Part shown: positions 1 to 63,219 of the stretch, piece by piece
Numbering within the stretch: the stretch's first letter is position 1
Layout of the letters: every line of letters begins with the position of its first letter
From: an uncultured Rhodospirillales bacterium
GTDB lineage: Bacteria; Pseudomonadota; Alphaproteobacteria; CACIAM-22H2
DNA length: 63,219 nt
NCBI GenBank assembly: GCA_903860935.1
Contig: CAIOSQ010000269.1
Coordinates: forward strand, 1 to 63,219
Direction: 5' to 3'
Position numbers and translations under genes: made by a program
Notes under the pieces: model-generated
What the model was told of the DNA's origin: nothing
What the model saw: the letters and a program-made list of their open reading frames with translations, nothing else
The model's database searches: none

Positions 1-143
1 CCGCGCAGGATCGCGCCGAACCAGATGCTCGATCCGGCACCGATCTCCACGTCGCCGATCACCGTGGCCGTCGGCGCCAGCCAAGCCCCCGGATCGATGG
101 ACGGAGCGATCCCGCGCCAGGGCCGGATCAGCGCGCCGGTCAC
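1..143 (-). CDS. gamma-carbonic-anhydrase-like / hexapeptide-repeat (left-handed beta-helix) protein, N-terminal fragment; gene runs off the left edge
   Basis: Reverse translation from GTG at 143 reads (M)[46 protein letters not shown], a typical YrdA/PaaY-type N-terminus. The GTG overlaps the argC stop (GTGA at 140-143). Absent from the ORF track because it is truncated. Confidence 0.6.
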
Positions 144-1081
144 GCCAGCCCCAACATCATCTCGAGCGACTGGACCGCCGCGCCCGACGCGCCCTTGCCG
201 AGATTGTCGAGACGGGCGACGAGCACCGCCTGACGATGGCGCTCCGATCCGAACACCCGCAATTCCATGCGATTGGTGTCGTTCAGCGCCTCCGGTTCGA
301 GTCGGTCGTAGCCCTTCACGGACGCATCGACCGGAACGACCGACACCCAGCGGCTTCCCGCATAGCGCCGCGCGAGCGAGTCGTGGAGGTCGGCCAGCTT
401 CGGCCGCCCCGGCAGCGTGTCGAGATGGAGCGGAATACTGACCAGCATGCCACAGCGGTAATTCGCGACGGACGGCACGAAGATCGGCCGGCGGGACAAC
501 CGCGCGTAAAGTTGAAGTTCGGGCAGATGCTTGTGCTCGAAACCGAGGCCATACAATTCGAAGGCCGGCGCCACGCCCGACTCGTAGGCCTCGATCATCG
601 ACTTGCCGCCGCCCGAATAGCCGCTCACGGCATTGATCGTCACCGGATGGTCGGCGGCAAGCAGAGCATCGTCCACCAGCGGCCGCAGCAACGCGATCGC
701 ACCGGTGGGATAACAGCCGGGATTGGCGACGCGGCGCGCGGCGCGCACGGCCGCGGCCTGCTCCGCGGACAGTTCGGGAAAGCCGAAGACCCATCCGGGT
801 GCCGTGCGATGGGCCGTGCTGGCATCGATGATGCGCGGCGCCGCCGCGCCGAGCTCATCGGCCAGAGCCACCGCCTCGCGCGCGGCATCGTCGGGAAGAC
901 AGAGGATCACCACGTCGACCGACGCCATCATCGCGCGGCGCGCCTCCGGATCCTTGCGCCGATCGGTGGCGATCGACTTCACGACGATGGCGGGATGGGC
1001 CTCCAGGCGTTGACGAATGCCGAGGCCGGTCGTGCCCGCCTCTCCGTCGATGAAGACCGAATGCTGGGTGTTGGCGCTCAT
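140..1081 (-). CDS. argC: N-acetyl-gamma-glutamyl-phosphate reductase (type 2)
   Basis: ORF 140..1144. The internal ATG at 1081 gives [26 protein letters not shown]. The [13 protein letters not shown] catalytic Cys loop and [15 protein letters not shown]-terminal motif are present. Confidence 0.9.
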
Positions 1082-1143
1082 GCCGATGATCTCCTGCTGC
1101 CGCTCCCGCCGCGCCTGTGGTCGAAAGATGCGCGGACGGGACA

Positions 1144-1182
1144 AAGAAAAAGGGGCGATCCAGCGAGGAGCGCCCCTTTTCC
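1144..1182 (-). terminator. Rho-independent terminator of the rplM-rpsI operon
   Basis: Stem GGGGCG(1152-1157)/CGCCCC(1171-1176) is extended by TCC/GGA. On the minus strand it is followed by TTTTTCTTTG. It lies about 45 nt downstream of the rpsI stop, and two more GC hairpins (1192-1206, 1208-1224) precede it. Confidence 0.75.
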
Positions 1183-1222
1183 CTTGGACACGCCCCGGAC
1201 CGGGGCCGACGCGCGCGGCGCG

Positions 1223-1747
1223 TCAGCGCTTCGAGAACTGGAAGCTGCGTCGCGCCTTCGCGCGGCCGTACTTCTTGCGCTCGACCACGCGGCTATCGCG
1301 GGTCAGGAAGCCGACCTGCTTGAGGATCTTGCGCAGGGAGGGTTCGAACAGCGTCAGCGCCTTCGAGATGCCATGGCGCACCGCGCCGGCCTGGCCCGAA
1401 AGCCCGCCGCCGGTGACCGTGCACATCACGTCGAACTGGTTGAGCCGATCGGAGACCAGGAAGGGCTGCTGGATGATCATCCGGAGCACCGGACGCGCGA
1501 AATACACCTGCGCGTCACGGCCGTTGATCGTGATGCGTCCCTTGCCCGGCTTCACCCACACGCGGGCGACGGCGTTCTTGCGCTTGCCGGTGGCGTAGGA
1601 GCGACCTTTGGCGTCGCGCTGCGGCGCGGGGAGCGGTTGCTCGCCGATGGCGGCGCCCTGGGCCGCGGCGACCGCCGCGTTGGCAAGGGCGAGATCGGCG
1701 AGGCTACGGGTGCGGGTCAGCGTGGTGCCCGTCGTCTTGTCGGCCAT
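1223..1747 (-). CDS. rpsI: 30S ribosomal protein S9 (with Ala-rich N-terminal extension)
   Basis: [26 protein letters not shown] ... [19 protein letters not shown]-terminus. Lies directly downstream of rplM. Confidence 0.95.
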
Positions 1748-1751
1748 GGGA

Positions 1752-2225
1752 TCACGCGCTCCGCTTGTTCTTGGGGTTCATGCCGGCGACATCGAGAACG
1801 CTCGGGTTCTGCGCCGCGTGCGGGTGCTCGGGTCCAACGTAGACCTTGAGGTTGCTCATCTGACCACGCGCGAGCGGAGAATCCTTTTTCATCATCCGCT
1901 CGACCGCGCGCACAACCAGCTTGTGGGGCGTCTTGCCCGCCAGGGTCTGGCGCGGCGTGCGCTCCTTGACCCCGCCCGGGAAGCCCGTGTGGTAGTGGAA
2001 CACCTTGTCGTTCATCTTGTTGCCGGTCAGGCGAACCTTGTCGGCGTTGATGATCACGACATTGTCGCCGCAATCGACATGCGGCGTGAAACCGGGCTTG
2101 TGCTTGCCCTTGAGGCGAAGCGCCACGATCGAAGCGAGACGCCCGAGAACGACGCCTTCGGCATCGATCAGGATCCACTTCTTGTCCTTCGCCGCAGCTG
2201 CGACGGTCATCGAGTAGGTTTTCAT
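1752..2225 (-). CDS. rplM: 50S ribosomal protein L13
   Basis: The ATG at 2225 inside ORF 1752..2312 gives [32 protein letters not shown]...[16 protein letters not shown], the canonical L13. Confidence 0.95.
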
Positions 2226-2341
2226 CGGGTACGGGGCCCTGGTTGTGCGGTCGTCGGCGCCGGGGACCGGCGCGAGGCGGCGGAGTATCTTCAGCCCCCC
2301 TGATCGCGTCAACGGAAAACGCTGTCCCTGCGCGGTTTTAT

Positions 2342-2367
2342 CACTGCGGTATTATATTACCGCAGTG
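2342..2367. promoter_or_regulatory. perfect 10-bp inverted repeat with AT-rich loop between the thioesterase stop and rplM; the loop reads TATAAT on the minus strand
   Basis: CACTGCGGTA-TTATAT-TACCGCAGTG. Minus-strand reading is ...CTGACG-N19-TATAAT, about 115 nt upstream of the rplM ATG. No U-tract on either side. Confidence 0.35.
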
Positions 2368-2377
2368 GTGGAGGCCG

Positions 2378-2809
2378 TCAGTCGTGGCGCGGCGGTATCG
2401 AGTACGTCCCAGTGACATGGGCGACGGCGTCGGCCTCGCCTTCCGACCGCAGCACAACCTCCGAGACCGCGAGGCGCTTGCCCAGCTTGAGGATGCGTGC
2501 CTCCGCCAGGACGTCGCGAGGCGCCGGCTTGCGCAGGAAGTTGATGTTCAGATTGGTGGTCACGGCGAGTTCGACCTTGCCGATCATGGAGAGCGTCACG
2601 GCGTACATGGCGTAATCGGCGAGCGCCATGAGGATCGGCCCCGCGATCGTGCCGCCAGGGCGGAGGAAGCCCCCGTCGTAAGGCGCGCGGGCGACCGCAT
2701 GCCCATAAGCGAGTGCATCGAGACGAAAGCCGAGTTGCCGCGCGATCGGCAACTGGGCATCCACGAGGGCATCGAACGCCGCGCGCGACAGCAGGGGAGC
2801 GATGGTCAT
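2378..2809 (-). CDS. PaaI/hotdog-fold acyl-CoA thioesterase
   Basis: The ATG at 2809 inside ORF 2378..2908. RPGGTIAGPILMALADYAMYAV ... NLNINFLRKP ... KLGKRLAVSEV is typical of the PaaI/YdiI family. Confidence 0.8.
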   Translation of the reverse strand: MTIAPLLSRAAFDALVDAQLPIARQLGFRLDALAYGHAVARAPYDGGFLRPGGTIAGPILMALADYAMYAVTLSMIGKVELAVTTNLNINFLRKPAPRDVLAEARILKLGKRLAVSEVVLRSEGEADAVAHVTGTYSIPPRHD

Positions 2810-2889
2810 TGGCCGGCCTTTCGCCTTGAACTCGACCAGAATAGGCCCGCAAATACAAGCACACGCCCTTCGCGTCCAGGAACCCACCC

Positions 2890-3693
2890 ATGCTGTCCGC
2901 CGCGCCACCCGACGACGACTCCCTCCTGCTCCTGCGGGACGATGCCGAGGGCGTGGCGACGCTGCGGCTCAACAGGCCCAGATCCTACAACGCCCTGTCG
3001 GCCGACCTGATGCACGCGCTGCACCAGACCCTCGACGCGATCGCCACGGACGAGTCCGTGCGCGTCGTCGTCGTCGCGGGCGCCGGCAAGGGCTTCTGCG
3101 CGGGCCACGACCTGCGCGAACTGCGCGCCCGGCCAGAGCGCGCGGCCTACGAGGCGCTGTTTAACGCCTGTTCGGCCCTGATGCAGCGCATCGTCTCGCT
3201 GCCGAAGCCGATCATCGCACGGGTTCACGGCATCGCCACTGCCGCGGGATGCCAACTTGTCGCCAGCTGCGATCTCGCCGTGGCGGCACGCAGCGCACGC
3301 TTCGCGGTCCCAGGGGTCAATATCGGCCTGTTCTGCTCGACCCCGATGGTCGCTCTCTCGCGCGCCGTGGGCCGGAAGGCAGCGATGGAGATGCTGCTCA
3401 CCGGCGACCTCGTCGATGCGCAGACCGCGCAACGCTTCGGTCTCGTCAACCGTGTGACCGAGGAAGACAGCCTCGATGCGGAGACGTTCGCCCTTGCGAG
3501 GCAGATCGCCTCGAAATCGCCCCTGACCCTCGCGATCGGCAAGGAGGCCTTCTACCGGCAGGCCGAGATGGACCTCGCCGACGCATACCGCTATGCGAGC
3601 GAGGTGATGACCCGCAACATGCTCGCGCGCGACGCCGAGATCGGCATCGACGCCCTCCTCGCGAAGACCAGCCCGCAATGGTGTGGACGATGA
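2890..3693 (+). CDS. enoyl-CoA hydratase/isomerase (crotonase) family protein
   Basis: LRLNRPRSYNALS ... VVVAGAGKGFCAGHDL ... ARVHGIATAAGCQLV, the crotonase oxyanion-hole segments. Confidence 0.9.
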   Translation: MLSAAPPDDDSLLLLRDDAEGVATLRLNRPRSYNALSADLMHALHQTLDAIATDESVRVVVVAGAGKGFCAGHDLRELRARPERAAYEALFNACSALMQRIVSLPKPIIARVHGIATAAGCQLVASCDLAVAARSARFAVPGVNIGLFCSTPMVALSRAVGRKAAMEMLLTGDLVDAQTAQRFGLVNRVTEEDSLDAETFALARQIASKSPLTLAIGKEAFYRQAEMDLADAYRYASEVMTRNMLARDAEIGIDALLAKTSPQWCGR

Positions 3694-4175
3694 ACCACGA
3701 CAGCTACTCCGACGCCTATATCGGCGCGATCCTCCGCGAGACACGTAAGATCGCCATGGTCGGTGCCTCGCCGAACTGGAACCGGCCCAGCTTTTTCGCG
3801 ATGAAGTACCTCCAGTCGAAAGGCTACCGGGTCATCCCGGTGAACCCGGCTGCCGCCGGTCAGGAAATCCTCGGCGAACCTGTCTACGCCACCCTCGCGG
3901 ACATCCCCGAACCAGTCGACATGGTCGACATCTTCCGCAACTCCGAGGCCGCGGGCGCCATCGCCGACGAGGCGATCACCTGCGGCGCGCGAACGGTCTG
4001 GATGCAACTCGGCGTGCGCAACGACGATGCCGCCGCCCGCGCCGAGGCGGCCGGGCTTCGCGTCGTGATGAATCGCTGCCCGAAGATCGAATTCGGGCGC
4101 CTGACCGGCGCGCTGTCCTGGGGCGGCATCAATTCCGGCGTGATCTCGTCGCGACGACGCCGCGGCATCGCCTGA
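3690..4175 (+). CDS. CoA-binding domain protein (YccU/YneT-like)
   Basis: The ATG at 3690 overlaps the upstream stop (ATGA). KIAMVGASPNWNRPSFFAMKYLQSKGYRVIPVNP ... VDMVDIFRNSE is typical of the family. Confidence 0.8.
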   Translation: MNHDSYSDAYIGAILRETRKIAMVGASPNWNRPSFFAMKYLQSKGYRVIPVNPAAAGQEILGEPVYATLADIPEPVDMVDIFRNSEAAGAIADEAITCGARTVWMQLGVRNDDAAARAEAAGLRVVMNRCPKIEFGRLTGALSWGGINSGVISSRRRRGIA

Positions 4176-4202
4176 GCCTTGTCATCCTGGAAATCTGAGC
4201 CC

Positions 4203-4784
4203 ATGGACGTCCTCCTAGGTCCGCTGGCCGTATCGACAGGCGTGGTCGCGATTGCCGAGATCGGCGACAAGACCCAACTCCTCGCGCTGGTCCTCGCTGC
4301 GCGGTTCCGTCGGCCCTGGCCGATCGTTGCCGGCATCCTTGTGGCCACGATCGCGAACCATGCGGTCGCCGGGCTCGCCGGCGCCTGGTTCGCACACCTG
4401 CTCGAAGGCCCCTGGCTGCGCTGGATCATCGCCGGATCCTTCGTCGCGGTCGGCATCTGGGCGCTTTTCCCGGATCGCTTCGAGGACGATGACAAGCCGG
4501 CGATGGAGCGCTACGGCGCTTTCCTGACCACGACCATCGCCTTCTTCTTCGTGGAGATCGGCGACAAGACCCAGATCGCGACCGTCGCGCTGGCTGGTCG
4601 CTTCGCCGCCGACGTCGCGGCCGTGGTCGCGGGCACGACGATCGGAATGATCCTGGCGAACGCGCCTGCGGTCTGGCTGGGCGACAAGCTGGCGCACAGG
4701 CTGCCGCTCAAGCTCATCCGCATCTGTGCCGCGGGCGTGTTCGTCGTCCTTGGCATCGCGGCGTTCTTCATGCTCGGCGCCTGA
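4203..4784 (+). CDS. UPF0016/GDT1 (TMEM165) family cation (Mn2+/Ca2+) exporter
   Basis: Two copies of the E-x-G-D-K-T motif (IAEIGDKTQLL and FVEIGDKTQIA) sit in a 6-TM-like hydrophobic protein. The ORF-track start at 4179 is TTG; the ATG at 4203 is preferred. Confidence 0.8.
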   Translation: MDVLLGPLAVSTGVVAIAEIGDKTQLLALVLAARFRRPWPIVAGILVATIANHAVAGLAGAWFAHLLEGPWLRWIIAGSFVAVGIWALFPDRFEDDDKPAMERYGAFLTTTIAFFFVEIGDKTQIATVALAGRFAADVAAVVAGTTIGMILANAPAVWLGDKLAHRLPLKLIRICAAGVFVVLGIAAFFMLGA

Positions 4785-4853
4785 CGACCGCCATCGCCTG
4801 CAGCCCGCGGAGTGCGGGCGATACCGCCGCCCCGCATCGGAGACCAGCCAGTC

Positions 4854-6164
4854 ATGACCGACAAGCCCCCCGCCTCCCCCGCCGACCGCTCCTATGCCTT
4901 CGAGACGCGCGCGGTTCATGCCGGCGCCAGTCCCGACCCGACCACGGGCGCGCGCAACGTGCCGATCTATCAGACGACGTCCTACGTCTTCGACGATGTC
5001 GACCACGCCGCGTCGCTCTTCAATCTGCAGGATTTCGGCTACGTCTATACGCGCCTGGGCAATCCGACCGTCTCGGCACTCGAGGAGCGCGTGGCGAGCC
5101 TCGAGGGCGGCCGCGGCGCGGTCGCCGCGGCGTCCGGACATGCCGCCCAGTTGCTCGCATTCTTTTCGCTGATGGAGCCCGGCGACGAATTCATCGCGTC
5201 GCGGAACCTCTATGGCGGATCGATTACCCAGTTCTCGCATGCTTTCAAGCGCTTCGGCTGGTCCGTCAAGTTCGTCGATCCCGCTGACCCCGATGCGTTC
5301 CGGACGGCGATCACGGCGCGTACCAAGGCGATCTTCATCGAGGTGCTCGCCAATCCCGGCGGTATCGTCGTCGATATCGAACCGATCGCCGCCATCGCGC
5401 GCGAGGCCGGCATCCTTTTGATGGTCGACAACACCATGGCGTCGCCCTGGCTGTTCCGGCCCTTCGAGTTTGGTGCCGACATCGTCATCCACTCGACGAC
5501 GAAATTCCTTTCCGGTCACGGCACATCGATGGGCGGTGTCGTCATCGAGTCCGGACGCTTCGACTGGGCGCGCAACGCGGCCCGCTACCCCGGCCTGACG
5601 AAGCCCGATCCGGCCTATCATGGCCTCACCTTCGCCGAGACGTTCGGCGATTTCGGTTACACGATGAAGACGCGGGCTGTTGCGCTGCGCGATCTCGGCC
5701 CTGCGATGGCGCCCATGAACGCGTTCATGACCCTGACCGGGATCGAGACGCTGCACCTGCGCATGGAGCGGCACTGCGCCAATGCGCTGAAGGTCGCACA
5801 GTTCCTGGAAGGACACCCGGCGATCGCCAAGGTCTCGTATGTCGGCCTGCCATCGAGCCCCTATCACGGCCTTGCGCGGAAATATCTCCGTCGCGGCTTC
5901 GGCTCCGTCTTCACCGTCAGCCTCAAGGGCGGGTTCGCGGCGGGCGTGCGCGCCGTCGAGGCTGTCGAACTCGTGTCGCATCTCGCGAATATCGGCGACA
6001 CCCGGTCCCTGATCATCCATCCCGCATCGACGACGCACCGGCAATTGACCGAAGAGCAGCAGATCAAGGCCGGTGCCGGCCCGGACATCCTGCGGCTGTC
6101 CATCGGGATCGAAAATGCCGACGACATCATCCTCGACCTCGACCGCGCGCTGTCGAAGGCCTGA
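4854..6164 (+). CDS. metY: O-acetylhomoserine sulfhydrylase (PLP-dependent)
   Basis: FETRAVHAG ... YTRLGNPT ... HSTTKFLSGHG (PLP-lysine) ... RLSIGIEN. ATG at 4854 with GGAG upstream; the ORF-track start at 4812 is GTG. Confidence 0.88.
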   Translation: MTDKPPASPADRSYAFETRAVHAGASPDPTTGARNVPIYQTTSYVFDDVDHAASLFNLQDFGYVYTRLGNPTVSALEERVASLEGGRGAVAAASGHAAQLLAFFSLMEPGDEFIASRNLYGGSITQFSHAFKRFGWSVKFVDPADPDAFRTAITARTKAIFIEVLANPGGIVVDIEPIAAIAREAGILLMVDNTMASPWLFRPFEFGADIVIHSTTKFLSGHGTSMGGVVIESGRFDWARNAARYPGLTKPDPAYHGLTFAETFGDFGYTMKTRAVALRDLGPAMAPMNAFMTLTGIETLHLRMERHCANALKVAQFLEGHPAIAKVSYVGLPSSPYHGLARKYLRRGFGSVFTVSLKGGFAAGVRAVEAVELVSHLANIGDTRSLIIHPASTTHRQLTEEQQIKAGAGPDILRLSIGIENADDIILDLDRALSKA

Positions 6165-6175
6165 CTGGCGCGCGT

Positions 6176-7387
6176 CTACTCCGCGGCTACCGCCGGCCGC
6201 CGTGCGGGGGGAGCCGCATCGCTTTCCGGGAGCATGAACGCGCCCGCGAGCGCCACGGCCGCCAGCACGCCCATCATCAAGAACAGCCAGTAGAAGCCAC
6301 CCGTGCTGTCGTAGACCCAGGCGATCAGCGGGACCGCGCTCGCCGATACGCCGAGCGTCAGCACGAATTTGGCCCCGAACCCCGTCCCCTGCCAGCGTCC
6401 GGGGGTGTAATGCGCAAGCAGCTTGTTCTCGGCGGGACCGGCAAGCGTGCTGGTGAACACCAATCCGATCGACAGCGCCAGCAACAGCCAGGACTGGAGC
6501 AGCGCCGCGAGGAACAATCCCGGCGCCAGCAGGACATAGGCGAAACGATAGACCTTCTCCGTCGGGAAACGATCCGCGATCCTGCCGCAAGTGGGCATCG
6601 AGAGCCCGACGCAGAGATAGACGAGGCCGACCAGTCCACCGATGCCGAGCGGACCGAGGCCGAACTCGGCGCCCATGCGCTGCTCGAACAGTTTCGGCAG
6701 CATCACGGTGAAGGCCTGGAAGATCAGTCCACCGCAGGTCATGGTCACCGACAGCAGGAAAAACGCGCGCAGCATCTCCTTGCGCGTGGGCGGCGCCTTC
6801 GAGGGGGTGCCGGAGAGATCGCCCTCGCCCACCATCTCGCCGCGCCACGCGACGAAGAGCACGATCCCGATCGCCAGCGTCACGATGCCCGGCACGATGA
6901 AAGCCGCCCGCCAGGACCACCAATGGCACAGCGCGCCGGCGACCACCGGACCGAGAGCCACGCCGATCGAGCCGAACATGCCGTTCCAGCCCAGCGCCCG
7001 GCCCCGATCGCGCATGCTGCGTACGACCCAGGCCATGCCGACGGGATGATAGATCGCCGCGAAGAAGCCGATTGCCGCCAGACCGGCCGCGAGCGCGAAC
7101 GGGGTCGTCGCGAGCCCGGTCGCGATCGCCGACGCACCCGCCCCGACGAGATAGACGACCATCATGCCGCGTGTCGACCATCGGTCTCCGAGCCATCCCG
7201 CCGGGAGCGCTGCGAGCCCATAGAGGATCTGGCCCGCGAGCATCAGCGCGATCAGTTCGCCGTAGCTGCGCGCCCATTCCCGCTCGAGGACGAGCACGAC
7301 GGTCGGATAGAGAAGCGTCAACAGATGGTTGAGGCTGTGCCCGACATTGGAAAAGCCCTGGGCGAGGCGCGCGGCGCGAGAGTCCAT
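6176..7387 (-). CDS. MFS transporter
   Basis: The ATG at 7387 within ORF 6176..7927 gives 403 aa of 12-TM-like sequence (GWLGDRWSTRG loop motif). The upstream 180 codons are R/A-rich junk. Confidence 0.8.
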   Translation of the reverse strand: MDSRAARLAQGFSNVGHSLNHLLTLLYPTVVLVLEREWARSYGELIALMLAGQILYGLAALPAGWLGDRWSTRGMMVVYLVGAGASAIATGLATTPFALAAGLAAIGFFAAIYHPVGMAWVVRSMRDRGRALGWNGMFGSIGVALGPVVAGALCHWWSWRAAFIVPGIVTLAIGIVLFVAWRGEMVGEGDLSGTPSKAPPTRKEMLRAFFLLSVTMTCGGLIFQAFTVMLPKLFEQRMGAEFGLGPLGIGGLVGLVYLCVGLSMPTCGRIADRFPTEKVYRFAYVLLAPGLFLAALLQSWLLLALSIGLVFTSTLAGPAENKLLAHYTPGRWQGTGFGAKFVLTLGVSASAVPLIAWVYDSTGGFYWLFLMMGVLAAVALAGAFMLPESDAAPPARRPAVAAE

Positions 7388-7471
7388 GACGCGACTGTCG
7401 GACGCCACGCGCGTGATGTCCACGATTTCGTCCCGCCGGACCGCGATACGACCCCTTCCCGCCGAGCCCAC

Positions 7472-7491
7472 CGGCGGACTAGTCTCCGCCG
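7472..7491. promoter_or_regulatory. 7-bp inverted repeat in the divergent MFS / small-ORF control region
   Basis: CGGCGGA-CTAGTC-TCCGCCG, 44 nt upstream of the ATG at 7535. Confidence 0.25.
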
Positions 7492-7534
7492 CCGACGCGC
7501 CGGGCTCGACAAGGCGTGAAAGAGCGGAACGCCA

Positions 7535-7891
7535 ATGACCAACAAATCCGGAGCTCCGATCCCCTTTCCGCTGCGCCGCAAGCCGGTGCCGGAGATCGCG
7601 CCGCGTCGGCGCGGCCGGCCCGCTGGCCTCGCCGAGAACCCGGGCGAGCCGACCCCGGCGCAGCGAGACTGGCTGGCGCGCGGTCTGACGCAGGCGGGCG
7701 GAAAACTGCCGCTTTTCCTCGACGATGGACGCAGGGTGGATCCGCGCACGATCCGCAGTTGCATGGAGCAGGGCTGGGCCGAGCCCTGGTTCGCGAACCC
7801 GTTGAAGCCGGACTGGCTGGTATGCCGGCTGACGCAGGCGGGACGCGACGCGCTCGCGCTCGACGACGCATCCGGAGACGACATGACATGA
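7535..7891 (+). CDS. hypothetical 118-aa protein with an AT-hook-like RRRGRP segment and an internal DWLxxxLTQAG repeat
   Basis: Balanced composition and high GC3 in this frame. The stop overlaps the ATG of the downstream MFS gene (ATGA at 7888-7891). Confidence 0.65.
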   Translation: MTNKSGAPIPFPLRRKPVPEIAPRRRGRPAGLAENPGEPTPAQRDWLARGLTQAGGKLPLFLDDGRRVDPRTIRSCMEQGWAEPWFANPLKPDWLVCRLTQAGRDALALDDASGDDMT

Positions 7892-9147
7892 ACACCGCAT
7901 CCAGCGACCGCGACACCGGCTTCGCACGCATCGTCATCACCTGCTTCCTGCCCTTCGCGGCGGGATACCTGCTGTCCTACATCTTCCGCACCGTCAACGC
8001 CGTGGTTGGCCCGCGGCTCGCCACCGAGTTGCAGATCGACATTCCCGCGCTCGGTGTCCTCACCAGCGCCTATTTCATCGGCTTCGTCCTGCTCCAGATA
8101 CCCGCCGGGGTGATGCTCGATCGCTACGGCCCGCGCCGCGTCCAGATGGGATTGCTTCTCCTGGCCGCACTCGGCGCGTCGATCTTCGCCTTGTCCTCGT
8201 CGCTCGTCATGCTCGGCATCGGACGGACCCTCATCGGCGCCGGTGTCGCGGCCTGCCTGATGGCCGGGTTCAAGGCGAACACGCTGTTCTGGCCGGCCTC
8301 GAGACTTGGAACGGCGAATGGCGTCCTCCTCTCCTTCGCCGGGATCGGCGGCGCGATCGGTACGCTTCCGGTGACATGGCTTGCCGACACGGTGGGCTGG
8401 CGCGGCGTCTTCTGGGTGCTCGCCGCGGCTGCGGTCTGCGTCTCGGCGATCGTCTGGCGCGCCGTGCCCGACCGCCGCCCGCATACCGCGCAAAGCCTCG
8501 CGGATGCGCTCGGCGGCGTCCGCGAGGTGCTGACATCCCGCGCCTTCTGGCGCGTGGTGCCGCTCTCGGCGGCAACGCAGGCCGCCTTCCAGGCCTATCA
8601 CACGCTCTGGACGGCACCTTGGCTCGTGGATGTGGCCGGCTTCGCCCAGAGCGCCATTCCCGGCGCGATGCTGGCGATCCTGCTTGGCATCATTCCGGGA
8701 TACCTTCTGAGCGGATTGGTCACGGATCTCCTGTCGGCGCGCGGCGTCCCACGCGCGCGGGTCTTCTCGCTCTACGCTGGCGCGTTCATCGCGATCCAGG
8801 CCGTCCTGGTCGTCGCACCGCTCTCTGGCCTGCCCGCCATCGCGACATGGATCGCCTATGTCGTTCTCGGCACGGGCAGCATGATCGCGTACGTCATCCT
8901 GACGCCGCTTTTCGCGCCGGATCTCGCAGGCCGCGTCAACACGGCGGTCAATCTGGTGGTGTTCATCGCCGCCTTCGCCATGCAGGCCTCGATCGGATAC
9001 GCGCTGGCCGCCCTCGAGACGCATGCCGGCCTCGGTCGCGCATCGGCGCACGCGGCGACGCTCGCCGCGATCCTGGTCATCCAGGCCGCCGCCTGGATCT
9101 GGCTCGCCATGGGACGCCGCGACCTCGAAGCCGTCGCGCGCCGCTGA
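7888..9147 (+). CDS. MFS transporter
   Basis: ATG at 7888 (MNTASSDRDTGFARIVITCFLPFAAGYLLSYIFR...). 419 aa, 12-TM-like, with an LDRYGPRR loop motif. Confidence 0.85.
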   Translation: MNTASSDRDTGFARIVITCFLPFAAGYLLSYIFRTVNAVVGPRLATELQIDIPALGVLTSAYFIGFVLLQIPAGVMLDRYGPRRVQMGLLLLAALGASIFALSSSLVMLGIGRTLIGAGVAACLMAGFKANTLFWPASRLGTANGVLLSFAGIGGAIGTLPVTWLADTVGWRGVFWVLAAAAVCVSAIVWRAVPDRRPHTAQSLADALGGVREVLTSRAFWRVVPLSAATQAAFQAYHTLWTAPWLVDVAGFAQSAIPGAMLAILLGIIPGYLLSGLVTDLLSARGVPRARVFSLYAGAFIAIQAVLVVAPLSGLPAIATWIAYVVLGTGSMIAYVILTPLFAPDLAGRVNTAVNLVVFIAAFAMQASIGYALAALETHAGLGRASAHAATLAAILVIQAAAWIWLAMGRRDLEAVARR

Positions 9148-9150
9148 CGT

Positions 9151-10044
9151 TCATGCGCTGCGCCGCAGCGCCGCGATTTCCGCCGCTGTCGGAAAGGCCG
9201 TGGACGTCCCCGCCCGTGTCACGGACAGGCTCGCCCCGGCGATGGCGAGACGCAACGCCCCGGCAGGATCGGCGCCGAGGCACAGTTCGGCCAGCAGGAG
9301 GCCGACGAGCGTGTCGCCGGCTCCGGCCGTGTCGACGACATCAACCCGGGGTGCGTCGATCGCGGTTTCGGACACGTCGTCAAGCAGAACGGCGCCATGC
9401 GCGCCGACGGTGAGGACGACATGACATCCGCGGACCAGATGGCGAGCGCCGGCATGCGGATCCGCCTGGCCCGACAACGCGGCGGATTCGACCTCGTTGA
9501 CGATCAGCAGGTCGCATGAGGCGAGAACGGGACCGAAGTCGAAGGCGACCGGCGCCGCGTTGACCGCAACACGCGCACCGCGCGCGCGCGCCGCAACGGC
9601 AGCGGCCAGTGTGGCTTCGGCCGTGAGATTTCCCTGGAGCAGCAGCCAATCGCCCGCGTCGAGCGCCTCCACGACGACCGCGGCGTGCTCCGGCGCGATG
9701 CTTCTCGCCGCGGCGGCGCTGCTCGCGATCATGTTGCGACCATCTCCGTCCACCCAGATCGATGACATGTCGGTCGCCGCGGGAGAATCGATCCATCGCA
9801 CCCGCGCGACCGGCTCGCACGCCACCGCCGCGCGCAGCACGACACCCGCATCGTCGGCTCCGATGGCGGCGGCGAAGTCGACCCGCGCGCCGGCCCGCGC
9901 CGCGACGATCGCCTGATTGAACCCCTTGCCGCCCGGACACCGCATCGGCGCCTCGCCGAGGACGGTCTCTCCGATCGCCGGCAGACGCTCGACCCGCTGC
10001 ACCACGTCGAGCGTGGCATTGCCGAGAACCATCAGCGTGCGCAT
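9151..10044 (-). CDS. ribokinase-like PfkB family sugar kinase
   Basis: NATLDVV..LP..GETV ... GGKGFNQAIVAARAG ... DTAGAGDTLVGLLLAEL. The ATG at 10044 overlaps the upstream stop by 1 nt. Confidence 0.85.
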   Translation of the reverse strand: MRTLMVLGNATLDVVQRVERLPAIGETVLGEAPMRCPGGKGFNQAIVAARAGARVDFAAAIGADDAGVVLRAAVACEPVARVRWIDSPAATDMSSIWVDGDGRNMIASSAAAARSIAPEHAAVVVEALDAGDWLLLQGNLTAEATLAAAVAARARGARVAVNAAPVAFDFGPVLASCDLLIVNEVESAALSGQADPHAGARHLVRGCHVVLTVGAHGAVLLDDVSETAIDAPRVDVVDTAGAGDTLVGLLLAELCLGADPAGALRLAIAGASLSVTRAGTSTAFPTAAEIAALRRSA

Positions 10045-11114
10045 CACGGTCGATCCGCGCGTCGTGCGCGAAGCCGGGCCAGTCGCGCGGCGACCATCGG
10101 CGAAACGGCGGCATCGCCCTCCATCCAGGGCGACGCGGTTGCGGGAAGATCGTCGAGCCTGTGGCACAGCGCGAGATGCGCCGCGTCGTCCAGAGGGCGA
10201 AGAGGCGGAGGAGCAAGCCGGCACGCATCGGCGACATGGGGGCATCGATCGGCGAAGCGGCAGCCGCGCGCGACGGCGAACGGATCCGGCGGCTCGCCCT
10301 GCAGCACCGACTTGGTCCGCCGGGCCGCAGGCGAGACAGCGGGGACCGACGCCAGCAGAGCCTGCGTGTAGGGATGACGCGGATGCCCGAAGATCCGCGC
10401 CGCCGGGCCCCGCTCGACGAGCCGTCCGGCATACATGACACCCACGCTATGGGCGACGCTGCGCACCACGCCCATGTCGTGGGACACGAAGATCATCGTC
10501 AGGCCGAGCCGCGCGCGCAGATCCTGCAGCAGGTTGAGGATCTGCGCCTGCACCGACACGTCCAACGCGGCGACCGGCTCGTCGCAGATCAGCAACTCCG
10601 GTTCGACGGCGAGCGCCCGCGCGATGACGACACGCTGTCGCTGGCCCCCGCTCAGCGCGTGCGGGAAGCGGCCCGCGAGGCTCGGATCAAGACCAACGAG
10701 ATCGAGCAGTTCCTCGACGCGCGCGCCAAGGCGCGCGGCCGAGCGCAGCCGATGCAGCCGGATCGGCGCGGCTATGGCGTCGCCGATCCTTTCGCGCGGG
10801 TCGAGAGACGCGAAGGGATCCTGAAACACGATCTGCAGGCGACGTCGCATCGCCCGCAGCCCCGCGCCATCCAGTCCCCGCAGGTCAGTGCCTGCGAAGA
10901 CAATACGCCCTTCGTCCGGTTCGATCAGCCGAAGCACGAGACGGCCGACGGTCGTCTTTCCGCTCCCGCTCTCGCCGACCAGCGCGAAGGTCTCGCCCGC
11001 CGCGACCGAAAACGACATGTCTTCGACCGCGCGCAGACGCTTCCTGCCGCCCGCGGGGCCAGGTACATCGAAACTCTTGCCGAGGCCCGAAACCTCGAGG
11101 AGCGGCGCGCTCAT
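10044..11114 (-). CDS. Dpp/Opp-type ABC transporter ATP-binding protein (DppF-like)
   Basis: Walker A GESGSGKTT, signature LSGGQRQRV, Walker B LLICDEPVAALD, and the C-terminal oligopeptide domain HPYTQALL. The ATG at 11114 overlaps the upstream stop (ATGA). Confidence 0.9.
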   Translation of the reverse strand: MSAPLLEVSGLGKSFDVPGPAGGRKRLRAVEDMSFSVAAGETFALVGESGSGKTTVGRLVLRLIEPDEGRIVFAGTDLRGLDGAGLRAMRRRLQIVFQDPFASLDPRERIGDAIAAPIRLHRLRSAARLGARVEELLDLVGLDPSLAGRFPHALSGGQRQRVVIARALAVEPELLICDEPVAALDVSVQAQILNLLQDLRARLGLTMIFVSHDMGVVRSVAHSVGVMYAGRLVERGPAARIFGHPRHPYTQALLASVPAVSPAARRTKSVLQGEPPDPFAVARGCRFADRCPHVADACRLAPPPLRPLDDAAHLALCHRLDDLPATASPWMEGDAAVSPMVAARLARLRARRADRP

Positions 11115-12112
11115 GGCCCCGCCTCGAGCGGCGCGTTCCAGCACGCGACGCCATGTCCACCCCGGTCGAAGGCAAGCACCGGAGCATCCGTCCTGCATCG
11201 ATCGACCGCGAAGGGACAACGCGGATGGAACCGACATCCATCCGGCATGTCGCCAGCGGTCGGAACGGCACCGCCGATCGCCGCGAGACGCTCGCCCGGC
11301 CTTGCGAGCCGCGGCACGGCGGCAAGCAACGACAGCGTGTAGGGATGACGGGCATCGGAGAAGATCGCCTCGACCGAGGCCTTTTCGACGATCCTGCCCG
11401 CGTACATCACGGCCATGTCGTCACCGAGTTCCGCGACGACGCCCAGATCATGCGTGATCAGCAGGACGGCGGTGCCGAGTTCGCGCCGCATCTCGTCCAT
11501 CAGCGCGAGGATCTGCGCCTGGATGGTGACGTCGAGCGCGGTGGTCGGTTCGTCCGCGATCAGCAACCGGGGCCGGCACACGAGCGCCATCGCGATCATG
11601 ATCCGCTGACGCATGCCACCGGACAATTGGTGCGGATAGGATCCCATCCGCGTCTCCGCCGCGGGAATCCGGACCAGGCGCAGCATCTCCAACGCCGCGA
11701 GCCGCGCCTCCGCCGCGCCAAGACCGCGATGGACGCGCGCCACCTCGGCGATCTGTTCGCCGATCGTGAACACGGGATTGAGCGACGTCATCGGCTCCTG
11801 GAAGATCATCGCCATGCGGTTGCCGCGCAGAGCCGCGATCGCCGTCTCATCGAGGCCGCGCAGGTCGACCCCGTCGAAATCGAGCGTGTCGGCCTCGATG
11901 CGGGCCGCCGGCGACAGGAGCCGCATGATCGCGAGCGCCGTGAGACTCTTTCCCGATCCGGATTCACCGACGAGACACGTCACCCGTCCGGCCGCCACGT
12001 CCAAGTCCACGCCATCGACCGGGCGTGTCGAAGCCGCGCCGGCGGCGAAACCGATTCGCAACGCCCTGATGCGCAAGAGGGTCTTTTCGTGCGGCGAGAG
12101 CGAGGCGTCCAC
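11111..12112 (-). CDS. Dpp/Opp-type ABC transporter ATP-binding protein (DppD-like)
   Basis: [50 protein letters not shown]. The start codon at 12112 is GTG (no in-frame ATG nearby). Confidence 0.88.
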
Positions 12113-12222
12113 TGCGTCGGCGTATCCGGCTGTCGAGGGTCGATTGACAACGTCGCATCGCGCAAACGAAACTGAAAGTGCTTTCCCTCCTTCTCGCGCG
12201 GCGAAATGCCGACGGCCAGCGG

Positions 12223-13167
12223 ATGACTCGCTACATCGCGTACAGAGTTCTGGCCCTCGTACCGATCCTGCTCGGCACGTCTTTTGTCTCCTTTGGCCTC
12301 ATCCATCTCGTCCCGGGCGACCCCGTGGTCGCGATGCTCGGCCTCGAGGCCGATGCCCAGTCGATCGCCGCGCTGCGCGCGAAGCTCGCCCTCGACGAGC
12401 CTTTCCTGCTCCAGTACGTCGCCTGGCTCTCGAACATCGCCATCGGGGATTTCGGGCGCTCGATCCAGGGCGAAAGACCGGTGGCCGCCCTTGTGTTCAC
12501 GGCGCTTGTGCCAAGCGCCCAGCTCGCACTCGCGGCCCTGGCCGTGTCGCTGCTGATCGCGATCCCGACCGGCGTCGTCGCGGCGCGCCATCGCAACGGT
12601 CCCAAGGATCTGGCTGCATCCTTCGTCGCCCTGTGCGGCTTGTCGCTCCCGAGCTTCTGGCTCGGCGTCCTCCTGATCCTCGGCCTCTCGGTCCATGTCC
12701 CGCTCTTTCCATCCTCGGGCTACGTCCCGCCGCTTGCGGATCCGCTCGGCCATCTGCGCCACCTCGCGCTGCCGGCCCTGACGCTCGGCGCTGCGCTCGC
12801 GGCGGCCACGATGCGCATGACGCGCGCGACGATGATCGAGGTCCTGCGCGCCGACTACATCCGCACGGCCCGGGCCAAGGGACTGCCGGAGCGCGAGGTC
12901 GTCTGGCGCCATGCGCTGCGCAACACGACCATTCCCCTCGTGACGCTCGTCGGCATTCAGCTCGGACAATTGCTGGGCGGCGTCGTGGTGACCGAGACCG
13001 TGTTCGCATGGCCTGGGATCGGCAAGCTCACGGTCGATGCGATCTTCGCGCGCGACTACCCGGTCGTGCAGGCGACGATCCTCGTCACCGCGGCCCTGTT
13101 CGTCCTCCTGAATCTCGCCACCGACATCGCCTATGCGATGCTCGACCCGAGGATCAGGCTGTCATGA
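12223..13167 (+). CDS. Dpp/Opp-type ABC transporter permease (DppB-like)
   Basis: MTRYIAYRVLALVPILLGTSFVSFGLIHLVPGDP ... YIRTARAKGL, the EAA-loop region. Confidence 0.9.
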   Translation: MTRYIAYRVLALVPILLGTSFVSFGLIHLVPGDPVVAMLGLEADAQSIAALRAKLALDEPFLLQYVAWLSNIAIGDFGRSIQGERPVAALVFTALVPSAQLALAALAVSLLIAIPTGVVAARHRNGPKDLAASFVALCGLSLPSFWLGVLLILGLSVHVPLFPSSGYVPPLADPLGHLRHLALPALTLGAALAAATMRMTRATMIEVLRADYIRTARAKGLPEREVVWRHALRNTTIPLVTLVGIQLGQLLGGVVVTETVFAWPGIGKLTVDAIFARDYPVVQATILVTAALFVLLNLATDIAYAMLDPRIRLS

Positions 13168-13967
13168 TGATGGATCCGCGCACCGCGATCGGCGCGGCGA
13201 TCGTGGCGGTGGTCGCATGCGCGGCCCTGGGCGCACCTTGGCTGGCGCCGCACGATCCCAACCTTCCCGATTTCGCGGCCGCACTCGCGCCGCCGGGCGC
13301 GTCGCACTGGTTCGGCGCCGACGATCTGGGACGCGACACATTCTCCCGTATCGTCCATGGCGCGCGCGCCTCCCTCATGGTCGGATTCCTCAGCGTTGCG
13401 GGCGCCCTGGTCCTGGGAACCAGCCTCGGGCTCATCGCGGGATATTTCGGGGGCCTGGCCGATGCCGCGATCATGCGGGTGATGGACGTGCTCTTCGCCT
13501 TTCCGGGCATCCTGCTGGCGCTGGGCATCACGGCGGCGCTCGGTCCCTCGCTCAGCAACGCGATCCTCGCCATCGCCGTCGTGAACCTGCCGATCTTCGC
13601 GCGTCTCGCGCGCAGCCAAGCCCTGGTGATCCGGTCGCTCGATTATGTCGAGGCCAGACGCGCACTCGGCTTCGGCCCGCTTTCGATCCTCGTGTCGACC
13701 GTGCTGCCCAATGCCATGGGACCGATCGTCGTTCAGGCGTCCCTGCTCTTCGCCTCGGCCATCATCACCGAATCCTATTTGTCCTTCCTGGGTCTTGGCG
13801 TCCAGCCGCCGACACCGACCTGGGGAAACATGCTCCGCGGCGCGATCGGGTTCCTCGACATGTCCGCCTGGCTCGCATGGTTTCCTGGCATCGCGATCTT
13901 CGCTACGGTGCTCGGGTTCAATCTTCTTGGCGACGGATTGCGCGACCGTCTCGATCCGCGCGCCTGA
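13164..13967 (+). CDS. Dpp/Opp-type ABC transporter permease (DppC-like)
   Basis: ATG at 13164 (ATGA overlap). HWFGADDLGRDTFSRIVHGARASL ... YVEARRALGF. The rest of the 733-aa ORF upstream is spurious. Confidence 0.9.
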   Translation: MMMDPRTAIGAAIVAVVACAALGAPWLAPHDPNLPDFAAALAPPGASHWFGADDLGRDTFSRIVHGARASLMVGFLSVAGALVLGTSLGLIAGYFGGLADAAIMRVMDVLFAFPGILLALGITAALGPSLSNAILAIAVVNLPIFARLARSQALVIRSLDYVEARRALGFGPLSILVSTVLPNAMGPIVVQASLLFASAIITESYLSFLGLGVQPPTPTWGNMLRGAIGFLDMSAWLAWFPGIAIFATVLGFNLLGDGLRDRLDPRA

Positions 13968-14004
13968 CGAAAATTCCGATCTAACCAATTGGGGAACCGC
14001 AGAC

Positions 14005-15522
14005 ATGACGACCACGCGACGCCACTTCGCACGCCTCGCCGGCTCGATCCCGGCCTTGTCCCTGGCGACCGGCATGGGAGCCGCCAGCGCGCAGACCGCG
14101 CGCACGCTCAATGTCGGGATCGTCTCCGATCCGGTCACGCTGGATCCGGCGATGATGGCTTCGTTCTTCGAGATCCTTGTCCAGTACAACATCCATGAAC
14201 CGCTCCTGCATCTGACGCCGGACCTCAAGATCGAGCCGGGTCTCGCCGCGGTCGAGATCGTCGATCCGGTCACCTACCGGTTCACGCTAAAACAAGGGCT
14301 GACCTTCCACGACGGGACCACGATCGATGCCGCGGCCGCCAAGGCCAATTTCGACCGCATGCTCGATCCGGCCACTGGATCCCCGCGCCGCGGAGAACTC
14401 GGGCCGATCGATGCGGTCGAGGTGACGGCCCCCCTCACCTTCGTCGTCCGCTTCAAGGCGCCCTATGCGCCGTTCCTGCAGGTCCTCGCCAATCGCGCCG
14501 GCATGATGGTCTCCCCTGCGGCGCTGGGATCGCTCGGTGCCGATTTCGCGACGAAGGCCGTCGGTGCGGGTCCATTCAAGGTCGCGTCCTGGACCAAGAA
14601 CGCGGAACTGGTGCTCGAGCGCTTCGCCGGATACTGGCGCAGCGGCTTGCCCAGCATCGACCGCGTCGTGTTCCGTCCGATCGCCGACGAGACCGTCCGG
14701 CTTGCCAATCTACGCTCCGGCACGCTGCAACTCGTCGATGGCGTCCCGCCGCAATCGGTGGCGCAACTCGGCCGCGAAGCGAATATCGCGGTCAAGCAGC
14801 AGCCGGGCCTGGGCTTCAACGCATTCTCGTTCAACACGACGCGCGGGGCCTTCGCCGACGCCCGTGTGCGTCGCGCCTTCGTCCTGACCATGGATCCCGA
14901 CGTCATCCAGCGCGTCGTCTATTTCAACACCGGCGCTCCCGCCTATGGTCCCATCCCGCCCTCGATCGGCTGGGCGCACGATCCGGCGTTCAAGCCCAAT
15001 CGCCTTGACCGCGACGGCGCGCGCAAGCTGCTCGCGGAAGCCGGCCACAACGCGCCGGTTCCGGTCACCATAACCGTCACCAACTCTCCGCTGCAGGTGC
15101 GCATCGCGGAGGTCCTCCAGAGCCAGGCGAACCAGGCCGGGTTCAAGGTCGACATCAAGCAGATCGATGCCACCAGCCTCATCACCGTACTTCGTCAGCG
15201 TGACTTCGACCTCTGCATGTCGCCGTGGTCGGGCCGGTCCGATCCGGACGGCAACATGTTCAACTACTTCACCAAGACAGGTCCGAACAATTTCGCCGGC
15301 TGGCAGTCCGATACGGTGACCGACCTGCTCACCCGCGCCCGCAGCGTCGTCGATCAGGCGGAGCGCGCGAAGCTCTATCGCGCCGCCGAAACGGCCATCG
15401 CCGCCGACATGCCGATGCTGTTCGTGCATTTCGACGCGACGATCCAGGCCTCCACGGGTCGCCTCGACTGGACCCAATACGCCGACGGCGCGTTGCGGCT
15501 CCAATTCGCCAGGCTCGGGTGA
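14005..15522 (+). CDS. family-5 (Dpp/Opp-type) periplasmic solute-binding protein with a Tat-like signal
   Basis: MTTTRRHFARLAGSIPALSLATGMGAASAQ signal. The mature part is typical of peptide/nickel/opine SBPs (FHDGT.., AGYW.., PMLFVH). Confidence 0.88.
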   Translation: MTTTRRHFARLAGSIPALSLATGMGAASAQTARTLNVGIVSDPVTLDPAMMASFFEILVQYNIHEPLLHLTPDLKIEPGLAAVEIVDPVTYRFTLKQGLTFHDGTTIDAAAAKANFDRMLDPATGSPRRGELGPIDAVEVTAPLTFVVRFKAPYAPFLQVLANRAGMMVSPAALGSLGADFATKAVGAGPFKVASWTKNAELVLERFAGYWRSGLPSIDRVVFRPIADETVRLANLRSGTLQLVDGVPPQSVAQLGREANIAVKQQPGLGFNAFSFNTTRGAFADARVRRAFVLTMDPDVIQRVVYFNTGAPAYGPIPPSIGWAHDPAFKPNRLDRDGARKLLAEAGHNAPVPVTITVTNSPLQVRIAEVLQSQANQAGFKVDIKQIDATSLITVLRQRDFDLCMSPWSGRSDPDGNMFNYFTKTGPNNFAGWQSDTVTDLLTRARSVVDQAERAKLYRAAETAIAADMPMLFVHFDATIQASTGRLDWTQYADGALRLQFARLG

Positions 15523-15532
15523 GACAGCCGTC

Positions 15533-16321
15533 ATGGCAAGCGACCTGAAGCTGCTGCTCGCCGGCGAGAGCTGGACCACGACAGCGACGCACATCAAGGG
15601 CTGGGATCAGTTCCACTCCGCCACCTTCCATCGCGGCGCCGACCATTTCGTCGCCGCGATGCGCAAGGCGGGCATCGCGATCGACTACATGCCGAGCCAT
15701 GTCGCGGCGGCGGATTTCCCCCTCGATCCCGAGGCACTCGACGCCTACGACGCGATTATCCTGAGCGACATCGGCTCCAACACGCTGCTACTGCCGCCGC
15801 AGGTCTGGATCGAATCGAAGACTGCGCCCAATCGCCTCAAGCTGATCCGCGATTACGTCGCGCGCGGCGGCGGGCTGGTGATGATCGGCGGCTACTACAG
15901 CTTCCAGGGGCTCAACGGCGGCGCGCGCTATCACCGCACGCCGATCGAGGAAATCCTGCCGGTCTCGATGCATCCCTTCGACGACCGCGTAGAGATCCCC
16001 GAGGGGTTCACCGCCGTGGTCCCCAAGGCTGCGCGCCGACATCCGGTCCTCAAGGATGTTCCGGCGGGCCCCTGGCCGGTGCTTCTAGGCGTCAACGAGG
16101 TGAAGGCGAAGCGCGGCGCGACCGTGCTCGCCTCCGTGCCCGCCGATCAGGGCGGACACCCGCTCCTCGTCGCCGGAACCCACGGCAAGGGGCGAAGCGT
16201 CGCCTGGACCTCGGACATCGGACCGCACTGGCTGCCTGGCGCGTTCTCCGATTGGGACGGTTTCCGTCCCCTGTGGTCGAACCTGCTCCGCTGGGTCGCG
16301 CGGAACGATGCGCGCCGCTAG
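15533..16321 (+). CDS. GATase1-like (DUF1355/ThuA-like fold) cytoplasmic protein; contains no cysteine
   Basis: YDAIILSDIGSNTLL ... YVARGGGLVMIGGYYSFQG ... GKGRSVAWTSDIGPHW. There is no signal peptide and no Cys anywhere in the 262 aa. Confidence 0.6.
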   Translation: MASDLKLLLAGESWTTTATHIKGWDQFHSATFHRGADHFVAAMRKAGIAIDYMPSHVAAADFPLDPEALDAYDAIILSDIGSNTLLLPPQVWIESKTAPNRLKLIRDYVARGGGLVMIGGYYSFQGLNGGARYHRTPIEEILPVSMHPFDDRVEIPEGFTAVVPKAARRHPVLKDVPAGPWPVLLGVNEVKAKRGATVLASVPADQGGHPLLVAGTHGKGRSVAWTSDIGPHWLPGAFSDWDGFRPLWSNLLRWVARNDARR

Positions 16322-16404
16322 TCCTGCGCGTCGCGCATGGGCCCGAGCCTTGCCGGGCCGAGGATGGGCGCGGTAGCGTCATGAGGAACTCAAGGGAGGG
16401 GCTC

Positions 16405-18003
16405 ATGACGCATACCGACGATCGCGCTGAATCCGAGATCCTGGCAGCGGCGTCGCCGTCGCTGGACAGGCGTACGCTCCTGCGTCTTGCCCTCGCCGGC
16501 GGCGCGCTGGGCCTCGCGCCCGCGGCGCTGGCGCAATCCGGTGCGGGCGCGCCCAAGCGCGGTGGGCGCCTGACGATCGGCGCCGACGCCGATCCGATCG
16601 GCCTCGATCCCGTCACGCTGACGGCGTTTTCGTCCTACGACTTCACGGCGCTGATCTACAGCGGATTGCTGCGCTGGAACGCCGACATGAAGGTCGAACC
16701 GGACCTCGCGACAGGCTTCGAACAGCCTGACCCGACGACTTATATCTTCAAGCTTCGGAGCGGCGTGAAGTTCCATAACGGTCAGGATTTCGAGGCCGCG
16801 GACGTCAAGCACACCTTCGACCGCATCCGCGACCCGGCCTCGGCGAGCCCGAGCGCGACGATGTTCGCGAGCGTCAAGGAAGTCACGGTCGTCGACAGGC
16901 TGACCGTGCGGTTCGATCTCCACGCGCCGAGCGCCGCGTTCCTCAGCTATCTCGCGACCAATCCGACCGGCGTCATCGTCCCGCGCGGTGTCGGCGAACT
17001 CGCGACCAAGCCCGTCGGCACGGGGCCGTTCGTCTTCGAGTCCTACCAGCCGAACCAGCAATTCACGCTCAAGGCCAACCCGAGCTACTACGAGGCAGGG
17101 CTGCCCTATCTCGATACCGTCGTGTTCCGCTTCTTCAAGGATCAGGCGTCGCTCACCTCGGCGCTGCGCTCCAAGGCGATCGACATGACGTGGTTCAAGG
17201 ATCCGAAGGTCTCGGCGCAGATCGTCCGGACGTCGCCCGACCTCGTCTCGGCGCCTGGAAAGACCACCCGCACGTTTCCGGTCTGGATGAACATGAAGGC
17301 CGCGCCGCTGAACGACGTGCGCGTGCGCCGCGCGCTCAGCCTCGCAACCGACCGGGCAGCGTGCCTCCAGACGGTGCTCGGGGGCTCCGGCAAGGTCGCC
17401 GCGATGGTTCCCGAAAGCCATGTCGGCGGCTATGACGGCGCGGGCGAGATGCCCTACTACAAGACCGACATCGCCGCCGCGAAGAGGCTGCTGGCGGAGG
17501 CGGGCCACGCGAACGGGATAGACCTCGGCGACTATCTCGTCGTCGCGGCCAATCCGCTCGATGTCAGCTGCGCCCAGATCCTGCAGCAGCAATGGGCCGA
17601 AGCCGGCATCAAGGTCGCCATCAAGCCGATGGAGACCGCGCCGTTGATCGGCATGTGGCTGAAGGGCGAGTTCCCGACCCTGCTCTCGGTCGCGCTGAGC
17701 TGGAGCCCGGACCCCGACGCGATCGTGTCGCGCATAACCTCGATGCATGGCCAGGGGAAATCCTCGGGCATGGCCGATGCGAAGCTCGACGCGATGGTCG
17801 TGGAGGCGCGGACGATCCTCGATCGCGGCAAGCGCGCCGAAGCCTACATGGCCATCCAGCGGCACATCGCCGACAACGCCTATGTGCTGGACATCTACCA
17901 GTACCCGCTGCGTTGGGAAGCCTGGTGGAGCCATGCCAAGGGCTATGCCCCGCTCGCCGCCAACATCCGCAGCTTCGTGCGGACGACCTGGGTCGACAAG
18001 TGA
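16405..18003 (+). CDS. family-5 (Dpp/Opp-type) periplasmic solute-binding protein with a Tat-like signal
   Basis: ATG at 16405 preceded by AAGGGAGGGG. LDRRTLLRLALAGGALGLAPAALAQ signal. FHNGQDF.., NPSYYEAGLPYLD. Confidence 0.88.
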   Translation: MTHTDDRAESEILAAASPSLDRRTLLRLALAGGALGLAPAALAQSGAGAPKRGGRLTIGADADPIGLDPVTLTAFSSYDFTALIYSGLLRWNADMKVEPDLATGFEQPDPTTYIFKLRSGVKFHNGQDFEAADVKHTFDRIRDPASASPSATMFASVKEVTVVDRLTVRFDLHAPSAAFLSYLATNPTGVIVPRGVGELATKPVGTGPFVFESYQPNQQFTLKANPSYYEAGLPYLDTVVFRFFKDQASLTSALRSKAIDMTWFKDPKVSAQIVRTSPDLVSAPGKTTRTFPVWMNMKAAPLNDVRVRRALSLATDRAACLQTVLGGSGKVAAMVPESHVGGYDGAGEMPYYKTDIAAAKRLLAEAGHANGIDLGDYLVVAANPLDVSCAQILQQQWAEAGIKVAIKPMETAPLIGMWLKGEFPTLLSVALSWSPDPDAIVSRITSMHGQGKSSGMADAKLDAMVVEARTILDRGKRAEAYMAIQRHIADNAYVLDIYQYPLRWEAWWSHAKGYAPLAANIRSFVRTTWVDK

Positions 18004-18069
18004 GACATTGATGCCGCTCGCCGTCCGCCACCTGCGGGCGAACGGGTCGAGGACGGGACGAGGCGCGCC

Positions 18070-19014
18070 ATGATGCGCATGGTGGCGCTTCGCCTCGCCC
18101 TCACCCTGCCGATCCTGCTCGGTGTCTCCATGGTCGCGTTCGCGCTGATGCGCGCCCTGCCGGGAGATTTCGCGCAGGCGTCGGCGGGCACGACCACCAT
18201 CTCGGTGGAGGCGCTCGACCAGATCCGCCGCAATCTCGGTCTCGACCGTCCGATCTGGGCCCAGTATCTGGCCTGGTTGGGCAACGCGTTGCAGGGCGAT
18301 CTCGGGCTGTCCTTCGCGACCAGGCGTCCCGTCCTGGGCGAACTCGTCCCACGATTTCTCGTCACCGCAGAACTGACGCTGATCGCGGGATTGATGGCGT
18401 TGACGCTCGGGACATGCACCGGACTTGCATCCGCGCGCCTGCGCGGACGCGTCGACTGGATCGTGCGCGGATGGAACAGCCTGCTGCTCGCGGTGCCGAA
18501 TTTCGTCGTCGCCACGCTCATCGTGCTGCTCGCGGGACTCTACTTCCCGACCATCGGGATCTTCACCTATGTGCCCTTCGCCGAGGACCCGGTCGCGAAT
18601 GTCGTCAGCCTGTTGCTCCCGGCGCTGTCGCTCGCGCTCACCGTGTCGGTCACGATCTCCGAAAACACGCGCGCCGCGGTGCTCGAGGTCTCGAGCCAGG
18701 ACTATGTGATGGTCGCGCGCGCCAAGGGCTTGACCGCCAGCGCAGTGCTGCGCGACTACCTCGTGCGCAACGCCCTCACGCCCGTGATAACGGTGACCGG
18801 ACTGCAGATGGCGGCTCTCCTGGGTGGTTCGATCCTGATCGAGACGATCTTCACGATCCCAGGCATGGGCCAGTACCTGTTCGAGTCGGTGACCACCCGC
18901 GACTATCCCGCGATCCAGGGCATCGTCCTCGTCGCCGCGAGCGTGGTCCTGCTCGTGAACGTGGCCGTGGACATCGCCTATGCCCGTGTCGACGCGCGGG
19001 TGTCCTATGACTGA
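18070..19014 (+). CDS. ABC transporter permease (DppB-like)
   Basis: MMRMVALRLALTLPILLGVSMVAFALMRALPGDF ... YVMVARAKGL. Confidence 0.9.
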   Translation: MMRMVALRLALTLPILLGVSMVAFALMRALPGDFAQASAGTTTISVEALDQIRRNLGLDRPIWAQYLAWLGNALQGDLGLSFATRRPVLGELVPRFLVTAELTLIAGLMALTLGTCTGLASARLRGRVDWIVRGWNSLLLAVPNFVVATLIVLLAGLYFPTIGIFTYVPFAEDPVANVVSLLLPALSLALTVSVTISENTRAAVLEVSSQDYVMVARAKGLTASAVLRDYLVRNALTPVITVTGLQMAALLGGSILIETIFTIPGMGQYLFESVTTRDYPAIQGIVLVAASVVLLVNVAVDIAYARVDARVSYD

Positions 19015-19837
19015 CAAGGCATCGCGCCGCCCCCATCGTGGCATCGCGATGGTCGCGATCGGCGCGGCGATGCTGGCGCTGCTGCTGCTCGTCGTCGTCG
19101 CCGGTCCCTCGATTGCGCCGTTCAACGCGGCGAAGACATCCGCAAACTCGCTTGCAGGTCCCGATGCGACGCACTGGCTCGGGACCGATTCGATCGGTCG
19201 CGACCTTCTGAGCCGCCTGATCGTCGGTGGCCGCGGCACATTGACGATCACCTTCGTCGCGGTGGCGCTGGCGCTCGCGGCCGGCCTCGTCCTCGGGCTC
19301 GTGTCCGGCTATGTCGGCGGCAAGGTCGACCTTGTCATCATGCGCCTGCTCGATGTGGTCTTCGCGTTTCCCGTCTTTCTCCTCGCGATCGCGGTGGTCG
19401 CGGCGCTGGGGCCCACGATCAGGAACCTGATCATCACGATCGCCATCGTCTACACCCCGACCCTCGCGCGGGTGGTTCGCGGCCCCGTCCTGAGCGTCAA
19501 GCGCTGGGACCATGTCGAGGCGGCGCGCAGCGTCGGCGTCGGCGAGTTCAGGATCGCGGTCGTGCATGTGCTGCCGCTCGTGATCTCGCCGATCCTGGTC
19601 CAGACCAGCCTGACGCTGGCGAACACGATCTTCACGGTGACCGCGCTCTCGTTCCTCGGCCTCGGCCCGCCGCCGCCCGACCCCAATTGGGGCAGCATGC
19701 TCGCCGAGGCGCGGCAATTCATGGAACTGGCGCCCTTGACGGTCATCGGTCCCGCGGTGGCGATCGTCTTCGCATCGCTGACCTTCATCGTGCTCGCCAA
19801 CGGATTGCGCGAAGTCCTCGATGTGGGGAATCGCTGA
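19007..19837 (+). CDS. ABC transporter permease (DppC-like)
   Basis: ATG at 19007 (8-nt overlap). HWLGTDSIGRDLLSRLIVGGRGTL ... HVEAARSVGV. Confidence 0.88.
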   Translation: MTDKASRRPHRGIAMVAIGAAMLALLLLVVVAGPSIAPFNAAKTSANSLAGPDATHWLGTDSIGRDLLSRLIVGGRGTLTITFVAVALALAAGLVLGLVSGYVGGKVDLVIMRLLDVVFAFPVFLLAIAVVAALGPTIRNLIITIAIVYTPTLARVVRGPVLSVKRWDHVEAARSVGVGEFRIAVVHVLPLVISPILVQTSLTLANTIFTVTALSFLGLGPPPPDPNWGSMLAEARQFMELAPLTVIGPAVAIVFASLTFIVLANGLREVLDVGNR

Positions 19838-20646
19838 TGTCGCCTCTGCTCGAGGTTCGCGACCTCACCGCTCAATTCGCCCGCGACGGCGTTCCCGCCA
19901 CGGTCGTCAAGGGGATCTCGTTCGACATCGCTCCCGGAGAGTCCGTAGGCTTCGTCGGCGAATCGGGTTGCGGCAAGAGTGTCACCGCGCGCGCGATCAT
20001 GCGCCTGGCGCCCGAGGGGTCCTCGGTCGCCTGGGGCGGCCGGATCGGCTTTCGCGGACAGGATCTGCTCACGCTGTCCGAGCGTGAGATGCGCGATATC
20101 CGTGGCCGGCGGATCGCCATGGTGTTCCAGGATCCGATGGCCTCTCTGAACCCGGTCATGAGCGTCGGCGCCCAGATCGACGACATCCTGCGCCGCCACA
20201 CGGGGCTCTCGCGCAAGGCGGCACGTCAGCGCACGATCGAGCTTCTTGGACTGGTCGGCATCCGCGATCCAGCCATCCGGGCCGACGACTTCCCGCACCA
20301 ATTCTCAGGGGGAATGCGCCAGCGCGTGCTGATCGCGATCGCCGTGTCGTGCCAGCCCGATCTGCTTATCGCCGACGAGCCGACGACCGCGCTCGACGTC
20401 ACCGTCCAGGCGCAGATCCTGCGTCTGCTCAACCGGCTGCGACGGGAACTGGGCATGGCCCTGATGCTGATCACCCATGATTTCGGCGTGATCGCGGGCA
20501 TGGTCGAACGTGTGAACGTCATGCACGGCGGCGAGATCGTCGAGGCGGGGCCCATCGACCAACTCTTCGCCGCGCCGACGCATCCTTATACGCGCGCCTT
20601 GCTCGCAGCGGTGCCTCGCCTGGACGGCGCGAGGCCGGGCGGATGA
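19837..20646 (+). CDS. ABC transporter ATP-binding protein (DppD-like, short)
   Basis: The ATG at 19837 overlaps the upstream stop by 1 nt. [49 protein letters not shown]. Confidence 0.9.
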
Positions 20647-21617
20647 GCGCGCCGCCGCCCCTGCTCGAGGTACGCGACCTCGGCGTCACCTTCCCGGCGC
20701 GACGCGGTCGCCCCCCGGTGCGCGCCGTGGATGGCGTGTCGTTCGATATCGCTCCGGGACAGACCCTCGGGCTCGTGGGGGAGTCGGGATCGGGAAAGAC
20801 GACCACCGGCCGCGCAATCCTCCAGCTCCAGCCCGTGAGCGCGGGAACGGTCCGGCTGCTTGGCCGCGACCTTACCAGCCTCCCGGCCGCGGAACTTCGG
20901 GCGATGCGCCGGCACATGCAATTCGTCCTGCAGAACCCCTATTCGAGCCTCCATCCGCGGATGACGGTCGCGCAGATACTTGCGGAACCGCTGCGCATCC
21001 ACGCCACGGTCCCGCGCGCCGCGGTCGACGAACGCGTCGCTGAGCTGATGACGCTGGTCGGCCTCGATCCGGCGATGACCCGGCGCTATCCGCATGAATT
21101 CTCCGGAGGGCAGCGCCAGCGCATCGTCATCGCCCGAGCGCTCGCCGTGAACCCCGATTTCGTCGTCTGCGACGAACCGGTCTCGGCGCTCGACGTGCGT
21201 ACGCAAGCCCAGATCGTCGACCTCCTCCAGTCCCTGCAGGCGAAGCTGCGGCTCTCGCTGCTCTTCATCGCCCATGATCTCGCGGTCGTGCGCGCCGTCG
21301 CGCATCGCGTCGCCGTCATGTATGGCGGGCGGATCGTCGAACTCGGCGACGCGGCGCAGGTCTACGACACACCCGCGCATCCCTACACGCGCAACCTCCT
21401 CGATGCCGTCCCGGTGCCCGATCCAGCCCGCCAGCGCGCCCGCCTGGCGGAGGCAACGGTGGATCCGGATTTCCGGGGCCGCGAAGCGGACACGGGAGCC
21501 TGCGTGTTCGGGATCGATCACGCCGCGACCGGCACTGCGCCCTGGCACGAGATCGCGCCGGGCCATTTCGTGTCCTGCCGCTTCTGGCCGCGTGGCGTCA
21601 CGCCGGCCCGTGGATGA
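20643..21617 (+). CDS. ABC transporter ATP-binding protein (DppF-like)
   Basis: ATGA overlap. GESGSGKTTTGRAIL, FSGGQRQRIVIA, FVVCDEPVSALD, HPYTRNLL. Confidence 0.9.
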   Translation: MSAPPPLLEVRDLGVTFPARRGRPPVRAVDGVSFDIAPGQTLGLVGESGSGKTTTGRAILQLQPVSAGTVRLLGRDLTSLPAAELRAMRRHMQFVLQNPYSSLHPRMTVAQILAEPLRIHATVPRAAVDERVAELMTLVGLDPAMTRRYPHEFSGGQRQRIVIARALAVNPDFVVCDEPVSALDVRTQAQIVDLLQSLQAKLRLSLLFIAHDLAVVRAVAHRVAVMYGGRIVELGDAAQVYDTPAHPYTRNLLDAVPVPDPARQRARLAEATVDPDFRGREADTGACVFGIDHAATGTAPWHEIAPGHFVSCRFWPRGVTPARG

Positions 21618-21639
21618 CCGGCAACAACAGGAGAAGACA

Positions 21640-22047
21640 GTGCCGACGCTGCGCAAGACCATCGTTCCGGCGCGCATGACGCGCATCTTCGAGGAGTACG
21701 GCTACGCGCCGGCGCTCCAGGTCGGACGGACGCTCTATTGCGCCGGACAGGTCGGACGCACCGAGGATCTGCGCGTCATCGAGGATCCCGAGGCGCAGTT
21801 CGAAGCCTGCTGGGAGAATCTGCGGATCGTCCTCGCCGAAGCCGGCTGCGATTTCCGCGATGTCGTCGACCTGACGACATTTCATGTCGAGATGCAGGCG
21901 CATTTCGATGCCTTCAAACGCGTCAAGAACCGCGTATTCCCGCGCCAGACATGCCCCTGGACGGCCATCGGCGTCCAGGCGCTGTCACGGCCGGGGCTCC
22001 TGCTCGAAATCAAATGCACCGCCCTGGTGCCGGAGGATGCACCGTGA
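21640..22047 (+). CDS. RidA/YjgF family enamine/imine deaminase-like protein
   Basis: GTG at 21640 after CAGGAGAAG. LYCAGQVGR ... DVVDLTTFHV ... PWTAIGVQALSRPGLLLEIK. The start could instead be the ATG about 36 nt downstream. Confidence 0.75.
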   Translation: MPTLRKTIVPARMTRIFEEYGYAPALQVGRTLYCAGQVGRTEDLRVIEDPEAQFEACWENLRIVLAEAGCDFRDVVDLTTFHVEMQAHFDAFKRVKNRVFPRQTCPWTAIGVQALSRPGLLLEIKCTALVPEDAP

Positions 22048-22847
22048 GCTATCTCGCCATAGAAGATCGTGGCCCCATCGCGATCGTCAGGCTCGACCGT
22101 GCGCAGAGCCGCAACGCGATCTCGAGCTTCGAGGACTGCGCCGAACTCGTCGACTGCCTCGTCCGACTCGACGCCGATCGCGCCAAGCGCGTCATCATCC
22201 TCACCGGTGCCGATCCGGCTTTCTGCGCAGGCGGAGATCTGAAACAGATGCGCGCCGGCACGGGCCTCGGTGGCGGTCGTACCGCGCTCGAGGTCCAGGA
22301 CAATTATCGGCGCGGCGTGCAACGGATCCCGCTCGCCTTCCAGAGCCTCGACATTCCGGTGATCGCGGCGGTGAATGGGCCGGCCGTCGGCGTCGGATGC
22401 GATCTCGCGGCGATGTGCGATCTCCGCATCGCTTCGGAACGGGCGACCTTCGCGGAAAGCTTCGTCAAGGTCGGGCTCGTACCCGGCGACGGTGGCGCAT
22501 GGTTCCTCGCGCGCGCGATCGGCGTCGCTGCCGCGGCGCGCCTTGCGTTGACCGGCGAGACGATCGGCGCCGAACGCGCGCGCGCAATCGGGCTGGTCTC
22601 GGATGTCGTACCGCATGACGATCTGATCCCCGCGGCCGTCGCGCTCGCATCGACCATCGCCGCCAACCCGCCGGCCGCCGTCCGCCGCACCAAACGCCTG
22701 CTCCGCGAGGCCCTCGCGCTACCCCTGCCCGCGTTCCTGGACCTCACGAGTGGCATGCAGGCGGCCTTGCATCATGGTGACGACCACAAGGAGGCCGTCG
22801 CCGCGATCCTCGAGAAGCGCGCGCCGGTCTTCACCGGATCCGACTGA
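22044..22847 (+). CDS. enoyl-CoA hydratase/isomerase family protein
   Basis: The GTG at 22044 overlaps the RidA stop (GTGA). VRLDRAQSRNAIS ... LTGADPAFCAGGDL ... AAVNGPAVGVGCDLA. Confidence 0.85.
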   Translation: MSYLAIEDRGPIAIVRLDRAQSRNAISSFEDCAELVDCLVRLDADRAKRVIILTGADPAFCAGGDLKQMRAGTGLGGGRTALEVQDNYRRGVQRIPLAFQSLDIPVIAAVNGPAVGVGCDLAAMCDLRIASERATFAESFVKVGLVPGDGGAWFLARAIGVAAAARLALTGETIGAERARAIGLVSDVVPHDDLIPAAVALASTIAANPPAAVRRTKRLLREALALPLPAFLDLTSGMQAALHHGDDHKEAVAAILEKRAPVFTGSD

Positions 22848-22860
22848 TCCCCCTGGGGGG

Positions 22861-24042
22861 TCAGGCCCCGGCGAAGGCGAGCGACAACAATTCGACGACC
22901 TCCGCCTCGCTGCGGATCCGGCGCGGATTGTTGAGGACGTAATGGCTCTGCATCGACGCCGCCGCGATCTGCCCGACATGGGCGCGCGCGACGCCGATCT
23001 CCTCCATCGTCGTCGGGAGCCCAAGCTCCGCGACGAAATCGCGGACCGCTTGCCAGGCCGGTACGCCGGGCCGCCCCATCAGCGAACTGACGAGGTCCTG
23101 GGCCTCGGGGCAATGCGCGGCATTGAACCGCAATGTCGCCGGAAGCATCACGCAGGACGTCTCTCCGTGCGGAACACCGAGTGCGCCGCCCAGCATATGC
23201 CCGACACCGTGGCTCGCGCCCATCGGCACGAAGGCCATGTTGTGATCCGCCGACAGCCACGCCGCCATCATGCACCGGTGACGTGCCTCGAGATCCGACG
23301 GATCGTCGCGGGTACGCGGAAGATTGGCGACCAACAACCGGACGGCATGGATCGCCGGCCCCATCGAGTAGTCGTCGACCTTGGGCGAACAAATCGTCTC
23401 GACGGCGTGGTCGAGTGCGCGGATACCCGTCGAAAGCCAGAGCCGCTGGGGCGTGTGGCGGGTCACCGCAGCGTCCAGCACCACCACCTGGGCCGCCAGA
23501 CCGGGATGCGTGTAGATGTCCTTCACGCCGCGCCGGGTATCCGTGCATCCGAGGATCGGGTTGAACTCGCCGGCCGACAGGGTCGTCGCGACCGCGATCT
23601 GGGGCATGCGCGGCGCCGCGTAGTCCGGCAGGTGTCGCGTGCCGTCGGGACGCGCCACCGTCCGGTAGGCGTCGAGTTGATCGGGCGACGTCACGTCATG
23701 CTCGATGCAAAGGCGCAGGAGTTGCCCGGCATCCATCACGGTGCCACCGCCGACGGTGAGCACGAGATCCGCGCCCACGGCCCGCGCGCGCGCCGCCGCC
23801 TCGACGACGCCGTCGCGCGGCGTATGCGCCGGCATCGTGTCGAAGCTGTCTGCGTATCGCGCACCGAGAGCGTTACGCAGGTCGCGGACGACGTCGCTCG
23901 ACCTGTCCAGTGTCCGGCTGACGATCATGAACACACGCCGGGCGCCGAGACGCTCGACCTCGCCGGGAACCATGGCGACCGAGCCGGGGCCGAAATGGAC
24001 CCGCTCGATACGGTGATAGGTCCGATATCCGTTGAGCCGCAT
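22861..24042 (-). CDS. iron-containing alcohol dehydrogenase family (maleylacetate-reductase-like)
   Basis: ADLVLTVGGGTVMDAG ... GASHGVGHMLGG..GVPHGETSC metal-binding His cluster. The ATG at 24042 overlaps the thiolase stop by 1 nt. Confidence 0.8.
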   Translation of the reverse strand: MRLNGYRTYHRIERVHFGPGSVAMVPGEVERLGARRVFMIVSRTLDRSSDVVRDLRNALGARYADSFDTMPAHTPRDGVVEAAARARAVGADLVLTVGGGTVMDAGQLLRLCIEHDVTSPDQLDAYRTVARPDGTRHLPDYAAPRMPQIAVATTLSAGEFNPILGCTDTRRGVKDIYTHPGLAAQVVVLDAAVTRHTPQRLWLSTGIRALDHAVETICSPKVDDYSMGPAIHAVRLLVANLPRTRDDPSDLEARHRCMMAAWLSADHNMAFVPMGASHGVGHMLGGALGVPHGETSCVMLPATLRFNAAHCPEAQDLVSSLMGRPGVPAWQAVRDFVAELGLPTTMEEIGVARAHVGQIAAASMQSHYVLNNPRRIRSEAEVVELLSLAFAGA

Positions 24043-25223
24043 CACACGATCTCGAAAAGTCCCGCGGCGCCCATTCCGCCACCGACGCACATGGTGACGA
24101 CGACACGGCGGGCGCCACGCCGCGCCCCCTCTATCAGCGCATGCATCGCAAGACGCGCTCCACTGACACCGAAGGGATGCCCCATCGCGATCGATCCGCC
24201 ATTCACGTTCAAACGCTCCATAGGGATCCCGAGCCGGTCACGACAATGGACGACCTGGACCGCGAATGCCTCGTTGAGTTCCCAGAGATCGATGTCCTCG
24301 ATCCGCAGACCATGCCGCGCGAGCAGCTTCGGCACGGCGAAGACCGGACCGATCCCCATTTCGTCCGGATCGCATCCGGCCACCGCAAAGCCCCGGAAAA
24401 TCCCAAGCGGCCGCAGACCGCGTCGCACCGCCAGATCGGCATCCATCACGACGACGGCGGCCGCACCATCGGAGAGCTGGCTCGCATTCCCGGCCGTGAT
24501 CGTCCCGTCCACTCCGCGAACGGGCGCCAGGCGCGACAGACCTTCGGCGGTCGTGTCGGCCCGGTTGCACTCGTCCCGCCCGAAGCGCGCCGCGGCGACG
24601 GTCTCGGCGCCGGTCGCGCGATCCTTGACCCGCATCTCGACGTCGATCGGCGCGATCTCGGCGTCGAAGCGGCCATCGGCCTGCGCCGCCGCCATCCGCC
24701 GCTGGCTCTCCAGCGCGTAGGCGTCCTGCGTGGCGCGATCTATCGCGTAACGCCGCGCGACGATCTCGGCCGTGTCGATCATCGGCATCCACAGCGCCGG
24801 GTGATGGGCACGCAGCCATGCCTCGTCGTCATGCGCGGTGTTGAGATGCTCCGCGACGAGGCTCACGGACTCGACGCCGCCCGCGACCAGTGCCGACACG
24901 CCGTCACACATGACGCGATGCGCGGCCATCACGATCGCCTGCAATCCCGAACTGCAGAAGCGATTGATCGTCGCACCGCCGACCGACAACGGCAGGCCGG
25001 CACGCACGGCGCTCATGCGGGCGATATTGTTTCCGGTCGCGCCCTCTGGCCAGGCGCAGCCGAGCAGCACATCGTCGATCTCACCCGGATCGACGCCGGA
25101 TCGCGCGATCGCCGCCGCGATCGCATGCCCGGCCATGGTCGCCCCATGGGTCATGTTGAGGCTGCCGCGCGCCGCCTTTCCGATCGGCGTGCGCGCCACA
25201 CCGACGATCGCCGCGTCCGTCAT
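24042..25223 (-). CDS. acetyl-CoA C-acyltransferase (thiolase, FadA-like)
   Basis: [11 protein letters not shown] ... [12 protein letters not shown] (active-site Cys) ... [20 protein letters not shown] ... CVGGGMG. Confidence 0.92.
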
Positions 25224-27361
25224 GAACCGATCCATCCCTTGCGCTCGAGTTGCGCGAAACCCACACCCTCGCGCGCCATGCGGGCCAGGAGCGGCGCAGG
25301 CTCGAGCCAAGCCTCGCCGCGCGCCGCCCAGTCGCGCAGGACATCATGGACATGCCCGACACCGACGTCGTCCGCCCACTTCAGGGGACCGCCCCGCCAG
25401 CGCGGGAATCCGAAACCATGGACGTAGATCACGTCGATGTCGCCAGGGCGTGCGGCCAATCCCGCCTCGAGAATGCGCGCCGCTTCGTTGACGAGCGCGA
25501 ACAGGCAGCGATCGAGGATCTCCTGCTCCGCGATCGCGCGCGGCTTGATGCCGATACGGATCCGTTCGGCGGCAACGACCGCATCGGTCTCCGGAGACGG
25601 CAGAGCCTTGCGACCACCCGGTTCGTAACGAAACCAGCCCTGCCCCGTCTTCTGACCGAACCATCCGCGCTCGCACAGAAGATCGGCAAGCCTGCTCTGG
25701 CGACGATCGGCCCTGCGCATGGCCGGCACTTCCTTGCGCAGCCACCAGGCGACGTCCAGCCCCGCCATGTCCGCCATCGCGAAGGGCCCCATCGGCATTC
25801 CGAACCCGACCAGCGCGCGGTCGACCGCGTCGGGCGTGGCGCCTTCCTCGACCAGAAACTCCCCCTGGCGCTGGTACTCGAAGATCATCCGGTTGGCGAC
25901 GAAGCCGAAGGCATTGCCGACGATCACGCCGGTCTTGCCGATGCGTCGCGCGAACTCCGCCGCGGCACGCAACGTCGCGGCGCCGGTGCCCGGCGCGCGT
26001 ATGATCTCGAGCAACCGCATGACGTTCGCGGGACTGAAGAAATGCAGGCCGAGCACCCTGTCGGGCCTGCACGTGGCACGCGCGATCGCGTCGACGTCCA
26101 GCGTCGACGTGTTGGTGGCGAGAATCGTATCCGGACCGACGACCGCATCGAGCGCGGCGAAGATCTCCAATTTCACCGGCAGACTCTCGAAGGCGGCTTC
26201 GATGACGAGGTCGGACGACGCGAGCCCCGCGATCGTATCGACGAAGACGATGCGCGACATGACAGCCTGCGCCGCATCGGGGTTCATGCGCCCACGTTCC
26301 GTCTGGCCCTTGAAGTGATCCGCGATCGCAACATGCGCGGCGTCACGACGCCCGGTGTCGCTCTCGAACACCTGCACCGGGACACCTGCCCCCGCGATCG
26401 CGAGGGCGATGCCGCGCCCCATCGTGCCCGCGCCGACGACACCGACCGTGCCGATGGAAAGCCCCTGCGTGGTCGCATCGCCATCCGGCAACCGTGTCGC
26501 GGCCCGCTCGGCGAAGAACATGTGCATCAACGCGCGTCCCTCGCCGGACACCCGACAGGCATCGAAGTTCGCCCGCTCCTGCACCAGAGCGTCCGCCAGC
26601 GATCCATCCAGACCGCGCTCCACCGCGTCGATCGCGGCACGGCGCGCACCGGACCAGGGCCAGCGCTCGCGTACGCTCTGCCGCGCCTGCGCAATGGCGG
26701 CCGCGACTTGCGCCTGCTGCACTTCGGTCAACGCGCGCGTGCCGACGCGGCGCTCGGCGAGCGTCGTCTTGTCGATCGTCGCCGCGAGGCGCTCGCAGAC
26801 CGGCTCATGTCCATCGACCGCGACCGCGTCGATCAGGCCGATATCGAAGGCCTTCGCGGCAGCAATCGGCGCGGCGTCGAGAATCATGCGCAAAGCCGCC
26901 TCTGCACCCACCACGCGCGGCAGACGCCGTGTTCCGCCGGCTCCGGGGATCAGGCCCAGGGTCACCTCGGGCAAGCCGAGACGGGTATCCGGGGTCGCGA
27001 TCCGGAAATGGCAAGCCAAGGCAAGTTCGAGACCGCCCCCGAGCGCATTGCCATGCATGCAGGCGATCACCGGCTTCTCGGACCCCTCGATCGTGGCCAG
27101 CACGTCGTTCATGTCCGGAGGTTGCAGCGGGGCGTCGAATTCCGAAATGTCGCCCCCGGCGACGAAATTGCGCCCATCGCCACGGATCGCGACCAGGGAG
27201 ACGTCCGGGTCCGCGATCGCCGCCTCGACGCACGCCGCGAGCCCGGCCCGCACGGCCTGAGACAGGGCGTTGACCGGCGGGTTGGCGATCGTCACCCAGG
27301 CAATGGCGCCGCGCCTCTCGAGGCGGACCGTGCCTTCACTCCCTGCCTTGGACTTGCCCAT
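25220..27361 (-). CDS. bifunctional enoyl-CoA hydratase / 3-hydroxyacyl-CoA dehydrogenase (FadB/FadJ/FadN-like)
   Basis: N-terminal crotonase ([36 protein letters not shown]) plus a C-terminal NAD Rossmann fold ([16 protein letters not shown]) and HADH domains. 713 aa. Confidence 0.92.
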
Positions 27362-27371
27362 GCCTCGACTC

Positions 27372-28544
27372 CTAATAGCCGCGTGGCATGCCAAGATCGT
27401 GGACGGCGATGAAGTTGAGGATCATCTCCTCGGAGACCGGCGCGAATAGGAAGAGCCGCGCATCGCGCCAGAGCCGTTCGATATGGAATTCCTTCGCGTA
27501 GCCCATGCCACCATGGGTCTGCATCGCACGCTCGATCGCCTCGTTCGCGGCCCGCGCGGCCACGACCTTGGCCATGTTCGACTCGCTCCCGTAGGCAAGG
27601 CCCTGATCGCATTTCCATGCGGCCTTCAGGTTCAGCGTCGACGCGGCCTCGATCTCCGCCGACGCCCGCGCGAGCGGAAACTGGAGCCCCTGGTAGGCGG
27701 CGATCGGCTTGTCGCCGAATACCTTGCGCGTCGCGCCATATTCGGCGGCAAGGCGCACGGCAAGGCGCGCGGCACCGACGAGCCCGGCGGTCGTCACGAT
27801 CCGCTCGGTGTTCAGCACATGCAGCAGCTCGTTCCACCCGCCATGGAGGGTGCCCACCAGTTCATGCGGTTCGATGCGGACCCCGTCGAAGAACACGGTG
27901 CTGGACGACAGCGTGTTGGTGCCCACCTTCTCGATCGGGGTGTAGGTCAGACCGGCGCGGTCGACGTCGATGAAGAACATGCTGATCCCATCGGTCCGGC
28001 GCGTGGATTCGGAGACAGTCTTTGTCCGCGCGACCACCAGCATCTTCTCGGCGTCGGGAACGGCGGTGATCCATATCTTGCGGCCGTCGAGACGCCATCC
28101 GTCCCCATCGCGCGACGCGAAACTACGCATCTCGAGCGTGTTGCTGCCGGCATCGGGCTCCGTCAACGCCATGCAGCAATTCATCTCGCCGGACACGATC
28201 CTGGGCAGGTAGCGCTCGCGCATCGCGTCGGGCGCGAAGCGCGACAAGGCGACGCCACCGAAGATCGGATTGATCATGAAGACCTGCGCGAGGGTGGCGC
28301 CGGCCCCGCCCTCGGTCAGGGCCTCGATCACCAAGGCAAGATCCAGCATGCCGAGTCCAGCGCCGCCATGATGCTCGGGCAGCGCGACACCGCACAGCCC
28401 GGCGCGGCAGATCGCCTTCCAGGCTTCCGCGGGGAAGCGCCGGTCACGGTCGAGATCGCGCCAGTACTCGAGCCCGTACTCGCGTCCGATCTGTCGCGCG
28501 GTGTCGAGCATCAGGCGCTGGTGCTCGGCGAGTGCGAATTCCAT
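27372..28544 (-). CDS. acyl-CoA dehydrogenase family protein
   Basis: CMALTEPDAGSN ... GRKIWIT ... QFPLARASAEIEAA ... THGGMGYAKEFHIERLWRDARL. The canonical C-terminal YEG Glu position reads FAPVS. Confidence 0.88.
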   Translation of the reverse strand: MEFALAEHQRLMLDTARQIGREYGLEYWRDLDRDRRFPAEAWKAICRAGLCGVALPEHHGGAGLGMLDLALVIEALTEGGAGATLAQVFMINPIFGGVALSRFAPDAMRERYLPRIVSGEMNCCMALTEPDAGSNTLEMRSFASRDGDGWRLDGRKIWITAVPDAEKMLVVARTKTVSESTRRTDGISMFFIDVDRAGLTYTPIEKVGTNTLSSSTVFFDGVRIEPHELVGTLHGGWNELLHVLNTERIVTTAGLVGAARLAVRLAAEYGATRKVFGDKPIAAYQGLQFPLARASAEIEAASTLNLKAAWKCDQGLAYGSESNMAKVVAARAANEAIERAMQTHGGMGYAKEFHIERLWRDARLFLFAPVSEEMILNFIAVHDLGMPRGY

Positions 28545-28549
28545 TGCGT

Positions 28550-29746
28550 TCAGCCTTCCATGGGCGGTGTCGTGAGCAGATCAGTGGGTCGGGACAGCGC
28601 TTTGCGGATCCGATTGAGCAGTGCGAGACCGGATACGCCATCGAATATCCGGTGATCGCAGGACAGGACCAGTCCCATTTCGCGTGCGACGACCGGCTGC
28701 CCCTGCGCGTCGGGACGGAACGTCGCGCGCACCGATCCGGTGCCGAGTATCGCCGACTGGCCCGGCGGAATGATCGAGGTCATCCACGTGACGTCGTGCA
28801 TGCCCGCATTCGACAGCGTCATCATCGGTTCGCCGTCGAGATCGTCGGGTCGAAGGGCACCGGCGCGGGCGCGTCCCGTCAGCGCGGCAAGCCGCGACGC
28901 GATGGTGTGAAGATCCAGGGCGTCCAACCCCTTGAGGACGGGCGCTACCAGCCCGGCCGGCGTATCGATCGCTACCCCCAGATCGATCCGCACGAGCCGG
29001 GCTGGCCCCCCCGACCTCCATACACGCATCGCCGCCCTGTCCGCCGCGAGGGCACGCACGATCGCGGCGACGAGGAAACAGGAGAGCGATATGCCGCGCC
29101 CCTCCTGCTTGAGGCACCCACGCAACGACTCGAGCGCCGAAACCTCGACCTCGCTCGCGAGGTAGAAATGCGGGATATCGCGCTTGGCGACGACCATCCG
29201 CGCCGCCGCGATCCGCTCCGCGTCGGCACTCGGCCCATCTGCATCGCGGCGCGCATGTTCGCCTCGTGCGATCGCCGCCTCGACATCGACGGCCTTTATC
29301 CGGCCGCCAGGCCCGGAGCCGGGCAGGCCGTCGAGACGGATGCCGGCCTGACGCGCAAGGCGGCGCGCGAGCGGCGTCGCGACGACGCGTGGTTCGCCCC
29401 CCACGGCGGGGGCGCGGATCGCATCGGACGGTCCCGGCGCATCGAGAGGCAGCGTTGCGCGCCGTGAATCCGGAACTGCGGGCACAGGAGGCTCCGCACC
29501 ATCATCCGCTTCGAACTCGGCGATGGCGGCGCCGACATCGACCAGGTCACCCGGCCGCGCGACATGGCGCAGCAGACGCCCCGCAAGCGGCGCCTCGACC
29601 TCGCTCGCGATCTTGTCGGTCTCGACGACCACGATGGTCTGGCCGGCAACGAAGCGCTCGCCCTCGGCGATCGTCCATGCGGAGACGACCCCGCTCTCCA
29701 TCGTGAGGCCGAGTTTCGGCATGCGCAGGGTCTGCGCCGCCCCCAT
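28550..29746 (-). CDS. dihydrolipoamide acyltransferase (E2) of a 2-oxoacid dehydrogenase complex
   Basis: Lipoyl domain MPKLGLTMESG ... VVVETDKIASEVEAP, PSBD ATPLARRLARQAGIRL, and catalytic SCDHRIFDGVSG. The ATG at 29746 overlaps the upstream stop by 1 nt (a GTG at 29749 is also possible). Confidence 0.9.
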   Translation of the reverse strand: MGAAQTLRMPKLGLTMESGVVSAWTIAEGERFVAGQTIVVVETDKIASEVEAPLAGRLLRHVARPGDLVDVGAAIAEFEADDGAEPPVPAVPDSRRATLPLDAPGPSDAIRAPAVGGEPRVVATPLARRLARQAGIRLDGLPGSGPGGRIKAVDVEAAIARGEHARRDADGPSADAERIAAARMVVAKRDIPHFYLASEVEVSALESLRGCLKQEGRGISLSCFLVAAIVRALAADRAAMRVWRSGGPARLVRIDLGVAIDTPAGLVAPVLKGLDALDLHTIASRLAALTGRARAGALRPDDLDGEPMMTLSNAGMHDVTWMTSIIPPGQSAILGTGSVRATFRPDAQGQPVVAREMGLVLSCDHRIFDGVSGLALLNRIRKALSRPTDLLTTPPMEG

Positions 29747-30531
29747 CACGCGCCCCGGAATTCAGGGCTGCGCTTCTCGAGGAACGCGCTGCATCCTTCA
29801 TGGGCATCGGCGCTGTCGAGCACGAGCCCGATCATGGCCTTTTCGTGCGCGAGCGCGGCGGACATCGGCATGTCGGCCCCGTCGCCCAGCGTGCGCTTGA
29901 GAAGCTTGAGGACCAGCGGCGAGCGCGACGCGATCTTCGCGGCAAGCGCCGCCGTCTCGGTCGCGAGCGTTTCGCGCGGCACGACGCGGTTGACCAATCC
30001 GATCGCCAGGGCCTCCTGCGCGTCGATCTGTTCGCCGACGAACATCAGCTCCTTCGCGCGGCAGAGCGGCACCTGCCGGATAAGCCGCTGGCTACCGCCG
30101 GCGCCAGGAAAGAGCCCGAGCGTGATCTCGGGAAGGCCCAACCGCGCCTGCGATGCGACGATGCGGATATCGCAGCACAAGATCAGTTCGGTGCCACCGC
30201 CAAGCGCCCATCCGTTGACGGCGGCGATCGTCGGCTTGTCGCAGGTCTCGACGCGGCGGAAGACCCTGTGGATCACCTCCGCGAACTCCTGGTAATGCGC
30301 AAGACCGCGCCGCGAGTCGAGGTCACGGATGTCGCCGCCGGCGATGAACGCGCGTTCGCCTGCGCCGGTGATCACGATCACCCGTACCGCGGGATCGGCC
30401 TCGACCTCGTTCCACGCCGCCTCCAGCGCCAGGAGTGTCGGAATGTCGAGCGCGTTGAGAACCTTCGGACGGTTGATCGTCAGGGTCGCGACGGCGCCAT
30501 CGCGCGCGATCAGGATCGTGGGCTCGCTCAT
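29746..30531 (-). CDS. enoyl-CoA hydratase/isomerase family protein, encoded between E1beta and E2
   Basis: ATG at 30531 inside ORF 29746..31374. LTINRPKVLNAL ... ITGAGERAFIAGGDI ... AAVNGWALGGGTELIL. Confidence 0.88.
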   Translation of the reverse strand: MSEPTILIARDGAVATLTINRPKVLNALDIPTLLALEAAWNEVEADPAVRVIVITGAGERAFIAGGDIRDLDSRRGLAHYQEFAEVIHRVFRRVETCDKPTIAAVNGWALGGGTELILCCDIRIVASQARLGLPEITLGLFPGAGGSQRLIRQVPLCRAKELMFVGEQIDAQEALAIGLVNRVVPRETLATETAALAAKIASRSPLVLKLLKRTLGDGADMPMSAALAHEKAMIGLVLDSADAHEGCSAFLEKRSPEFRGA

Positions 30532-30535
30532 CGCG

Positions 30536-31510
30536 CTACTCCATGAGGCGGCGACATGCCGCGACGATACGGTCCGCCCCGGGCCGGTAGGCCATCTCGA
30601 GGGATTTCGCGAAGGGAACGGGCATGAAGGGCGCTCCGACGCGCAGGATCGGCGCATCGAGATCGTCGAAGGCGACCTCCACCATCCGGGCCGCGATCTC
30701 GGCACCGACGCCGAAGGCCTCCACGGCCTCGTGCGCAACGACCAGGCGATGCGTCCGGGCGACAGATTCGCGAAGCAACGCCTCGTCCCAGGGCTGAACG
30801 CTGCGGAGGTCGACGACCTCGCAGGACATGCCCTCGGCGGCGAGACGATCGGCGGCCACCAGAGCCTCGCGAAGAAGCGCACCATAGGTCGCGATGGTCG
30901 CGTCCCGACCGGCGCGGGCGATGCGGCCCTGCCCGATCGGAACACGCACCAGCGTCTCATCGACGGTTTCCGACAGCGCGTAGAGCCCCTTGTGCTCGAC
31001 GACCACGACGGGATCGGGATCATCGATCGCGCTGCGCAGCAGGCCGTAGGCGTCCGCGGCGGTCGCCGGCACCACCACCTTGAGGCCGGGAACATGTGCG
31101 AGCCACGCCTCGAGGCATTGGGAGTGCTGCGGCCCGGCGTTGAGGCCGCCACCATGCGGCATCCGCAGCACGAGCGGCACGCCCCCGCGCCCGCCGAACA
31201 TGAAACGCGCCTTCGCCGCCTGGTTGACGATCTGATCCATCGCCAGCGTGACGAAATCCATGAACATGATCTCGACGACCGGCTTGAGCCCGCAAAGGGC
31301 GGCTCCGACCGCCGCACCCACGATCGCGGACTCGGAAATCGGGGCATCGAGCACACGCTGTGGGCCGAAGGCATCGAGAAGGCCGCGCGTCACGCCGAAG
31401 GGACCACCGGCTGCGGCGACATCCTCGCCGAACAGGACGACAGCGGGGTCGTCGCGCATCGCATCCGCGAGCGCCTGATTGATCGCCTTGGCGAAGCGCA
31501 GCTCAGCCAT
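30536..31510 (-). CDS. 2-oxoacid (acetoin/pyruvate/BCKA-type) dehydrogenase E1 beta subunit
   Basis: ATG at 31510. MAELRFAKAINQALADAMRDDPAVVLFGEDV ... DAPISESAIVGAAVGAAL ... VVEHKGLY. Confidence 0.9.
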   Translation of the reverse strand: MAELRFAKAINQALADAMRDDPAVVLFGEDVAAAGGPFGVTRGLLDAFGPQRVLDAPISESAIVGAAVGAALCGLKPVVEIMFMDFVTLAMDQIVNQAAKARFMFGGRGGVPLVLRMPHGGGLNAGPQHSQCLEAWLAHVPGLKVVVPATAADAYGLLRSAIDDPDPVVVVEHKGLYALSETVDETLVRVPIGQGRIARAGRDATIATYGALLREALVAADRLAAEGMSCEVVDLRSVQPWDEALLRESVARTHRLVVAHEAVEAFGVGAEIAARMVEVAFDDLDAPILRVGAPFMPVPFAKSLEMAYRPGADRIVAACRRLME

Positions 31511-32543
31511 AGACGTCGCCCCGCGCGAGATCGAAATCGGGATCCGGGGCGAGGCGTGCCGCCTCGACAGCCGCGTCGATCTCGGCCGTGATCTCGGCCT
31601 CGATCGTATCGAACCGCGCGCGCGCGTCGCGATCCTCGTCGACGCATAGCCGCGCGGCGAGCCGCATGATCGGATCGGCTGCCGCTGCGGCGGCACGCTC
31701 CGGCGCATCCCGGTAGCGCTGCGGGTCGCCCTCGAAATGCCCCGCCACGCGGTGGGTGGCGCAGGACACGAGACGGGGACGACGATCCTCGCGGCACGCC
31801 GCGACCAGCGGACCGACCGCTGCATGCACGGCAAGCACGTCGTCGCCATCGAGGGCCAGAAACGGCAAGCCGAATGCCTCGGCGAGTTTGGCACCGTCGC
31901 CCGCGAAGGCGCGGTCGGACGGCGAGAACTCCGACCATCCGTTGCGCTCGCACACCATGACGAGTGGCACCTGCCAGAGGGCCGCGAGGTTCATCGTCTC
32001 GTAGACCGCGCCCTCGGCCATCGCACCGTCGCCGAAGAATGCGACCGCCACGGCGCGCCGTCCCGACACCTTGTGGGCCAGCGCGCTGCCGAGCGCGATC
32101 GGGGCGCCGGCACCGACGATCCCGTTGGCGCCCAGCATGCCGCGCGCGAGATCGGCGACATGCATCGATCCGCCGCGTCCGCGACACGCGCCGCTGTCGC
32201 GGCCCATCACCTCGGCGACGAGCGCGGACACCGGAACGCCCTTCGCGAGGCAGTGCCCATGGCCACGATGCGTCGACGCCACGGTGTCGGCATCCGTGAG
32301 GCAGGCACCGAACGCGGCGGCGATCGCTTCCTGCCCGATGCTGAGATGGATGAACCCTGGCACCTCGCCATCGGCGAAGAGCCGCGCGAGCCTCTCCTCG
32401 ACGCGACGGATCCGGATCATCGAGCGCATCAGCGCCCAGGCGGTCTCTGACACCGTGGACCGCTCACCGCTGTTCCCGGGATATGCGTCGACACCATTCA
32501 CGTCGAAAACCTTATCTCGCGCGGGGACCGTGCAAAAGGACAA
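31503..32543 (-). CDS. 2-oxoacid dehydrogenase E1 alpha subunit (TPP-binding)
   Basis: HRGHGHCLAKG ... GGSMH ... FFGDGAMAEGAVYETMNLAALWQVPLVMVCERNGW (GDG..N TPP motif). The start is uncertain: 32543 is TTG, and in-frame GTGs at 32501 and about 32450 are alternatives. There is an 8-nt overlap with E1beta. Confidence 0.85.
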   Translation of the reverse strand: MSFCTVPARDKVFDVNGVDAYPGNSGERSTVSETAWALMRSMIRIRRVEERLARLFADGEVPGFIHLSIGQEAIAAAFGACLTDADTVASTHRGHGHCLAKGVPVSALVAEVMGRDSGACRGRGGSMHVADLARGMLGANGIVGAGAPIALGSALAHKVSGRRAVAVAFFGDGAMAEGAVYETMNLAALWQVPLVMVCERNGWSEFSPSDRAFAGDGAKLAEAFGLPFLALDGDDVLAVHAAVGPLVAACREDRRPRLVSCATHRVAGHFEGDPQRYRDAPERAAAAAADPIMRLAARLCVDEDRDARARFDTIEAEITAEIDAAVEAARLAPDPDFDLARGDVYG

Positions 32544-32544
32544 A

Positions 32545-32577
32545 TGAACAATGACCCAGCGCTCATATTTTTCATAT
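32545..32577. promoter_or_regulatory. AT-rich divergent control region elements: motif copy TGGGTCATTGTTCA (reverse strand, 32545-32558) and a TCATAT-TTT-TCATAT repeat (32563-32577)
   Basis: Lies in the 77-nt gap between the E1alpha ORF start and the ATG at 32621. It is unusually AT-rich for this DNA. Confidence 0.3.
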
Positions 32578-32620
32578 GCTCGCGGCGGTGCGCGCGCGTC
32601 GCGCGCGAGGAGGCTTTGCG

Positions 32621-33379
32621 ATGCTCAAACTCGCCGAACTGGCGATGCTCGGCCGTCCCGTCCGCCAGGACGACTGGGACGAGTTGGGTATCGCCACCCC
32701 GGAACGGATCATCGACGCCATCGACGGCGGTCGCCTGGACGAGGCCAAGGCTCTGGCGCGCTACATGATCGACGAGGGCAAGGCGCTCCACGATCTCATG
32801 TGCGACTGGGTCTGGGATCTGCTGACCCGGATCGCCGAGCGCTTCGGCGAGGACGCGATGTACGAGTGCCTTCGCGACAGCCAGTCCGGCTGGATGCTCC
32901 GCCGGACCTGGAAGGGCTTCCTGAAAATGCCGGTGGCGCAGCGCGTCCAGATCACGGCCGAGATCATGCGCAGCCATCGTTGCGGTCCAGGCCAGGATGG
33001 CGGGATCGATGTGATCGAGGAACCCGATCGCTTCACGATCCGCATGGATCCCTGCGGCAGCGGCGGACGCATGCGACGCGGCGACCCGGTGGACGGAACG
33101 CCGTCGCGCCTGGGACCGCCCTATCGGTTCGGATCGACCCGCGCGGCCCATGATTGGAGTTGGGGACAGAGCGGCGTTCCCTATTACTGTCTGCATTGCG
33201 CGGTGAACGAAATGCTGCCGATGGAATGGGGCGGACATCCGCTCTGGGTCACCGGCTACGACCCCGATCCGGCCAAGCCTTGCCACTGGCATTTCTACAA
33301 AACCGCCGATGCGATCCCTGAGGAGGCCTACACGCGCCTCGGCCGACGCAAGCCGCCGCCCGGTGAAGGCCTTTACTGA
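32621..33379 (+). CDS. hypothetical Cys/His/Trp-rich 252-aa protein (possible metal-binding accessory subunit)
   Basis: ATG at 32621 with GAGGAGG 8 nt upstream. High GC3 and a globular composition. Candidate ligand set C145 (MDPCGSGG), C190/C193 (YYCLHC), C221/H222/H224 (PCHWH). No family name can be assigned from memory. Confidence 0.7.
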   Translation: MLKLAELAMLGRPVRQDDWDELGIATPERIIDAIDGGRLDEAKALARYMIDEGKALHDLMCDWVWDLLTRIAERFGEDAMYECLRDSQSGWMLRRTWKGFLKMPVAQRVQITAEIMRSHRCGPGQDGGIDVIEEPDRFTIRMDPCGSGGRMRRGDPVDGTPSRLGPPYRFGSTRAAHDWSWGQSGVPYYCLHCAVNEMLPMEWGGHPLWVTGYDPDPAKPCHWHFYKTADAIPEEAYTRLGRRKPPPGEGLY

Positions 33380-33395
33380 GACTCGCCGCCGCGGT

Positions 33396-35126
33396 TCAGG
33401 CGGCACGCATCGATCGACGCAGCGCCGCCGTCGCCTCCGCATCGATCGCAAGCGGCGCTCCGGCGAGGACCACTCCGTAATCGCGGCGCGCCCCCTCGAC
33501 CGACACGAAGCGCGCACGCACGTCGCGCAGCACGGCCTCTGGATCGCGTTCGAGCGGATCGCCGTATCCGCCTGCTCCCGCAGTCTGCCAACTCACGACA
33601 TCGTTTTCCGCGAGACGGTAATTGCCCTTCGAATGAACCTCGCGACCGCCTTGCGTCGGCGACACGATCAGCGTCCGTCCGAGCGCGCCCGGGCGCCCAC
33701 CGGCGAGACCATAGGGCTGGAACAGGTGCCGATCGCCGAGATTGTAGAAGTTTCCATCCGGCGCCAGCATCCGCATGTCCTTGCGCATGCCCGATCCGCC
33801 GCGCCATTTCCCGGCCCCGGCGCTGTCGGGGATCAGTTCGACCCGCTCGACCAGGATCGGACATTTCATCTCCTGCATCTCGGCCGGCATGTTGGTGCCG
33901 TTCCAGGGCGATGCGAGCGCCTCCGCGCCATCCGCTCCGTGGCGCGCGCCGACGCCGCCGATGATCGTCTCCCAGACGATCGAGATCCGTCCGGTCTGCG
34001 CATCCTGAAACCCGATATTCGGGTTGAAGAAATGCGAATTGGCGGCGATCACCTTGTCCGGCGCCGCCTGCGCGAGCGCGCCCATGATCACTTCGTAGAT
34101 CCGGTGCGACACGGTCGCGCGCCCGCCGCACGGCGCGGGACGACGCGGATTGAAGAAGCAACCCTCGGGCGCGATGGTCCGGATCATGCGCATCGTTCCG
34201 GCGTTCTGCGGCAGCAGCGGCAGCGTCACGCTCTTTACCGCCGCGAGGGCATAGGCGTTCGTGTACGACAGGTAGGAATTCAATCCCGCCTCGCGCTGCG
34301 GGCCGCTGCCTGTCCAGTCCACGGTCACGCCGTCTTCGCCGATCGTCACCGCGACCTTGGCCAGGACCGGCGCCGTCCCGGGTCCGACATCGTCGAGTTG
34401 ATCCTCGAAGCGATACGTACCGGGCTTGAGCCGGCCGATCGCCTCGCGCATCTGCACCTCGCTCCGGTCGATCAGGTCGCGCATCGCCTGGCGAAGGACT
34501 GGTATCCCGTAGGTCCGGGCGAGGGCCTGCATCCGCGCGCCGCCAGCCTGGTTCGCGATGTACTGCGCGCGCATGTCGCCGATCACCTCGGGCATGCGCA
34601 CATTGGCCTCGATGATGCGGAATATCTCTTCGTTCGGCTCGCCTGCGCGATAGAGCATCGTCGGCAGGAACCGGATGCCCTCCTGATAATTGTCGAGGAT
34701 TCCGTCGACCACCTGCGAGCCCGCGCCCGAGCCTCCGATGTCGATCTGGTGCGCGATGTTCACCGCGAAGCCGATCAGCGTTTCGTCGAGGAAAACCGGA
34801 CACACCATGTACATGTCCGGCAGATGCCCGCTGCCGATGCCCGGATCGTTCGAGATCATCGCGTCGCCCGGGCGCAACGTGTGCGCCGGATAATAGGCGA
34901 GCATTTTCCCGACCGTGTAGGCCATCGATCCAAGATGGCCGGGGCTGTAATCGCCCTGGCTGACCATGTTGCCGTCGGCGTCGAACATCCCGGTGGAAAA
35001 GTCGGTGCCCTCGCGCACGGCGCTCGAATACGCGGTGCGCTGCAACGTGGCCCCCATCTCCGCCGAGGCGGACACGAGGCCGCCCCAGATGACAGAGAAC
35101 GTGACCGGATCGACGTGTGCGCTCAT
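33396..35126 (-). CDS. hydantoinase B / oxoprolinase family protein (HyuB-like)
   Basis: DPVTFSVIWGGLVSASAEMG..L.RTAYS..VREG.DFS ... SNDP..G.GHLPD, the typical HyuB N-terminus. 576 aa, GGAG SD. Confidence 0.9.
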   Translation of the reverse strand: MSAHVDPVTFSVIWGGLVSASAEMGATLQRTAYSSAVREGTDFSTGMFDADGNMVSQGDYSPGHLGSMAYTVGKMLAYYPAHTLRPGDAMISNDPGIGSGHLPDMYMVCPVFLDETLIGFAVNIAHQIDIGGSGAGSQVVDGILDNYQEGIRFLPTMLYRAGEPNEEIFRIIEANVRMPEVIGDMRAQYIANQAGGARMQALARTYGIPVLRQAMRDLIDRSEVQMREAIGRLKPGTYRFEDQLDDVGPGTAPVLAKVAVTIGEDGVTVDWTGSGPQREAGLNSYLSYTNAYALAAVKSVTLPLLPQNAGTMRMIRTIAPEGCFFNPRRPAPCGGRATVSHRIYEVIMGALAQAAPDKVIAANSHFFNPNIGFQDAQTGRISIVWETIIGGVGARHGADGAEALASPWNGTNMPAEMQEMKCPILVERVELIPDSAGAGKWRGGSGMRKDMRMLAPDGNFYNLGDRHLFQPYGLAGGRPGALGRTLIVSPTQGGREVHSKGNYRLAENDVVSWQTAGAGGYGDPLERDPEAVLRDVRARFVSVEGARRDYGVVLAGAPLAIDAEATAALRRSMRAA

Positions 35127-35141
35127 CTTTGCGTCTCCGCC

Positions 35142-37229
35142 TCAGCCGCCGAAATCGACGACGAGATTGCCCTTGGCATCGACCTGGGCCGCCGCTCCGG
35201 GCGGCAGGACGATGGTGGATTCCCGCTCTTCCACGATCGCCGGCCCGGTGAAGCGGGCGCCGGCCGGGAGGAGATAGCGGTCGTAGACGTCGCAGGGTTC
35301 CGCGCGGCGACGATCCCGGAAATATGCCGGGCGTCTTCCCTTGAGCGCGACACCGGCCCCGGCGCCGGTGCCGTCCGCCGGCAGGTCCGGGTGTGTGAGC
35401 CGCGGCGTCCGGATCGAGGCCGCCATCCGCCACAGCACCCCCTCGATGGGCGCCTTCGGGTCGAAGGCCCGCTCGCCATAGGTCGCCGCATAGGTCCGCA
35501 GGAAGGCCTGGCGGATCGTTTCGGCATCCTCCGCGCGATACGGCCCGGCAGGGAGTTCGACCGTCAATTCATATCCCTGACCGACGAAGCGCATGTCGCA
35601 ACTCGCGACCAGGTGGCGCTCGCCGTCCACGCCGCACGCATCGAGTTCGCGCCCGGTATCCGCCGCGAGCCCGGCGAGAAGCTCGTTGATCCGCGGCAGA
35701 TTCTCCGGCTTGAGCGCGAGAATGCTCGTGCGCGCGACGTCGAAGGCGGGGTCCGCCATCAGCAGCCCGATCGCGGTTTCGACGCCGGCACCCTTCGGGA
35801 AGACGACACGGCCACAGCCAAGCTGCCGCGCAAGTTCGGCACCATGGAGCGGCCCGGCGCCGCCGAACGGGATCAGCGCGAAATGGCGTGGGTCCCTGCC
35901 CTTGCCGATCGAGACCGCGCGCGCGGCCTGCGCCATCTGCGTGCTCACGACTTCGTAGATGCCCCAGGCGGCCTCCTCGAGCGTCATGCCCAGGGGCGTT
36001 GCGACCCGCTCCATGATGCCGGCGCGCGCCGCGTCGAGGTCGAGCGCCATCGTGCCGCCGAGGAAATAGTCGGGATTGAGATAGCCGAGGACGAGATTGG
36101 CGTCCGTCACCGTCGGCTCGCGACCACCGAGGCCGTAGCAGATCGGACCTGGCGAGGACCCCGCGCTGATCGGTCCGACCTTGATGCCACCCATCTCCGC
36201 ACGCGCGATCGAACCGCCGCCAGCGCCGATCTCGACCAGGTCGATCGCCGGGATGTTCATCGGGATGCCGCTGTTCGGCTTCAGGTTGATCATGTCCACT
36301 TCGAAGGTCTCGGTCATGCCTGGACGACCGTTCTCGATCAGGCAGACCTTCGCCGTCGTACCGCCCATGTCGAAGGAGATCAGATTGGACGTCCCCGCGG
36401 CCTCCGCGTAACGCGCCGCGGTCAGAACTCCAGCAGCAGGGCCGGACTCGATGATCCGGATCGGATGCCGGCGAACATAATCGCCGGAAGCGATGCCGCC
36501 ATTGGACTGCATGATGTAGAGCGAGCGCCTACGCCCCATCTCCGCCAGACCATCCTCGATGCGGCCGATATAGGCGCTGACCACCGGCATCACGTAGGCG
36601 TTGAGCACGGTCGTGCTCGCACGCTCGTACTCGCGGTAGACCGGCGAAACCTCCGACGAGATCGACACCAGGACCTCGGGGGCGACCTCGCGCACGATGT
36701 CGCGCGCCCGCCGTTCATGCGCCGGATTGGCATAGCTGTGCAGGAAGCAAATCCCGAGCCCCGCCGCTCCGGAGGCGCGTATGGCGAGCGCCGCGGTGCG
36801 TACCGCATCCTCGTCGAGCGGTCGGCGGACACTTCCGTCCCACATCAGACGTTCGGGCACCTCGAAGCACAACTCCCGCGGCACGATCGGCCGCGGCTTC
36901 CCGATGCTGTTGTCGTAGAGCTCGAACCGGCGTTGCCGGCCGATCAGCAGGACGTCGCGAAAACCCTCGGTCGTAAGCAGCGCGGTCGGCAACCCCTTGC
37001 GCTGGATCACCGTATTGGTCGCGATGGTCGTGGCATGGACCGCATGCGCCAAGTCCCGCGCATCGAACCCGCCCTCGGCGAGCAGCGTCCGCAGTCCGGC
37101 GAGCACCGCACGGGACGGATCGTCGGCGCTCGTCAGCACCTTTCCCAGCCGCAAGGCGCCGGTCCGGTCGTCCATCAGCGCGAAATCAGTGAATGTGCCG
37201 CCGACGTCTATGCCTACCGTCAAAGCCAT
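35142..37229 (-). CDS. hydantoinase A / oxoprolinase family protein (HyuA-like, ATP-binding)
   Basis: The ATG at 37229 gives MALTVGIDVGGTFTDFALMDD (ASKHA-fold phosphate-1 motif) ... ISFDMGGTTAKV. 695 aa. Confidence 0.9.
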   Translation of the reverse strand: MALTVGIDVGGTFTDFALMDDRTGALRLGKVLTSADDPSRAVLAGLRTLLAEGGFDARDLAHAVHATTIATNTVIQRKGLPTALLTTEGFRDVLLIGRQRRFELYDNSIGKPRPIVPRELCFEVPERLMWDGSVRRPLDEDAVRTAALAIRASGAAGLGICFLHSYANPAHERRARDIVREVAPEVLVSISSEVSPVYREYERASTTVLNAYVMPVVSAYIGRIEDGLAEMGRRRSLYIMQSNGGIASGDYVRRHPIRIIESGPAAGVLTAARYAEAAGTSNLISFDMGGTTAKVCLIENGRPGMTETFEVDMINLKPNSGIPMNIPAIDLVEIGAGGGSIARAEMGGIKVGPISAGSSPGPICYGLGGREPTVTDANLVLGYLNPDYFLGGTMALDLDAARAGIMERVATPLGMTLEEAAWGIYEVVSTQMAQAARAVSIGKGRDPRHFALIPFGGAGPLHGAELARQLGCGRVVFPKGAGVETAIGLLMADPAFDVARTSILALKPENLPRINELLAGLAADTGRELDACGVDGERHLVASCDMRFVGQGYELTVELPAGPYRAEDAETIRQAFLRTYAATYGERAFDPKAPIEGVLWRMAASIRTPRLTHPDLPADGTGAGAGVALKGRRPAYFRDRRRAEPCDVYDRYLLPAGARFTGPAIVEERESTIVLPPGAAAQVDAKGNLVVDFGG

Positions 37230-37311
37230 GGCCGCTCCCCTGCACCGCCCGCAACGCCGAACGCACGGCGAGACTGGCAGAGCGCACCGGCGATCGCAAG
37301 AACATGACGAG

Positions 37312-37368
37312 TGGTTCACGGTTCATATTCTTCCGTCGCCGAACCTATGATGATTGACTCACGATTCA
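37312..37368. promoter_or_regulatory. two copies of a 14-nt tandem-heptad motif in the hyuA / TRAP divergent region
   Basis: TGGTTCACGGTTCA (37312-37325) and TGACTCACGATTCA (37355-37368), 11/14 identical to each other. They sit in a locally AT-richer 199-nt intergenic region. Confidence 0.35.
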
Positions 37369-37428
37369 CATCGCAGTCACACTCGTGCCGTTTCCGCGTC
37401 TGCCCGACAGGAGAGCGACAGGCATCCC

Positions 37429-37917
37429 ATGGACCTCGGACCGACGCCCGAGCGCCCCGACAATCCGATCGGCCGCGCCTTCTACTATCTCGCCGCGTTG
37501 TCGATGATCGCGCTCGCGGCGGTCATCATCTACATCATCATCGCGCGCTATTTCTTCAATGCGCCGCCCCTGTGGGGCGAGGACGTGCCGCGGGTCGTCT
37601 TCATCTGGGGCGTCTTTCTCGCGGCGCCCCTCGCGATCGCGATGAATCTCAATCTACGCGTCACGCTGCTCCTGGATCGCGTGCCCGACCGGCAGCGCCG
37701 TTATGCCGAGGCGTTCATGCATCTTCTCGTGCTTGCGATGCTCGCGGTGGTCTTCTGGCACAGCTTGCCCCTGGTCGAACTCGGCTTCACCGGTCGCATG
37801 CTGACCACGGGCTGGAGCAACGCGGTTCTGCGCATGCCGATCGCCGTCGGCGCGGCGCTGATGTTCGTGGCCCAGCTGGTGCAGCTGCGGAAATCCCTCA
37901 AGGGCATCAGGTACTGA
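37429..37917 (+). CDS. TRAP transporter small permease (DctQ-like)
   Basis: The ATG at 37429 after AGGAGAG gives a 162-aa, 4-TM-like protein (YIIIARYFFNAPPLWGEDV..). Lies directly upstream of the large permease. Confidence 0.8.
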   Translation: MDLGPTPERPDNPIGRAFYYLAALSMIALAAVIIYIIIARYFFNAPPLWGEDVPRVVFIWGVFLAAPLAIAMNLNLRVTLLLDRVPDRQRRYAEAFMHLLVLAMLAVVFWHSLPLVELGFTGRMLTTGWSNAVLRMPIAVGAALMFVAQLVQLRKSLKGIRY

Positions 37918-37924
37918 ACCCGCC

Positions 37925-39220
37925 ATGCTTCTGCTCACACTCATCTGCCTTCTCGTCCTCTTCATCTTCCTCGGCATGGAGATCGCCTGGGCCATCGCCG
38001 TGGCCTGCCTCGCCTACATGGTCCTTTCGGACCTCACGGGGCAGGACATCCCCTACGCGCTGCTGCCGCAGCAGATGCTCGACGGCGTCGACACGTTCTC
38101 CCTGATCGCGATCCCGCTCTTCATCTTCGCAGGGGAATTGATGGCGGCCACGGGCGTCACCGAGCGGCTCGTCCGCTTCGCCCTCGCCTTCATGGGCCAC
38201 ATACGCGGCGGCCTTGCGAATGTCGCCGTGACGACGAATTTCATCCTCTCCGGTGTATCCGGATCGGCGATTGCAGATGCGGCCGCCACGGGCACGGTCA
38301 CGATCCCCGAGATGAAGAAGCGCGGCTATCCCACCGACTACGCCTGCGCGGTGGTCGCCGCCTCGTCGACCGTCGGGCCGATCATCCCGCCGTCGATCTC
38401 GTTCGTCCTGATCGCGTCGATCGCCAACATCTCGGTCGGGCAGCTGTTCCTCGCCGGCGTCCTGCCGGGGTTCTTGATGACGGCGTCGATGCTCCTGCTC
38501 ACCTACGTCATCGCGCGGATCAAGGGCTTCCCTGTCGAGCCGCGGGCCGGATGGGCGGAGCGCCTCGACGCCGTGGCGCGTGCCGCGCTGCCGCTGATGG
38601 CGCCGCTGCTGATCATGCGCAGCATCACGTCCGGCATAGCGACACCGACCGAGGCGGCGGCCGTACTCGTCCTCTATGTCCTCGGGCTTGGCCTGTTCGT
38701 CTACCGGACGATGTCGCTGCGCATCGTGATCGACGCCGCCGCGAACGCCATGCTCGTGTCGTCGATCATCCTGCTGACGGTCGGCGCCGCGCAGATGTTC
38801 TCGTGGCTCGCCGTCTACGAGCAATTCGGCGAGTTGCTCACCCAGACGATGCTCGCCATCTCGCGCGACGTGAACGTCCTGCTCCTCATCTTCAACGTGC
38901 TCCTGCTGCTGCTCGGCACGTTCATGGAGCCGCTGCCGGTGATGCTCGTTCTGGTGCCGATCGCCTTTCCGATGTTCGCAAGCCTCGGCGTGAACGAGAT
39001 CCATCTCGCTGTCGTGATGGTCATCAATCTCATCCTGGGACTTCTGACGCCGCCGGTTGGCCTGATCCTGAACGTCGTCGCGGTGATCGGACGGACGGAC
39101 GTGTCCAGCGTCTTTCGGGAAAGCATTCCCTATCTCGCCGTTCTGACCGTCGTCCTGATGATCGTGACCTACGTTCCGGCGGTCTCTCTCTGGTTGCCGC
39201 GCCTGCTCATGCCCACCTGA
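37925..39220 (+). CDS. TRAP transporter large permease (DctM-like)
   Basis: 431-aa polytopic protein. PLFIFAGELM ... SGSAIADAAATG ... LLTPPVGL motifs. Confidence 0.9.
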   Translation: MLLLTLICLLVLFIFLGMEIAWAIAVACLAYMVLSDLTGQDIPYALLPQQMLDGVDTFSLIAIPLFIFAGELMAATGVTERLVRFALAFMGHIRGGLANVAVTTNFILSGVSGSAIADAAATGTVTIPEMKKRGYPTDYACAVVAASSTVGPIIPPSISFVLIASIANISVGQLFLAGVLPGFLMTASMLLLTYVIARIKGFPVEPRAGWAERLDAVARAALPLMAPLLIMRSITSGIATPTEAAAVLVLYVLGLGLFVYRTMSLRIVIDAAANAMLVSSIILLTVGAAQMFSWLAVYEQFGELLTQTMLAISRDVNVLLLIFNVLLLLLGTFMEPLPVMLVLVPIAFPMFASLGVNEIHLAVVMVINLILGLLTPPVGLILNVVAVIGRTDVSSVFRESIPYLAVLTVVLMIVTYVPAVSLWLPRLLMPT

Positions 39221-39285
39221 GCGCTGGACACACCGCCGATTTCACGCCGAAAACACCAACCGGACACCCAAGGAGGACATCCGAC

Positions 39286-40269
39286 ATGAACGCCAAGACG
39301 ACTCGCCGCCGCTTCGCCGGCATGATGGCCGGAGCGATCGCCGCACCGGCCATCATCGGCCACGCCAACGCCCAGGCGCTGACCATCCGCTTCGCCAATT
39401 CCAGCGGCGAAGCAGCTCTCTCGAACCAGTTCGCCGCGCGTTTCCTGAGGATGCTCGAGGAACGTACACAGGGGCAGATCAAGGGTCAGCTGATCCTGAA
39501 CGCCGGCAGCGAGCAGTCGATCCTCGAGAGCATCTCGGTCGGGACGATGGACATCGCGAACACCGGCTACAGCGGCATGCGCGAGCTCGACGTGTTCTAT
39601 GTCCCGTTCCTGCTGCGTGACCTCGATCACACGCTGCGCGTGTCGAAGTCGCCGCTGATGGAGAAGGCCCGCACCGCCGCCCAGCAGCGCTACAAGTGCC
39701 GCCTCGTCGGCCTCGGCAGCTCGGGCTCGTTCAACGTCGGAACCAAGGAGAAGATCGGCTCCTGGAAGGACCTGGCGGGGCTCAAGATCCGCGTTCCTCC
39801 GTTCGAGGCCTATACCGAGGCCGCCAAGGCGCTCTCCATCGCGGCGACGCCCGTGCCCTTCAACGAGGTCTATCTCGCCCTCCAGCAGAACCTTGTGGCC
39901 GGCATGATCACCCTGGTCAACGTCATGCTCGCGAGCAAGTTCAACGAGGTCTGCAAGCACGTCGTGACCAACGATTTCGGCGTCGGCACGGAGAAGTTCT
40001 GGTGCTCCGAGCGTGCCTGGAACCGCATGACGCCGCAGCAACGCGACATCTTCGTCGGTTTGTTCAATGAAATCGTCGGCGAGCATTATTTCGGCGCCGC
40101 GAAGCGTCAGGCCAGCGAGGACTTCAAGATCTGGGAACAGCGCAATGGCGCTGGGACGGCCCTGACGCTGGACAGCGCCGAGCTGTCCCGGGTCATGCAG
40201 CCGGTCGGCGAGCGCCTTGCGAACGAGGTGTTCGGCCCCGGTTCCTATCAGGCGATCCAGGCGACCTGA
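39286..40269 (+). CDS. TRAP transporter solute-binding protein (DctP-like) with a Tat-like signal
   Basis: ATG at 39286 after AGGAGG. MNAKTTRRRFAGMMAGAIAAPAIIGHANAQ signal. 327 aa. The upstream part of the 572-aa ORF is spurious. Confidence 0.8.
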   Translation: MNAKTTRRRFAGMMAGAIAAPAIIGHANAQALTIRFANSSGEAALSNQFAARFLRMLEERTQGQIKGQLILNAGSEQSILESISVGTMDIANTGYSGMRELDVFYVPFLLRDLDHTLRVSKSPLMEKARTAAQQRYKCRLVGLGSSGSFNVGTKEKIGSWKDLAGLKIRVPPFEAYTEAAKALSIAATPVPFNEVYLALQQNLVAGMITLVNVMLASKFNEVCKHVVTNDFGVGTEKFWCSERAWNRMTPQQRDIFVGLFNEIVGEHYFGAAKRQASEDFKIWEQRNGAGTALTLDSAELSRVMQPVGERLANEVFGPGSYQAIQAT

Positions 40270-40284
40270 TCGCCGTATCCGTCG

Positions 40285-40313
40285 CCGTCCCGCTCCGCTT
40301 GGGAGCGGGACGG
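40285..40313 (+). terminator. perfect 12-bp GC-rich hairpin between the TRAP SBP stop and the TetR start (no U-tract)
   Basis: CCGTCCCGCTCC-GCTTG-GGAGCGGGACGG, 15 nt after the stop at 40269 and 23 nt before the GTG at 40337. Confidence 0.35.
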
Positions 40314-40336
40314 TCCACGGAACGGGGAGAACCTGC

Positions 40337-41035
40337 GTGCCCAGACCACGGAAGAAGACAAAATCCGTCGATGCGCGGAACGCCACGCAGGCACCTGCCG
40401 CCGCGAGGCGCCGCAAGCCGACCGTGTCGCGCGCCGAGAAATCCGAGGCGATCCGCCGGGCTCTTCTCGAGGCTGCCGGCACCGTGGTCGGTCGCCACGG
40501 CTATGCCGGCGCATCGATCGCGCGGATCACGATGGCGGCGAATGTCGCCCAGGGCACGTTCTACAACTACTTCGACTCCCGCGACGCGCTCTTCGCCCAG
40601 CTGCTGCCGGAGATCGGCCAGTTCATGATCGACGAGATCGGCGCGAAGGTCCGCCAGCACACGCGTCTCGCAGATCGCGAAGAGGCGCGCATCCGCGGCT
40701 ATCTGCAGTTCCTGCGCACCCATCCCGGCTTCTACCGCGTGCTGCGCGAAGCGGAGACCTTCGCACCCGAAGCGCATCGCGCGCACATGGCCAACATGGT
40801 CGCAGGATATGGCCGCGCGCTGCGGGCAGAACGCGAGCGTGCCGGCGCGCCGCCGCTGCCCGACCAGCAGATCGAGAAGATCGTCTACATGCTGCTCGGT
40901 GCGCGCGACTATCTCGCGATGCAGTATCAGGAGGGCGGGAACGATCCCGCCACTGTCGACGACGAGACCGTGGCGACATATATGCGCGCGCTACGTGGCG
41001 GCCTGTTCGACGACATACCTGACGACGTGGCGTGA
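40337..41035 (+). CDS. TetR/AcrR family transcriptional regulator
   Basis: GTG at 40337 after GGGGAGA. Basic N-terminal tail, then the HTH ASIARITMAANVAQGTFYNYFDSRDALF. Confidence 0.85.
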   Translation: MPRPRKKTKSVDARNATQAPAAARRRKPTVSRAEKSEAIRRALLEAAGTVVGRHGYAGASIARITMAANVAQGTFYNYFDSRDALFAQLLPEIGQFMIDEIGAKVRQHTRLADREEARIRGYLQFLRTHPGFYRVLREAETFAPEAHRAHMANMVAGYGRALRAERERAGAPPLPDQQIEKIVYMLLGARDYLAMQYQEGGNDPATVDDETVATYMRALRGGLFDDIPDDVA

Positions 41036-41046
41036 CCGCGCATCGG

Positions 41047-42096
41047 TCAGCCGCGTCCCACCGCATCCCCCCATCGCACCAGTCGCTCCCAGAGCGGCCC
41101 GGTTCCTGCCGTCGCCCGGGCTAGAACGCCAGACCAGTCGCGCGCGCCACCGAATTCGCGTCGCCAGGACATCAATCGGGTCGTCAGCAGATGGAGATCG
41201 TGCTCGCGCGTGAAACCCATCGCACCGAGGACCTGATGCCCGACGGAGATCGCCGTGCCGGCGGCATCGCCGCACCGGATCTTCGCGACGGCTGCCCAGA
41301 CGCGTGCGGCATCGCCGTCCAGCGCCGCGAAGGCGCAGCGTGCCGCCATGTCGGCGGCCAGCGTCTCCTCGGCGAGGATCGCCAGCTGCTGCTGGATGGC
41401 CTGGAACGCCGCGATCGGCTTGCCGAATTGCTGCCGCACCCGCGCATGCGCGACGGCGATGTCGAGCGTGCCGCGAACGGCGCCGGCGATCTTCGCCGCG
41501 CGCAAGGCGGCGCCCACGACGCGTGGCCCAGGCCCGTTCGGCAGTGCGGCTATCGTCGCCGGGACGCCGCGAAAGACAAGACGATCGCGCGGCTCGCCCG
41601 CGAGATTTTCAGCAGGACCGAGTTCCGCCGCGCCGGTCCGGAGGAAGAGGATGCGCGCGCCCTCGTCCACGCCATCCAGCCCCACGACGACCGCCGCCGC
41701 GTGCCGGCCCCAGGGCACGGCGTGCAGGGTACCCGAGACGCATCCCTGCCCGTCGATTGCGAGCGTCCCGGGATCCGGGGCAAGCGTGATTACCCCGTCG
41801 GGTGCCGGCAAACCCGCGCGATGAAGGAGCCAGCGCGCGAACATATCCTCCCCGAGCGGGACCGGTCCCGCATGACGGCCGATGGCACGGAACGTCGGCA
41901 GCATCGCCGGAGGCGCGCATCCCGCCCCGCCATCTGCCTCTGGAAGCAGGGCGTGCGAGATGCCGAGGGCGGAGATCTCCGCCCATAGACGGTCCGGCAG
42001 ACGGCCCGCCGCGAGCTCGGCCTGCGCCGGACGGCCGCCGAACGCCGCGAGCGTGCGATCGACCGACTCTTCCAACAACATCGCGATATCGCTCAT
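41047..42096 (-). CDS. acyl-CoA dehydrogenase-like protein, short (349 aa) partner subunit
   Basis: The ATG at 42096 overlaps the upstream stop (ATGA). ARVRQQFGKPIAAFQAIQQQLA ... GAMGFTREHDLHLLTTRL are ACAD C-terminal-domain motifs. The N-terminal domain is divergent. Confidence 0.7.
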   Translation of the reverse strand: MSDIAMLLEESVDRTLAAFGGRPAQAELAAGRLPDRLWAEISALGISHALLPEADGGAGCAPPAMLPTFRAIGRHAGPVPLGEDMFARWLLHRAGLPAPDGVITLAPDPGTLAIDGQGCVSGTLHAVPWGRHAAAVVVGLDGVDEGARILFLRTGAAELGPAENLAGEPRDRLVFRGVPATIAALPNGPGPRVVGAALRAAKIAGAVRGTLDIAVAHARVRQQFGKPIAAFQAIQQQLAILAEETLAADMAARCAFAALDGDAARVWAAVAKIRCGDAAGTAISVGHQVLGAMGFTREHDLHLLTTRLMSWRREFGGARDWSGVLARATAGTGPLWERLVRWGDAVGRG

Positions 42097-43247
42097 CGCA
42101 ACCCCAGATCGCGCGCGATGATGCTCCGCATGATCTCGCGGGTGCCGCCGCGAATCGAAAAGGATGGCGCGAGCAACGTCACCATCTCGAGCATGCGTGC
42201 GAGCGGTTCGACGGCGATCGCGTCTGGCGTCGCCTCGAGCGCCTCCTCGACGATCCTCGGGACCTCCTGCTCGAAATTCATCCCCATGTCCTTGATGAGC
42301 GCGGCCTCCGTCGCCGGATCGTGCCCTTGTTCGAGCAGCCCTGCCACCGAGAGGGACATCTGGCGCAGCGTCATCAAGTGGGCAAGCAGGCGGCCCAGCG
42401 CGTCGCCGGCCTTGTCGAGTTGACCGCGCTCCGACAGCGTCGTGATCGCTTCCGCCAGCAGGGGATAGGCGCTGAGGAAACGTTCGGGACCGCTGCGCTC
42501 GAGAGCGAGTTCGCTCGTCACCTGCGCCCATCCCTGGCCCGCGACGCCGACGAGCGCGTCGTCCGGAATGAGCGCGTCTTCGAAGACGACCTCGTTGAAA
42601 TGCGGTTCCCCAGTCAGGTCGAGGATCGGCCGGCAGGTGATCCCGGGGGTGCGCAGATCGACGACGAATTGCGAGAGCCCCTCATGCCGCGTCGCGCCGC
42701 GCGGCTCGGTGCGCACCAGCGTGATCATGAAATCGCTGCGCTGGGCGTTGCTGGTCCAGAGCTTGGCGCCGTCGATCCGCCACCCGCCATCCACCTTGCG
42801 ACCACGGGTCCGGATCGCAGCGAGATCGGAGCCGGCATCGGGCTCGCTCATGCCGATGCAGAAGAAGATCTCCGCGCGCGCGAGGCGCGGCAGGAAACGC
42901 ATGCGCTGTGCCTCGGAACCGAAGCGCAGCAGCATCGGACCGCTTTGCCGGTCCCCGGTCCAATGCGCCGCGACGGGAGCCCCGGCGGCCAGAAACTCCT
43001 CGAGGACGACGTAGCGCGCCAGCGCGCTGCGTTCGCCGCCGCCATACCGCTTCGGCCAGGTCATCCCGATCCAGCCTTGCGCGGCCACCTTCCGACTGAA
43101 GGAGGGATCGAAACAGAGCCAGGACTTTGCGCGCAGCGCAGGCGGATGTGCGGCCAACTCCCGCGCGCAGAACGCGCGGACATCGGCACGCAGCGCGGCA
43201 AGATCGGCGGGAAGCGCCTGGGGCGGAAGATCGATGCGCCAGCCCAT
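42093..43247 (-). CDS. acyl-CoA dehydrogenase family protein (384 aa)
   Basis: ATG at 43247. FFCIGMSEPDAGSDLAAIRT ... GAKLWTSNA ... IRGGTREIMRSIIARDLG. The canonical YEG Glu position is Gly. Confidence 0.85.
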   Translation of the reverse strand: MGWRIDLPPQALPADLAALRADVRAFCARELAAHPPALRAKSWLCFDPSFSRKVAAQGWIGMTWPKRYGGGERSALARYVVLEEFLAAGAPVAAHWTGDRQSGPMLLRFGSEAQRMRFLPRLARAEIFFCIGMSEPDAGSDLAAIRTRGRKVDGGWRIDGAKLWTSNAQRSDFMITLVRTEPRGATRHEGLSQFVVDLRTPGITCRPILDLTGEPHFNEVVFEDALIPDDALVGVAGQGWAQVTSELALERSGPERFLSAYPLLAEAITTLSERGQLDKAGDALGRLLAHLMTLRQMSLSVAGLLEQGHDPATEAALIKDMGMNFEQEVPRIVEEALEATPDAIAVEPLARMLEMVTLLAPSFSIRGGTREIMRSIIARDLGLR

Positions 43248-43251
43248 GGGA

Positions 43252-44490
43252 TCACACGACCCCGGCGGCGCGCAGAGCGGCGATACGTTCGGATGAAAGT
43301 CCGAGCACTTCGCCGAGCACCTCGTCGCTATGCTCGCCGACACGCGGCGGCGCGCCACGGTAGACGGGCGGGCAATCCGACATCTTGACCGGCGATCCGA
43401 CGACACGCACGGTGCGCCCGTCGGATCGCGGAAGCGAAACCGTCATCCCCCGCGCCGTCGCCTGATCGCTGTCGAGCGCCTCGCCTACGGACTGGATCGG
43501 ACCACAGGGCACGTCGGCCACGGCGCAGCGCTCGATCCAATAGGCGCGCGGATGTGCCGACAGGATCTCGTTCAAGGTCGCGACCAGGATTTCACGATTG
43601 GCGAGCCGGGTCTCTGTCGTGTCGAAACGCGGATCGCGGCTCCATTCCGGATGACCGACCACGGACGCGAGACGTCCGAATTCCCGGTCGGTGAAGGTCG
43701 CGATCATGATGTAGCCATCGGCGGCGCAGAACACGCCGTAGGGAACGGCGCTGGGATGGTCGTTGCCGGAGCGCGGCCATGCGACGCCATTGTTGAGCCA
43801 GGCCGCCGCCGGATTGAGAAGGCCGGCCAACTGGCTGTCGAACAGAGAGACGTCGATATGCTGTCCGCGCCCCGTTCGCTGACGCTGAAGCAGCGCGCCG
43901 AGGATGCCCGCGACGGCGTTCTGCCCCGCGAGCACGTCGCAGACCGGAACTCCAACACGCACCGGGCCCGCGCCCGGCATTCCATCGGGATGGCCAGTGA
44001 TCGACATCAGGCCCGACATCGCCTGGATGAGATAATCGTAGCCGGGCCGCGTCGCGAGCGGCCCGGTCTGACCGAACCCCGTGATCGAGCAATAGATCAG
44101 TCGCGGGTTGACGGCTGCCAGCGCCGCGTAGTCGAGCCCGTATCTGGCGAGGTTTCCGGTCTTGTAGTTCTCGATCAGGACATCGGCCTCGCCGACGAGC
44201 GCGAGGACGAGGTCACGCCCTTCCGGACGGGTGAAGTCCACCGTCAGCGATCGCTTGCCGCGGTTGACGGCCTGGAAATAGGTGGATTGCCGATCCTCGC
44301 GTCGCGTGTCACCGAACCAGGGCGGACCGACGAGGCGAATGTCATCGCCCTCCGCGACGCGCTCCATCTTGATCACGTCGGCGCCCATGTCCGCGAGCAT
44401 CTGAGCCGCGAAGGGGCCCGCGACGATCCGGCTCATGTCGAGGACCCGAACGCCGGCGAGACACCCGGCATCGTCCAGCGGTTGCGCCAT
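43252..44490 (-). CDS. family III CoA-transferase (CaiB/BaiF/Frc-like)
   Basis: ATG at 44490 after GGAGGAG. LAGVRVLDMSRIVAGPFAAQMLADMGADVIKME ... NRGKRSL ... the family signature. Confidence 0.9.
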   Translation of the reverse strand: MAQPLDDAGCLAGVRVLDMSRIVAGPFAAQMLADMGADVIKMERVAEGDDIRLVGPPWFGDTRREDRQSTYFQAVNRGKRSLTVDFTRPEGRDLVLALVGEADVLIENYKTGNLARYGLDYAALAAVNPRLIYCSITGFGQTGPLATRPGYDYLIQAMSGLMSITGHPDGMPGAGPVRVGVPVCDVLAGQNAVAGILGALLQRQRTGRGQHIDVSLFDSQLAGLLNPAAAWLNNGVAWPRSGNDHPSAVPYGVFCAADGYIMIATFTDREFGRLASVVGHPEWSRDPRFDTTETRLANREILVATLNEILSAHPRAYWIERCAVADVPCGPIQSVGEALDSDQATARGMTVSLPRSDGRTVRVVGSPVKMSDCPPVYRGAPPRVGEHSDEVLGEVLGLSSERIAALRAAGVV

Positions 44491-44529
44491 CTGCCACTCC
44501 TCCGAAGGGTGGTTTCCTTCCGGTTCAGC

Positions 44530-44559
44530 AGTATCGAACCCGCCGCCGCGCGACGTCAA
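44530..44559 (-). promoter_or_regulatory. candidate sigma70-type promoter of the CoA-transferase/ACAD operon
   Basis: The minus strand reads TTGACG (44559-44554) - 18 nt - GATACT (44535-44530), about 40 nt upstream of the ATG at 44490. Confidence 0.3.
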
Positions 44560-44572
44560 TCTTCATGACCGA

Positions 44573-44586
44573 TGAATCGCGGTTCA
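44573..44586. promoter_or_regulatory. third-region copy of the 14-nt tandem-heptad motif
   Basis: TGAATCGCGGTTCA, 11/14 identical to 37312-37325 and a near-palindrome (TGAA-N-CGCG-N-TTCA). A further CGGTTCA heptad lies at 44521-44527. Confidence 0.3.
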
Positions 44587-44614
44587 CGTTCGGACGCAGG
44601 CACCACCGCGCGGC

Positions 44615-46237
44615 TCAACTCCGCAGCCCGGGCGCCTCCTGTCCGGTACGCGCGACGTATTCCGTGTAGCCGCCGGCATAATCGTGCAGCCCGGACGACG
44701 TCACCTCGAGGACGCGGTTCGACAGCGCCGCCAGGAAATGCCGGTCGTGCGAGACGAACAGCATCGCGCCTTCATACTGCGCGAGCGCGGCGACAAGCAT
44801 CTCCTTCGTGGCCATGTCGAGATGGTTGGTCGGTTCGTCGAGGACGAGGAAATTGGGCGGATCGAACAGCATGCGCGCCATCACGAGCCGCGCCTTCTCG
44901 CCGCCTGAAAGGACGCGGCAGCGTTTCTCGACGTCGTCGCCAGAAAACCCGAAACACCCCGCCAGCGCCCGCAGGGATCCTTGCCCCGCGCGCGGGAAGC
45001 TGTCCTCGAGGGATTCGAAGACCGTGCGGTCTCCGTCCAGCAACTCCATCGCGTGCTGCGCGAAATAGCCGAGCTTGACGCTGCCGCCGACGGCGACGTC
45101 GCCGGAATCGGGCTGGATGGCGCCCGCAACCAGCTTCAGAAGCGTCGACTTCCCCGCGCCGTTGACGCCCATCACGCACCAGCGCTCGCGCCGCCGGATG
45201 CGGAAGTCGAAATCCGCGTAGAGAACCCGGTGGCCGTAGCGCTTCGCGACATTGCGCAGCACGACGACATCGTCTCCGGATCGCGGGGCCGGCGGAAAAT
45301 CGAAAGCCACGGTCTGGCGCCGACGCGGCGGCTCCACACGATCGATCTTCTCGAGCTTCTTGACGCGGCTCTGAACCTGCGCCGCATGCGAGGCGCGCGC
45401 CTTGAACCGCTCGATGAAGCGGATTTCCTTCGCCAGCATCGCCTGCTGACGTTCGAACTGCGCCTGCATATGCCGGTCGTTGAGCTCGCGCTGCCGCGCG
45501 TAGAATTCGTAGTCGCCCGAATAGCTGGTGAGTTCGCCGCCGTCGATCTCGATGATCTTGTTGACGACCCGGTTCATGAACGCGCGGTCGTGAGACGTCA
45601 TCAGGAGCGCGCCCTCGAACCCCGCGAGGAAACCTTCCAGCCAGATCAGGCTCTCGATGTCGAGATGGTTGCTCGGCTCGTCGAGCAGCATCGCGTCCGG
45701 GGCCATCAGCAGGATCCGCGCCAGCGCGACGCGCATTTTCCAACCGCCGGACAGCGCGCCGACATTGCCCTCGACAACCTCGGACGCGAAGCCGAGCCCG
45801 GCGAGTACCTCGCGCGCGCGCGCCTCGAGCGCGTAGCCGCCCAATTCCTCGAAGCGGGCCTGTGCCTCGCCATAGCGTTCCACGAGCGTGTCGAGTTCGT
45901 CGGCACGGTCGGGATCGGCGAGCGCGGCCTCGAGTTCCTTGAGATGGGCCGCCGCCTCGCTGACGGCGCCGGCGCCGTCCATCGTTTCGGCGAGCACGCT
46001 GCGCCCCGCCATCTCGCCGACATCCTGGCTGAAATAGCCGATGCGGATACCGCGATCGACGGAGACCTGCCCCTCGTCCGGCACGTCCTCGCCCTTGATC
46101 ATGCGGAACAGCGTGGTCTTTCCGGCGCCGTTGGGGCCGACGAGACCGATCTTCTCACCTTTCTGAAGCGCGGCGGACGCCTCGACGAAGAGGATCTGAT
46201 GGCCGTGGCGCTTGCTGATGCTGTCGAGGCGGATCAT
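44615..46237 (-). CDS. ABC-F family ATPase (two fused ABC domains, no TM domain; YbiT/Uup/EttA-like)
   Basis: Two Walker A motifs (GPNGAGKTT, GVNGAGKST) and two signature motifs (LSGGWKMRVAL, LSGGEKARLVM). 540 aa. Confidence 0.9.
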   Translation of the reverse strand: MIRLDSISKRHGHQILFVEASAALQKGEKIGLVGPNGAGKTTLFRMIKGEDVPDEGQVSVDRGIRIGYFSQDVGEMAGRSVLAETMDGAGAVSEAAAHLKELEAALADPDRADELDTLVERYGEAQARFEELGGYALEARAREVLAGLGFASEVVEGNVGALSGGWKMRVALARILLMAPDAMLLDEPSNHLDIESLIWLEGFLAGFEGALLMTSHDRAFMNRVVNKIIEIDGGELTSYSGDYEFYARQRELNDRHMQAQFERQQAMLAKEIRFIERFKARASHAAQVQSRVKKLEKIDRVEPPRRRQTVAFDFPPAPRSGDDVVVLRNVAKRYGHRVLYADFDFRIRRRERWCVMGVNGAGKSTLLKLVAGAIQPDSGDVAVGGSVKLGYFAQHAMELLDGDRTVFESLEDSFPRAGQGSLRALAGCFGFSGDDVEKRCRVLSGGEKARLVMARMLFDPPNFLVLDEPTNHLDMATKEMLVAALAQYEGAMLFVSHDRHFLAALSNRVLEVTSSGLHDYAGGYTEYVARTGQEAPGLRS

Positions 46238-46334
46238 GCGGACCGGGTCGGTTGGGCAAAGAGGCGCCGCTTATGCCACAGCTCGCCCCCGCGCAGCAGT
46301 CCCGAAGACGACTGCCCCCGGATGCGCCGATGCC

Positions 46335-46769
46335 TCAACGCGCACGCGAGCGCAGCAGCACGAACCGAGCCGCGGCCATGCCAGCGAACATGGCGACCAC
46401 GAAAGGGAGCGCGGCGCCCGATCCCGTGCCGAGCGCCACCAGGGCCGGACCCGGACAGAAGCCGGCAAGGCCCCAGCCGATGCCGAAGATCGCCGGTCCG
46501 ACCAGGATCCGGCGGTCGATCCCCGTCGCGCCAGGCAGGTGGAAGACGCTATCGAAAAGCGGCCGCGGGCGACGCAGCACCACACGGAACCCCAGAAACG
46601 CCACCGCGATCGCACCCGCCATCACGAAGGCGAGGCTGGGGTCCCAGCCACCGCTCGACATCGCACCGATGTCGAGGAAGTTGAGGACTTTCGCCGGATC
46701 CGACATGCCGGCCACGACGAGGCCCACGCCGAGGAGCAGGCCGACGAGGAATTGCGCGACGATGGACAT
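46335..46769 (-). CDS. YeeE/YedE family (sulfur-transport-related) membrane protein, second half-size unit
   Basis: The ATG at 46769 gives a 144-aa, 4-TM-like protein with the GFCPGPALV motif. Confidence 0.75.
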   Translation of the reverse strand: MSIVAQFLVGLLLGVGLVVAGMSDPAKVLNFLDIGAMSSGGWDPSLAFVMAGAIAVAFLGFRVVLRRPRPLFDSVFHLPGATGIDRRILVGPAIFGIGWGLAGFCPGPALVALGTGSGAALPFVVAMFAGMAAARFVLLRSRAR

Positions 46770-46776
46770 GGCAGCC

Positions 46777-47220
46777 TCAGAGGACGTGGCGGACGACGAA
46801 GACCGTCGCGAACGCGGTCGCCATGAAGACGAGCGTCGCGACCAGCGAGCGCAGCGACAGCCGGGACAGGCCGCATACGCCGTGACCGGACGTGCAGCCA
46901 TTGCCCCAGACCGTGCCGAAGCCGACGAGCAACCCGGCGACGACGAGAACCACCGGCCCGGCGGCGATATGCATGACCGGCGCCGCGCCTGTCGTCGCCG
47001 ACAGCACGAGCGGCGCAGCGACGATGCCCGCGACGAAGGCGGCACGCCCCGCCCATCCGTCATCCTCGTAGGGTGGCAGAAGACGCGCAGCGATGCCGCT
47101 GATCCCCGCGATACGCCCGGTGGCGAGCAGAAGGAGGACGGCTGCGGCACCGATCACCGCGCCACCGAGCAGCGCGGCTAGCGGCGTGAACGCAGTCCTG
47201 ACGATTTCGAGCGCGCCCAT
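46777..47220 (-). CDS. YeeE/YedE family (sulfur-transport-related) membrane protein, first half-size unit
   Basis: 147 aa with the [17 protein letters not shown] motif typical of YeeE/YedE. Confidence 0.8.
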
Positions 47221-47318
47221 GTCAGGCCTCCGTCGTGGGGTTTGCGGCGCGGGATCCGTCGCATCTGGATTTGCGAGGCGGCATTGCGGTACTCCTGCGC
47301 ATGGTGTACGAGATCTAT

Positions 47319-47338
47319 ATCTTCGTATCTACGAATAT
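47319..47338. promoter_or_regulatory. imperfect palindrome; candidate operator of the divergent ArsR-family regulator
   Basis: AT-c-TTCGTA-tc-TACGAA-t-AT, with 8 of 9 arm positions complementary. It sits in an AT-rich patch 16 nt upstream of the regulator ATG and about 100 nt upstream of the yeeE-like ATG. Confidence 0.45.
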
Positions 47339-47353
47339 GTCAACGTGAAACAC

Positions 47354-47671
47354 ATGATGCAGGCAGCAGATCTGGCCGACATGGAAGCGAACGCCGAAGC
47401 CGCCGCGCGGCTCCTGGCGACCCTTGCGAACCCGAAACGCCTGCTGGCGCTATGCCACCTGCTCGACGGGGAGATGCCGGTCAACCGCCTCGCGGAGAAG
47501 GTCGGCCTCGCCCCGGCCACCTTGTCGCAGCACCTCGCCCGGATGCGCGACCTGCGCCTGGTCGAAACGCGGCGCGATGGCCAGACGATCCATTACCGCC
47601 TCGCCAGTCCCGAAATCAGGACGATCCTCGCCACGCTCCACGGCATCTATTGCGCGCCGCAGCGAACGTGA
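47354..47671 (+). CDS. ArsR/SmtB family regulator of the SqrR/BigR (persulfide-sensing) type
   Basis: wHTH VNRLAEKVGLAPATLSQHLARMRDLRLV. There are only two Cys, C34 (LALCHLL) and C100 (GIYCAP), 66 residues apart. Confidence 0.75.
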   Translation: MMQAADLADMEANAEAAARLLATLANPKRLLALCHLLDGEMPVNRLAEKVGLAPATLSQHLARMRDLRLVETRRDGQTIHYRLASPEIRTILATLHGIYCAPQRT

Positions 47672-47681
47672 CCTCTGGCGA

Positions 47682-48791
47682 TCAGTGGACCGCCAGGGTG
47701 CAGCGATCGATCTCGTCCCAGTCGAGTTCGGCACCGAGGCCAGGGGTCGCCGGCAGATGCGCGGCGCCGCCCGCGATCGGCAGATTCGTGCGCAGTCCGA
47801 AGGCGAAATCATCGATCGGATAGAGCAGTTCGAAGAAGTCGCAATTGCGGATGGCCCCGCAGCAATGCAGGTTCACGAGTTCCAGCGGGTGGAAGATGGC
47901 CGTGTGGACCTCGCAATTCACCGCGAAGGCCTCTGCGAGACGCGCCGTCTTCATGACGCCGGTGACCCCACCGGTCCATGACACGTCGGCACGCACGCGA
48001 TCGACCACGCGGGTCGATATGCATTCAGCGACGCTGTAGGGATGCTTGGCGAGCACCTCGGTACCGACGACCGGTATCTCGAGGACGCGCGTCAATTCCC
48101 GCAACGCATGCATGTCCTCGTCGAAGAGCGGTTCCTCGTACCAATGGTAGCCGAGTTTCTCGAGGCCGCGGCCGAAACGCACCGCCTGTTCCAGGTTGTA
48201 ACAGGAGACCGGATCGGACATGAGCTTGAACTCCGGTCCGACCGCCTCGCGGGCCAACCGGTGCGCTTCCAGATCGGCCTCCCAGGATTTGCCGGGCGTG
48301 TGCAGCTTGTAGCCCGCCAGTCCCTGCGCCTTGGCGCGCGCGGCCTCTTCGCCATACGCCGCCAGCGACGGCAGGATCATGGAACTCGCATAGACGGGCA
48401 CGGTGTCGCGATAGCCTCCGAGATATTTCCACAGGGGCTGACCGGCGCGTTGCGCACCCAGGATCCAGAGGCAGCAATCGAAGGGACCATAGGCATAGAT
48501 CGGCAGGTGTCCCCACCAGCGATCGGCCATCCGGAAATCGTGCCATGCGCGCTCGCGATCCAACGCGTCGCGGCCCAGGAAGAACGGCCGCAGCGTGTCC
48601 GCGACGAGGCGCCCCGCACCCTCGGCCGAGCGCCCGGCGAAACCGAACATCGAGGCGCTTTCGCCGTCCTCGGTGTGGAGCGTCACGACGAGGAATTCGA
48701 AGCCTTTGAAATCGCCGGTCCGGAACGCGCTCGCCGGAAACCGCTCAGGTCCACGGCGGCAACTCCTGACGTCGACCTTGGTGATGCGCAT
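47682..48791 (-). CDS. enolase-superfamily enzyme, mandelate racemase/muconate lactonizing family (acid-sugar dehydratase-like)
   Basis: Barrel motifs GYKLHTPGK, LMSDPVSCYN, YEEPL, VVGTEVL, RADVSWTGGVTG, NCEVHT. Confidence 0.8.
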   Translation of the reverse strand: MRITKVDVRSCRRGPERFPASAFRTGDFKGFEFLVVTLHTEDGESASMFGFAGRSAEGAGRLVADTLRPFFLGRDALDRERAWHDFRMADRWWGHLPIYAYGPFDCCLWILGAQRAGQPLWKYLGGYRDTVPVYASSMILPSLAAYGEEAARAKAQGLAGYKLHTPGKSWEADLEAHRLAREAVGPEFKLMSDPVSCYNLEQAVRFGRGLEKLGYHWYEEPLFDEDMHALRELTRVLEIPVVGTEVLAKHPYSVAECISTRVVDRVRADVSWTGGVTGVMKTARLAEAFAVNCEVHTAIFHPLELVNLHCCGAIRNCDFFELLYPIDDFAFGLRTNLPIAGGAAHLPATPGLGAELDWDEIDRCTLAVH

Positions 48792-48892
48792 CGCTCGTCC
48801 TTTCCCAATGGCTGGCTCCGGCAGCGTGATCGTCCGAGGCGGAACCGCCGGAGATCTGAATCACGCCAAGAAACAAAGAGCCGGAACATGAT

Positions 48893-50314
48893 CTAGGCTT
48901 GCGCCCAACTGCGGGACAGCGCGACCGCATGACCGAACCGCTCATGCAGTCGCGTATCCAGTGGCGCCTCCGGCTCCACGCGCAGCGCGGCACCGGGACC
49001 AGGCCGCTCGCCGCGCCCCGTCGCCGCAAGGCAGAGATGCAGCACGCCCAGCGCCGTCATATCGGCCGATCCGGCGACGTCGATCGGACGACCGAGCGCG
49101 GCGGCGAGGAAGCGCGTGAAGAATATGCTGCGGCTGAGTCCGCCATCGATGCCGATGCGCCGCACGCCGCCGAGACGGACCTCCAGCGCGCGTACCAGTT
49201 CGGCGGACCTGAGCGCGATACCCTCGAGCACCGCGCGGCGCAGATCCGCGGCGCTGGTCGCGAGATCGAGCCCGAGCCAGCATCCGCGCGCCGCACGATC
49301 CCAATGCGGACAACCCAGCCCCGCGAGTGCGGGCACGAACACGATGCCACGCTCGAGGGCGGAAGGACCGACGAAGCCATCGAGGTCGCCATGACCCGTC
49401 AGCAGACCAAGTTCGCCGAGCCATTCGACGGCGCCACCCGCGGTCAGGATGCCGCCATCGAGCGCATAGCGCGCAGGGCCGTCGCCGATCCGCCAGGCGC
49501 AGGTCGGCAGCAACCCGTCCGCGCTCCTATGCGCGGGGACAGCGTCGCAGAGCGCAAGGGCGAAGGCACCGGTGCCGAAGGTGATCTTCATGTCGCCCGT
49601 ATCGCCGCATCCATGGCCGAACAGGGCGGCCTGCTGGTCGACCACGCTGGCGACGACCTGCCCGCCACCGGGAAGACTGCCGAAATCCGCGGTGGTCGGA
49701 CGGATCTCCGGCAGGCACTCCATCGGGACGCCGAAGGCGGCGCATAGTTCCGCATCCCAGGCCAGGGTCCGAAGATCCATCAGGCTGGTCCGCGACGCCG
49801 TGGACGCATCCGTCGCACAGCGCCCCGTCAACGCATGCAGGAAAAACGCATCGCTCGTCCCGAGACGAAGGCGGCCTTGCGCGCGCAGCGCCTGCGCGCC
49901 ATCCGCGTTGTCGAGCAGCCAGCGCAGCTTCGAGGCCGAGAAATAGGCGTCGAGCGGCAAGCCCGCGCGCGCGCGGATCAACGCCTCGACGCCGGTGGCA
50001 CGCAAGGCCGCGATCTGGTCGTCGGTGCGCTCGTCCTGCCAGACCAACGCGTTGTGAAGCGGGCGCAGCGTCGCCGCGTCCCAGGCGACCACCGTCTCGC
50101 CCTGGTTGGCGAGGCCGGCATGGGCGACGGGACCGGCGGCCTCGGCGAGGCTGCGGAGATGGCCGAGGATCTCGACCGGGTCGTGCTCGACCCAGCCCGG
50201 ACGCGGCCGGATCTGTCGATGGGTGAAGCGTCCCAGCGGTCGCAGGGATCCATCGCGCCAGAGATACGCCTTGGTTCCGGTCGTCCCCTGATCGAGCGCG
50301 AGGATCCCGGTCAT
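48893..50314 (-). CDS. glycerol-kinase-like FGGY family carbohydrate kinase
   Basis: ILALDQGTTGTKA ... PGWVEHDPVEI ... NQGETVVAWD ... ALVWQDERT. TAG stop. The ATG overlaps the upstream stop (ATGA). Confidence 0.85.
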   Translation of the reverse strand: MTGILALDQGTTGTKAYLWRDGSLRPLGRFTHRQIRPRPGWVEHDPVEILGHLRSLAEAAGPVAHAGLANQGETVVAWDAATLRPLHNALVWQDERTDDQIAALRATGVEALIRARAGLPLDAYFSASKLRWLLDNADGAQALRAQGRLRLGTSDAFFLHALTGRCATDASTASRTSLMDLRTLAWDAELCAAFGVPMECLPEIRPTTADFGSLPGGGQVVASVVDQQAALFGHGCGDTGDMKITFGTGAFALALCDAVPAHRSADGLLPTCAWRIGDGPARYALDGGILTAGGAVEWLGELGLLTGHGDLDGFVGPSALERGIVFVPALAGLGCPHWDRAARGCWLGLDLATSAADLRRAVLEGIALRSAELVRALEVRLGGVRRIGIDGGLSRSIFFTRFLAAALGRPIDVAGSADMTALGVLHLCLAATGRGERPGPGAALRVEPEAPLDTRLHERFGHAVALSRSWAQA

Positions 50315-51516
50315 GCGAGTTCCACCGTCAGCGCCGCGGCATCGCGCAGCGTCGCGGCCGCTACGTCGAGCCGCAACCGGCGCTCAGGCAGGGCACGCAC
50401 GCGGCGCTCATGCACGGCGCGCCCGTCGGCCAGCACCCGCAACCATCCATCATGGGCCGTCGCAGCGCGCGCGTGGAGCGTTGCGCCGCCCGCGTCGCGC
50501 ACGAGGCGCTGCGGATAGGCGTAACGCAATGCGCCCCCCGCCTCCACCGGCAACCCCTCCGCGAAAGGCGGCAAAGCGCCTGCGAGGGCCTTCAGGATCG
50601 CCTGTGCCGCCGCCCTGCCTTCGCGCGCCACGAAGCCGGAATGCTCGACCGGACGCACCGCGTTGCCGGCCGCGAACACGGCGCCCTCGCCACAGCGCCA
50701 GGCGCTGTCGATGACGGGACCACCCGTGCCGCGATCGATCGCGATGTCGCTCGCGCGCGCGAGCGCGGCATCCGGAACGAAGCGCCCGCTGAGCACGACG
50801 CCGTCGCAGGCGATCCGCTCCACACGCCCGCCGCACTCGACGCGCACCGCCTCGACCCGCTCCGCGCCGTCGATCGCGAGCAGTCGCGTTCGCAGCAGAA
50901 CGGGCACGCCGAAGACATGCCGCGCGACGAGATCCGCCGGACGATGAGCGAGGATCCGCGGCCCAGGTTCGATCATCGCGACCGGCCTGATCCGCGCATG
51001 ACGCGCCGTGAGGAGAGCGGAAAACGCGACCCATTCGGTCCCGACGATGACCGGAGCGTGAAACGGCGGCGGGGATCCAGCCGCGACCATGTCCTGGAAG
51101 GCACCGGTATTGAGGACGCCCCAGGGCCGGGATCCGGAGATCGCGCGCGCCGCGCGGGACATCTCGCGGATGCCGGTGGCGATCAGCACGGCGCGCGCGC
51201 CGACAGGCGCATGCCCCTCGGAACGCGCCACCCCGACCGTGCCATCGGCGCCGATCGACGTCGCAGCCGCACCGGTCACGATCTCGACACCCGCGGCCAT
51301 CGCGGCCTCGGCAAGGCGCCTCGCATAGGAAGGGCCAGTCCAGACGCGCCCGAAATCGAGCATGCCCCAGCCGGGATGGAGGCAGGAGCGCGGCAGACCG
51401 CCCGGCTCGGTGGCGCGCTCGAGAACGCGCACATCGCGCAAGCCCGCTTCGGCGAGGCAGCGCGCCGCGCTGAGGCCCGCAGGACCAGCGCCGACGATCA
51501 CGACGGGCCGCGTCAT
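50311..51516 (-). CDS. NAD(P)/FAD-dependent oxidoreductase (pyridine-nucleotide-disulfide-oxidoreductase-like)
   Basis: ATG at 51516 (ATGA overlap). VVIVGAGPAGLSAARCLAEAG dinucleotide fold, a second degenerate Rossmann segment, and VFAAGNA. Confidence 0.75.
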   Translation of the reverse strand: MTRPVVIVGAGPAGLSAARCLAEAGLRDVRVLERATEPGGLPRSCLHPGWGMLDFGRVWTGPSYARRLAEAAMAAGVEIVTGAAATSIGADGTVGVARSEGHAPVGARAVLIATGIREMSRAARAISGSRPWGVLNTGAFQDMVAAGSPPPFHAPVIVGTEWVAFSALLTARHARIRPVAMIEPGPRILAHRPADLVARHVFGVPVLLRTRLLAIDGAERVEAVRVECGGRVERIACDGVVLSGRFVPDAALARASDIAIDRGTGGPVIDSAWRCGEGAVFAAGNAVRPVEHSGFVAREGRAAAQAILKALAGALPPFAEGLPVEAGGALRYAYPQRLVRDAGGATLHARAATAHDGWLRVLADGRAVHERRVRALPERRLRLDVAAATLRDAAALTVELA

Positions 51517-52925
51517 CGCCGCGCCTCCGGATCCGCGGCGAGCGCAGCGGGTCCGCCGATCCGTGGCGTGGCGATCTCGAGGACGCGGCGCGTGCAATGG
51601 AATCCCTGGCAGCGACCAAGCATGCACCGGGTGCGGCGCTTGAGACCGCCCAGGTCGCCGGCAGGCAACGGGCCGTCGAGCGCGGCCTCCAGCTCCGCCC
51701 GTGTCACCATCTCGCAATGGCAGACGATCTCGCCGCGACCGGGCGTCTGCCAGGGGCGCGGGCTCTCCTCGGCGAGATTCGGCACCCGCACCGGGATCGG
51801 TTCCGGCCGGGGCGGCAGCGGTCCGAAATGCGCGGCATGCAACGACGCCACATGATCTGCCAGCCCGAGCGACGCGGTCAGCCCGGTCGACCGGATCCCG
51901 CTGACCGTGATCCAGCGCCGCTCCGGCAAGGCTTCGACGATGAAATCCTTGACCTGCGTCGCGGGACGCAGACCGGCATAGGCCGCGGTGACGGGTTCGT
52001 CGGCAAGGGCCGGAACGAGCCGCGCGCCTTGCGCGCGCAATACCTCCAGCGTCGCGCCGTCGACCGACGTGTCACGGCGATCCTCCTGATCTTCGGCGGT
52101 CGGACCGACGATCACGTTGCCGAACGCGGTCGGAGAGACAAGAACGCCCTTGGTCCGCTCGTTGGGTACCGGCAGGACGATCCCGCGGACATGGCGGCGC
52201 GCGGTCTTGTCGAGGACGACGAACTGTCCCTTGCGCGGCCGTATCGCGAAGGGGCTGGGGCGTGCGATCGCCTCGACGAGGTCGCCATAAAGCCCCGCGC
52301 AATTCACGACCACGCGGGCACGCAGCGTGCCCGCGGTGGTCGCGAGACGCCAGCCATGCGCGTCCGGCTGTCCGCCCGTGACCTCGACACCGCGCAGGAC
52401 CAGCGCGCCATGGGCCACCGCCTGGAGCGCATAGGCGAGCGGCGCCGACCAGGGATCGATCACTGCCTCGCCAGGGACGACGACCGCGCCGAGTGCGCCA
52501 GCCGCCAGTCCTGGCTCAAACCTGTAGATGTCCGGCACGGCCACGATCCGCGCATCCTCGACGCCATTCGCGCGGGCCCGGGCGACGATCTCCGGCAACT
52601 GGGCCAGCTCGGCCGGTGTCCAGGCGACCAGCAACGCGCCGGTCTCGAGGAGCGGAAGGCCGAACGCCGCATGGAGCGCGCGATACAGCGCATGACCGTC
52701 GCGCACGCACGCGGCCTCCAGGCTGCCTGGAATCGCATCGAACCCGGTATGCAGGATCGCGCTATTGGCCTTGCTCGCCCCCGAAAGGATGTCGCGACCG
52801 CGTTCGATCAACGCGACGCCGAGACCGGCGAGCGCAAAAGCGCGCGCGATCGCGCACCCGACGACGCCGGCACCGATCACGGCAACGTCGTGACGCTCGT
52901 CGCGGCGCGACACGCGCGGGGGCAT
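51513..52925 (-). CDS. FAD-dependent oxidoreductase (glycerol-3-phosphate dehydrogenase / LhgO-like) with a C-terminal BFD-like [2Fe-2S] domain
   Basis: DVAVIGAGVVGCAIARAFA ... SGASKANSAILHTGFDA. The C-terminus is CHCEMVT...RCMLGRCQGFHC. The ATG at 52925 has GGAG upstream; the ATG at 52946 is an alternative. Confidence 0.8.
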   Translation of the reverse strand: MPPRVSRRDERHDVAVIGAGVVGCAIARAFALAGLGVALIERGRDILSGASKANSAILHTGFDAIPGSLEAACVRDGHALYRALHAAFGLPLLETGALLVAWTPAELAQLPEIVARARANGVEDARIVAVPDIYRFEPGLAAGALGAVVVPGEAVIDPWSAPLAYALQAVAHGALVLRGVEVTGGQPDAHGWRLATTAGTLRARVVVNCAGLYGDLVEAIARPSPFAIRPRKGQFVVLDKTARRHVRGIVLPVPNERTKGVLVSPTAFGNVIVGPTAEDQEDRRDTSVDGATLEVLRAQGARLVPALADEPVTAAYAGLRPATQVKDFIVEALPERRWITVSGIRSTGLTASLGLADHVASLHAAHFGPLPPRPEPIPVRVPNLAEESPRPWQTPGRGEIVCHCEMVTRAELEAALDGPLPAGDLGGLKRRTRCMLGRCQGFHCTRRVLEIATPRIGGPAALAADPEARR

Positions 52926-53096
52926 GAGAACTCCAGCGTCCGGCATGGCGCCACGTTAGGCGCCGCCACTCCCCGCCAGCAAGCGTCGCGGGGCGGCGGT
53001 TGCGTCGACATGGCGGTAGCGATTATTCAGACCCTTGATGCAAACGCGCCCGCCCGGGATCTCCCGATGCGCATGGCGCAAGACCGGAGGCTCGCC

Positions 53097-53867
53097 GTGA
53101 CCCAGATCTTCTCGCTCGATGGCAAGGTGGCGCTCGTGACGGGCGCCTCGCGCGGCCTCGGCCGCGCCATGGCGCTGGCCCTCGCGCGCTGCGGCGCGAC
53201 CGTCGTCGTCAATGGCCGAAACATGGACGGGATCGCGGCCACGCGCGATGCGATCCTCGCCGCCGGTGGCAAGGCCTCCGCCCTCGCCTTCGACACCACG
53301 GACGCGACCGCGGCCGCGGCCGCGATCGACAGGATCGAAGCCGATCACGGGCATCTCGACATCCTGGTCAACAATGCCGGGTACGGGAATGGCCGCACGG
53401 CCAGCGAAACCAGCGACGCCCAGTGGGACGAGATCGTCGGCGTCGACCTCAATGCGTGCTTCCGCCTCGCCCGGCTCGCCTCAGTCGGGATGATCAGGCG
53501 CGGCTGGGGCCGCATCATCAACATCTCGTCGATCAACGCCCATATCGCGCGCGAGGCGAACACGAGCTACTGCGCCGCGAAGGCCGGGCTCGAGGGCATG
53601 ACCCGCGCACTGGCCGTCGAGTGGGGACCGAAGGGGATCACGGTCAACGCGATCGCGCCCGGCTACATGATGACGCCCGACAACATGGACACGCCGCTGC
53701 GCGCCGATCCCGCGAAGCGCGACTGGTTCGCGCAGCGCACCGCGCTGCGCCGCTGGGGACAGGCCGACGAACTCGACGGCGCGGTCGTCTTCCTCGCCGG
53801 TGACGCGTCGGCCTATTGCACCGGCCACGTGCTGATCGTCGACGGCGGGATGAGCGTGAAGATCTGA
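53097..53867 (+). CDS. short-chain dehydrogenase/reductase (gluconate-5-dehydrogenase / KduD-like)
   Basis: GKVALVTGASRGLG, NNAG, S...YCAAK catalytic tetrad region. GTG at 53097 with GGAGG 7 nt upstream; the ATGs at 53067 and 53073 are alternatives. Confidence 0.85.
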   Translation: MTQIFSLDGKVALVTGASRGLGRAMALALARCGATVVVNGRNMDGIAATRDAILAAGGKASALAFDTTDATAAAAAIDRIEADHGHLDILVNNAGYGNGRTASETSDAQWDEIVGVDLNACFRLARLASVGMIRRGWGRIINISSINAHIAREANTSYCAAKAGLEGMTRALAVEWGPKGITVNAIAPGYMMTPDNMDTPLRADPAKRDWFAQRTALRRWGQADELDGAVVFLAGDASAYCTGHVLIVDGGMSVKI

Positions 53868-53892
53868 CCGCCGCGGCGACGCGGCACGCGGA

Positions 53893-55098
53893 TCAGACCC
53901 GTTCGACGATCAGCGCTATGCCCTGCCCGACCCCGACGCACATCGTGCACAGGGCATAGCGCCCGCCGCGACGCCGCATCTCATAGGTCGCGGTGGTCAC
54001 CAGCCGCGCCCCGCTCATGCCGAGCGGGTGCCCGATGGCGATAGCGCCGCCATTCGGGTTGACGTGCTCCGCATCGTCCGGAAGCCCGAGTTCGCGCGTA
54101 ACGGCCAGCGCCTGTGCGGCGAACGCCTCGTTGAGCTCGATGACGTCCATCTGTCCGAGGGCCAGGCCCGCGCGGCCGAGCACCTTGCGGATCGCGGGCA
54201 CCGGACCGATCCCCATGATCCGCGGCTCCACCCCTGCCGCGGCCATGGCCACAATGCGCGCGCGCGGAGTCAGGCCCTGTTCCGCCGCGGCGTGCGACGA
54301 CGCGATGACCATGGCTGCCGCCCCATCGTTGACGCCGGAGGCGTTGCCCGCCGTCACGCTCAGATCCGGACCATTGATGCCCTTGAGCTTGGCCAGTTGT
54401 GCGGCGGTGGTGTCGGGACGCGGGTGCTCGTCGGTGGCGACGACGAGCGGGTCACCCTTTTTCTGCGGGATCCGCACCGGTACGATCTCGTCCGCAAAGA
54501 CGCCGCGCGCCTGCGCCGCGGCCCAACGCTGCTGGCTGCGCAGGGCGAAGGCGTCTTGATCGGCGCGCGGGATCGCGAAATCGGCCGCGACGTGATCGGC
54601 CGTCTCGGGCATGGCGTGCGTGCCATGCGCCGCCTTCATCCGCGGGTTGACGAAGCGCCATCCGATCGTCGTGTCGTGCACGGCGCTCGTCCGCGCGAAG
54701 GCGGTATCGGCCTTCGGCATCACGAAGGGCGCGCGCGTCATGCTCTCGACGCCACCGGCAATCGTGAGGTCGCAATCGCCCGCCCGGATCGCCCGTGCCG
54801 CCATGCCGATCGCATCCATGCCGGACCCGCAGAGCCGGTTCACCGTCGTGGCCGGCACGGCGACCGGCATTCCGGCGAGCAGCACCGCCATGCGGGCGAC
54901 ATTGCGGTTGTCTTCGCCCGCCTGATTGGCGCAGCCGAAGACCACGTCGTCCACGCGCGCCCAGTCGACCGACGGGTTCCGCTCCATCAGGGCCGCGAGC
55001 GGGATCGCCGCAAGATCGTCGGCGCGCACCGTCGCGAGCGCGCCCGCGTAGCGGCCGATCGGCGTCCTCACGGCGTCGCAGATGAATGCCTCTGACAT
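53893..55098 (-). CDS. 3-oxoadipyl-CoA / acetyl-CoA C-acyltransferase (PcaF/PaaJ-like thiolase)
   Basis: ATG at 55098 after [21 protein letters not shown] ... [12 protein letters not shown] ... [20 protein letters not shown] ... CVGVGQG. Confidence 0.9.
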
Positions 55099-55111
55099 CG
55101 GTGCGCTCCTT

Positions 55112-56839
55112 TCAGCCTGACTTCGCTTCGCGATACTGGCGCAGCGCCTCGTCGACACTCGACACGTACACCACCGCCGGAGAGCGGATACCGTGGACCA
55201 GCAAGGCCCTGCGCGCCTCCGGGTCCGCGCCGGCGACGAACAGCCGCACACCGCGCCGCCCAGCCTTGTGCGCCAGCCCCTCGATGACATGCGCGCCCGT
55301 GGAATCGAGAAACGGGACGGCCGCGAAATCGATCACCAGCGCGCGATGGGAATCCGAAATCCGGTCGAGGACCGAGCCGATCGACGAGGCCGCCCCGAAG
55401 AAGAACGCGCCGGTGATGCGGTAGACGACGATCTCCGGATCGGCACCCCCGGCAGCGCCGGGCCCCACGCCTGGGGCCATCGCGTCGGGAATGTCCTCGC
55501 CCACCAGCGGCGTCCGTGCCTCCACGCCCGTGGCCCGTGACATGCGATGGATGAACAGCACCGACCCCAGGGCGAACCCGACCACGATCGCCTCGGTCAG
55601 GTCGCGCAGAACGGTCAGCAGGAAGGTGGCGGCGAGCACCGCGGCGTCGCCCCATCCCGATCGCACGAGCGCGCCGATCGCCGTGCGCTCCACCATGTTC
55701 CACGACACCACCACGAGCACGCCCGCGAGCGCCGCCAGCGGAACGAAGGCGGCGAGCGGTGCCGCGATCGCCATGAAGGCCAGTAGGAACACCGCATGCA
55801 GCATGCCCGCGACGGGCCCCTGCGCGCCCGCACGCACGTTCGTCGCCGTGCGCGCGATCGTGCCGGTCACGCAGAACCCGCCGAACAGCGCGGTTCCGAC
55901 ATTGGCGATTCCCTGTGCGACCAGCTCACAATTCGATCTGTGCCGGCGTCCGCTCATGCCGTCGGCAACGACGGCGGAGAGCAGCGACTCGATCGCCCCC
56001 AGAAGCGTGAAGGAGACGGCCGACGGCAGAACCTCGACGATCCGCGCCATCGACAGGTCGGGCAGCGCCGGTGCGGGCAGGCCGCTCGGTATCCCGCCGA
56101 ACTGCGAACCGATGGTCGACACGTTCAGCCCGAGCACCGCCGTGGCCATCGATGCCCCCACCACGCCCAGCAGCATGCCCGGCCAATGGGGACGGACGAT
56201 CCTGAGGACGACGATGACGGCGGCCGTGCCCAGGGACAGCGCGATCGCCGCCGGCGACGCGCTCGGCAAGGCGCTCCACAAGGCCGGCAGCTTCTCGAGC
56301 AGCGGCCCCGGCTCCGGGCCGTCCAGGACGAGCCCCAGCAACTCGCGCAGCTGGCTCGCGAAGATGATGACGGCGATCCCCGCAGTGAAGCCGACGGTGA
56401 CCGGAAACGGAATGAACTTGATGAACGTGCCGAGACGCAGCCACCCGATGGCCGACAACATCAGTCCCGACAGGAAGGTCGCGAGGATCAGCCCGTCCAT
56501 CCCGTGGCGCGCGACGGTCGCACCCACCAGAACGATGAAGGCACCGGCGGGGCCGCCGATCTGGAATCGTGATCCACCGAGAGCCGATACCAAGAACCCT
56601 CCGACGATCGCGGTGTAGAGGCCCTGGGCGGGGCTCGCGCCCGACGCGATGGCGATCGCCATCGAAAGCGGAAGCGCGACGATCGCGACGGTCAGCCCGG
56701 CGAACGCATCCTTGCGGAGCTTGTCGATGCCGTAGCCTTCGCGCAACACGGTGACGAGCTTCGGGGTGAAGAGATCGGCGAACCCCGTGGTGTCCGCTGG
56801 CGCGGCCGCGCCGCGCATGCCGTGATGGTATCGCGCCAT
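55112..56839 (-). CDS. SulP family anion transporter with a C-terminal STAS domain
   Basis: [21 protein letters not shown], the polytopic core, and a C-terminal STAS domain ([14 protein letters not shown]...[13 protein letters not shown]). Confidence 0.9.
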
Positions 56840-56860
56840 GGCGCTCCCCCGCCGGAAGAC

Positions 56861-58027
56861 CTAGCCGCGCGCGACGAACGCAGCCGCCGCCGATGCGGGA
56901 ACCGCGACCTCGCCACGCATGAGACGGCGCGCGGTCCGGAACAGGACGGCCGATAGCGCGCTCCACCCGTCCCCGTCGTGCCGCACGACGGCGCCGACCG
57001 ACACCAGGCCGGACGGGTTTGCGACACGCACCTCCCCGCTGGCATCCGCCGGCCGCGACACGCGGTGGGGTATCGATCCAGGTATCTGCGTCGCGACGCC
57101 GAGATTGAGGCCCCCGGTGCCCGGGATCGCCTTGTGCGCGCGTTGCATCGAGATCATGCGCGTGGCGACGTCGAAACGGTCGGGCTCGACCATCTCGCCG
57201 TCCAGGGCACGGAACCGTCGCGGCGACGCGACGAGCGCGATGCGGGGGGTCTGCAATCCGATCTCGTCCGGCCTTGCGCCCAGCCCGCACAACACGCCTG
57301 CGGCGCGACGGATGCGCTCCAGGGCATCCATCACAGCGGATCGCGCCTCGATCGCCTCGGGCGTTTCCGTCCCGTCGAGCCCGAAGACCGCCGCGTCGAC
57401 ATAGGCTATGGGCGAGGTCGCATCGACGATCGACACGTCGAACGTCGCGCCGGCCCCAAGATCCACCCGGTCGATGACCGCGCCGGTCGGCAGCAATCGG
57501 CCCGTCACGGCGCCTCCAGGATCGAGAAAATCAAGACGGATCCGCGCCCCCGTCCCGGCCACGCCCGCGATCGCGTAATCGCCCTCGACGCGTGCCAGGC
57601 CACCGCGGACCTCGAAGCGCGCATGGATAAGCTTGCGTGTGTTCGTCTGGTGGATACGAACCAGCACCTCGCCGTCGCCGGCACGCACCAGCCCCTCGTC
57701 GACGGCGAAGGGACCGACGGCCGACGACAGGTTCCCGCAATTGTTTGACCAGTCGGCGACCGGCGCGTCGACGGCCAGTTGCACGAACGTGTAGTCGATG
57801 TCTGCGTCCGGATGCGTCGAGGGCCCGATGATCACCGCCTTGGACAGCGACGAGAGACCACCCCCCATGCCATCGAGCTGGCGACCATAGGGGTCCGGGC
57901 TGCCGATCGTGCGCAGCAGGACGCGATCGATGTCCTCCCGTGCGGCGGGAAGATCGCGCGCGTGGAAGAACAATCCCTTGCTCGTGCCGCCGCGATAGAA
58001 GGCACAGGGAACGAAACGCTGGCTCAT
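56861..58027 (-). CDS. prpF: PrpF family isomerase (2-methylaconitate / aconitate isomerase-like)
   Basis: CAFYRGGTSKGLFF ... GSPDPYGRQLDGMGGG.SSLSK ... NCGN.SSAVGPFA. Lies directly downstream of the AcnD-like gene. Confidence 0.8.
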   Translation of the reverse strand: MSQRFVPCAFYRGGTSKGLFFHARDLPAAREDIDRVLLRTIGSPDPYGRQLDGMGGGLSSLSKAVIIGPSTHPDADIDYTFVQLAVDAPVADWSNNCGNLSSAVGPFAVDEGLVRAGDGEVLVRIHQTNTRKLIHARFEVRGGLARVEGDYAIAGVAGTGARIRLDFLDPGGAVTGRLLPTGAVIDRVDLGAGATFDVSIVDATSPIAYVDAAVFGLDGTETPEAIEARSAVMDALERIRRAAGVLCGLGARPDEIGLQTPRIALVASPRRFRALDGEMVEPDRFDVATRMISMQRAHKAIPGTGGLNLGVATQIPGSIPHRVSRPADASGEVRVANPSGLVSVGAVVRHDGDGWSALSAVLFRTARRLMRGEVAVPASAAAAFVARG

Positions 58028-58034
58028 GCCGTCC

Positions 58035-60650
58035 TCATGCCTGGCCTGCCCGGCCCATCATCTCGCGCCACACGAATGGAAGGATCCCGCCATGGCGCCA
58101 ATAGGCGATATCCTCCGGCGTATCGAGGCGGATGATAAGACCGATCACCTCGGCACGCCCGTCCGCGCGCAGGATGCGACAGCGCGCCTCGCCCCGCACG
58201 GGAAAGGCGTCGTCGAGCCCCTCGATGTCGAAGACCTCGCTGCCGTCGAGCCCGAGCGACGTCGCGGTCGCGCCAGCGCGGAACTGCAGCGGCAGGACGC
58301 CCATCCCGACCAGATTGGTCCGGTGGATGCGTTCGAAACCTTCCGCGATGATCGCCTTGACCCCGAGAAGCGCGACGCCCTTCGCGGCCCAATCCCGCGA
58401 CGACCCGCACCCGTAATTGCGTCCGGCCACGACGACCAGAGGCACGCCGCGACCAGCATGGTGCCGCGCGGCATCGAAGACCGGCATCGTCGTCCCATCG
58501 GGATGCAACCGCGTGACGCCGCCCTCGACGCCTGGGACCATATGGTTGCGCAAACGGATATTCGCGAAGGTCGCCCGGATAGCGACATCGTGGTTGGACC
58601 GCCGCGTCGTGTAGGTGTTGTAGTCGGCCGACAGGACGCCTCGTGAATCCAGGAACAGCGCCGCCGGTGTCCCCGGGCTGATCGCTCCCGAAGGCGAGAT
58701 ATCGTCCGTCGTGGTCGAATCGCCGAGAATGACGAGCGGGCGGGCACCGCGGATGTCGTGCGCGGTCGGCGTGGCGCGCGACAGACCGTCGAAATAGGGC
58801 GGCCGTCGCACATACGTGCTTGCCGGATCCCAGGCGAAGAGCGCAGACGGCCCACGCGCCAGTTCATCCCACGCCGGACCGCCATCGAACAGGTCGCGAT
58901 AGGCGTCGGTGAACCGCTCGGGCCGATAGCCGTCCGCGACGACGGCGGCGATCTCGTCTTCGCCGGGCCAGATGTCGCGCAGATGCACGGGGTCGCCCGC
59001 AGCATCCCATCCCAGAGGATCCCGCGTCAGGTCACAGGTCATGGTTCCCGCGATCGCGTAGGCGACCACCAGCGCCGGCGACGCGAGATAGGCGGCGCGG
59101 ACATGCGGATGGACGCGGCCTGGGAAGTTGCGGTTGCCCGAGATCACCGCGGCCGTGACAAGCCGCCCGGCCTCGATCGCCGCTGCGATCGGCGGATCGA
59201 GCGGCCCCGATCCGCCGTTGCAGGTCGTGCATCCGAATCCCACGACGTGAAAGCCGAGCGCGTCGAGCGGCGCCTGGAGCCCGGCCCGCGCGAGCACCTG
59301 CGCCACCACATGGCTCCCGGGTGCGAGCGACGTCTTCACATGAGGCTTCGTGCGCAGGCCGCGCGCGACCGCGTTGCGCGCCAGCAGGGCTGCCGCGACC
59401 ATGCCGCCAGGGTTCGACGTGTTGGTGCAGCTCGTTATCGCCGCGATCACCACATCCCCGTCCCGCACGCCATCCGCGACCGCCGCGGGCGAACGGCCCG
59501 CCAGGCTCCGGCAATGGCCCGGAAACTCCGCCGCCGCACGATCGAGATCGATCCGCTCCTCGGGGTTGCGCGGCCCCGCGATGGACGGCCGGATACGTCC
59601 CAGATCGATCGGCACGACCTCGTCGAAATCCGGTGCCGGGTCGCCCGGCTCGCGCCACAGGTGCTGCGCGCGCGCATAGGCCTCGACGAGGCGGACATGA
59701 TCCGGCGTCCGTCCAGTCATCGCGAGATACGCCGCCGTCCGTTGGTCGATGGGAAAATACACGGCCGTCGCGCCGTATTCGGGCGCCATGTTGGCAATGG
59801 TGCCGCGATCCGCCACCGGCAGCTGCGCGAGCGCGGGGCCGAAGAACTCCACGAACTCGCCGACCACGTCGCGCGCGCGAAGCGCCTGGGTGATCGCCAG
59901 GACGAGATCGGTCGGCGTTGTGCCCGCCGGCATCGCGCCGCTGAGTTCGACACCGATCACGCGCGGCAACGCCATGGAGACCGGCTTTCCGAGCATGACT
60001 GCCTCGGCCTCGATCCCGCCAACGCCCCAGCCGAGGATCCCCAGACCGTTGATCATCGGCGTATGGCTGTCGGTCCCGATGCAGGTGTCGGGCGACAGGG
60101 TCGGCAGACCGTCCACCAGGTCGATGCGCACCACCTGCCCGATCGATTCGAGGTGGATCTGATGCATGATCCCCTTGCCCGGCGGCACCACGCGGACGTT
60201 GCGAAAGCTCTCGGCGCACCAGCGCAGGAAGGCGAAGCGCTCCGCGTTGCGGCGGTACTCGTGCGCGAGGTTGAGCCGCGGGGCGTCGCCCCGGCCATAC
60301 ACGTCGACCTGCAGCGAGTGGTCAATGACGATGTCGACCGGCACGGCGGGATCGATGGTCGCCGGATCGATCCCCTCCGCCGCGAGCACATCACGCAGCG
60401 CCGCGAAATCGACCATCATCACCTTGCCGAGGATGTCCTGGCCGAAGACGCGGCTCGGCGCGAAGGACAGGCGGCTTCCGGCACGCCGCGCCAGGAGATC
60501 GCCGATGTCCTGCTCCACGCGACGACCCGCCGCTGCCTGGCGCATCAGGTTCTCGAGCAGGATCCGCAACGAATAGGGCAACCGCGCGACCCCCGCGACG
60601 TCGCCGATCGCCATGTATCGCCCCGTCCCGTCCATGTTCCGCCAAGCCAT
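58035..60650 (-). CDS. acnD: aconitase-family Fe-S hydro-lyase, AcnD-like (2-methylcitrate dehydratase type)
   Basis: ATG at 60650 after AAGGA. 871 aa. LPYSLRILLENL, IDHSLQVD, GTDSHTPMING, ITSCTNTSNP, GFGCTTCNG, NRNFPGR. The AcnD rather than AcnA call rests mainly on the adjacent prpF. Confidence 0.75.
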   Translation of the reverse strand: MAWRNMDGTGRYMAIGDVAGVARLPYSLRILLENLMRQAAAGRRVEQDIGDLLARRAGSRLSFAPSRVFGQDILGKVMMVDFAALRDVLAAEGIDPATIDPAVPVDIVIDHSLQVDVYGRGDAPRLNLAHEYRRNAERFAFLRWCAESFRNVRVVPPGKGIMHQIHLESIGQVVRIDLVDGLPTLSPDTCIGTDSHTPMINGLGILGWGVGGIEAEAVMLGKPVSMALPRVIGVELSGAMPAGTTPTDLVLAITQALRARDVVGEFVEFFGPALAQLPVADRGTIANMAPEYGATAVYFPIDQRTAAYLAMTGRTPDHVRLVEAYARAQHLWREPGDPAPDFDEVVPIDLGRIRPSIAGPRNPEERIDLDRAAAEFPGHCRSLAGRSPAAVADGVRDGDVVIAAITSCTNTSNPGGMVAAALLARNAVARGLRTKPHVKTSLAPGSHVVAQVLARAGLQAPLDALGFHVVGFGCTTCNGGSGPLDPPIAAAIEAGRLVTAAVISGNRNFPGRVHPHVRAAYLASPALVVAYAIAGTMTCDLTRDPLGWDAAGDPVHLRDIWPGEDEIAAVVADGYRPERFTDAYRDLFDGGPAWDELARGPSALFAWDPASTYVRRPPYFDGLSRATPTAHDIRGARPLVILGDSTTTDDISPSGAISPGTPAALFLDSRGVLSADYNTYTTRRSNHDVAIRATFANIRLRNHMVPGVEGGVTRLHPDGTTMPVFDAARHHAGRGVPLVVVAGRNYGCGSSRDWAAKGVALLGVKAIIAEGFERIHRTNLVGMGVLPLQFRAGATATSLGLDGSEVFDIEGLDDAFPVRGEARCRILRADGRAEVIGLIIRLDTPEDIAYWRHGGILPFVWREMMGRAGQA

Positions 60651-60788
60651 CCTGCGTCCTTTCGCTCGACATCGCGGCCACCGGGCCACGATTATCCACT
60701 CAGATCAGAGCCAGGGCTACTGCCGTTCCCCGCGCACCTCGCGCACGCAGGGACGGACGGCAGGGTGGCGGGGCTCCAGGAGGAGACG

Positions 60789-61769
60789 ATGAACATCTGC
60801 ATGGTCGGCTATGGAATGATGGGGGTCTGGCACAGCGACGCGCTCGCCGGCACACCCGGGACCGTGCTGCACACGTTGGTGGGGCGGCGCGCCGATGCCG
60901 CAGCGGAGTTCGCCACACGCTACGGGTACCGCAAATGGACCGACTCGCTGGCGACGGCCCTGGCCGATCCCGAGATCGATGCCGTCATCCTCGCGAGCCC
61001 GAGCGAACAGCACGAGGCCCAGGCCATCGCCTGCCTCGAGGCCGGCAAGCATCTGCTGCTCGAGATCCCGATCGCGATGAGCCTCGCCGGCGCCGAACGC
61101 GTCGTGGCGACCGCTGTCCGCAGCGGCCTCACCTTCGGCCTCTGTCACCCGATGCGGTTCCGCCGCGAACGTGACGCGCTGCGCGCGCGCGTCGCCGCGG
61201 GCGAGGAGCGAATCCGTCATATCGCTGGGCGTTTCTTCATCAAGCGGCTCGTGAACATCGGCGCGACCGGATACCGCCGCAGTTGGGTCGACAACATCCT
61301 GTGGCACCATTTCTGCCATTTCGTCGATCTCGGGATGTGGCTTTTCGACGGTGCGCCGATCCGTCGCGTGCAGAGCCATCTCGGGGCGTTGCATCCCGCC
61401 ACCGGCATCCCGATGGAATCGAGCGTGCTCGTCGAGACCGAGGACGATCGGAGCCTGCTGGTTCACGGTTCCTATCACGCGACCTACCGGCTCTACGACA
61501 AGCTGATCGTAACCGATCGCGAGACCTATCTTTTCGACATCCTCGCCGGGACGATGCGCACCGCGGAGGGCGTGGTCGCCATCGAGGACGAAAAGACGAA
61601 TTGCGCGCGCGTCGTCGCCGACTTCGTCGATGCCGTCCGCGCGCGCCGCCAGCCCCTGGTCTCCGGCCCCTCCGTGCTTCCGGCGATGCGCGTGCTCCAA
61701 GCGGTCCAGGACGACTGGGACCGTCGCTGGGGTGCGCAGGACATCCCGGGCCGCCCCGCCGCATCCTGA
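60789..61769 (+). CDS. Gfo/Idh/MocA family NAD(P)-dependent oxidoreductase
   Basis: ATG at 60789 after CAGGAGGAG. MNICMVGYGMMGVWH ... DAVILASPSEQHEAQAIACLEAGKHLLLEIP. Only the last 326 codons of the 1003-aa ORF are credible. Confidence 0.85.
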   Translation: MNICMVGYGMMGVWHSDALAGTPGTVLHTLVGRRADAAAEFATRYGYRKWTDSLATALADPEIDAVILASPSEQHEAQAIACLEAGKHLLLEIPIAMSLAGAERVVATAVRSGLTFGLCHPMRFRRERDALRARVAAGEERIRHIAGRFFIKRLVNIGATGYRRSWVDNILWHHFCHFVDLGMWLFDGAPIRRVQSHLGALHPATGIPMESSVLVETEDDRSLLVHGSYHATYRLYDKLIVTDRETYLFDILAGTMRTAEGVVAIEDEKTNCARVVADFVDAVRARRQPLVSGPSVLPAMRVLQAVQDDWDRRWGAQDIPGRPAAS

Positions 61770-61804
61770 CCCGAACGCCGACCAAGTCGGGAAACGCAGA
61801 GGAG

Positions 61805-61894
61805 CGCTCGGCCGCACAACCACAGAAAAAAACGGTCATGGTTAAGTGCCCGCTGTGGTTGCGCTCCCTCGCACCACAACGCTCGGCCGCACAA
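61805..61894 (+). repeat. 15-nt direct repeat CGCTCGGCCGCACAA (61805-61819 and 61880-61894), each followed by an A-run
   Basis: Read directly in the low-GC intergenic region upstream of the flagellin gene. Confidence 0.6.
61814..61864. other. 12-bp inverted repeat (one mismatch) with a 27-nt A/T-rich loop
   Basis: GCACAACCACAG (61814-61825) pairs with CTGTGGTTGCGC (61853-61864). It lies 45 nt after the Gfo-family stop, with no U-tract. Confidence 0.4.
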
Positions 61895-62091
61895 AAAACC
61901 CCGTCTTTACTATGTTTTTCGAATCCCTCTCCCGAAACGATCCGTTAGTGTTAGCGCGATCTTAGCCATCGCACAGAACGGAGCGGCGGCGGATCAGAAC
62001 CCTGATCGGTCATCCACGAACGGGAGTGACGCGATATGAGAACCCGTGATCGGGACATCGGCGCGATATCCCTCGCCGCGAGGATGTCGGC

Positions 62092-62898
62092 ATGACATCC
62101 ATCGCCACGAATGTCGGCGCATTGCTCGCGCAACGCTACCTGCGCGCCATCACCTCCGAACTCACGATCACGCAGAACAGGTTGTCGAGCGGCCTGCGCG
62201 TGTCGACAGTCACCGACGACGCGTCGACCTATGCCGTCGCGGCGGGTTTGCGCGGTGACATCAAGGCCTACACGGCTGTAAGCGGGGCGCTTCAAGGCTC
62301 GGTGGCCGCGGCGAACGTCGCGGTCGCCGCCGGAGAGTCGATCAGCGAGCGCATCGGCGACATCAAGGCGAAGTTGCTCGAACTGTCCAATGATGCCCTG
62401 ATCCCCTCCGCGCGTAGCGCCTACAACGCCGATCTCGCAGTCATGGTGTCGGAGGTGAACACGTACCTCCTGCAGGCCAGTTACAACGGCAACAACCTCC
62501 TCGGAACGGGAGGATCGGATGTCAAGATCGTCGCGAACATCGACGGTTCGACCATCGACATCCGGAACCAGGATGTCGTGAACCTGGCCGTCGGAACCAT
62601 CAACAACAACGGCCAGGCCAAGGCGGCGATCGACGATCTCGCGGTGTTCGAGGGGCTGCTCAACACGGCGCTCTCCAATATCGGTTCCGATCTGAACCGC
62701 GTGGAACGACAGCGGGAATTCATCGCACGCACCGAAGAGACCGTCCGCATCGGCCTTGGCGCCCTCGTGGATGCCGACATCGAGCGCGAGACGACCTATT
62801 TCAACGCCCTCCAGGCACAGCAGCTACTCGCCGTCCAGACCCTCGGAATCATCAACCAGAACCCGACCGTCCTGCTCGGCCTGTTCCGGACGGATTGA
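62092..62898 (+). CDS. flagellin (short, rhizobial/alphaproteobacterial type)
   Basis: N-terminus MTSIATNVGALLAQRYLRAITSELTITQNRLSSGLRVSTVTDDASTYAVAAGLRGD. C-terminus ALQAQQLLAVQTLGIINQNPTVLLGLFR. 268 aa. Confidence 0.9.
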   Translation: MTSIATNVGALLAQRYLRAITSELTITQNRLSSGLRVSTVTDDASTYAVAAGLRGDIKAYTAVSGALQGSVAAANVAVAAGESISERIGDIKAKLLELSNDALIPSARSAYNADLAVMVSEVNTYLLQASYNGNNLLGTGGSDVKIVANIDGSTIDIRNQDVVNLAVGTINNNGQAKAAIDDLAVFEGLLNTALSNIGSDLNRVERQREFIARTEETVRIGLGALVDADIERETTYFNALQAQQLLAVQTLGIINQNPTVLLGLFRTD

Positions 62899-62924
62899 CG
62901 CCCGCGTCGGACGCGGCGTACGGC

Positions 62925-63219
62925 TCAGACATCAAACCGCGCGACGACGGACAGGCTGGCCGCGGCCATGTCCACGACGACGATCTCACCCGATCGCGGC
63001 ACGAGGCCGGTCAACGCGGTCACGTTGACCTGATGCGTCACGATGACCAACGCGCCAGGGCCGCGCCATTCGTTCAGGACGCGCCGCGCCTCCGCCGTCC
63101 GTCCATCGGCGTGAGCGGGCGTCGAAAAGAAGGAGTCGAACGCGGCGTGGGCGCGCACGCGACCGGGAAAAGCGAGATCCGCCGTCTCCAGCGTCCGGCA
63201 CCAGCGCGAGGACAGAACC
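62925..63219 (-). CDS. histidine phosphatase (SixA/phosphoglycerate-mutase-like) family protein, C-terminal part; gene runs off the right edge
   Basis: The frame stays open to the window end and reads ...VLSSRWCRTLETADLAFPGR...ALVIVTHQVNV.., typical of the family. The M in the ORF track at 63158 is an internal GTG. Confidence 0.6.
   Translation of the reverse strand, partial: VLSSRWCRTLETADLAFPGRVRAHAAFDSFFSTPAHADGRTAEARRVLNEWRGPGALVIVTHQVNVTALTGLVPRSGEIVVVDMAAASLSVVARFDV

Follow-up and report, generated by a model that had tools for sequence, protein, structure and literature searches.

The window, i.e., the whole stretch of 63,219 nucleotides that was analyzed, carries on its minus strand eight genes that encode, in order, E1 alpha, E1 beta, a crotonase (ECH), E2, an acyl-CoA dehydrogenase (ACAD), a FadB-like protein, a thiolase, and an Fe-dependent alcohol dehydrogenase (Fe-ADH), all eight assigned by Pfam. 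The reading that we favor, with a confidence a little above even, is that the operon represents a dedicated catabolic line, in which E1 and E2, with E3 supplied in trans, would make an acyl-CoA that then passes through one turn of beta-oxidation. No pathway is assigned to this module in the NCBIfam equivalogs, annotation (PGAP names), or literature searched, in line with the sequence-only reading, which did not recognize in the composition any known pathway. The literature search also found no biochemical or genetic work on any module member.

Organization of the operon

The eight genes form a single co-directional, translationally coupled unit. As judged from the start codons, E1 alpha and E1 beta overlap by 8 nt, E1 beta and crotonase are separated by 4 nt, and crotonase and E2 overlap by 1 nt; gaps of 5 and 10 nt separate E2 from ACAD and ACAD from FadB, respectively, while FadB and thiolase overlap by 4 nt and thiolase and Fe-ADH by 1 nt. 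The junction geometry is identical in the gene calls of the related contigs L001, L003, and L004, and relatives with conserved junctions have an E2 that is 78 to 86% identical to that of the window. Catalytic motifs and domains are intact in all eight proteins. Checked against Pfam, start codons, and translations, the gene order, junctions, and motifs given in the sequence-only reading were exact; the complete beta-oxidation set that it listed is present, and the coupling that it proposed recurs in the related contigs. In a simple scan, no sigma-70-like sites were found inside the operon and terminator-like sites were not in excess (6 observed vs 4.3 ± 2.3 expected). Hence, nothing points to signals inside the operon, including the internal promoters that had been named as speaking against one unit.

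These features bear on the possibility that an E1/E2 unit came by accident to lie beside beta-oxidation genes unrelated to it, with no pathway in common. ECH, ACAD, and thiolase belong to large promiscuous families, and only one lineage combines FadB, thiolase, and Fe-ADH with the E1/E2-containing core. However, all seven junctions overlap or nearly abut and are conserved in the relatives, terminator-like sites are not enriched, and the E1-ECH-E2-ACAD order is kept in three proteobacterial classes with ECH and ACAD at 65 to 70% identity. We regard accidental juxtaposition as very improbable; the arrangement recurs in four to five related contigs, its core is retained by 52 of the 80 species-level loci, and chance does not account for it.

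E1, E2, and the E3 question

E1 alpha (31503–32501, minus strand; 332 aa; Pfam E1_dh, 8e-68) is the TPP-binding subunit, and the "GDG...N" motif is read in its translation. Its longest ORF reaches a TTG at 32543, to which the operon had been extended; the GTG at 32501 is the more likely start, since the resulting protein is 332 aa long, as in L001, and a conserved "GATAAGG" precedes the codon. This start and its ribosome-binding site are shared with L001, L003, and L008. E1 beta (30536–31510, minus strand; Pfam Transket_pyr and Transketolase_C) is without a lipoyl-domain extension, and E2 (28550–29746, minus strand; Pfam Biotin_lipoyl, E3_binding, and 2-oxoacid_dh) has the lipoyl motif "ETDKIAS" and the catalytic "DHRIFDG", with K45 and the DHR motif invariant in alignment A1.

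Pyruvate dehydrogenase (PDH) of the alphaproteobacterial/mitochondrial type (PdhA/PdhB/PdhC) provides the top solved-structure matches of both E1 alpha and E2, and E1 beta clears the cut-off of the NCBIfam subfamily NF006667 ("PDH E1 beta"; 350 vs 321 bits). In the phmmer comparison with the PDB, E1 alpha scores 176 bits against PDH E1 alpha vs 82 to 92 bits against structurally characterized E1 alpha of the branched-chain enzyme (BCKDH), and the matches of E2 to BCKDH E2 are weak. Nevertheless, E1 alpha stays below the PDH_E1_alph_y cut-off (TIGR03182; 292 vs 394 bits) and is 39 to 42% identical to PGAP-called pdhA, E2 falls far below the NCBIfam PDH E2 cut-offs (201 vs 445), and the enzymes that share the operon are catabolic ones acting on CoA esters. 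The identity of E1 alpha to AcoA proteins is 44 to 51% (in canonical operons 51% for Mycetohabitans, 50% for Paracoccus, 48% for Klebsiella, and 44% for Acinetobacter), and in the tree it forms its own clade (split bootstrap 100). The AcoC model NF011457 aligns solely to the lipoyl/linker part of E2. By these scores and identities, E1/E2 fall in the PDH/acetoin branch rather than the BCKDH branch, and E2 is a canonical acyltransferase, not of the AcoC type. The label "acetoin-type", applied to E1/E2 in the sequence-only reading, holds for E1 alpha as nearest neighbor only.

The acetoin system (AcoA/AcoB/AcoC/AcoL; acoXABC, acoABCL) shares the chemistry of a TPP heterotetramer-type E1, a lipoylated E2, and an NAD-linked E3, and AcoA is the reference E1 alpha most similar to that of the window. 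Zn-ADH and SDR genes occur both in acetoin/butanediol operons and in the Desulfobacteria-type relatives of the module. Apart from the separate E1 alpha clade and the different E2, however, the window has no AcoX, sigma-54 AcoR, or butanediol dehydrogenase, and acetoin catabolism needs no crotonase, ACAD, or further beta-oxidation genes, which the operon has.

As claimed, the window contains no E3 homologue (tblastn with the B. hinzii E3 as query). This absence is unremarkable and had been given too much weight as a special feature: E2 keeps an E3-binding domain, 11 related loci have an in-operon E3, and in Desulfobacteraceae E2 is fused to E3, all of which points to a genuine E1E2E3 system. 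Given that no ligase or transferase is present, E2 is the sole enzyme of the window operon able to create a new CoA thioester.

Beta-oxidation enzymes and Fe-ADH

The monofunctional crotonase (29746–30531, minus strand; Pfam ECH_1, 4e-67), encoded between E1 beta and E2, keeps both catalytic Glu residues ("GGGTEL"/"LPEITLG"), and in the PDB it best matches 3-hydroxypropionyl-CoA dehydratase and short-chain ECH. It occupies the same position in 56 loci, with a median identity of 70%. The FadB/FadJ-like bifunctional enoyl-CoA hydratase/3-hydroxyacyl-CoA dehydrogenase (25220–27361, minus strand; Pfam ECH_1, 3HCDH_N, and 3HCDH) also keeps both ("GGGLEL"/"LPEVTLG"), and scores 415 to 422 bits against NCBIfam FadJ/FadB, below the cut-off of ~870. 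The thiolase (24042–25223, minus strand; Pfam Thiolase_N/C) has the motifs "NRFCSSG", "GHPFG", and "MCVGGG", and lies slightly below the PRK07108 cut-off (599 vs 615 bits). The Fe-ADH (22861–24042, minus strand; Pfam Fe-ADH and ADH_Fe_C) has 4-hydroxybutyrate dehydrogenase as its best NCBIfam match (141 bits, cut-off 500), a likeness that spans the whole protein, while the likeness to maleylacetate reductases lies in the C-terminal half (MAR1 and maleylacetate reductases in the PDB align over residues ~138 to 393). Fe-ADH homologues at 42 to 43% identity adjoin the core in Azospirillum, Paucimonas, and Alcaligenaceae.

The ACAD (27372–28544, minus strand; three Acyl-CoA_dh Pfam domains; median identity across loci 65%) reaches no NCBIfam equivalog cut-off, its nearest models being acryloyl-CoA reductase, PRK12341, and non-decarboxylating glutaryl-CoA dehydrogenase. 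It has Pro at the position of MCAD Glu376 and Glu at the IVD/LCAD-type position ("LNTERIV"). The latter would fit a branched-chain 2-oxo acid dehydrogenase followed by isoleucine/valine-type steps, i.e., a known pathway in an odd gene order. In isoleucine catabolism, BCKDH is followed by ACAD, enoyl-CoA hydratase, hydroxyacyl-CoA dehydrogenase, and thiolase, and this logic, oxidative decarboxylation to an acyl-CoA and then these four activities, is common to the bkd systems. Genes for activation of the free acid also occur in some bkd operons (ptb/buk of Bacillus and Enterococcus), much as the wider module has its ligase; the earlier statement that BCKDH-type systems never carry their own beta-oxidation was therefore too strong. 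LivK-family transporters flanking many module copies, and a RidA gene and peptide-type importer next to the operon, are likewise consistent with a branched-chain substrate. We nevertheless consider it quite improbable. E1 alpha and E2 are far nearer the PDH/Aco branch, the gene order, with an ECH inside the E1/E2 block, differs from that of bkd operons, and no component of the operon reaches an NCBIfam equivalog cut-off. Moreover, the module is frequently plasmid-borne or accessory, the pathway offers no role for its MmgE/PrpD-like and Fe-ADH partners, and the ligand in the crystal of the binding-protein orthologue was an aromatic acid rather than Leu, Ile, or Val (see below).

The conserved core and its partners

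The core E1 alpha-E1 beta-crotonase-E2-ACAD is ordered in 52 of 80 species-representative loci of Alpha-, Beta-, and Gammaproteobacteria. The eight-gene form is real but was seen only in the uncultured Acetobacteraceae-like lineage of the window, which accounts for the one locus among 56 core-bearing loci that has FadB, thiolase, and Fe-ADH after the core. A synteny check, suggested for the full block, thus upheld the five-gene core, usually with an acyl-CoA ligase, as the conserved unit; FadB and thiolase are lineage-specific additions. The ligase accompanies the core in 46 of the 56 loci, near-universally outside the lineage of the window, and a ligase or a family III CoA-transferase is nearly always present. 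Other frequent partners are an SDR (32 loci), a TetR regulator, an MmgE/PrpD-like protein, and an in-operon E3. SDR and, in 12 loci, SCPx-thiolase/DUF35 are found where the window lineage has FadB and thiolase, and this replacement suggests that hydroxyacyl-CoA dehydrogenase and thiolytic steps follow ECH. In Desulfobacteria-type versions, Zn-ADH and SDR genes are inserted between E1 beta and ECH, and the ACAD is two-subunit and PimC/PimD-like.

Ligase, ACAD, crotonase, and SDR-type dehydrogenase are shared with the CoA-dependent, beta-oxidation-like modules that handle bulky or alicyclic acids, namely R. palustris ali/bad and pim and the Bbs genes (anaerobic toluene degradation), as is the SCPx-type thiolase with its DUF35 partner. 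The ACAD, ligase, and SDR show weak NCBIfam similarity to cyclohexanecarboxylate enzymes; the likeness is at family level only, all below curated cut-offs. We know of no E1/E2/E3 complex in these pathways.

ETF or ETF-QO genes adjoin the module in Shinella and an Azospirillum MAG, and on Azospirillum and Shinella plasmids the PGAP names of its genes are generic. A RidA gene and a peptide-type ABC importer adjoin the window operon. Uptake systems of the carboxylate type lie beside the module (TRAP in the window and Sneathiella, LivK-type in other loci). The B. pertussis orthologue of the module's LivK-type binding protein (67% identical) was crystallized with 3-hydroxybenzoate, although this ligand may be a screening artifact.

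Proposed pathway

In the favored reading, a TPP-dependent E1 of the heterotetramer type (alpha/beta), together with the lipoylated E2, would catalyze oxidative C-C cleavage of a carboxylate-type compound with a 2-oxo group, somewhat more likely a 2-oxo acid than an alpha-hydroxyketone (acyloin), and the E3-binding domain of E2 would recruit the shared E3 of the cell. The acyl group would leave as acyl-CoA, which ACAD (electrons to ETF), crotonase, the dehydrogenase half of FadB, and thiolase, all on the same transcript, could take through one turn. The Fe-ADH might adjust an alcohol, aldehyde, or enone function of substrate or product. In most other bacteria, the core is completed by the ligase, which would offer the free acid another way in, the SDR, which would serve as hydroxyacyl-CoA dehydrogenase, and sometimes an SCPx-type thiolase; in the lineage of the window, FadB, a thiolase, and a Cys-rich protein take their place. 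The coupling, with identical junctions in relatives, supports this reading, as does 3-hydroxybenzoate being a carboxylate and not an amino acid. Against it, entry through E2 would make the ligase of other lineages superfluous, the nearest neighbor of E1 alpha is the acetoin-cleaving AcoA rather than a 2-oxo acid enzyme whose specificity is known, and the MmgE/PrpD-like, Fe-ADH, and Cys-rich proteins have no assigned step. Because both a monofunctional crotonase and the FadB hydratase domain are present, one hydratase is left unexplained.

Alternatively, the ligase could indicate that formation of the CoA ester precedes the action of E1. A levulinate-type acid with a gamma-oxo or gamma-hydroxy group, or a C3-oxygenated ring carboxylate, would be converted to its CoA ester, from which ACAD and the embedded crotonase would build a 3-hydroxy-4-oxoacyl-CoA, an acyloin; the AcoA-like E1/E2/E3 would then cleave it to acyl-CoA and 3-oxopropionyl-CoA, i.e., acetoin-type chemistry on a CoA ester. 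This order is consistent with the crotonase between E1 beta and E2, the AcoA kinship of E1 alpha, the near-constant ligase or CoA-transferase, the resemblance of Fe-ADH to 4-hydroxybutyrate dehydrogenase and maleylacetate (4-oxo-2-enoate) reductases, the Zn-ADH and SDR of Desulfobacteria-type versions (as in acetoin/butanediol operons), and the oxygen of 3-hydroxybenzoate, which, read from its structure, occupies the position gamma to the carboxyl group. However, it is built wholly by inference, the window operon has neither ligase nor transferase for the first CoA ester nor an enzyme for 3-oxopropionyl-CoA, and we know of no E1 that takes a CoA-ester substrate. In addition, the FadB, thiolase, SDR, and SCPx-thiolase partners better suit an ordinary beta-oxidation turn. 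We judge this order to be rather unlikely.

The divergent region and the Cys-rich protein

The intergenic region upstream of E1 alpha (32502–32620), in which an AT-rich core CATATGAAAAATATG...TGGGTCATTGTTCATTTG is conserved when the window is aligned with L001, L003, and L008, is presumably a shared regulatory region. It separates E1 alpha from the divergent gene of the Cys-rich protein (32621–33379, plus strand; 252 aa from M16 of a 267-aa ORF). This protein has no Pfam, NCBIfam, or PDB sequence match, and its predicted model (pLDDT 76) gives a weak, Bet3/V4R-like fold match. It is 64 to 81% identical across Alpha-, Beta-, and Deltaproteobacteria, and its gene closes E1/E2-ECH-ACAD modules in L022, L121, L139, and ~15 Desulfobacteria-type loci, making it a recurrent accessory of the E1/E2 system.

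Operon architecture

Pfam assignments, start codons and sequence motifs confirm the eight-gene operon proposed in the sequence-only reading, which extends on the minus strand from 22861 to 32501 or 32543, depending on the start of E1alpha. The genes encode, in order, E1alpha (E1_dh, with the TPP-binding GDG...N motif legible in the translation), E1beta (Transket_pyr and Transketolase_C), a crotonase (ECH_1), E2 (Biotin_lipoyl, E3_binding and 2-oxoacid_dh), an acyl-CoA dehydrogenase (ACAD, 27372-28544; Acyl-CoA_dh_N/M/1), a FadB-like protein (ECH_1, 3HCDH_N and 3HCDH), a thiolase (Thiolase_N/C) and an iron-containing alcohol dehydrogenase (Fe-ADH; Fe-ADH and ADH_Fe_C). Start-codon placement reproduces the junctions as first described: an 8-nt overlap, a 4-nt gap, a 1-nt overlap, a 5-nt gap, a 10-nt gap, a 4-nt overlap and a 1-nt overlap. 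The geometry is identical in the gene calls of three related contigs (L001, L003 and L004). All motifs cited earlier were found in the translations, as were both catalytic Glu residues in each crotonase fold and the complete Cys/His/Cys set of the thiolase. E2 carries a lipoyl-lysine domain, a peripheral-subunit (E3) binding domain and the catalytic histidine of DHR(x)xDG; K45, H365 and D369 are invariant or nearly so in the E2 alignment. By domain and motif the beta-oxidation set is complete, comprising ACAD, enoyl-CoA hydratase, NAD-dependent 3-hydroxyacyl-CoA dehydrogenase and thiolase.

The G+C content of the window is approximately 0.65-0.73, and the region from 22 to 33 kb shows no compositional break. 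A simple signal scan detected no sigma-70-like sites in the operon block and no excess of terminator-like hairpins, and Rfam gave no match at E ≤ 0.1 to riboswitches or other RNA elements around the operon. Translation of E1alpha probably begins at the GTG at 32501, since the resulting 332 aa agree with the gene call in L001 and a conserved GATAAGG precedes this codon; the TTG at 32543, which opens the longest reading frame, is less likely.

A conserved core and its lineage-specific extension

The close relatives of E2 are solely metagenomic (99, 86 and 78% identity), one 86% match being on L008, a MAG contig of an uncultured Acetobacteraceae bacterium. The next relatives, from Azospirillum, Sneathiella and Bordetella, are at most 50% identical. 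Close relatives keep the whole neighbourhood, i.e., the TRAP transporter, HyuA-HyuB, the divergent gene lacking a Pfam domain, the eight genes and a convergent operon for a peptide-type ABC importer, RidA and a second crotonase. A 6.8-kb JGI metagenome contig, L101 (Ga0315906_10023682), matches the window at 100% identity over ECH-E1beta-E1alpha-orphan-HyuB-HyuA and offers a lead to the environment from which the organism comes.

For a wider survey, an E2 profile was searched against one genome per GTDB species, yielding 80 loci onto which the window proteins were mapped by tblastn. E1beta, crotonase and E2 are adjacent in 56 of these loci and the full order E1alpha-E1beta-crotonase-E2-(E3/PrpD-like)-ACAD is present in 52, counts that are approximate, the maps combining tblastn with a simple ORF caller and single absences being possible miscalls. 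The core occurs in Alphaproteobacteria (Azospirillum, Sneathiella, Bosea, Roseomonas, Rubritepida, Novosphingobium and Phenylobacterium), Betaproteobacteria (Achromobacter, Advenella, chromosome 3 of Paraburkholderia xenovorans LB400, Variovorax, Collimonas and Paucimonas), Gammaproteobacteria (Marinobacter) and one Terriglobia MAG; Bordetella hinzii (L007) has the same core order. Median identities to the window proteins are 55% for E1alpha, 67% for E1beta, 70% for crotonase, 42.5% for E2 and 65% for ACAD.

Only in the lineage of the window (1/56 core-bearing loci) is the core followed by FadB and a conventional thiolase. The eight-gene operon thus elaborates, within one lineage, a module of five to six genes that is widespread: the unit described in the sequence-only reading is real in this lineage but is not the general one, and the synteny that extends across genomes is that of the core order. 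That the genes stand together by accident is very improbable, given their translational coupling and this synteny.

Placement of E1 and E2 and the question of E3

Among solved structures, E1alpha scores highest against mitochondrial-type PDH E1alpha (176 bits), compared with 102 bits for the Thermus 2-oxo acid dehydrogenase and 82-92 bits for BCKDH, and E2 scores 152 bits against PDH E2 and 53-69 bits against BCKDH E2. Characterized BCKDH components are thus not the closest to either protein. The PDH models are not reached either (E1alpha, 292 bits against the TIGR03182 cut-off of 394; E2, 201 bits against the TIGR01349 cut-off of 445), and the proteobacterial AcoC model NF011457 covers only residues 4-163 of E2, the lipoyl/linker part. 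In a comparison with annotated plasmids, the closest reference proteins outside the module are the AcoA proteins of textbook aco operons. E1alpha is 51% identical to AcoA of Mycetohabitans (acoXABC with a sigma-54 regulator), 50% to that of Paracoccus (with a butanediol dehydrogenase), 48% to that of a Klebsiella acoABCD-type operon and 44% to that of Acinetobacter (with an acetoin reductase), while identity to proteins named pdhA by PGAP is 39-42%.

A neighbor-joining tree (100 bootstraps) placed every module E1alpha in one group, separated by a split of support 100 from AcoA, PdhA and the Firmicutes/Atribacterota types; the AcoA clade is itself supported at 100. By this placement the module E1alpha forms a clade of its own, for which no sister relationship is claimed because the tree is distance-based and unrooted. 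Hence, the term "acetoin-type" used at first is apt insofar as AcoA is the nearest reference by identity, but the module E1alpha lies outside the AcoA clade. Moreover, true aco loci (L094, L095, L096 and L100) have context genes that the window does not: no AcoX, sigma-54 regulator AcoR, butanediol dehydrogenase/acetoin reductase or AcoC-type E2 was found in its 63 kb.

As noted from the sequence alone, no E3 homolog lies within the window. Sharing of one lpd gene by several complexes is a frequent arrangement. Since E2 retains the peripheral-subunit-binding domain (Pfam E3_binding), relatives have E3 in the operon and a shared lpd is common, the absence is true of the window but is not a distinguishing feature of the operon. 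Two Desulfobacteraceae loci (L090:2236-4872 and L091:2236-4872) encode an 878-residue E2-E3 fusion that joins lipoyl, E3-binding and E2 catalytic domains to a complete dihydrolipoamide dehydrogenase, and in a related locus, L142, E2 and E3 are separate genes.

Partners of the core in other genomes

An AMP-binding acyl-CoA ligase is next after the core in 46 of the 56 loci; it reaches the NCBIfam equivalog PRK06145, an uncharacterized and uninformative "acyl-CoA synthetase". A MmgE/PrpD-family protein accompanies the core in 19/56 loci and, having no NCBIfam match, is not a true PrpD. E3 is within the operon in 11/56. De novo clustering of all ORFs recovered further partners: an SDR (32 loci), often inside a LivK-type ABC transporter operon; a TetR regulator (28 loci) and also an IclR regulator; Fe-ADH (12 loci); and an SCPx-type thiolase with DUF35 (12 loci). 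A family III CoA-transferase accompanies the core in several loci (L013, L027, L038, L048, L051 and L069). Approximately 15 modules of a Desulfobacteria type have the order E1alpha-E1beta-(Zn-ADH)-SDR-ECH-E2-E3-PimC-like ACAD-PimD-like ACAD-(CaiC-like ligase)-X, where X is the Cys-rich protein discussed below.

When equivalog names were sought in NCBIfam for all components, only PRK06145 and two subfamily models passed, and the annotated plasmid copies (Azospirillum Az39 p3 and Shinella HZN7 pShin-09) carry generic product names only. No curated family, annotation or open-access paper was found in which the gene order is linked to a pathway, in agreement with the earlier remark that the composition is not recognizable as a described pathway.

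Substrate clues from the enzymes and the transporter

The enzyme similarities that bear on the substrate are at the family level, and none reaches a curated equivalog. The operon crotonase resembles short-chain hydratases. The nearest NCBIfam models to ACAD are acryloyl-CoA reductase, PRK12341 and non-decarboxylating glutaryl-CoA dehydrogenase. ACAD has Pro at the position of MCAD Glu376 ("FAPVSEEM") and Glu at the isovaleryl-CoA/long-chain-type position ("LNTERIV"); its sequence suggests a pocket adapted to branching or bulk at C3 of the substrate. Fe-ADH aligns with maleylacetate reductases in the PDB over residues ~138-393, the C-terminal half, only (120-153 bits), and its best full-length NCBIfam match is 4-hydroxybutyrate dehydrogenase (141 bits, below the cut-off of 500).

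Two routes were considered and down-weighted. A glutaryl-CoA/2-oxoadipate route was prompted by the weak similarity of ACAD to non-decarboxylating glutaryl-CoA dehydrogenase and by the neighboring oxoprolinase-like HyuAB. Glutaryl-CoA dehydrogenases have their catalytic base at the MCAD Glu376-equivalent position, where ACAD lacks Glu. In a propionyl-CoA/acrylate route with a methylcitrate link, FadB and thiolase would be senseless for a C3 compound, and the MmgE/PrpD-like partner does not match PrpD.

The most concrete substrate clue is the likeness of a LivK-type binding protein to PDB 4Q6W. This protein belongs to the module in Azospirillum and is also encoded on the module-bearing contig of B. 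petrii and in a Desulfobacteria MAG. The protein (L015:5531-6751; PDB entries of note, 4Q6W and 4MPT) is 67% identical to 4Q6W (TM 0.89/0.95), by its entry title the periplasmic binding protein type 1 of Bordetella pertussis Tohama I with 3-hydroxybenzoic acid, a structure that is apparently unpublished. From the ligand of this ortholog, the imported compound is probably a carboxylate and not an amino acid. A ring carboxylate is one possibility, and an acid with an oxygen function at the position gamma to the carboxyl group is another, although a screening library may have been the source of the ligand. The transporter in the window is a TRAP system, which is compatible with a carboxylate too. 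A plain branched-chain amino acid pathway is quite unlikely, being disfavored both by this ligand and by the sequence placement of E1 and E2. The binding proteins are 62-85% identical from Azospirillum to Halomonas, Ralstonia and the Desulfobacteria MAG, and the SDR gene typically separates the permease genes of this transporter from its ATPase genes.

Order of the reactions

E2 is the sole enzyme of the operon able to make a new CoA thioester, and the scheme of the sequence-only reading, in which an acyl-CoA is made oxidatively and then shortened, is therefore kept as the simplest. E1 and E2, with E3 acting in trans, would cleave a 2-oxo compound oxidatively to an acyl-CoA. ACAD, the crotonase, the FadB dehydrogenase and the thiolase would then carry out one turn of beta-oxidation on that acyl-CoA, and Fe-ADH would deal with an alcohol, aldehyde or enone function. 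We place this general scheme just on the probable side; if it holds, we favor a 2-oxo acid slightly over a free acyloin as the substrate. That hydration is followed by a dehydrogenation and a thiolysis is supported by the replacement pattern, since SDR and SCPx-type thiolase occur elsewhere where FadB and thiolase occur here.

The reverse order, in which the acid is activated first, is unlikely, though it accounts for several features of the module. ACAD and the embedded crotonase would convert the acyl-CoA into a 3-hydroxy-4-oxoacyl-CoA, an acyloin that the AcoA-like E1 would cleave, such that thiamine/lipoamide chemistry would replace thiolysis and provide an O2-independent route for gamma-oxo or gamma-hydroxy acids or for C3-oxygenated ring carboxylates. 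This order explains where the crotonase lies, why a ligase or CoA-transferase is almost always present, why E1alpha is akin to AcoA, the gamma-oxygenated ligand mimic and an Fe-ADH resembling 4-hydroxybutyrate dehydrogenase and maleylacetate reductase. However, the window operon has no activating enzyme, and we know of no precedent for cleavage of an acyloin-CoA.

The Cys-rich orphan protein

Divergent from E1alpha, the plus-strand gene at 32621-33379 encodes a Cys-rich protein of ~250 aa without a match in Pfam, NCBIfam or PDB sequences. Its sequence identity across Alpha-, Beta- and Deltaproteobacteria is 64-81%, and Cys76, Cys160 (in DPCGSGGRMRRGDP), Cys205, Cys208 and Cys236 are invariant. 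An AlphaFold model (pLDDT 76) gave only weak matches to Bet3/V4R/H-NOX-like folds (best E 0.097, TM 0.36/0.53). Its genomic context was compiled for 49 loci of 5 kb or more, drawn from look-ups and a scan of metagenomes. The gene is last in proteobacterial modules without the PRK06145 ligase (L022, L121 and L139) and in the ~15 modules of the Desulfobacteria type; at other loci it lies downstream of AMP-binding ligases. In view of this recurrent context, we treat the protein as a genuine accessory of the E1/E2 system. The family was noted in the window and in L022, L090-L093, L121, L139 and L132-L170.

In the 119-bp region shared with E1alpha (32502-32620), an AT-rich core (CATATGAAAAATATG followed by TGGGTCATTGTTCATTTG) that includes a short inverted repeat is conserved; the genome has 68% G+C. 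This feature suggests that the two genes are co-regulated, and the core may be an operator/promoter common to both transcription units.

These data allow a joint reading in which the core is a further E1/E2/E3 class, the crotonase makes the acyloin-CoA substrate of E1 and the Cys-rich protein is a new accessory subunit. The block with its ligase or Cys-rich protein, spread from Proteobacteria to sulfate-reducing Desulfobacteria, would then stand beside the pyruvate, branched-chain and acetoin complexes. We consider this combination doubtful.

Significance of the module

Dedicated E1/E2/E3 complexes are few, and each is a major entry to central metabolism (pyruvate, 2-oxoglutarate, branched-chain 2-oxo acids and acetoin). 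The complex described here is of a known kind; its novelty is the integration with beta-oxidation enzymes, in that a distinct E1 clade is fixed in a conserved order with a crotonase and an acyl-CoA dehydrogenase. The module is present in dozens of species, well-studied genera included (Azospirillum, Bordetella, Achromobacter, Paraburkholderia xenovorans LB400, Variovorax and Marinobacter), and a parallel version exists in anaerobic Desulfobacteria. Knowing the substrate would close a gap that recurs when genomes are annotated, could reveal a new catabolic route for a 2-oxo acid or a new use of acetoin-type C-C cleavage, and would lead to a function for a highly conserved orphan protein family. 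The significance would be greater if the acyloin-CoA reading or the new accessory subunit were true. Direct tests of the module are feasible, since it occurs in hosts that can be cultured and genetically manipulated and its cognate binding protein already has a ligand-bound crystal structure.

Neighboring genes

HyuB and HyuA, of the hydantoinase/oxoprolinase family, are encoded immediately upstream of the operon on the same strand (33396-37319), divergent from the plus-strand TRAP transporter genes (DctQ, DctM and DctP; 37354-40269), which are followed by a TetR gene (40217-41035). The HyuAB-TRAP-TetR block is kept with the operon in the window lineage only, and HyuAB was left out of the model because its link to the core is restricted in this way. 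In L058 and L071, HyuAB adjoin E1/E2 genes lacking the ECH. A role of HyuAB as an acetone/acetophenone carboxylase was rejected, HyuB being nearer to the caprolactamase beta subunit, itself distant (273 bits; cut-off 1000), than to ApcD (83 bits).

On the other side, a plus-strand convergent operon (16252-22847) ends 13 nt from the end of the Fe-ADH gene and encodes an SBP_bac_5 binding protein, two permeases, two oligo_HPY ATPases, a RidA-family protein and a second crotonase. Three related loci (L001, L003 and L008) share the Fe-ADH-proximal part (permease, both ATPases, RidA and second crotonase) and end before the binding protein. This operon may deliver a nitrogen-containing precursor whose imine is hydrolyzed to a 2-oxo acid. 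Finally, ~10 kb upstream of the eight genes, beyond the TetR gene, a second acyl-CoA dehydrogenase and a family III CoA-transferase are encoded on the minus strand (42093-44562); CoA-transferases of this family could supply the missing CoA activation.
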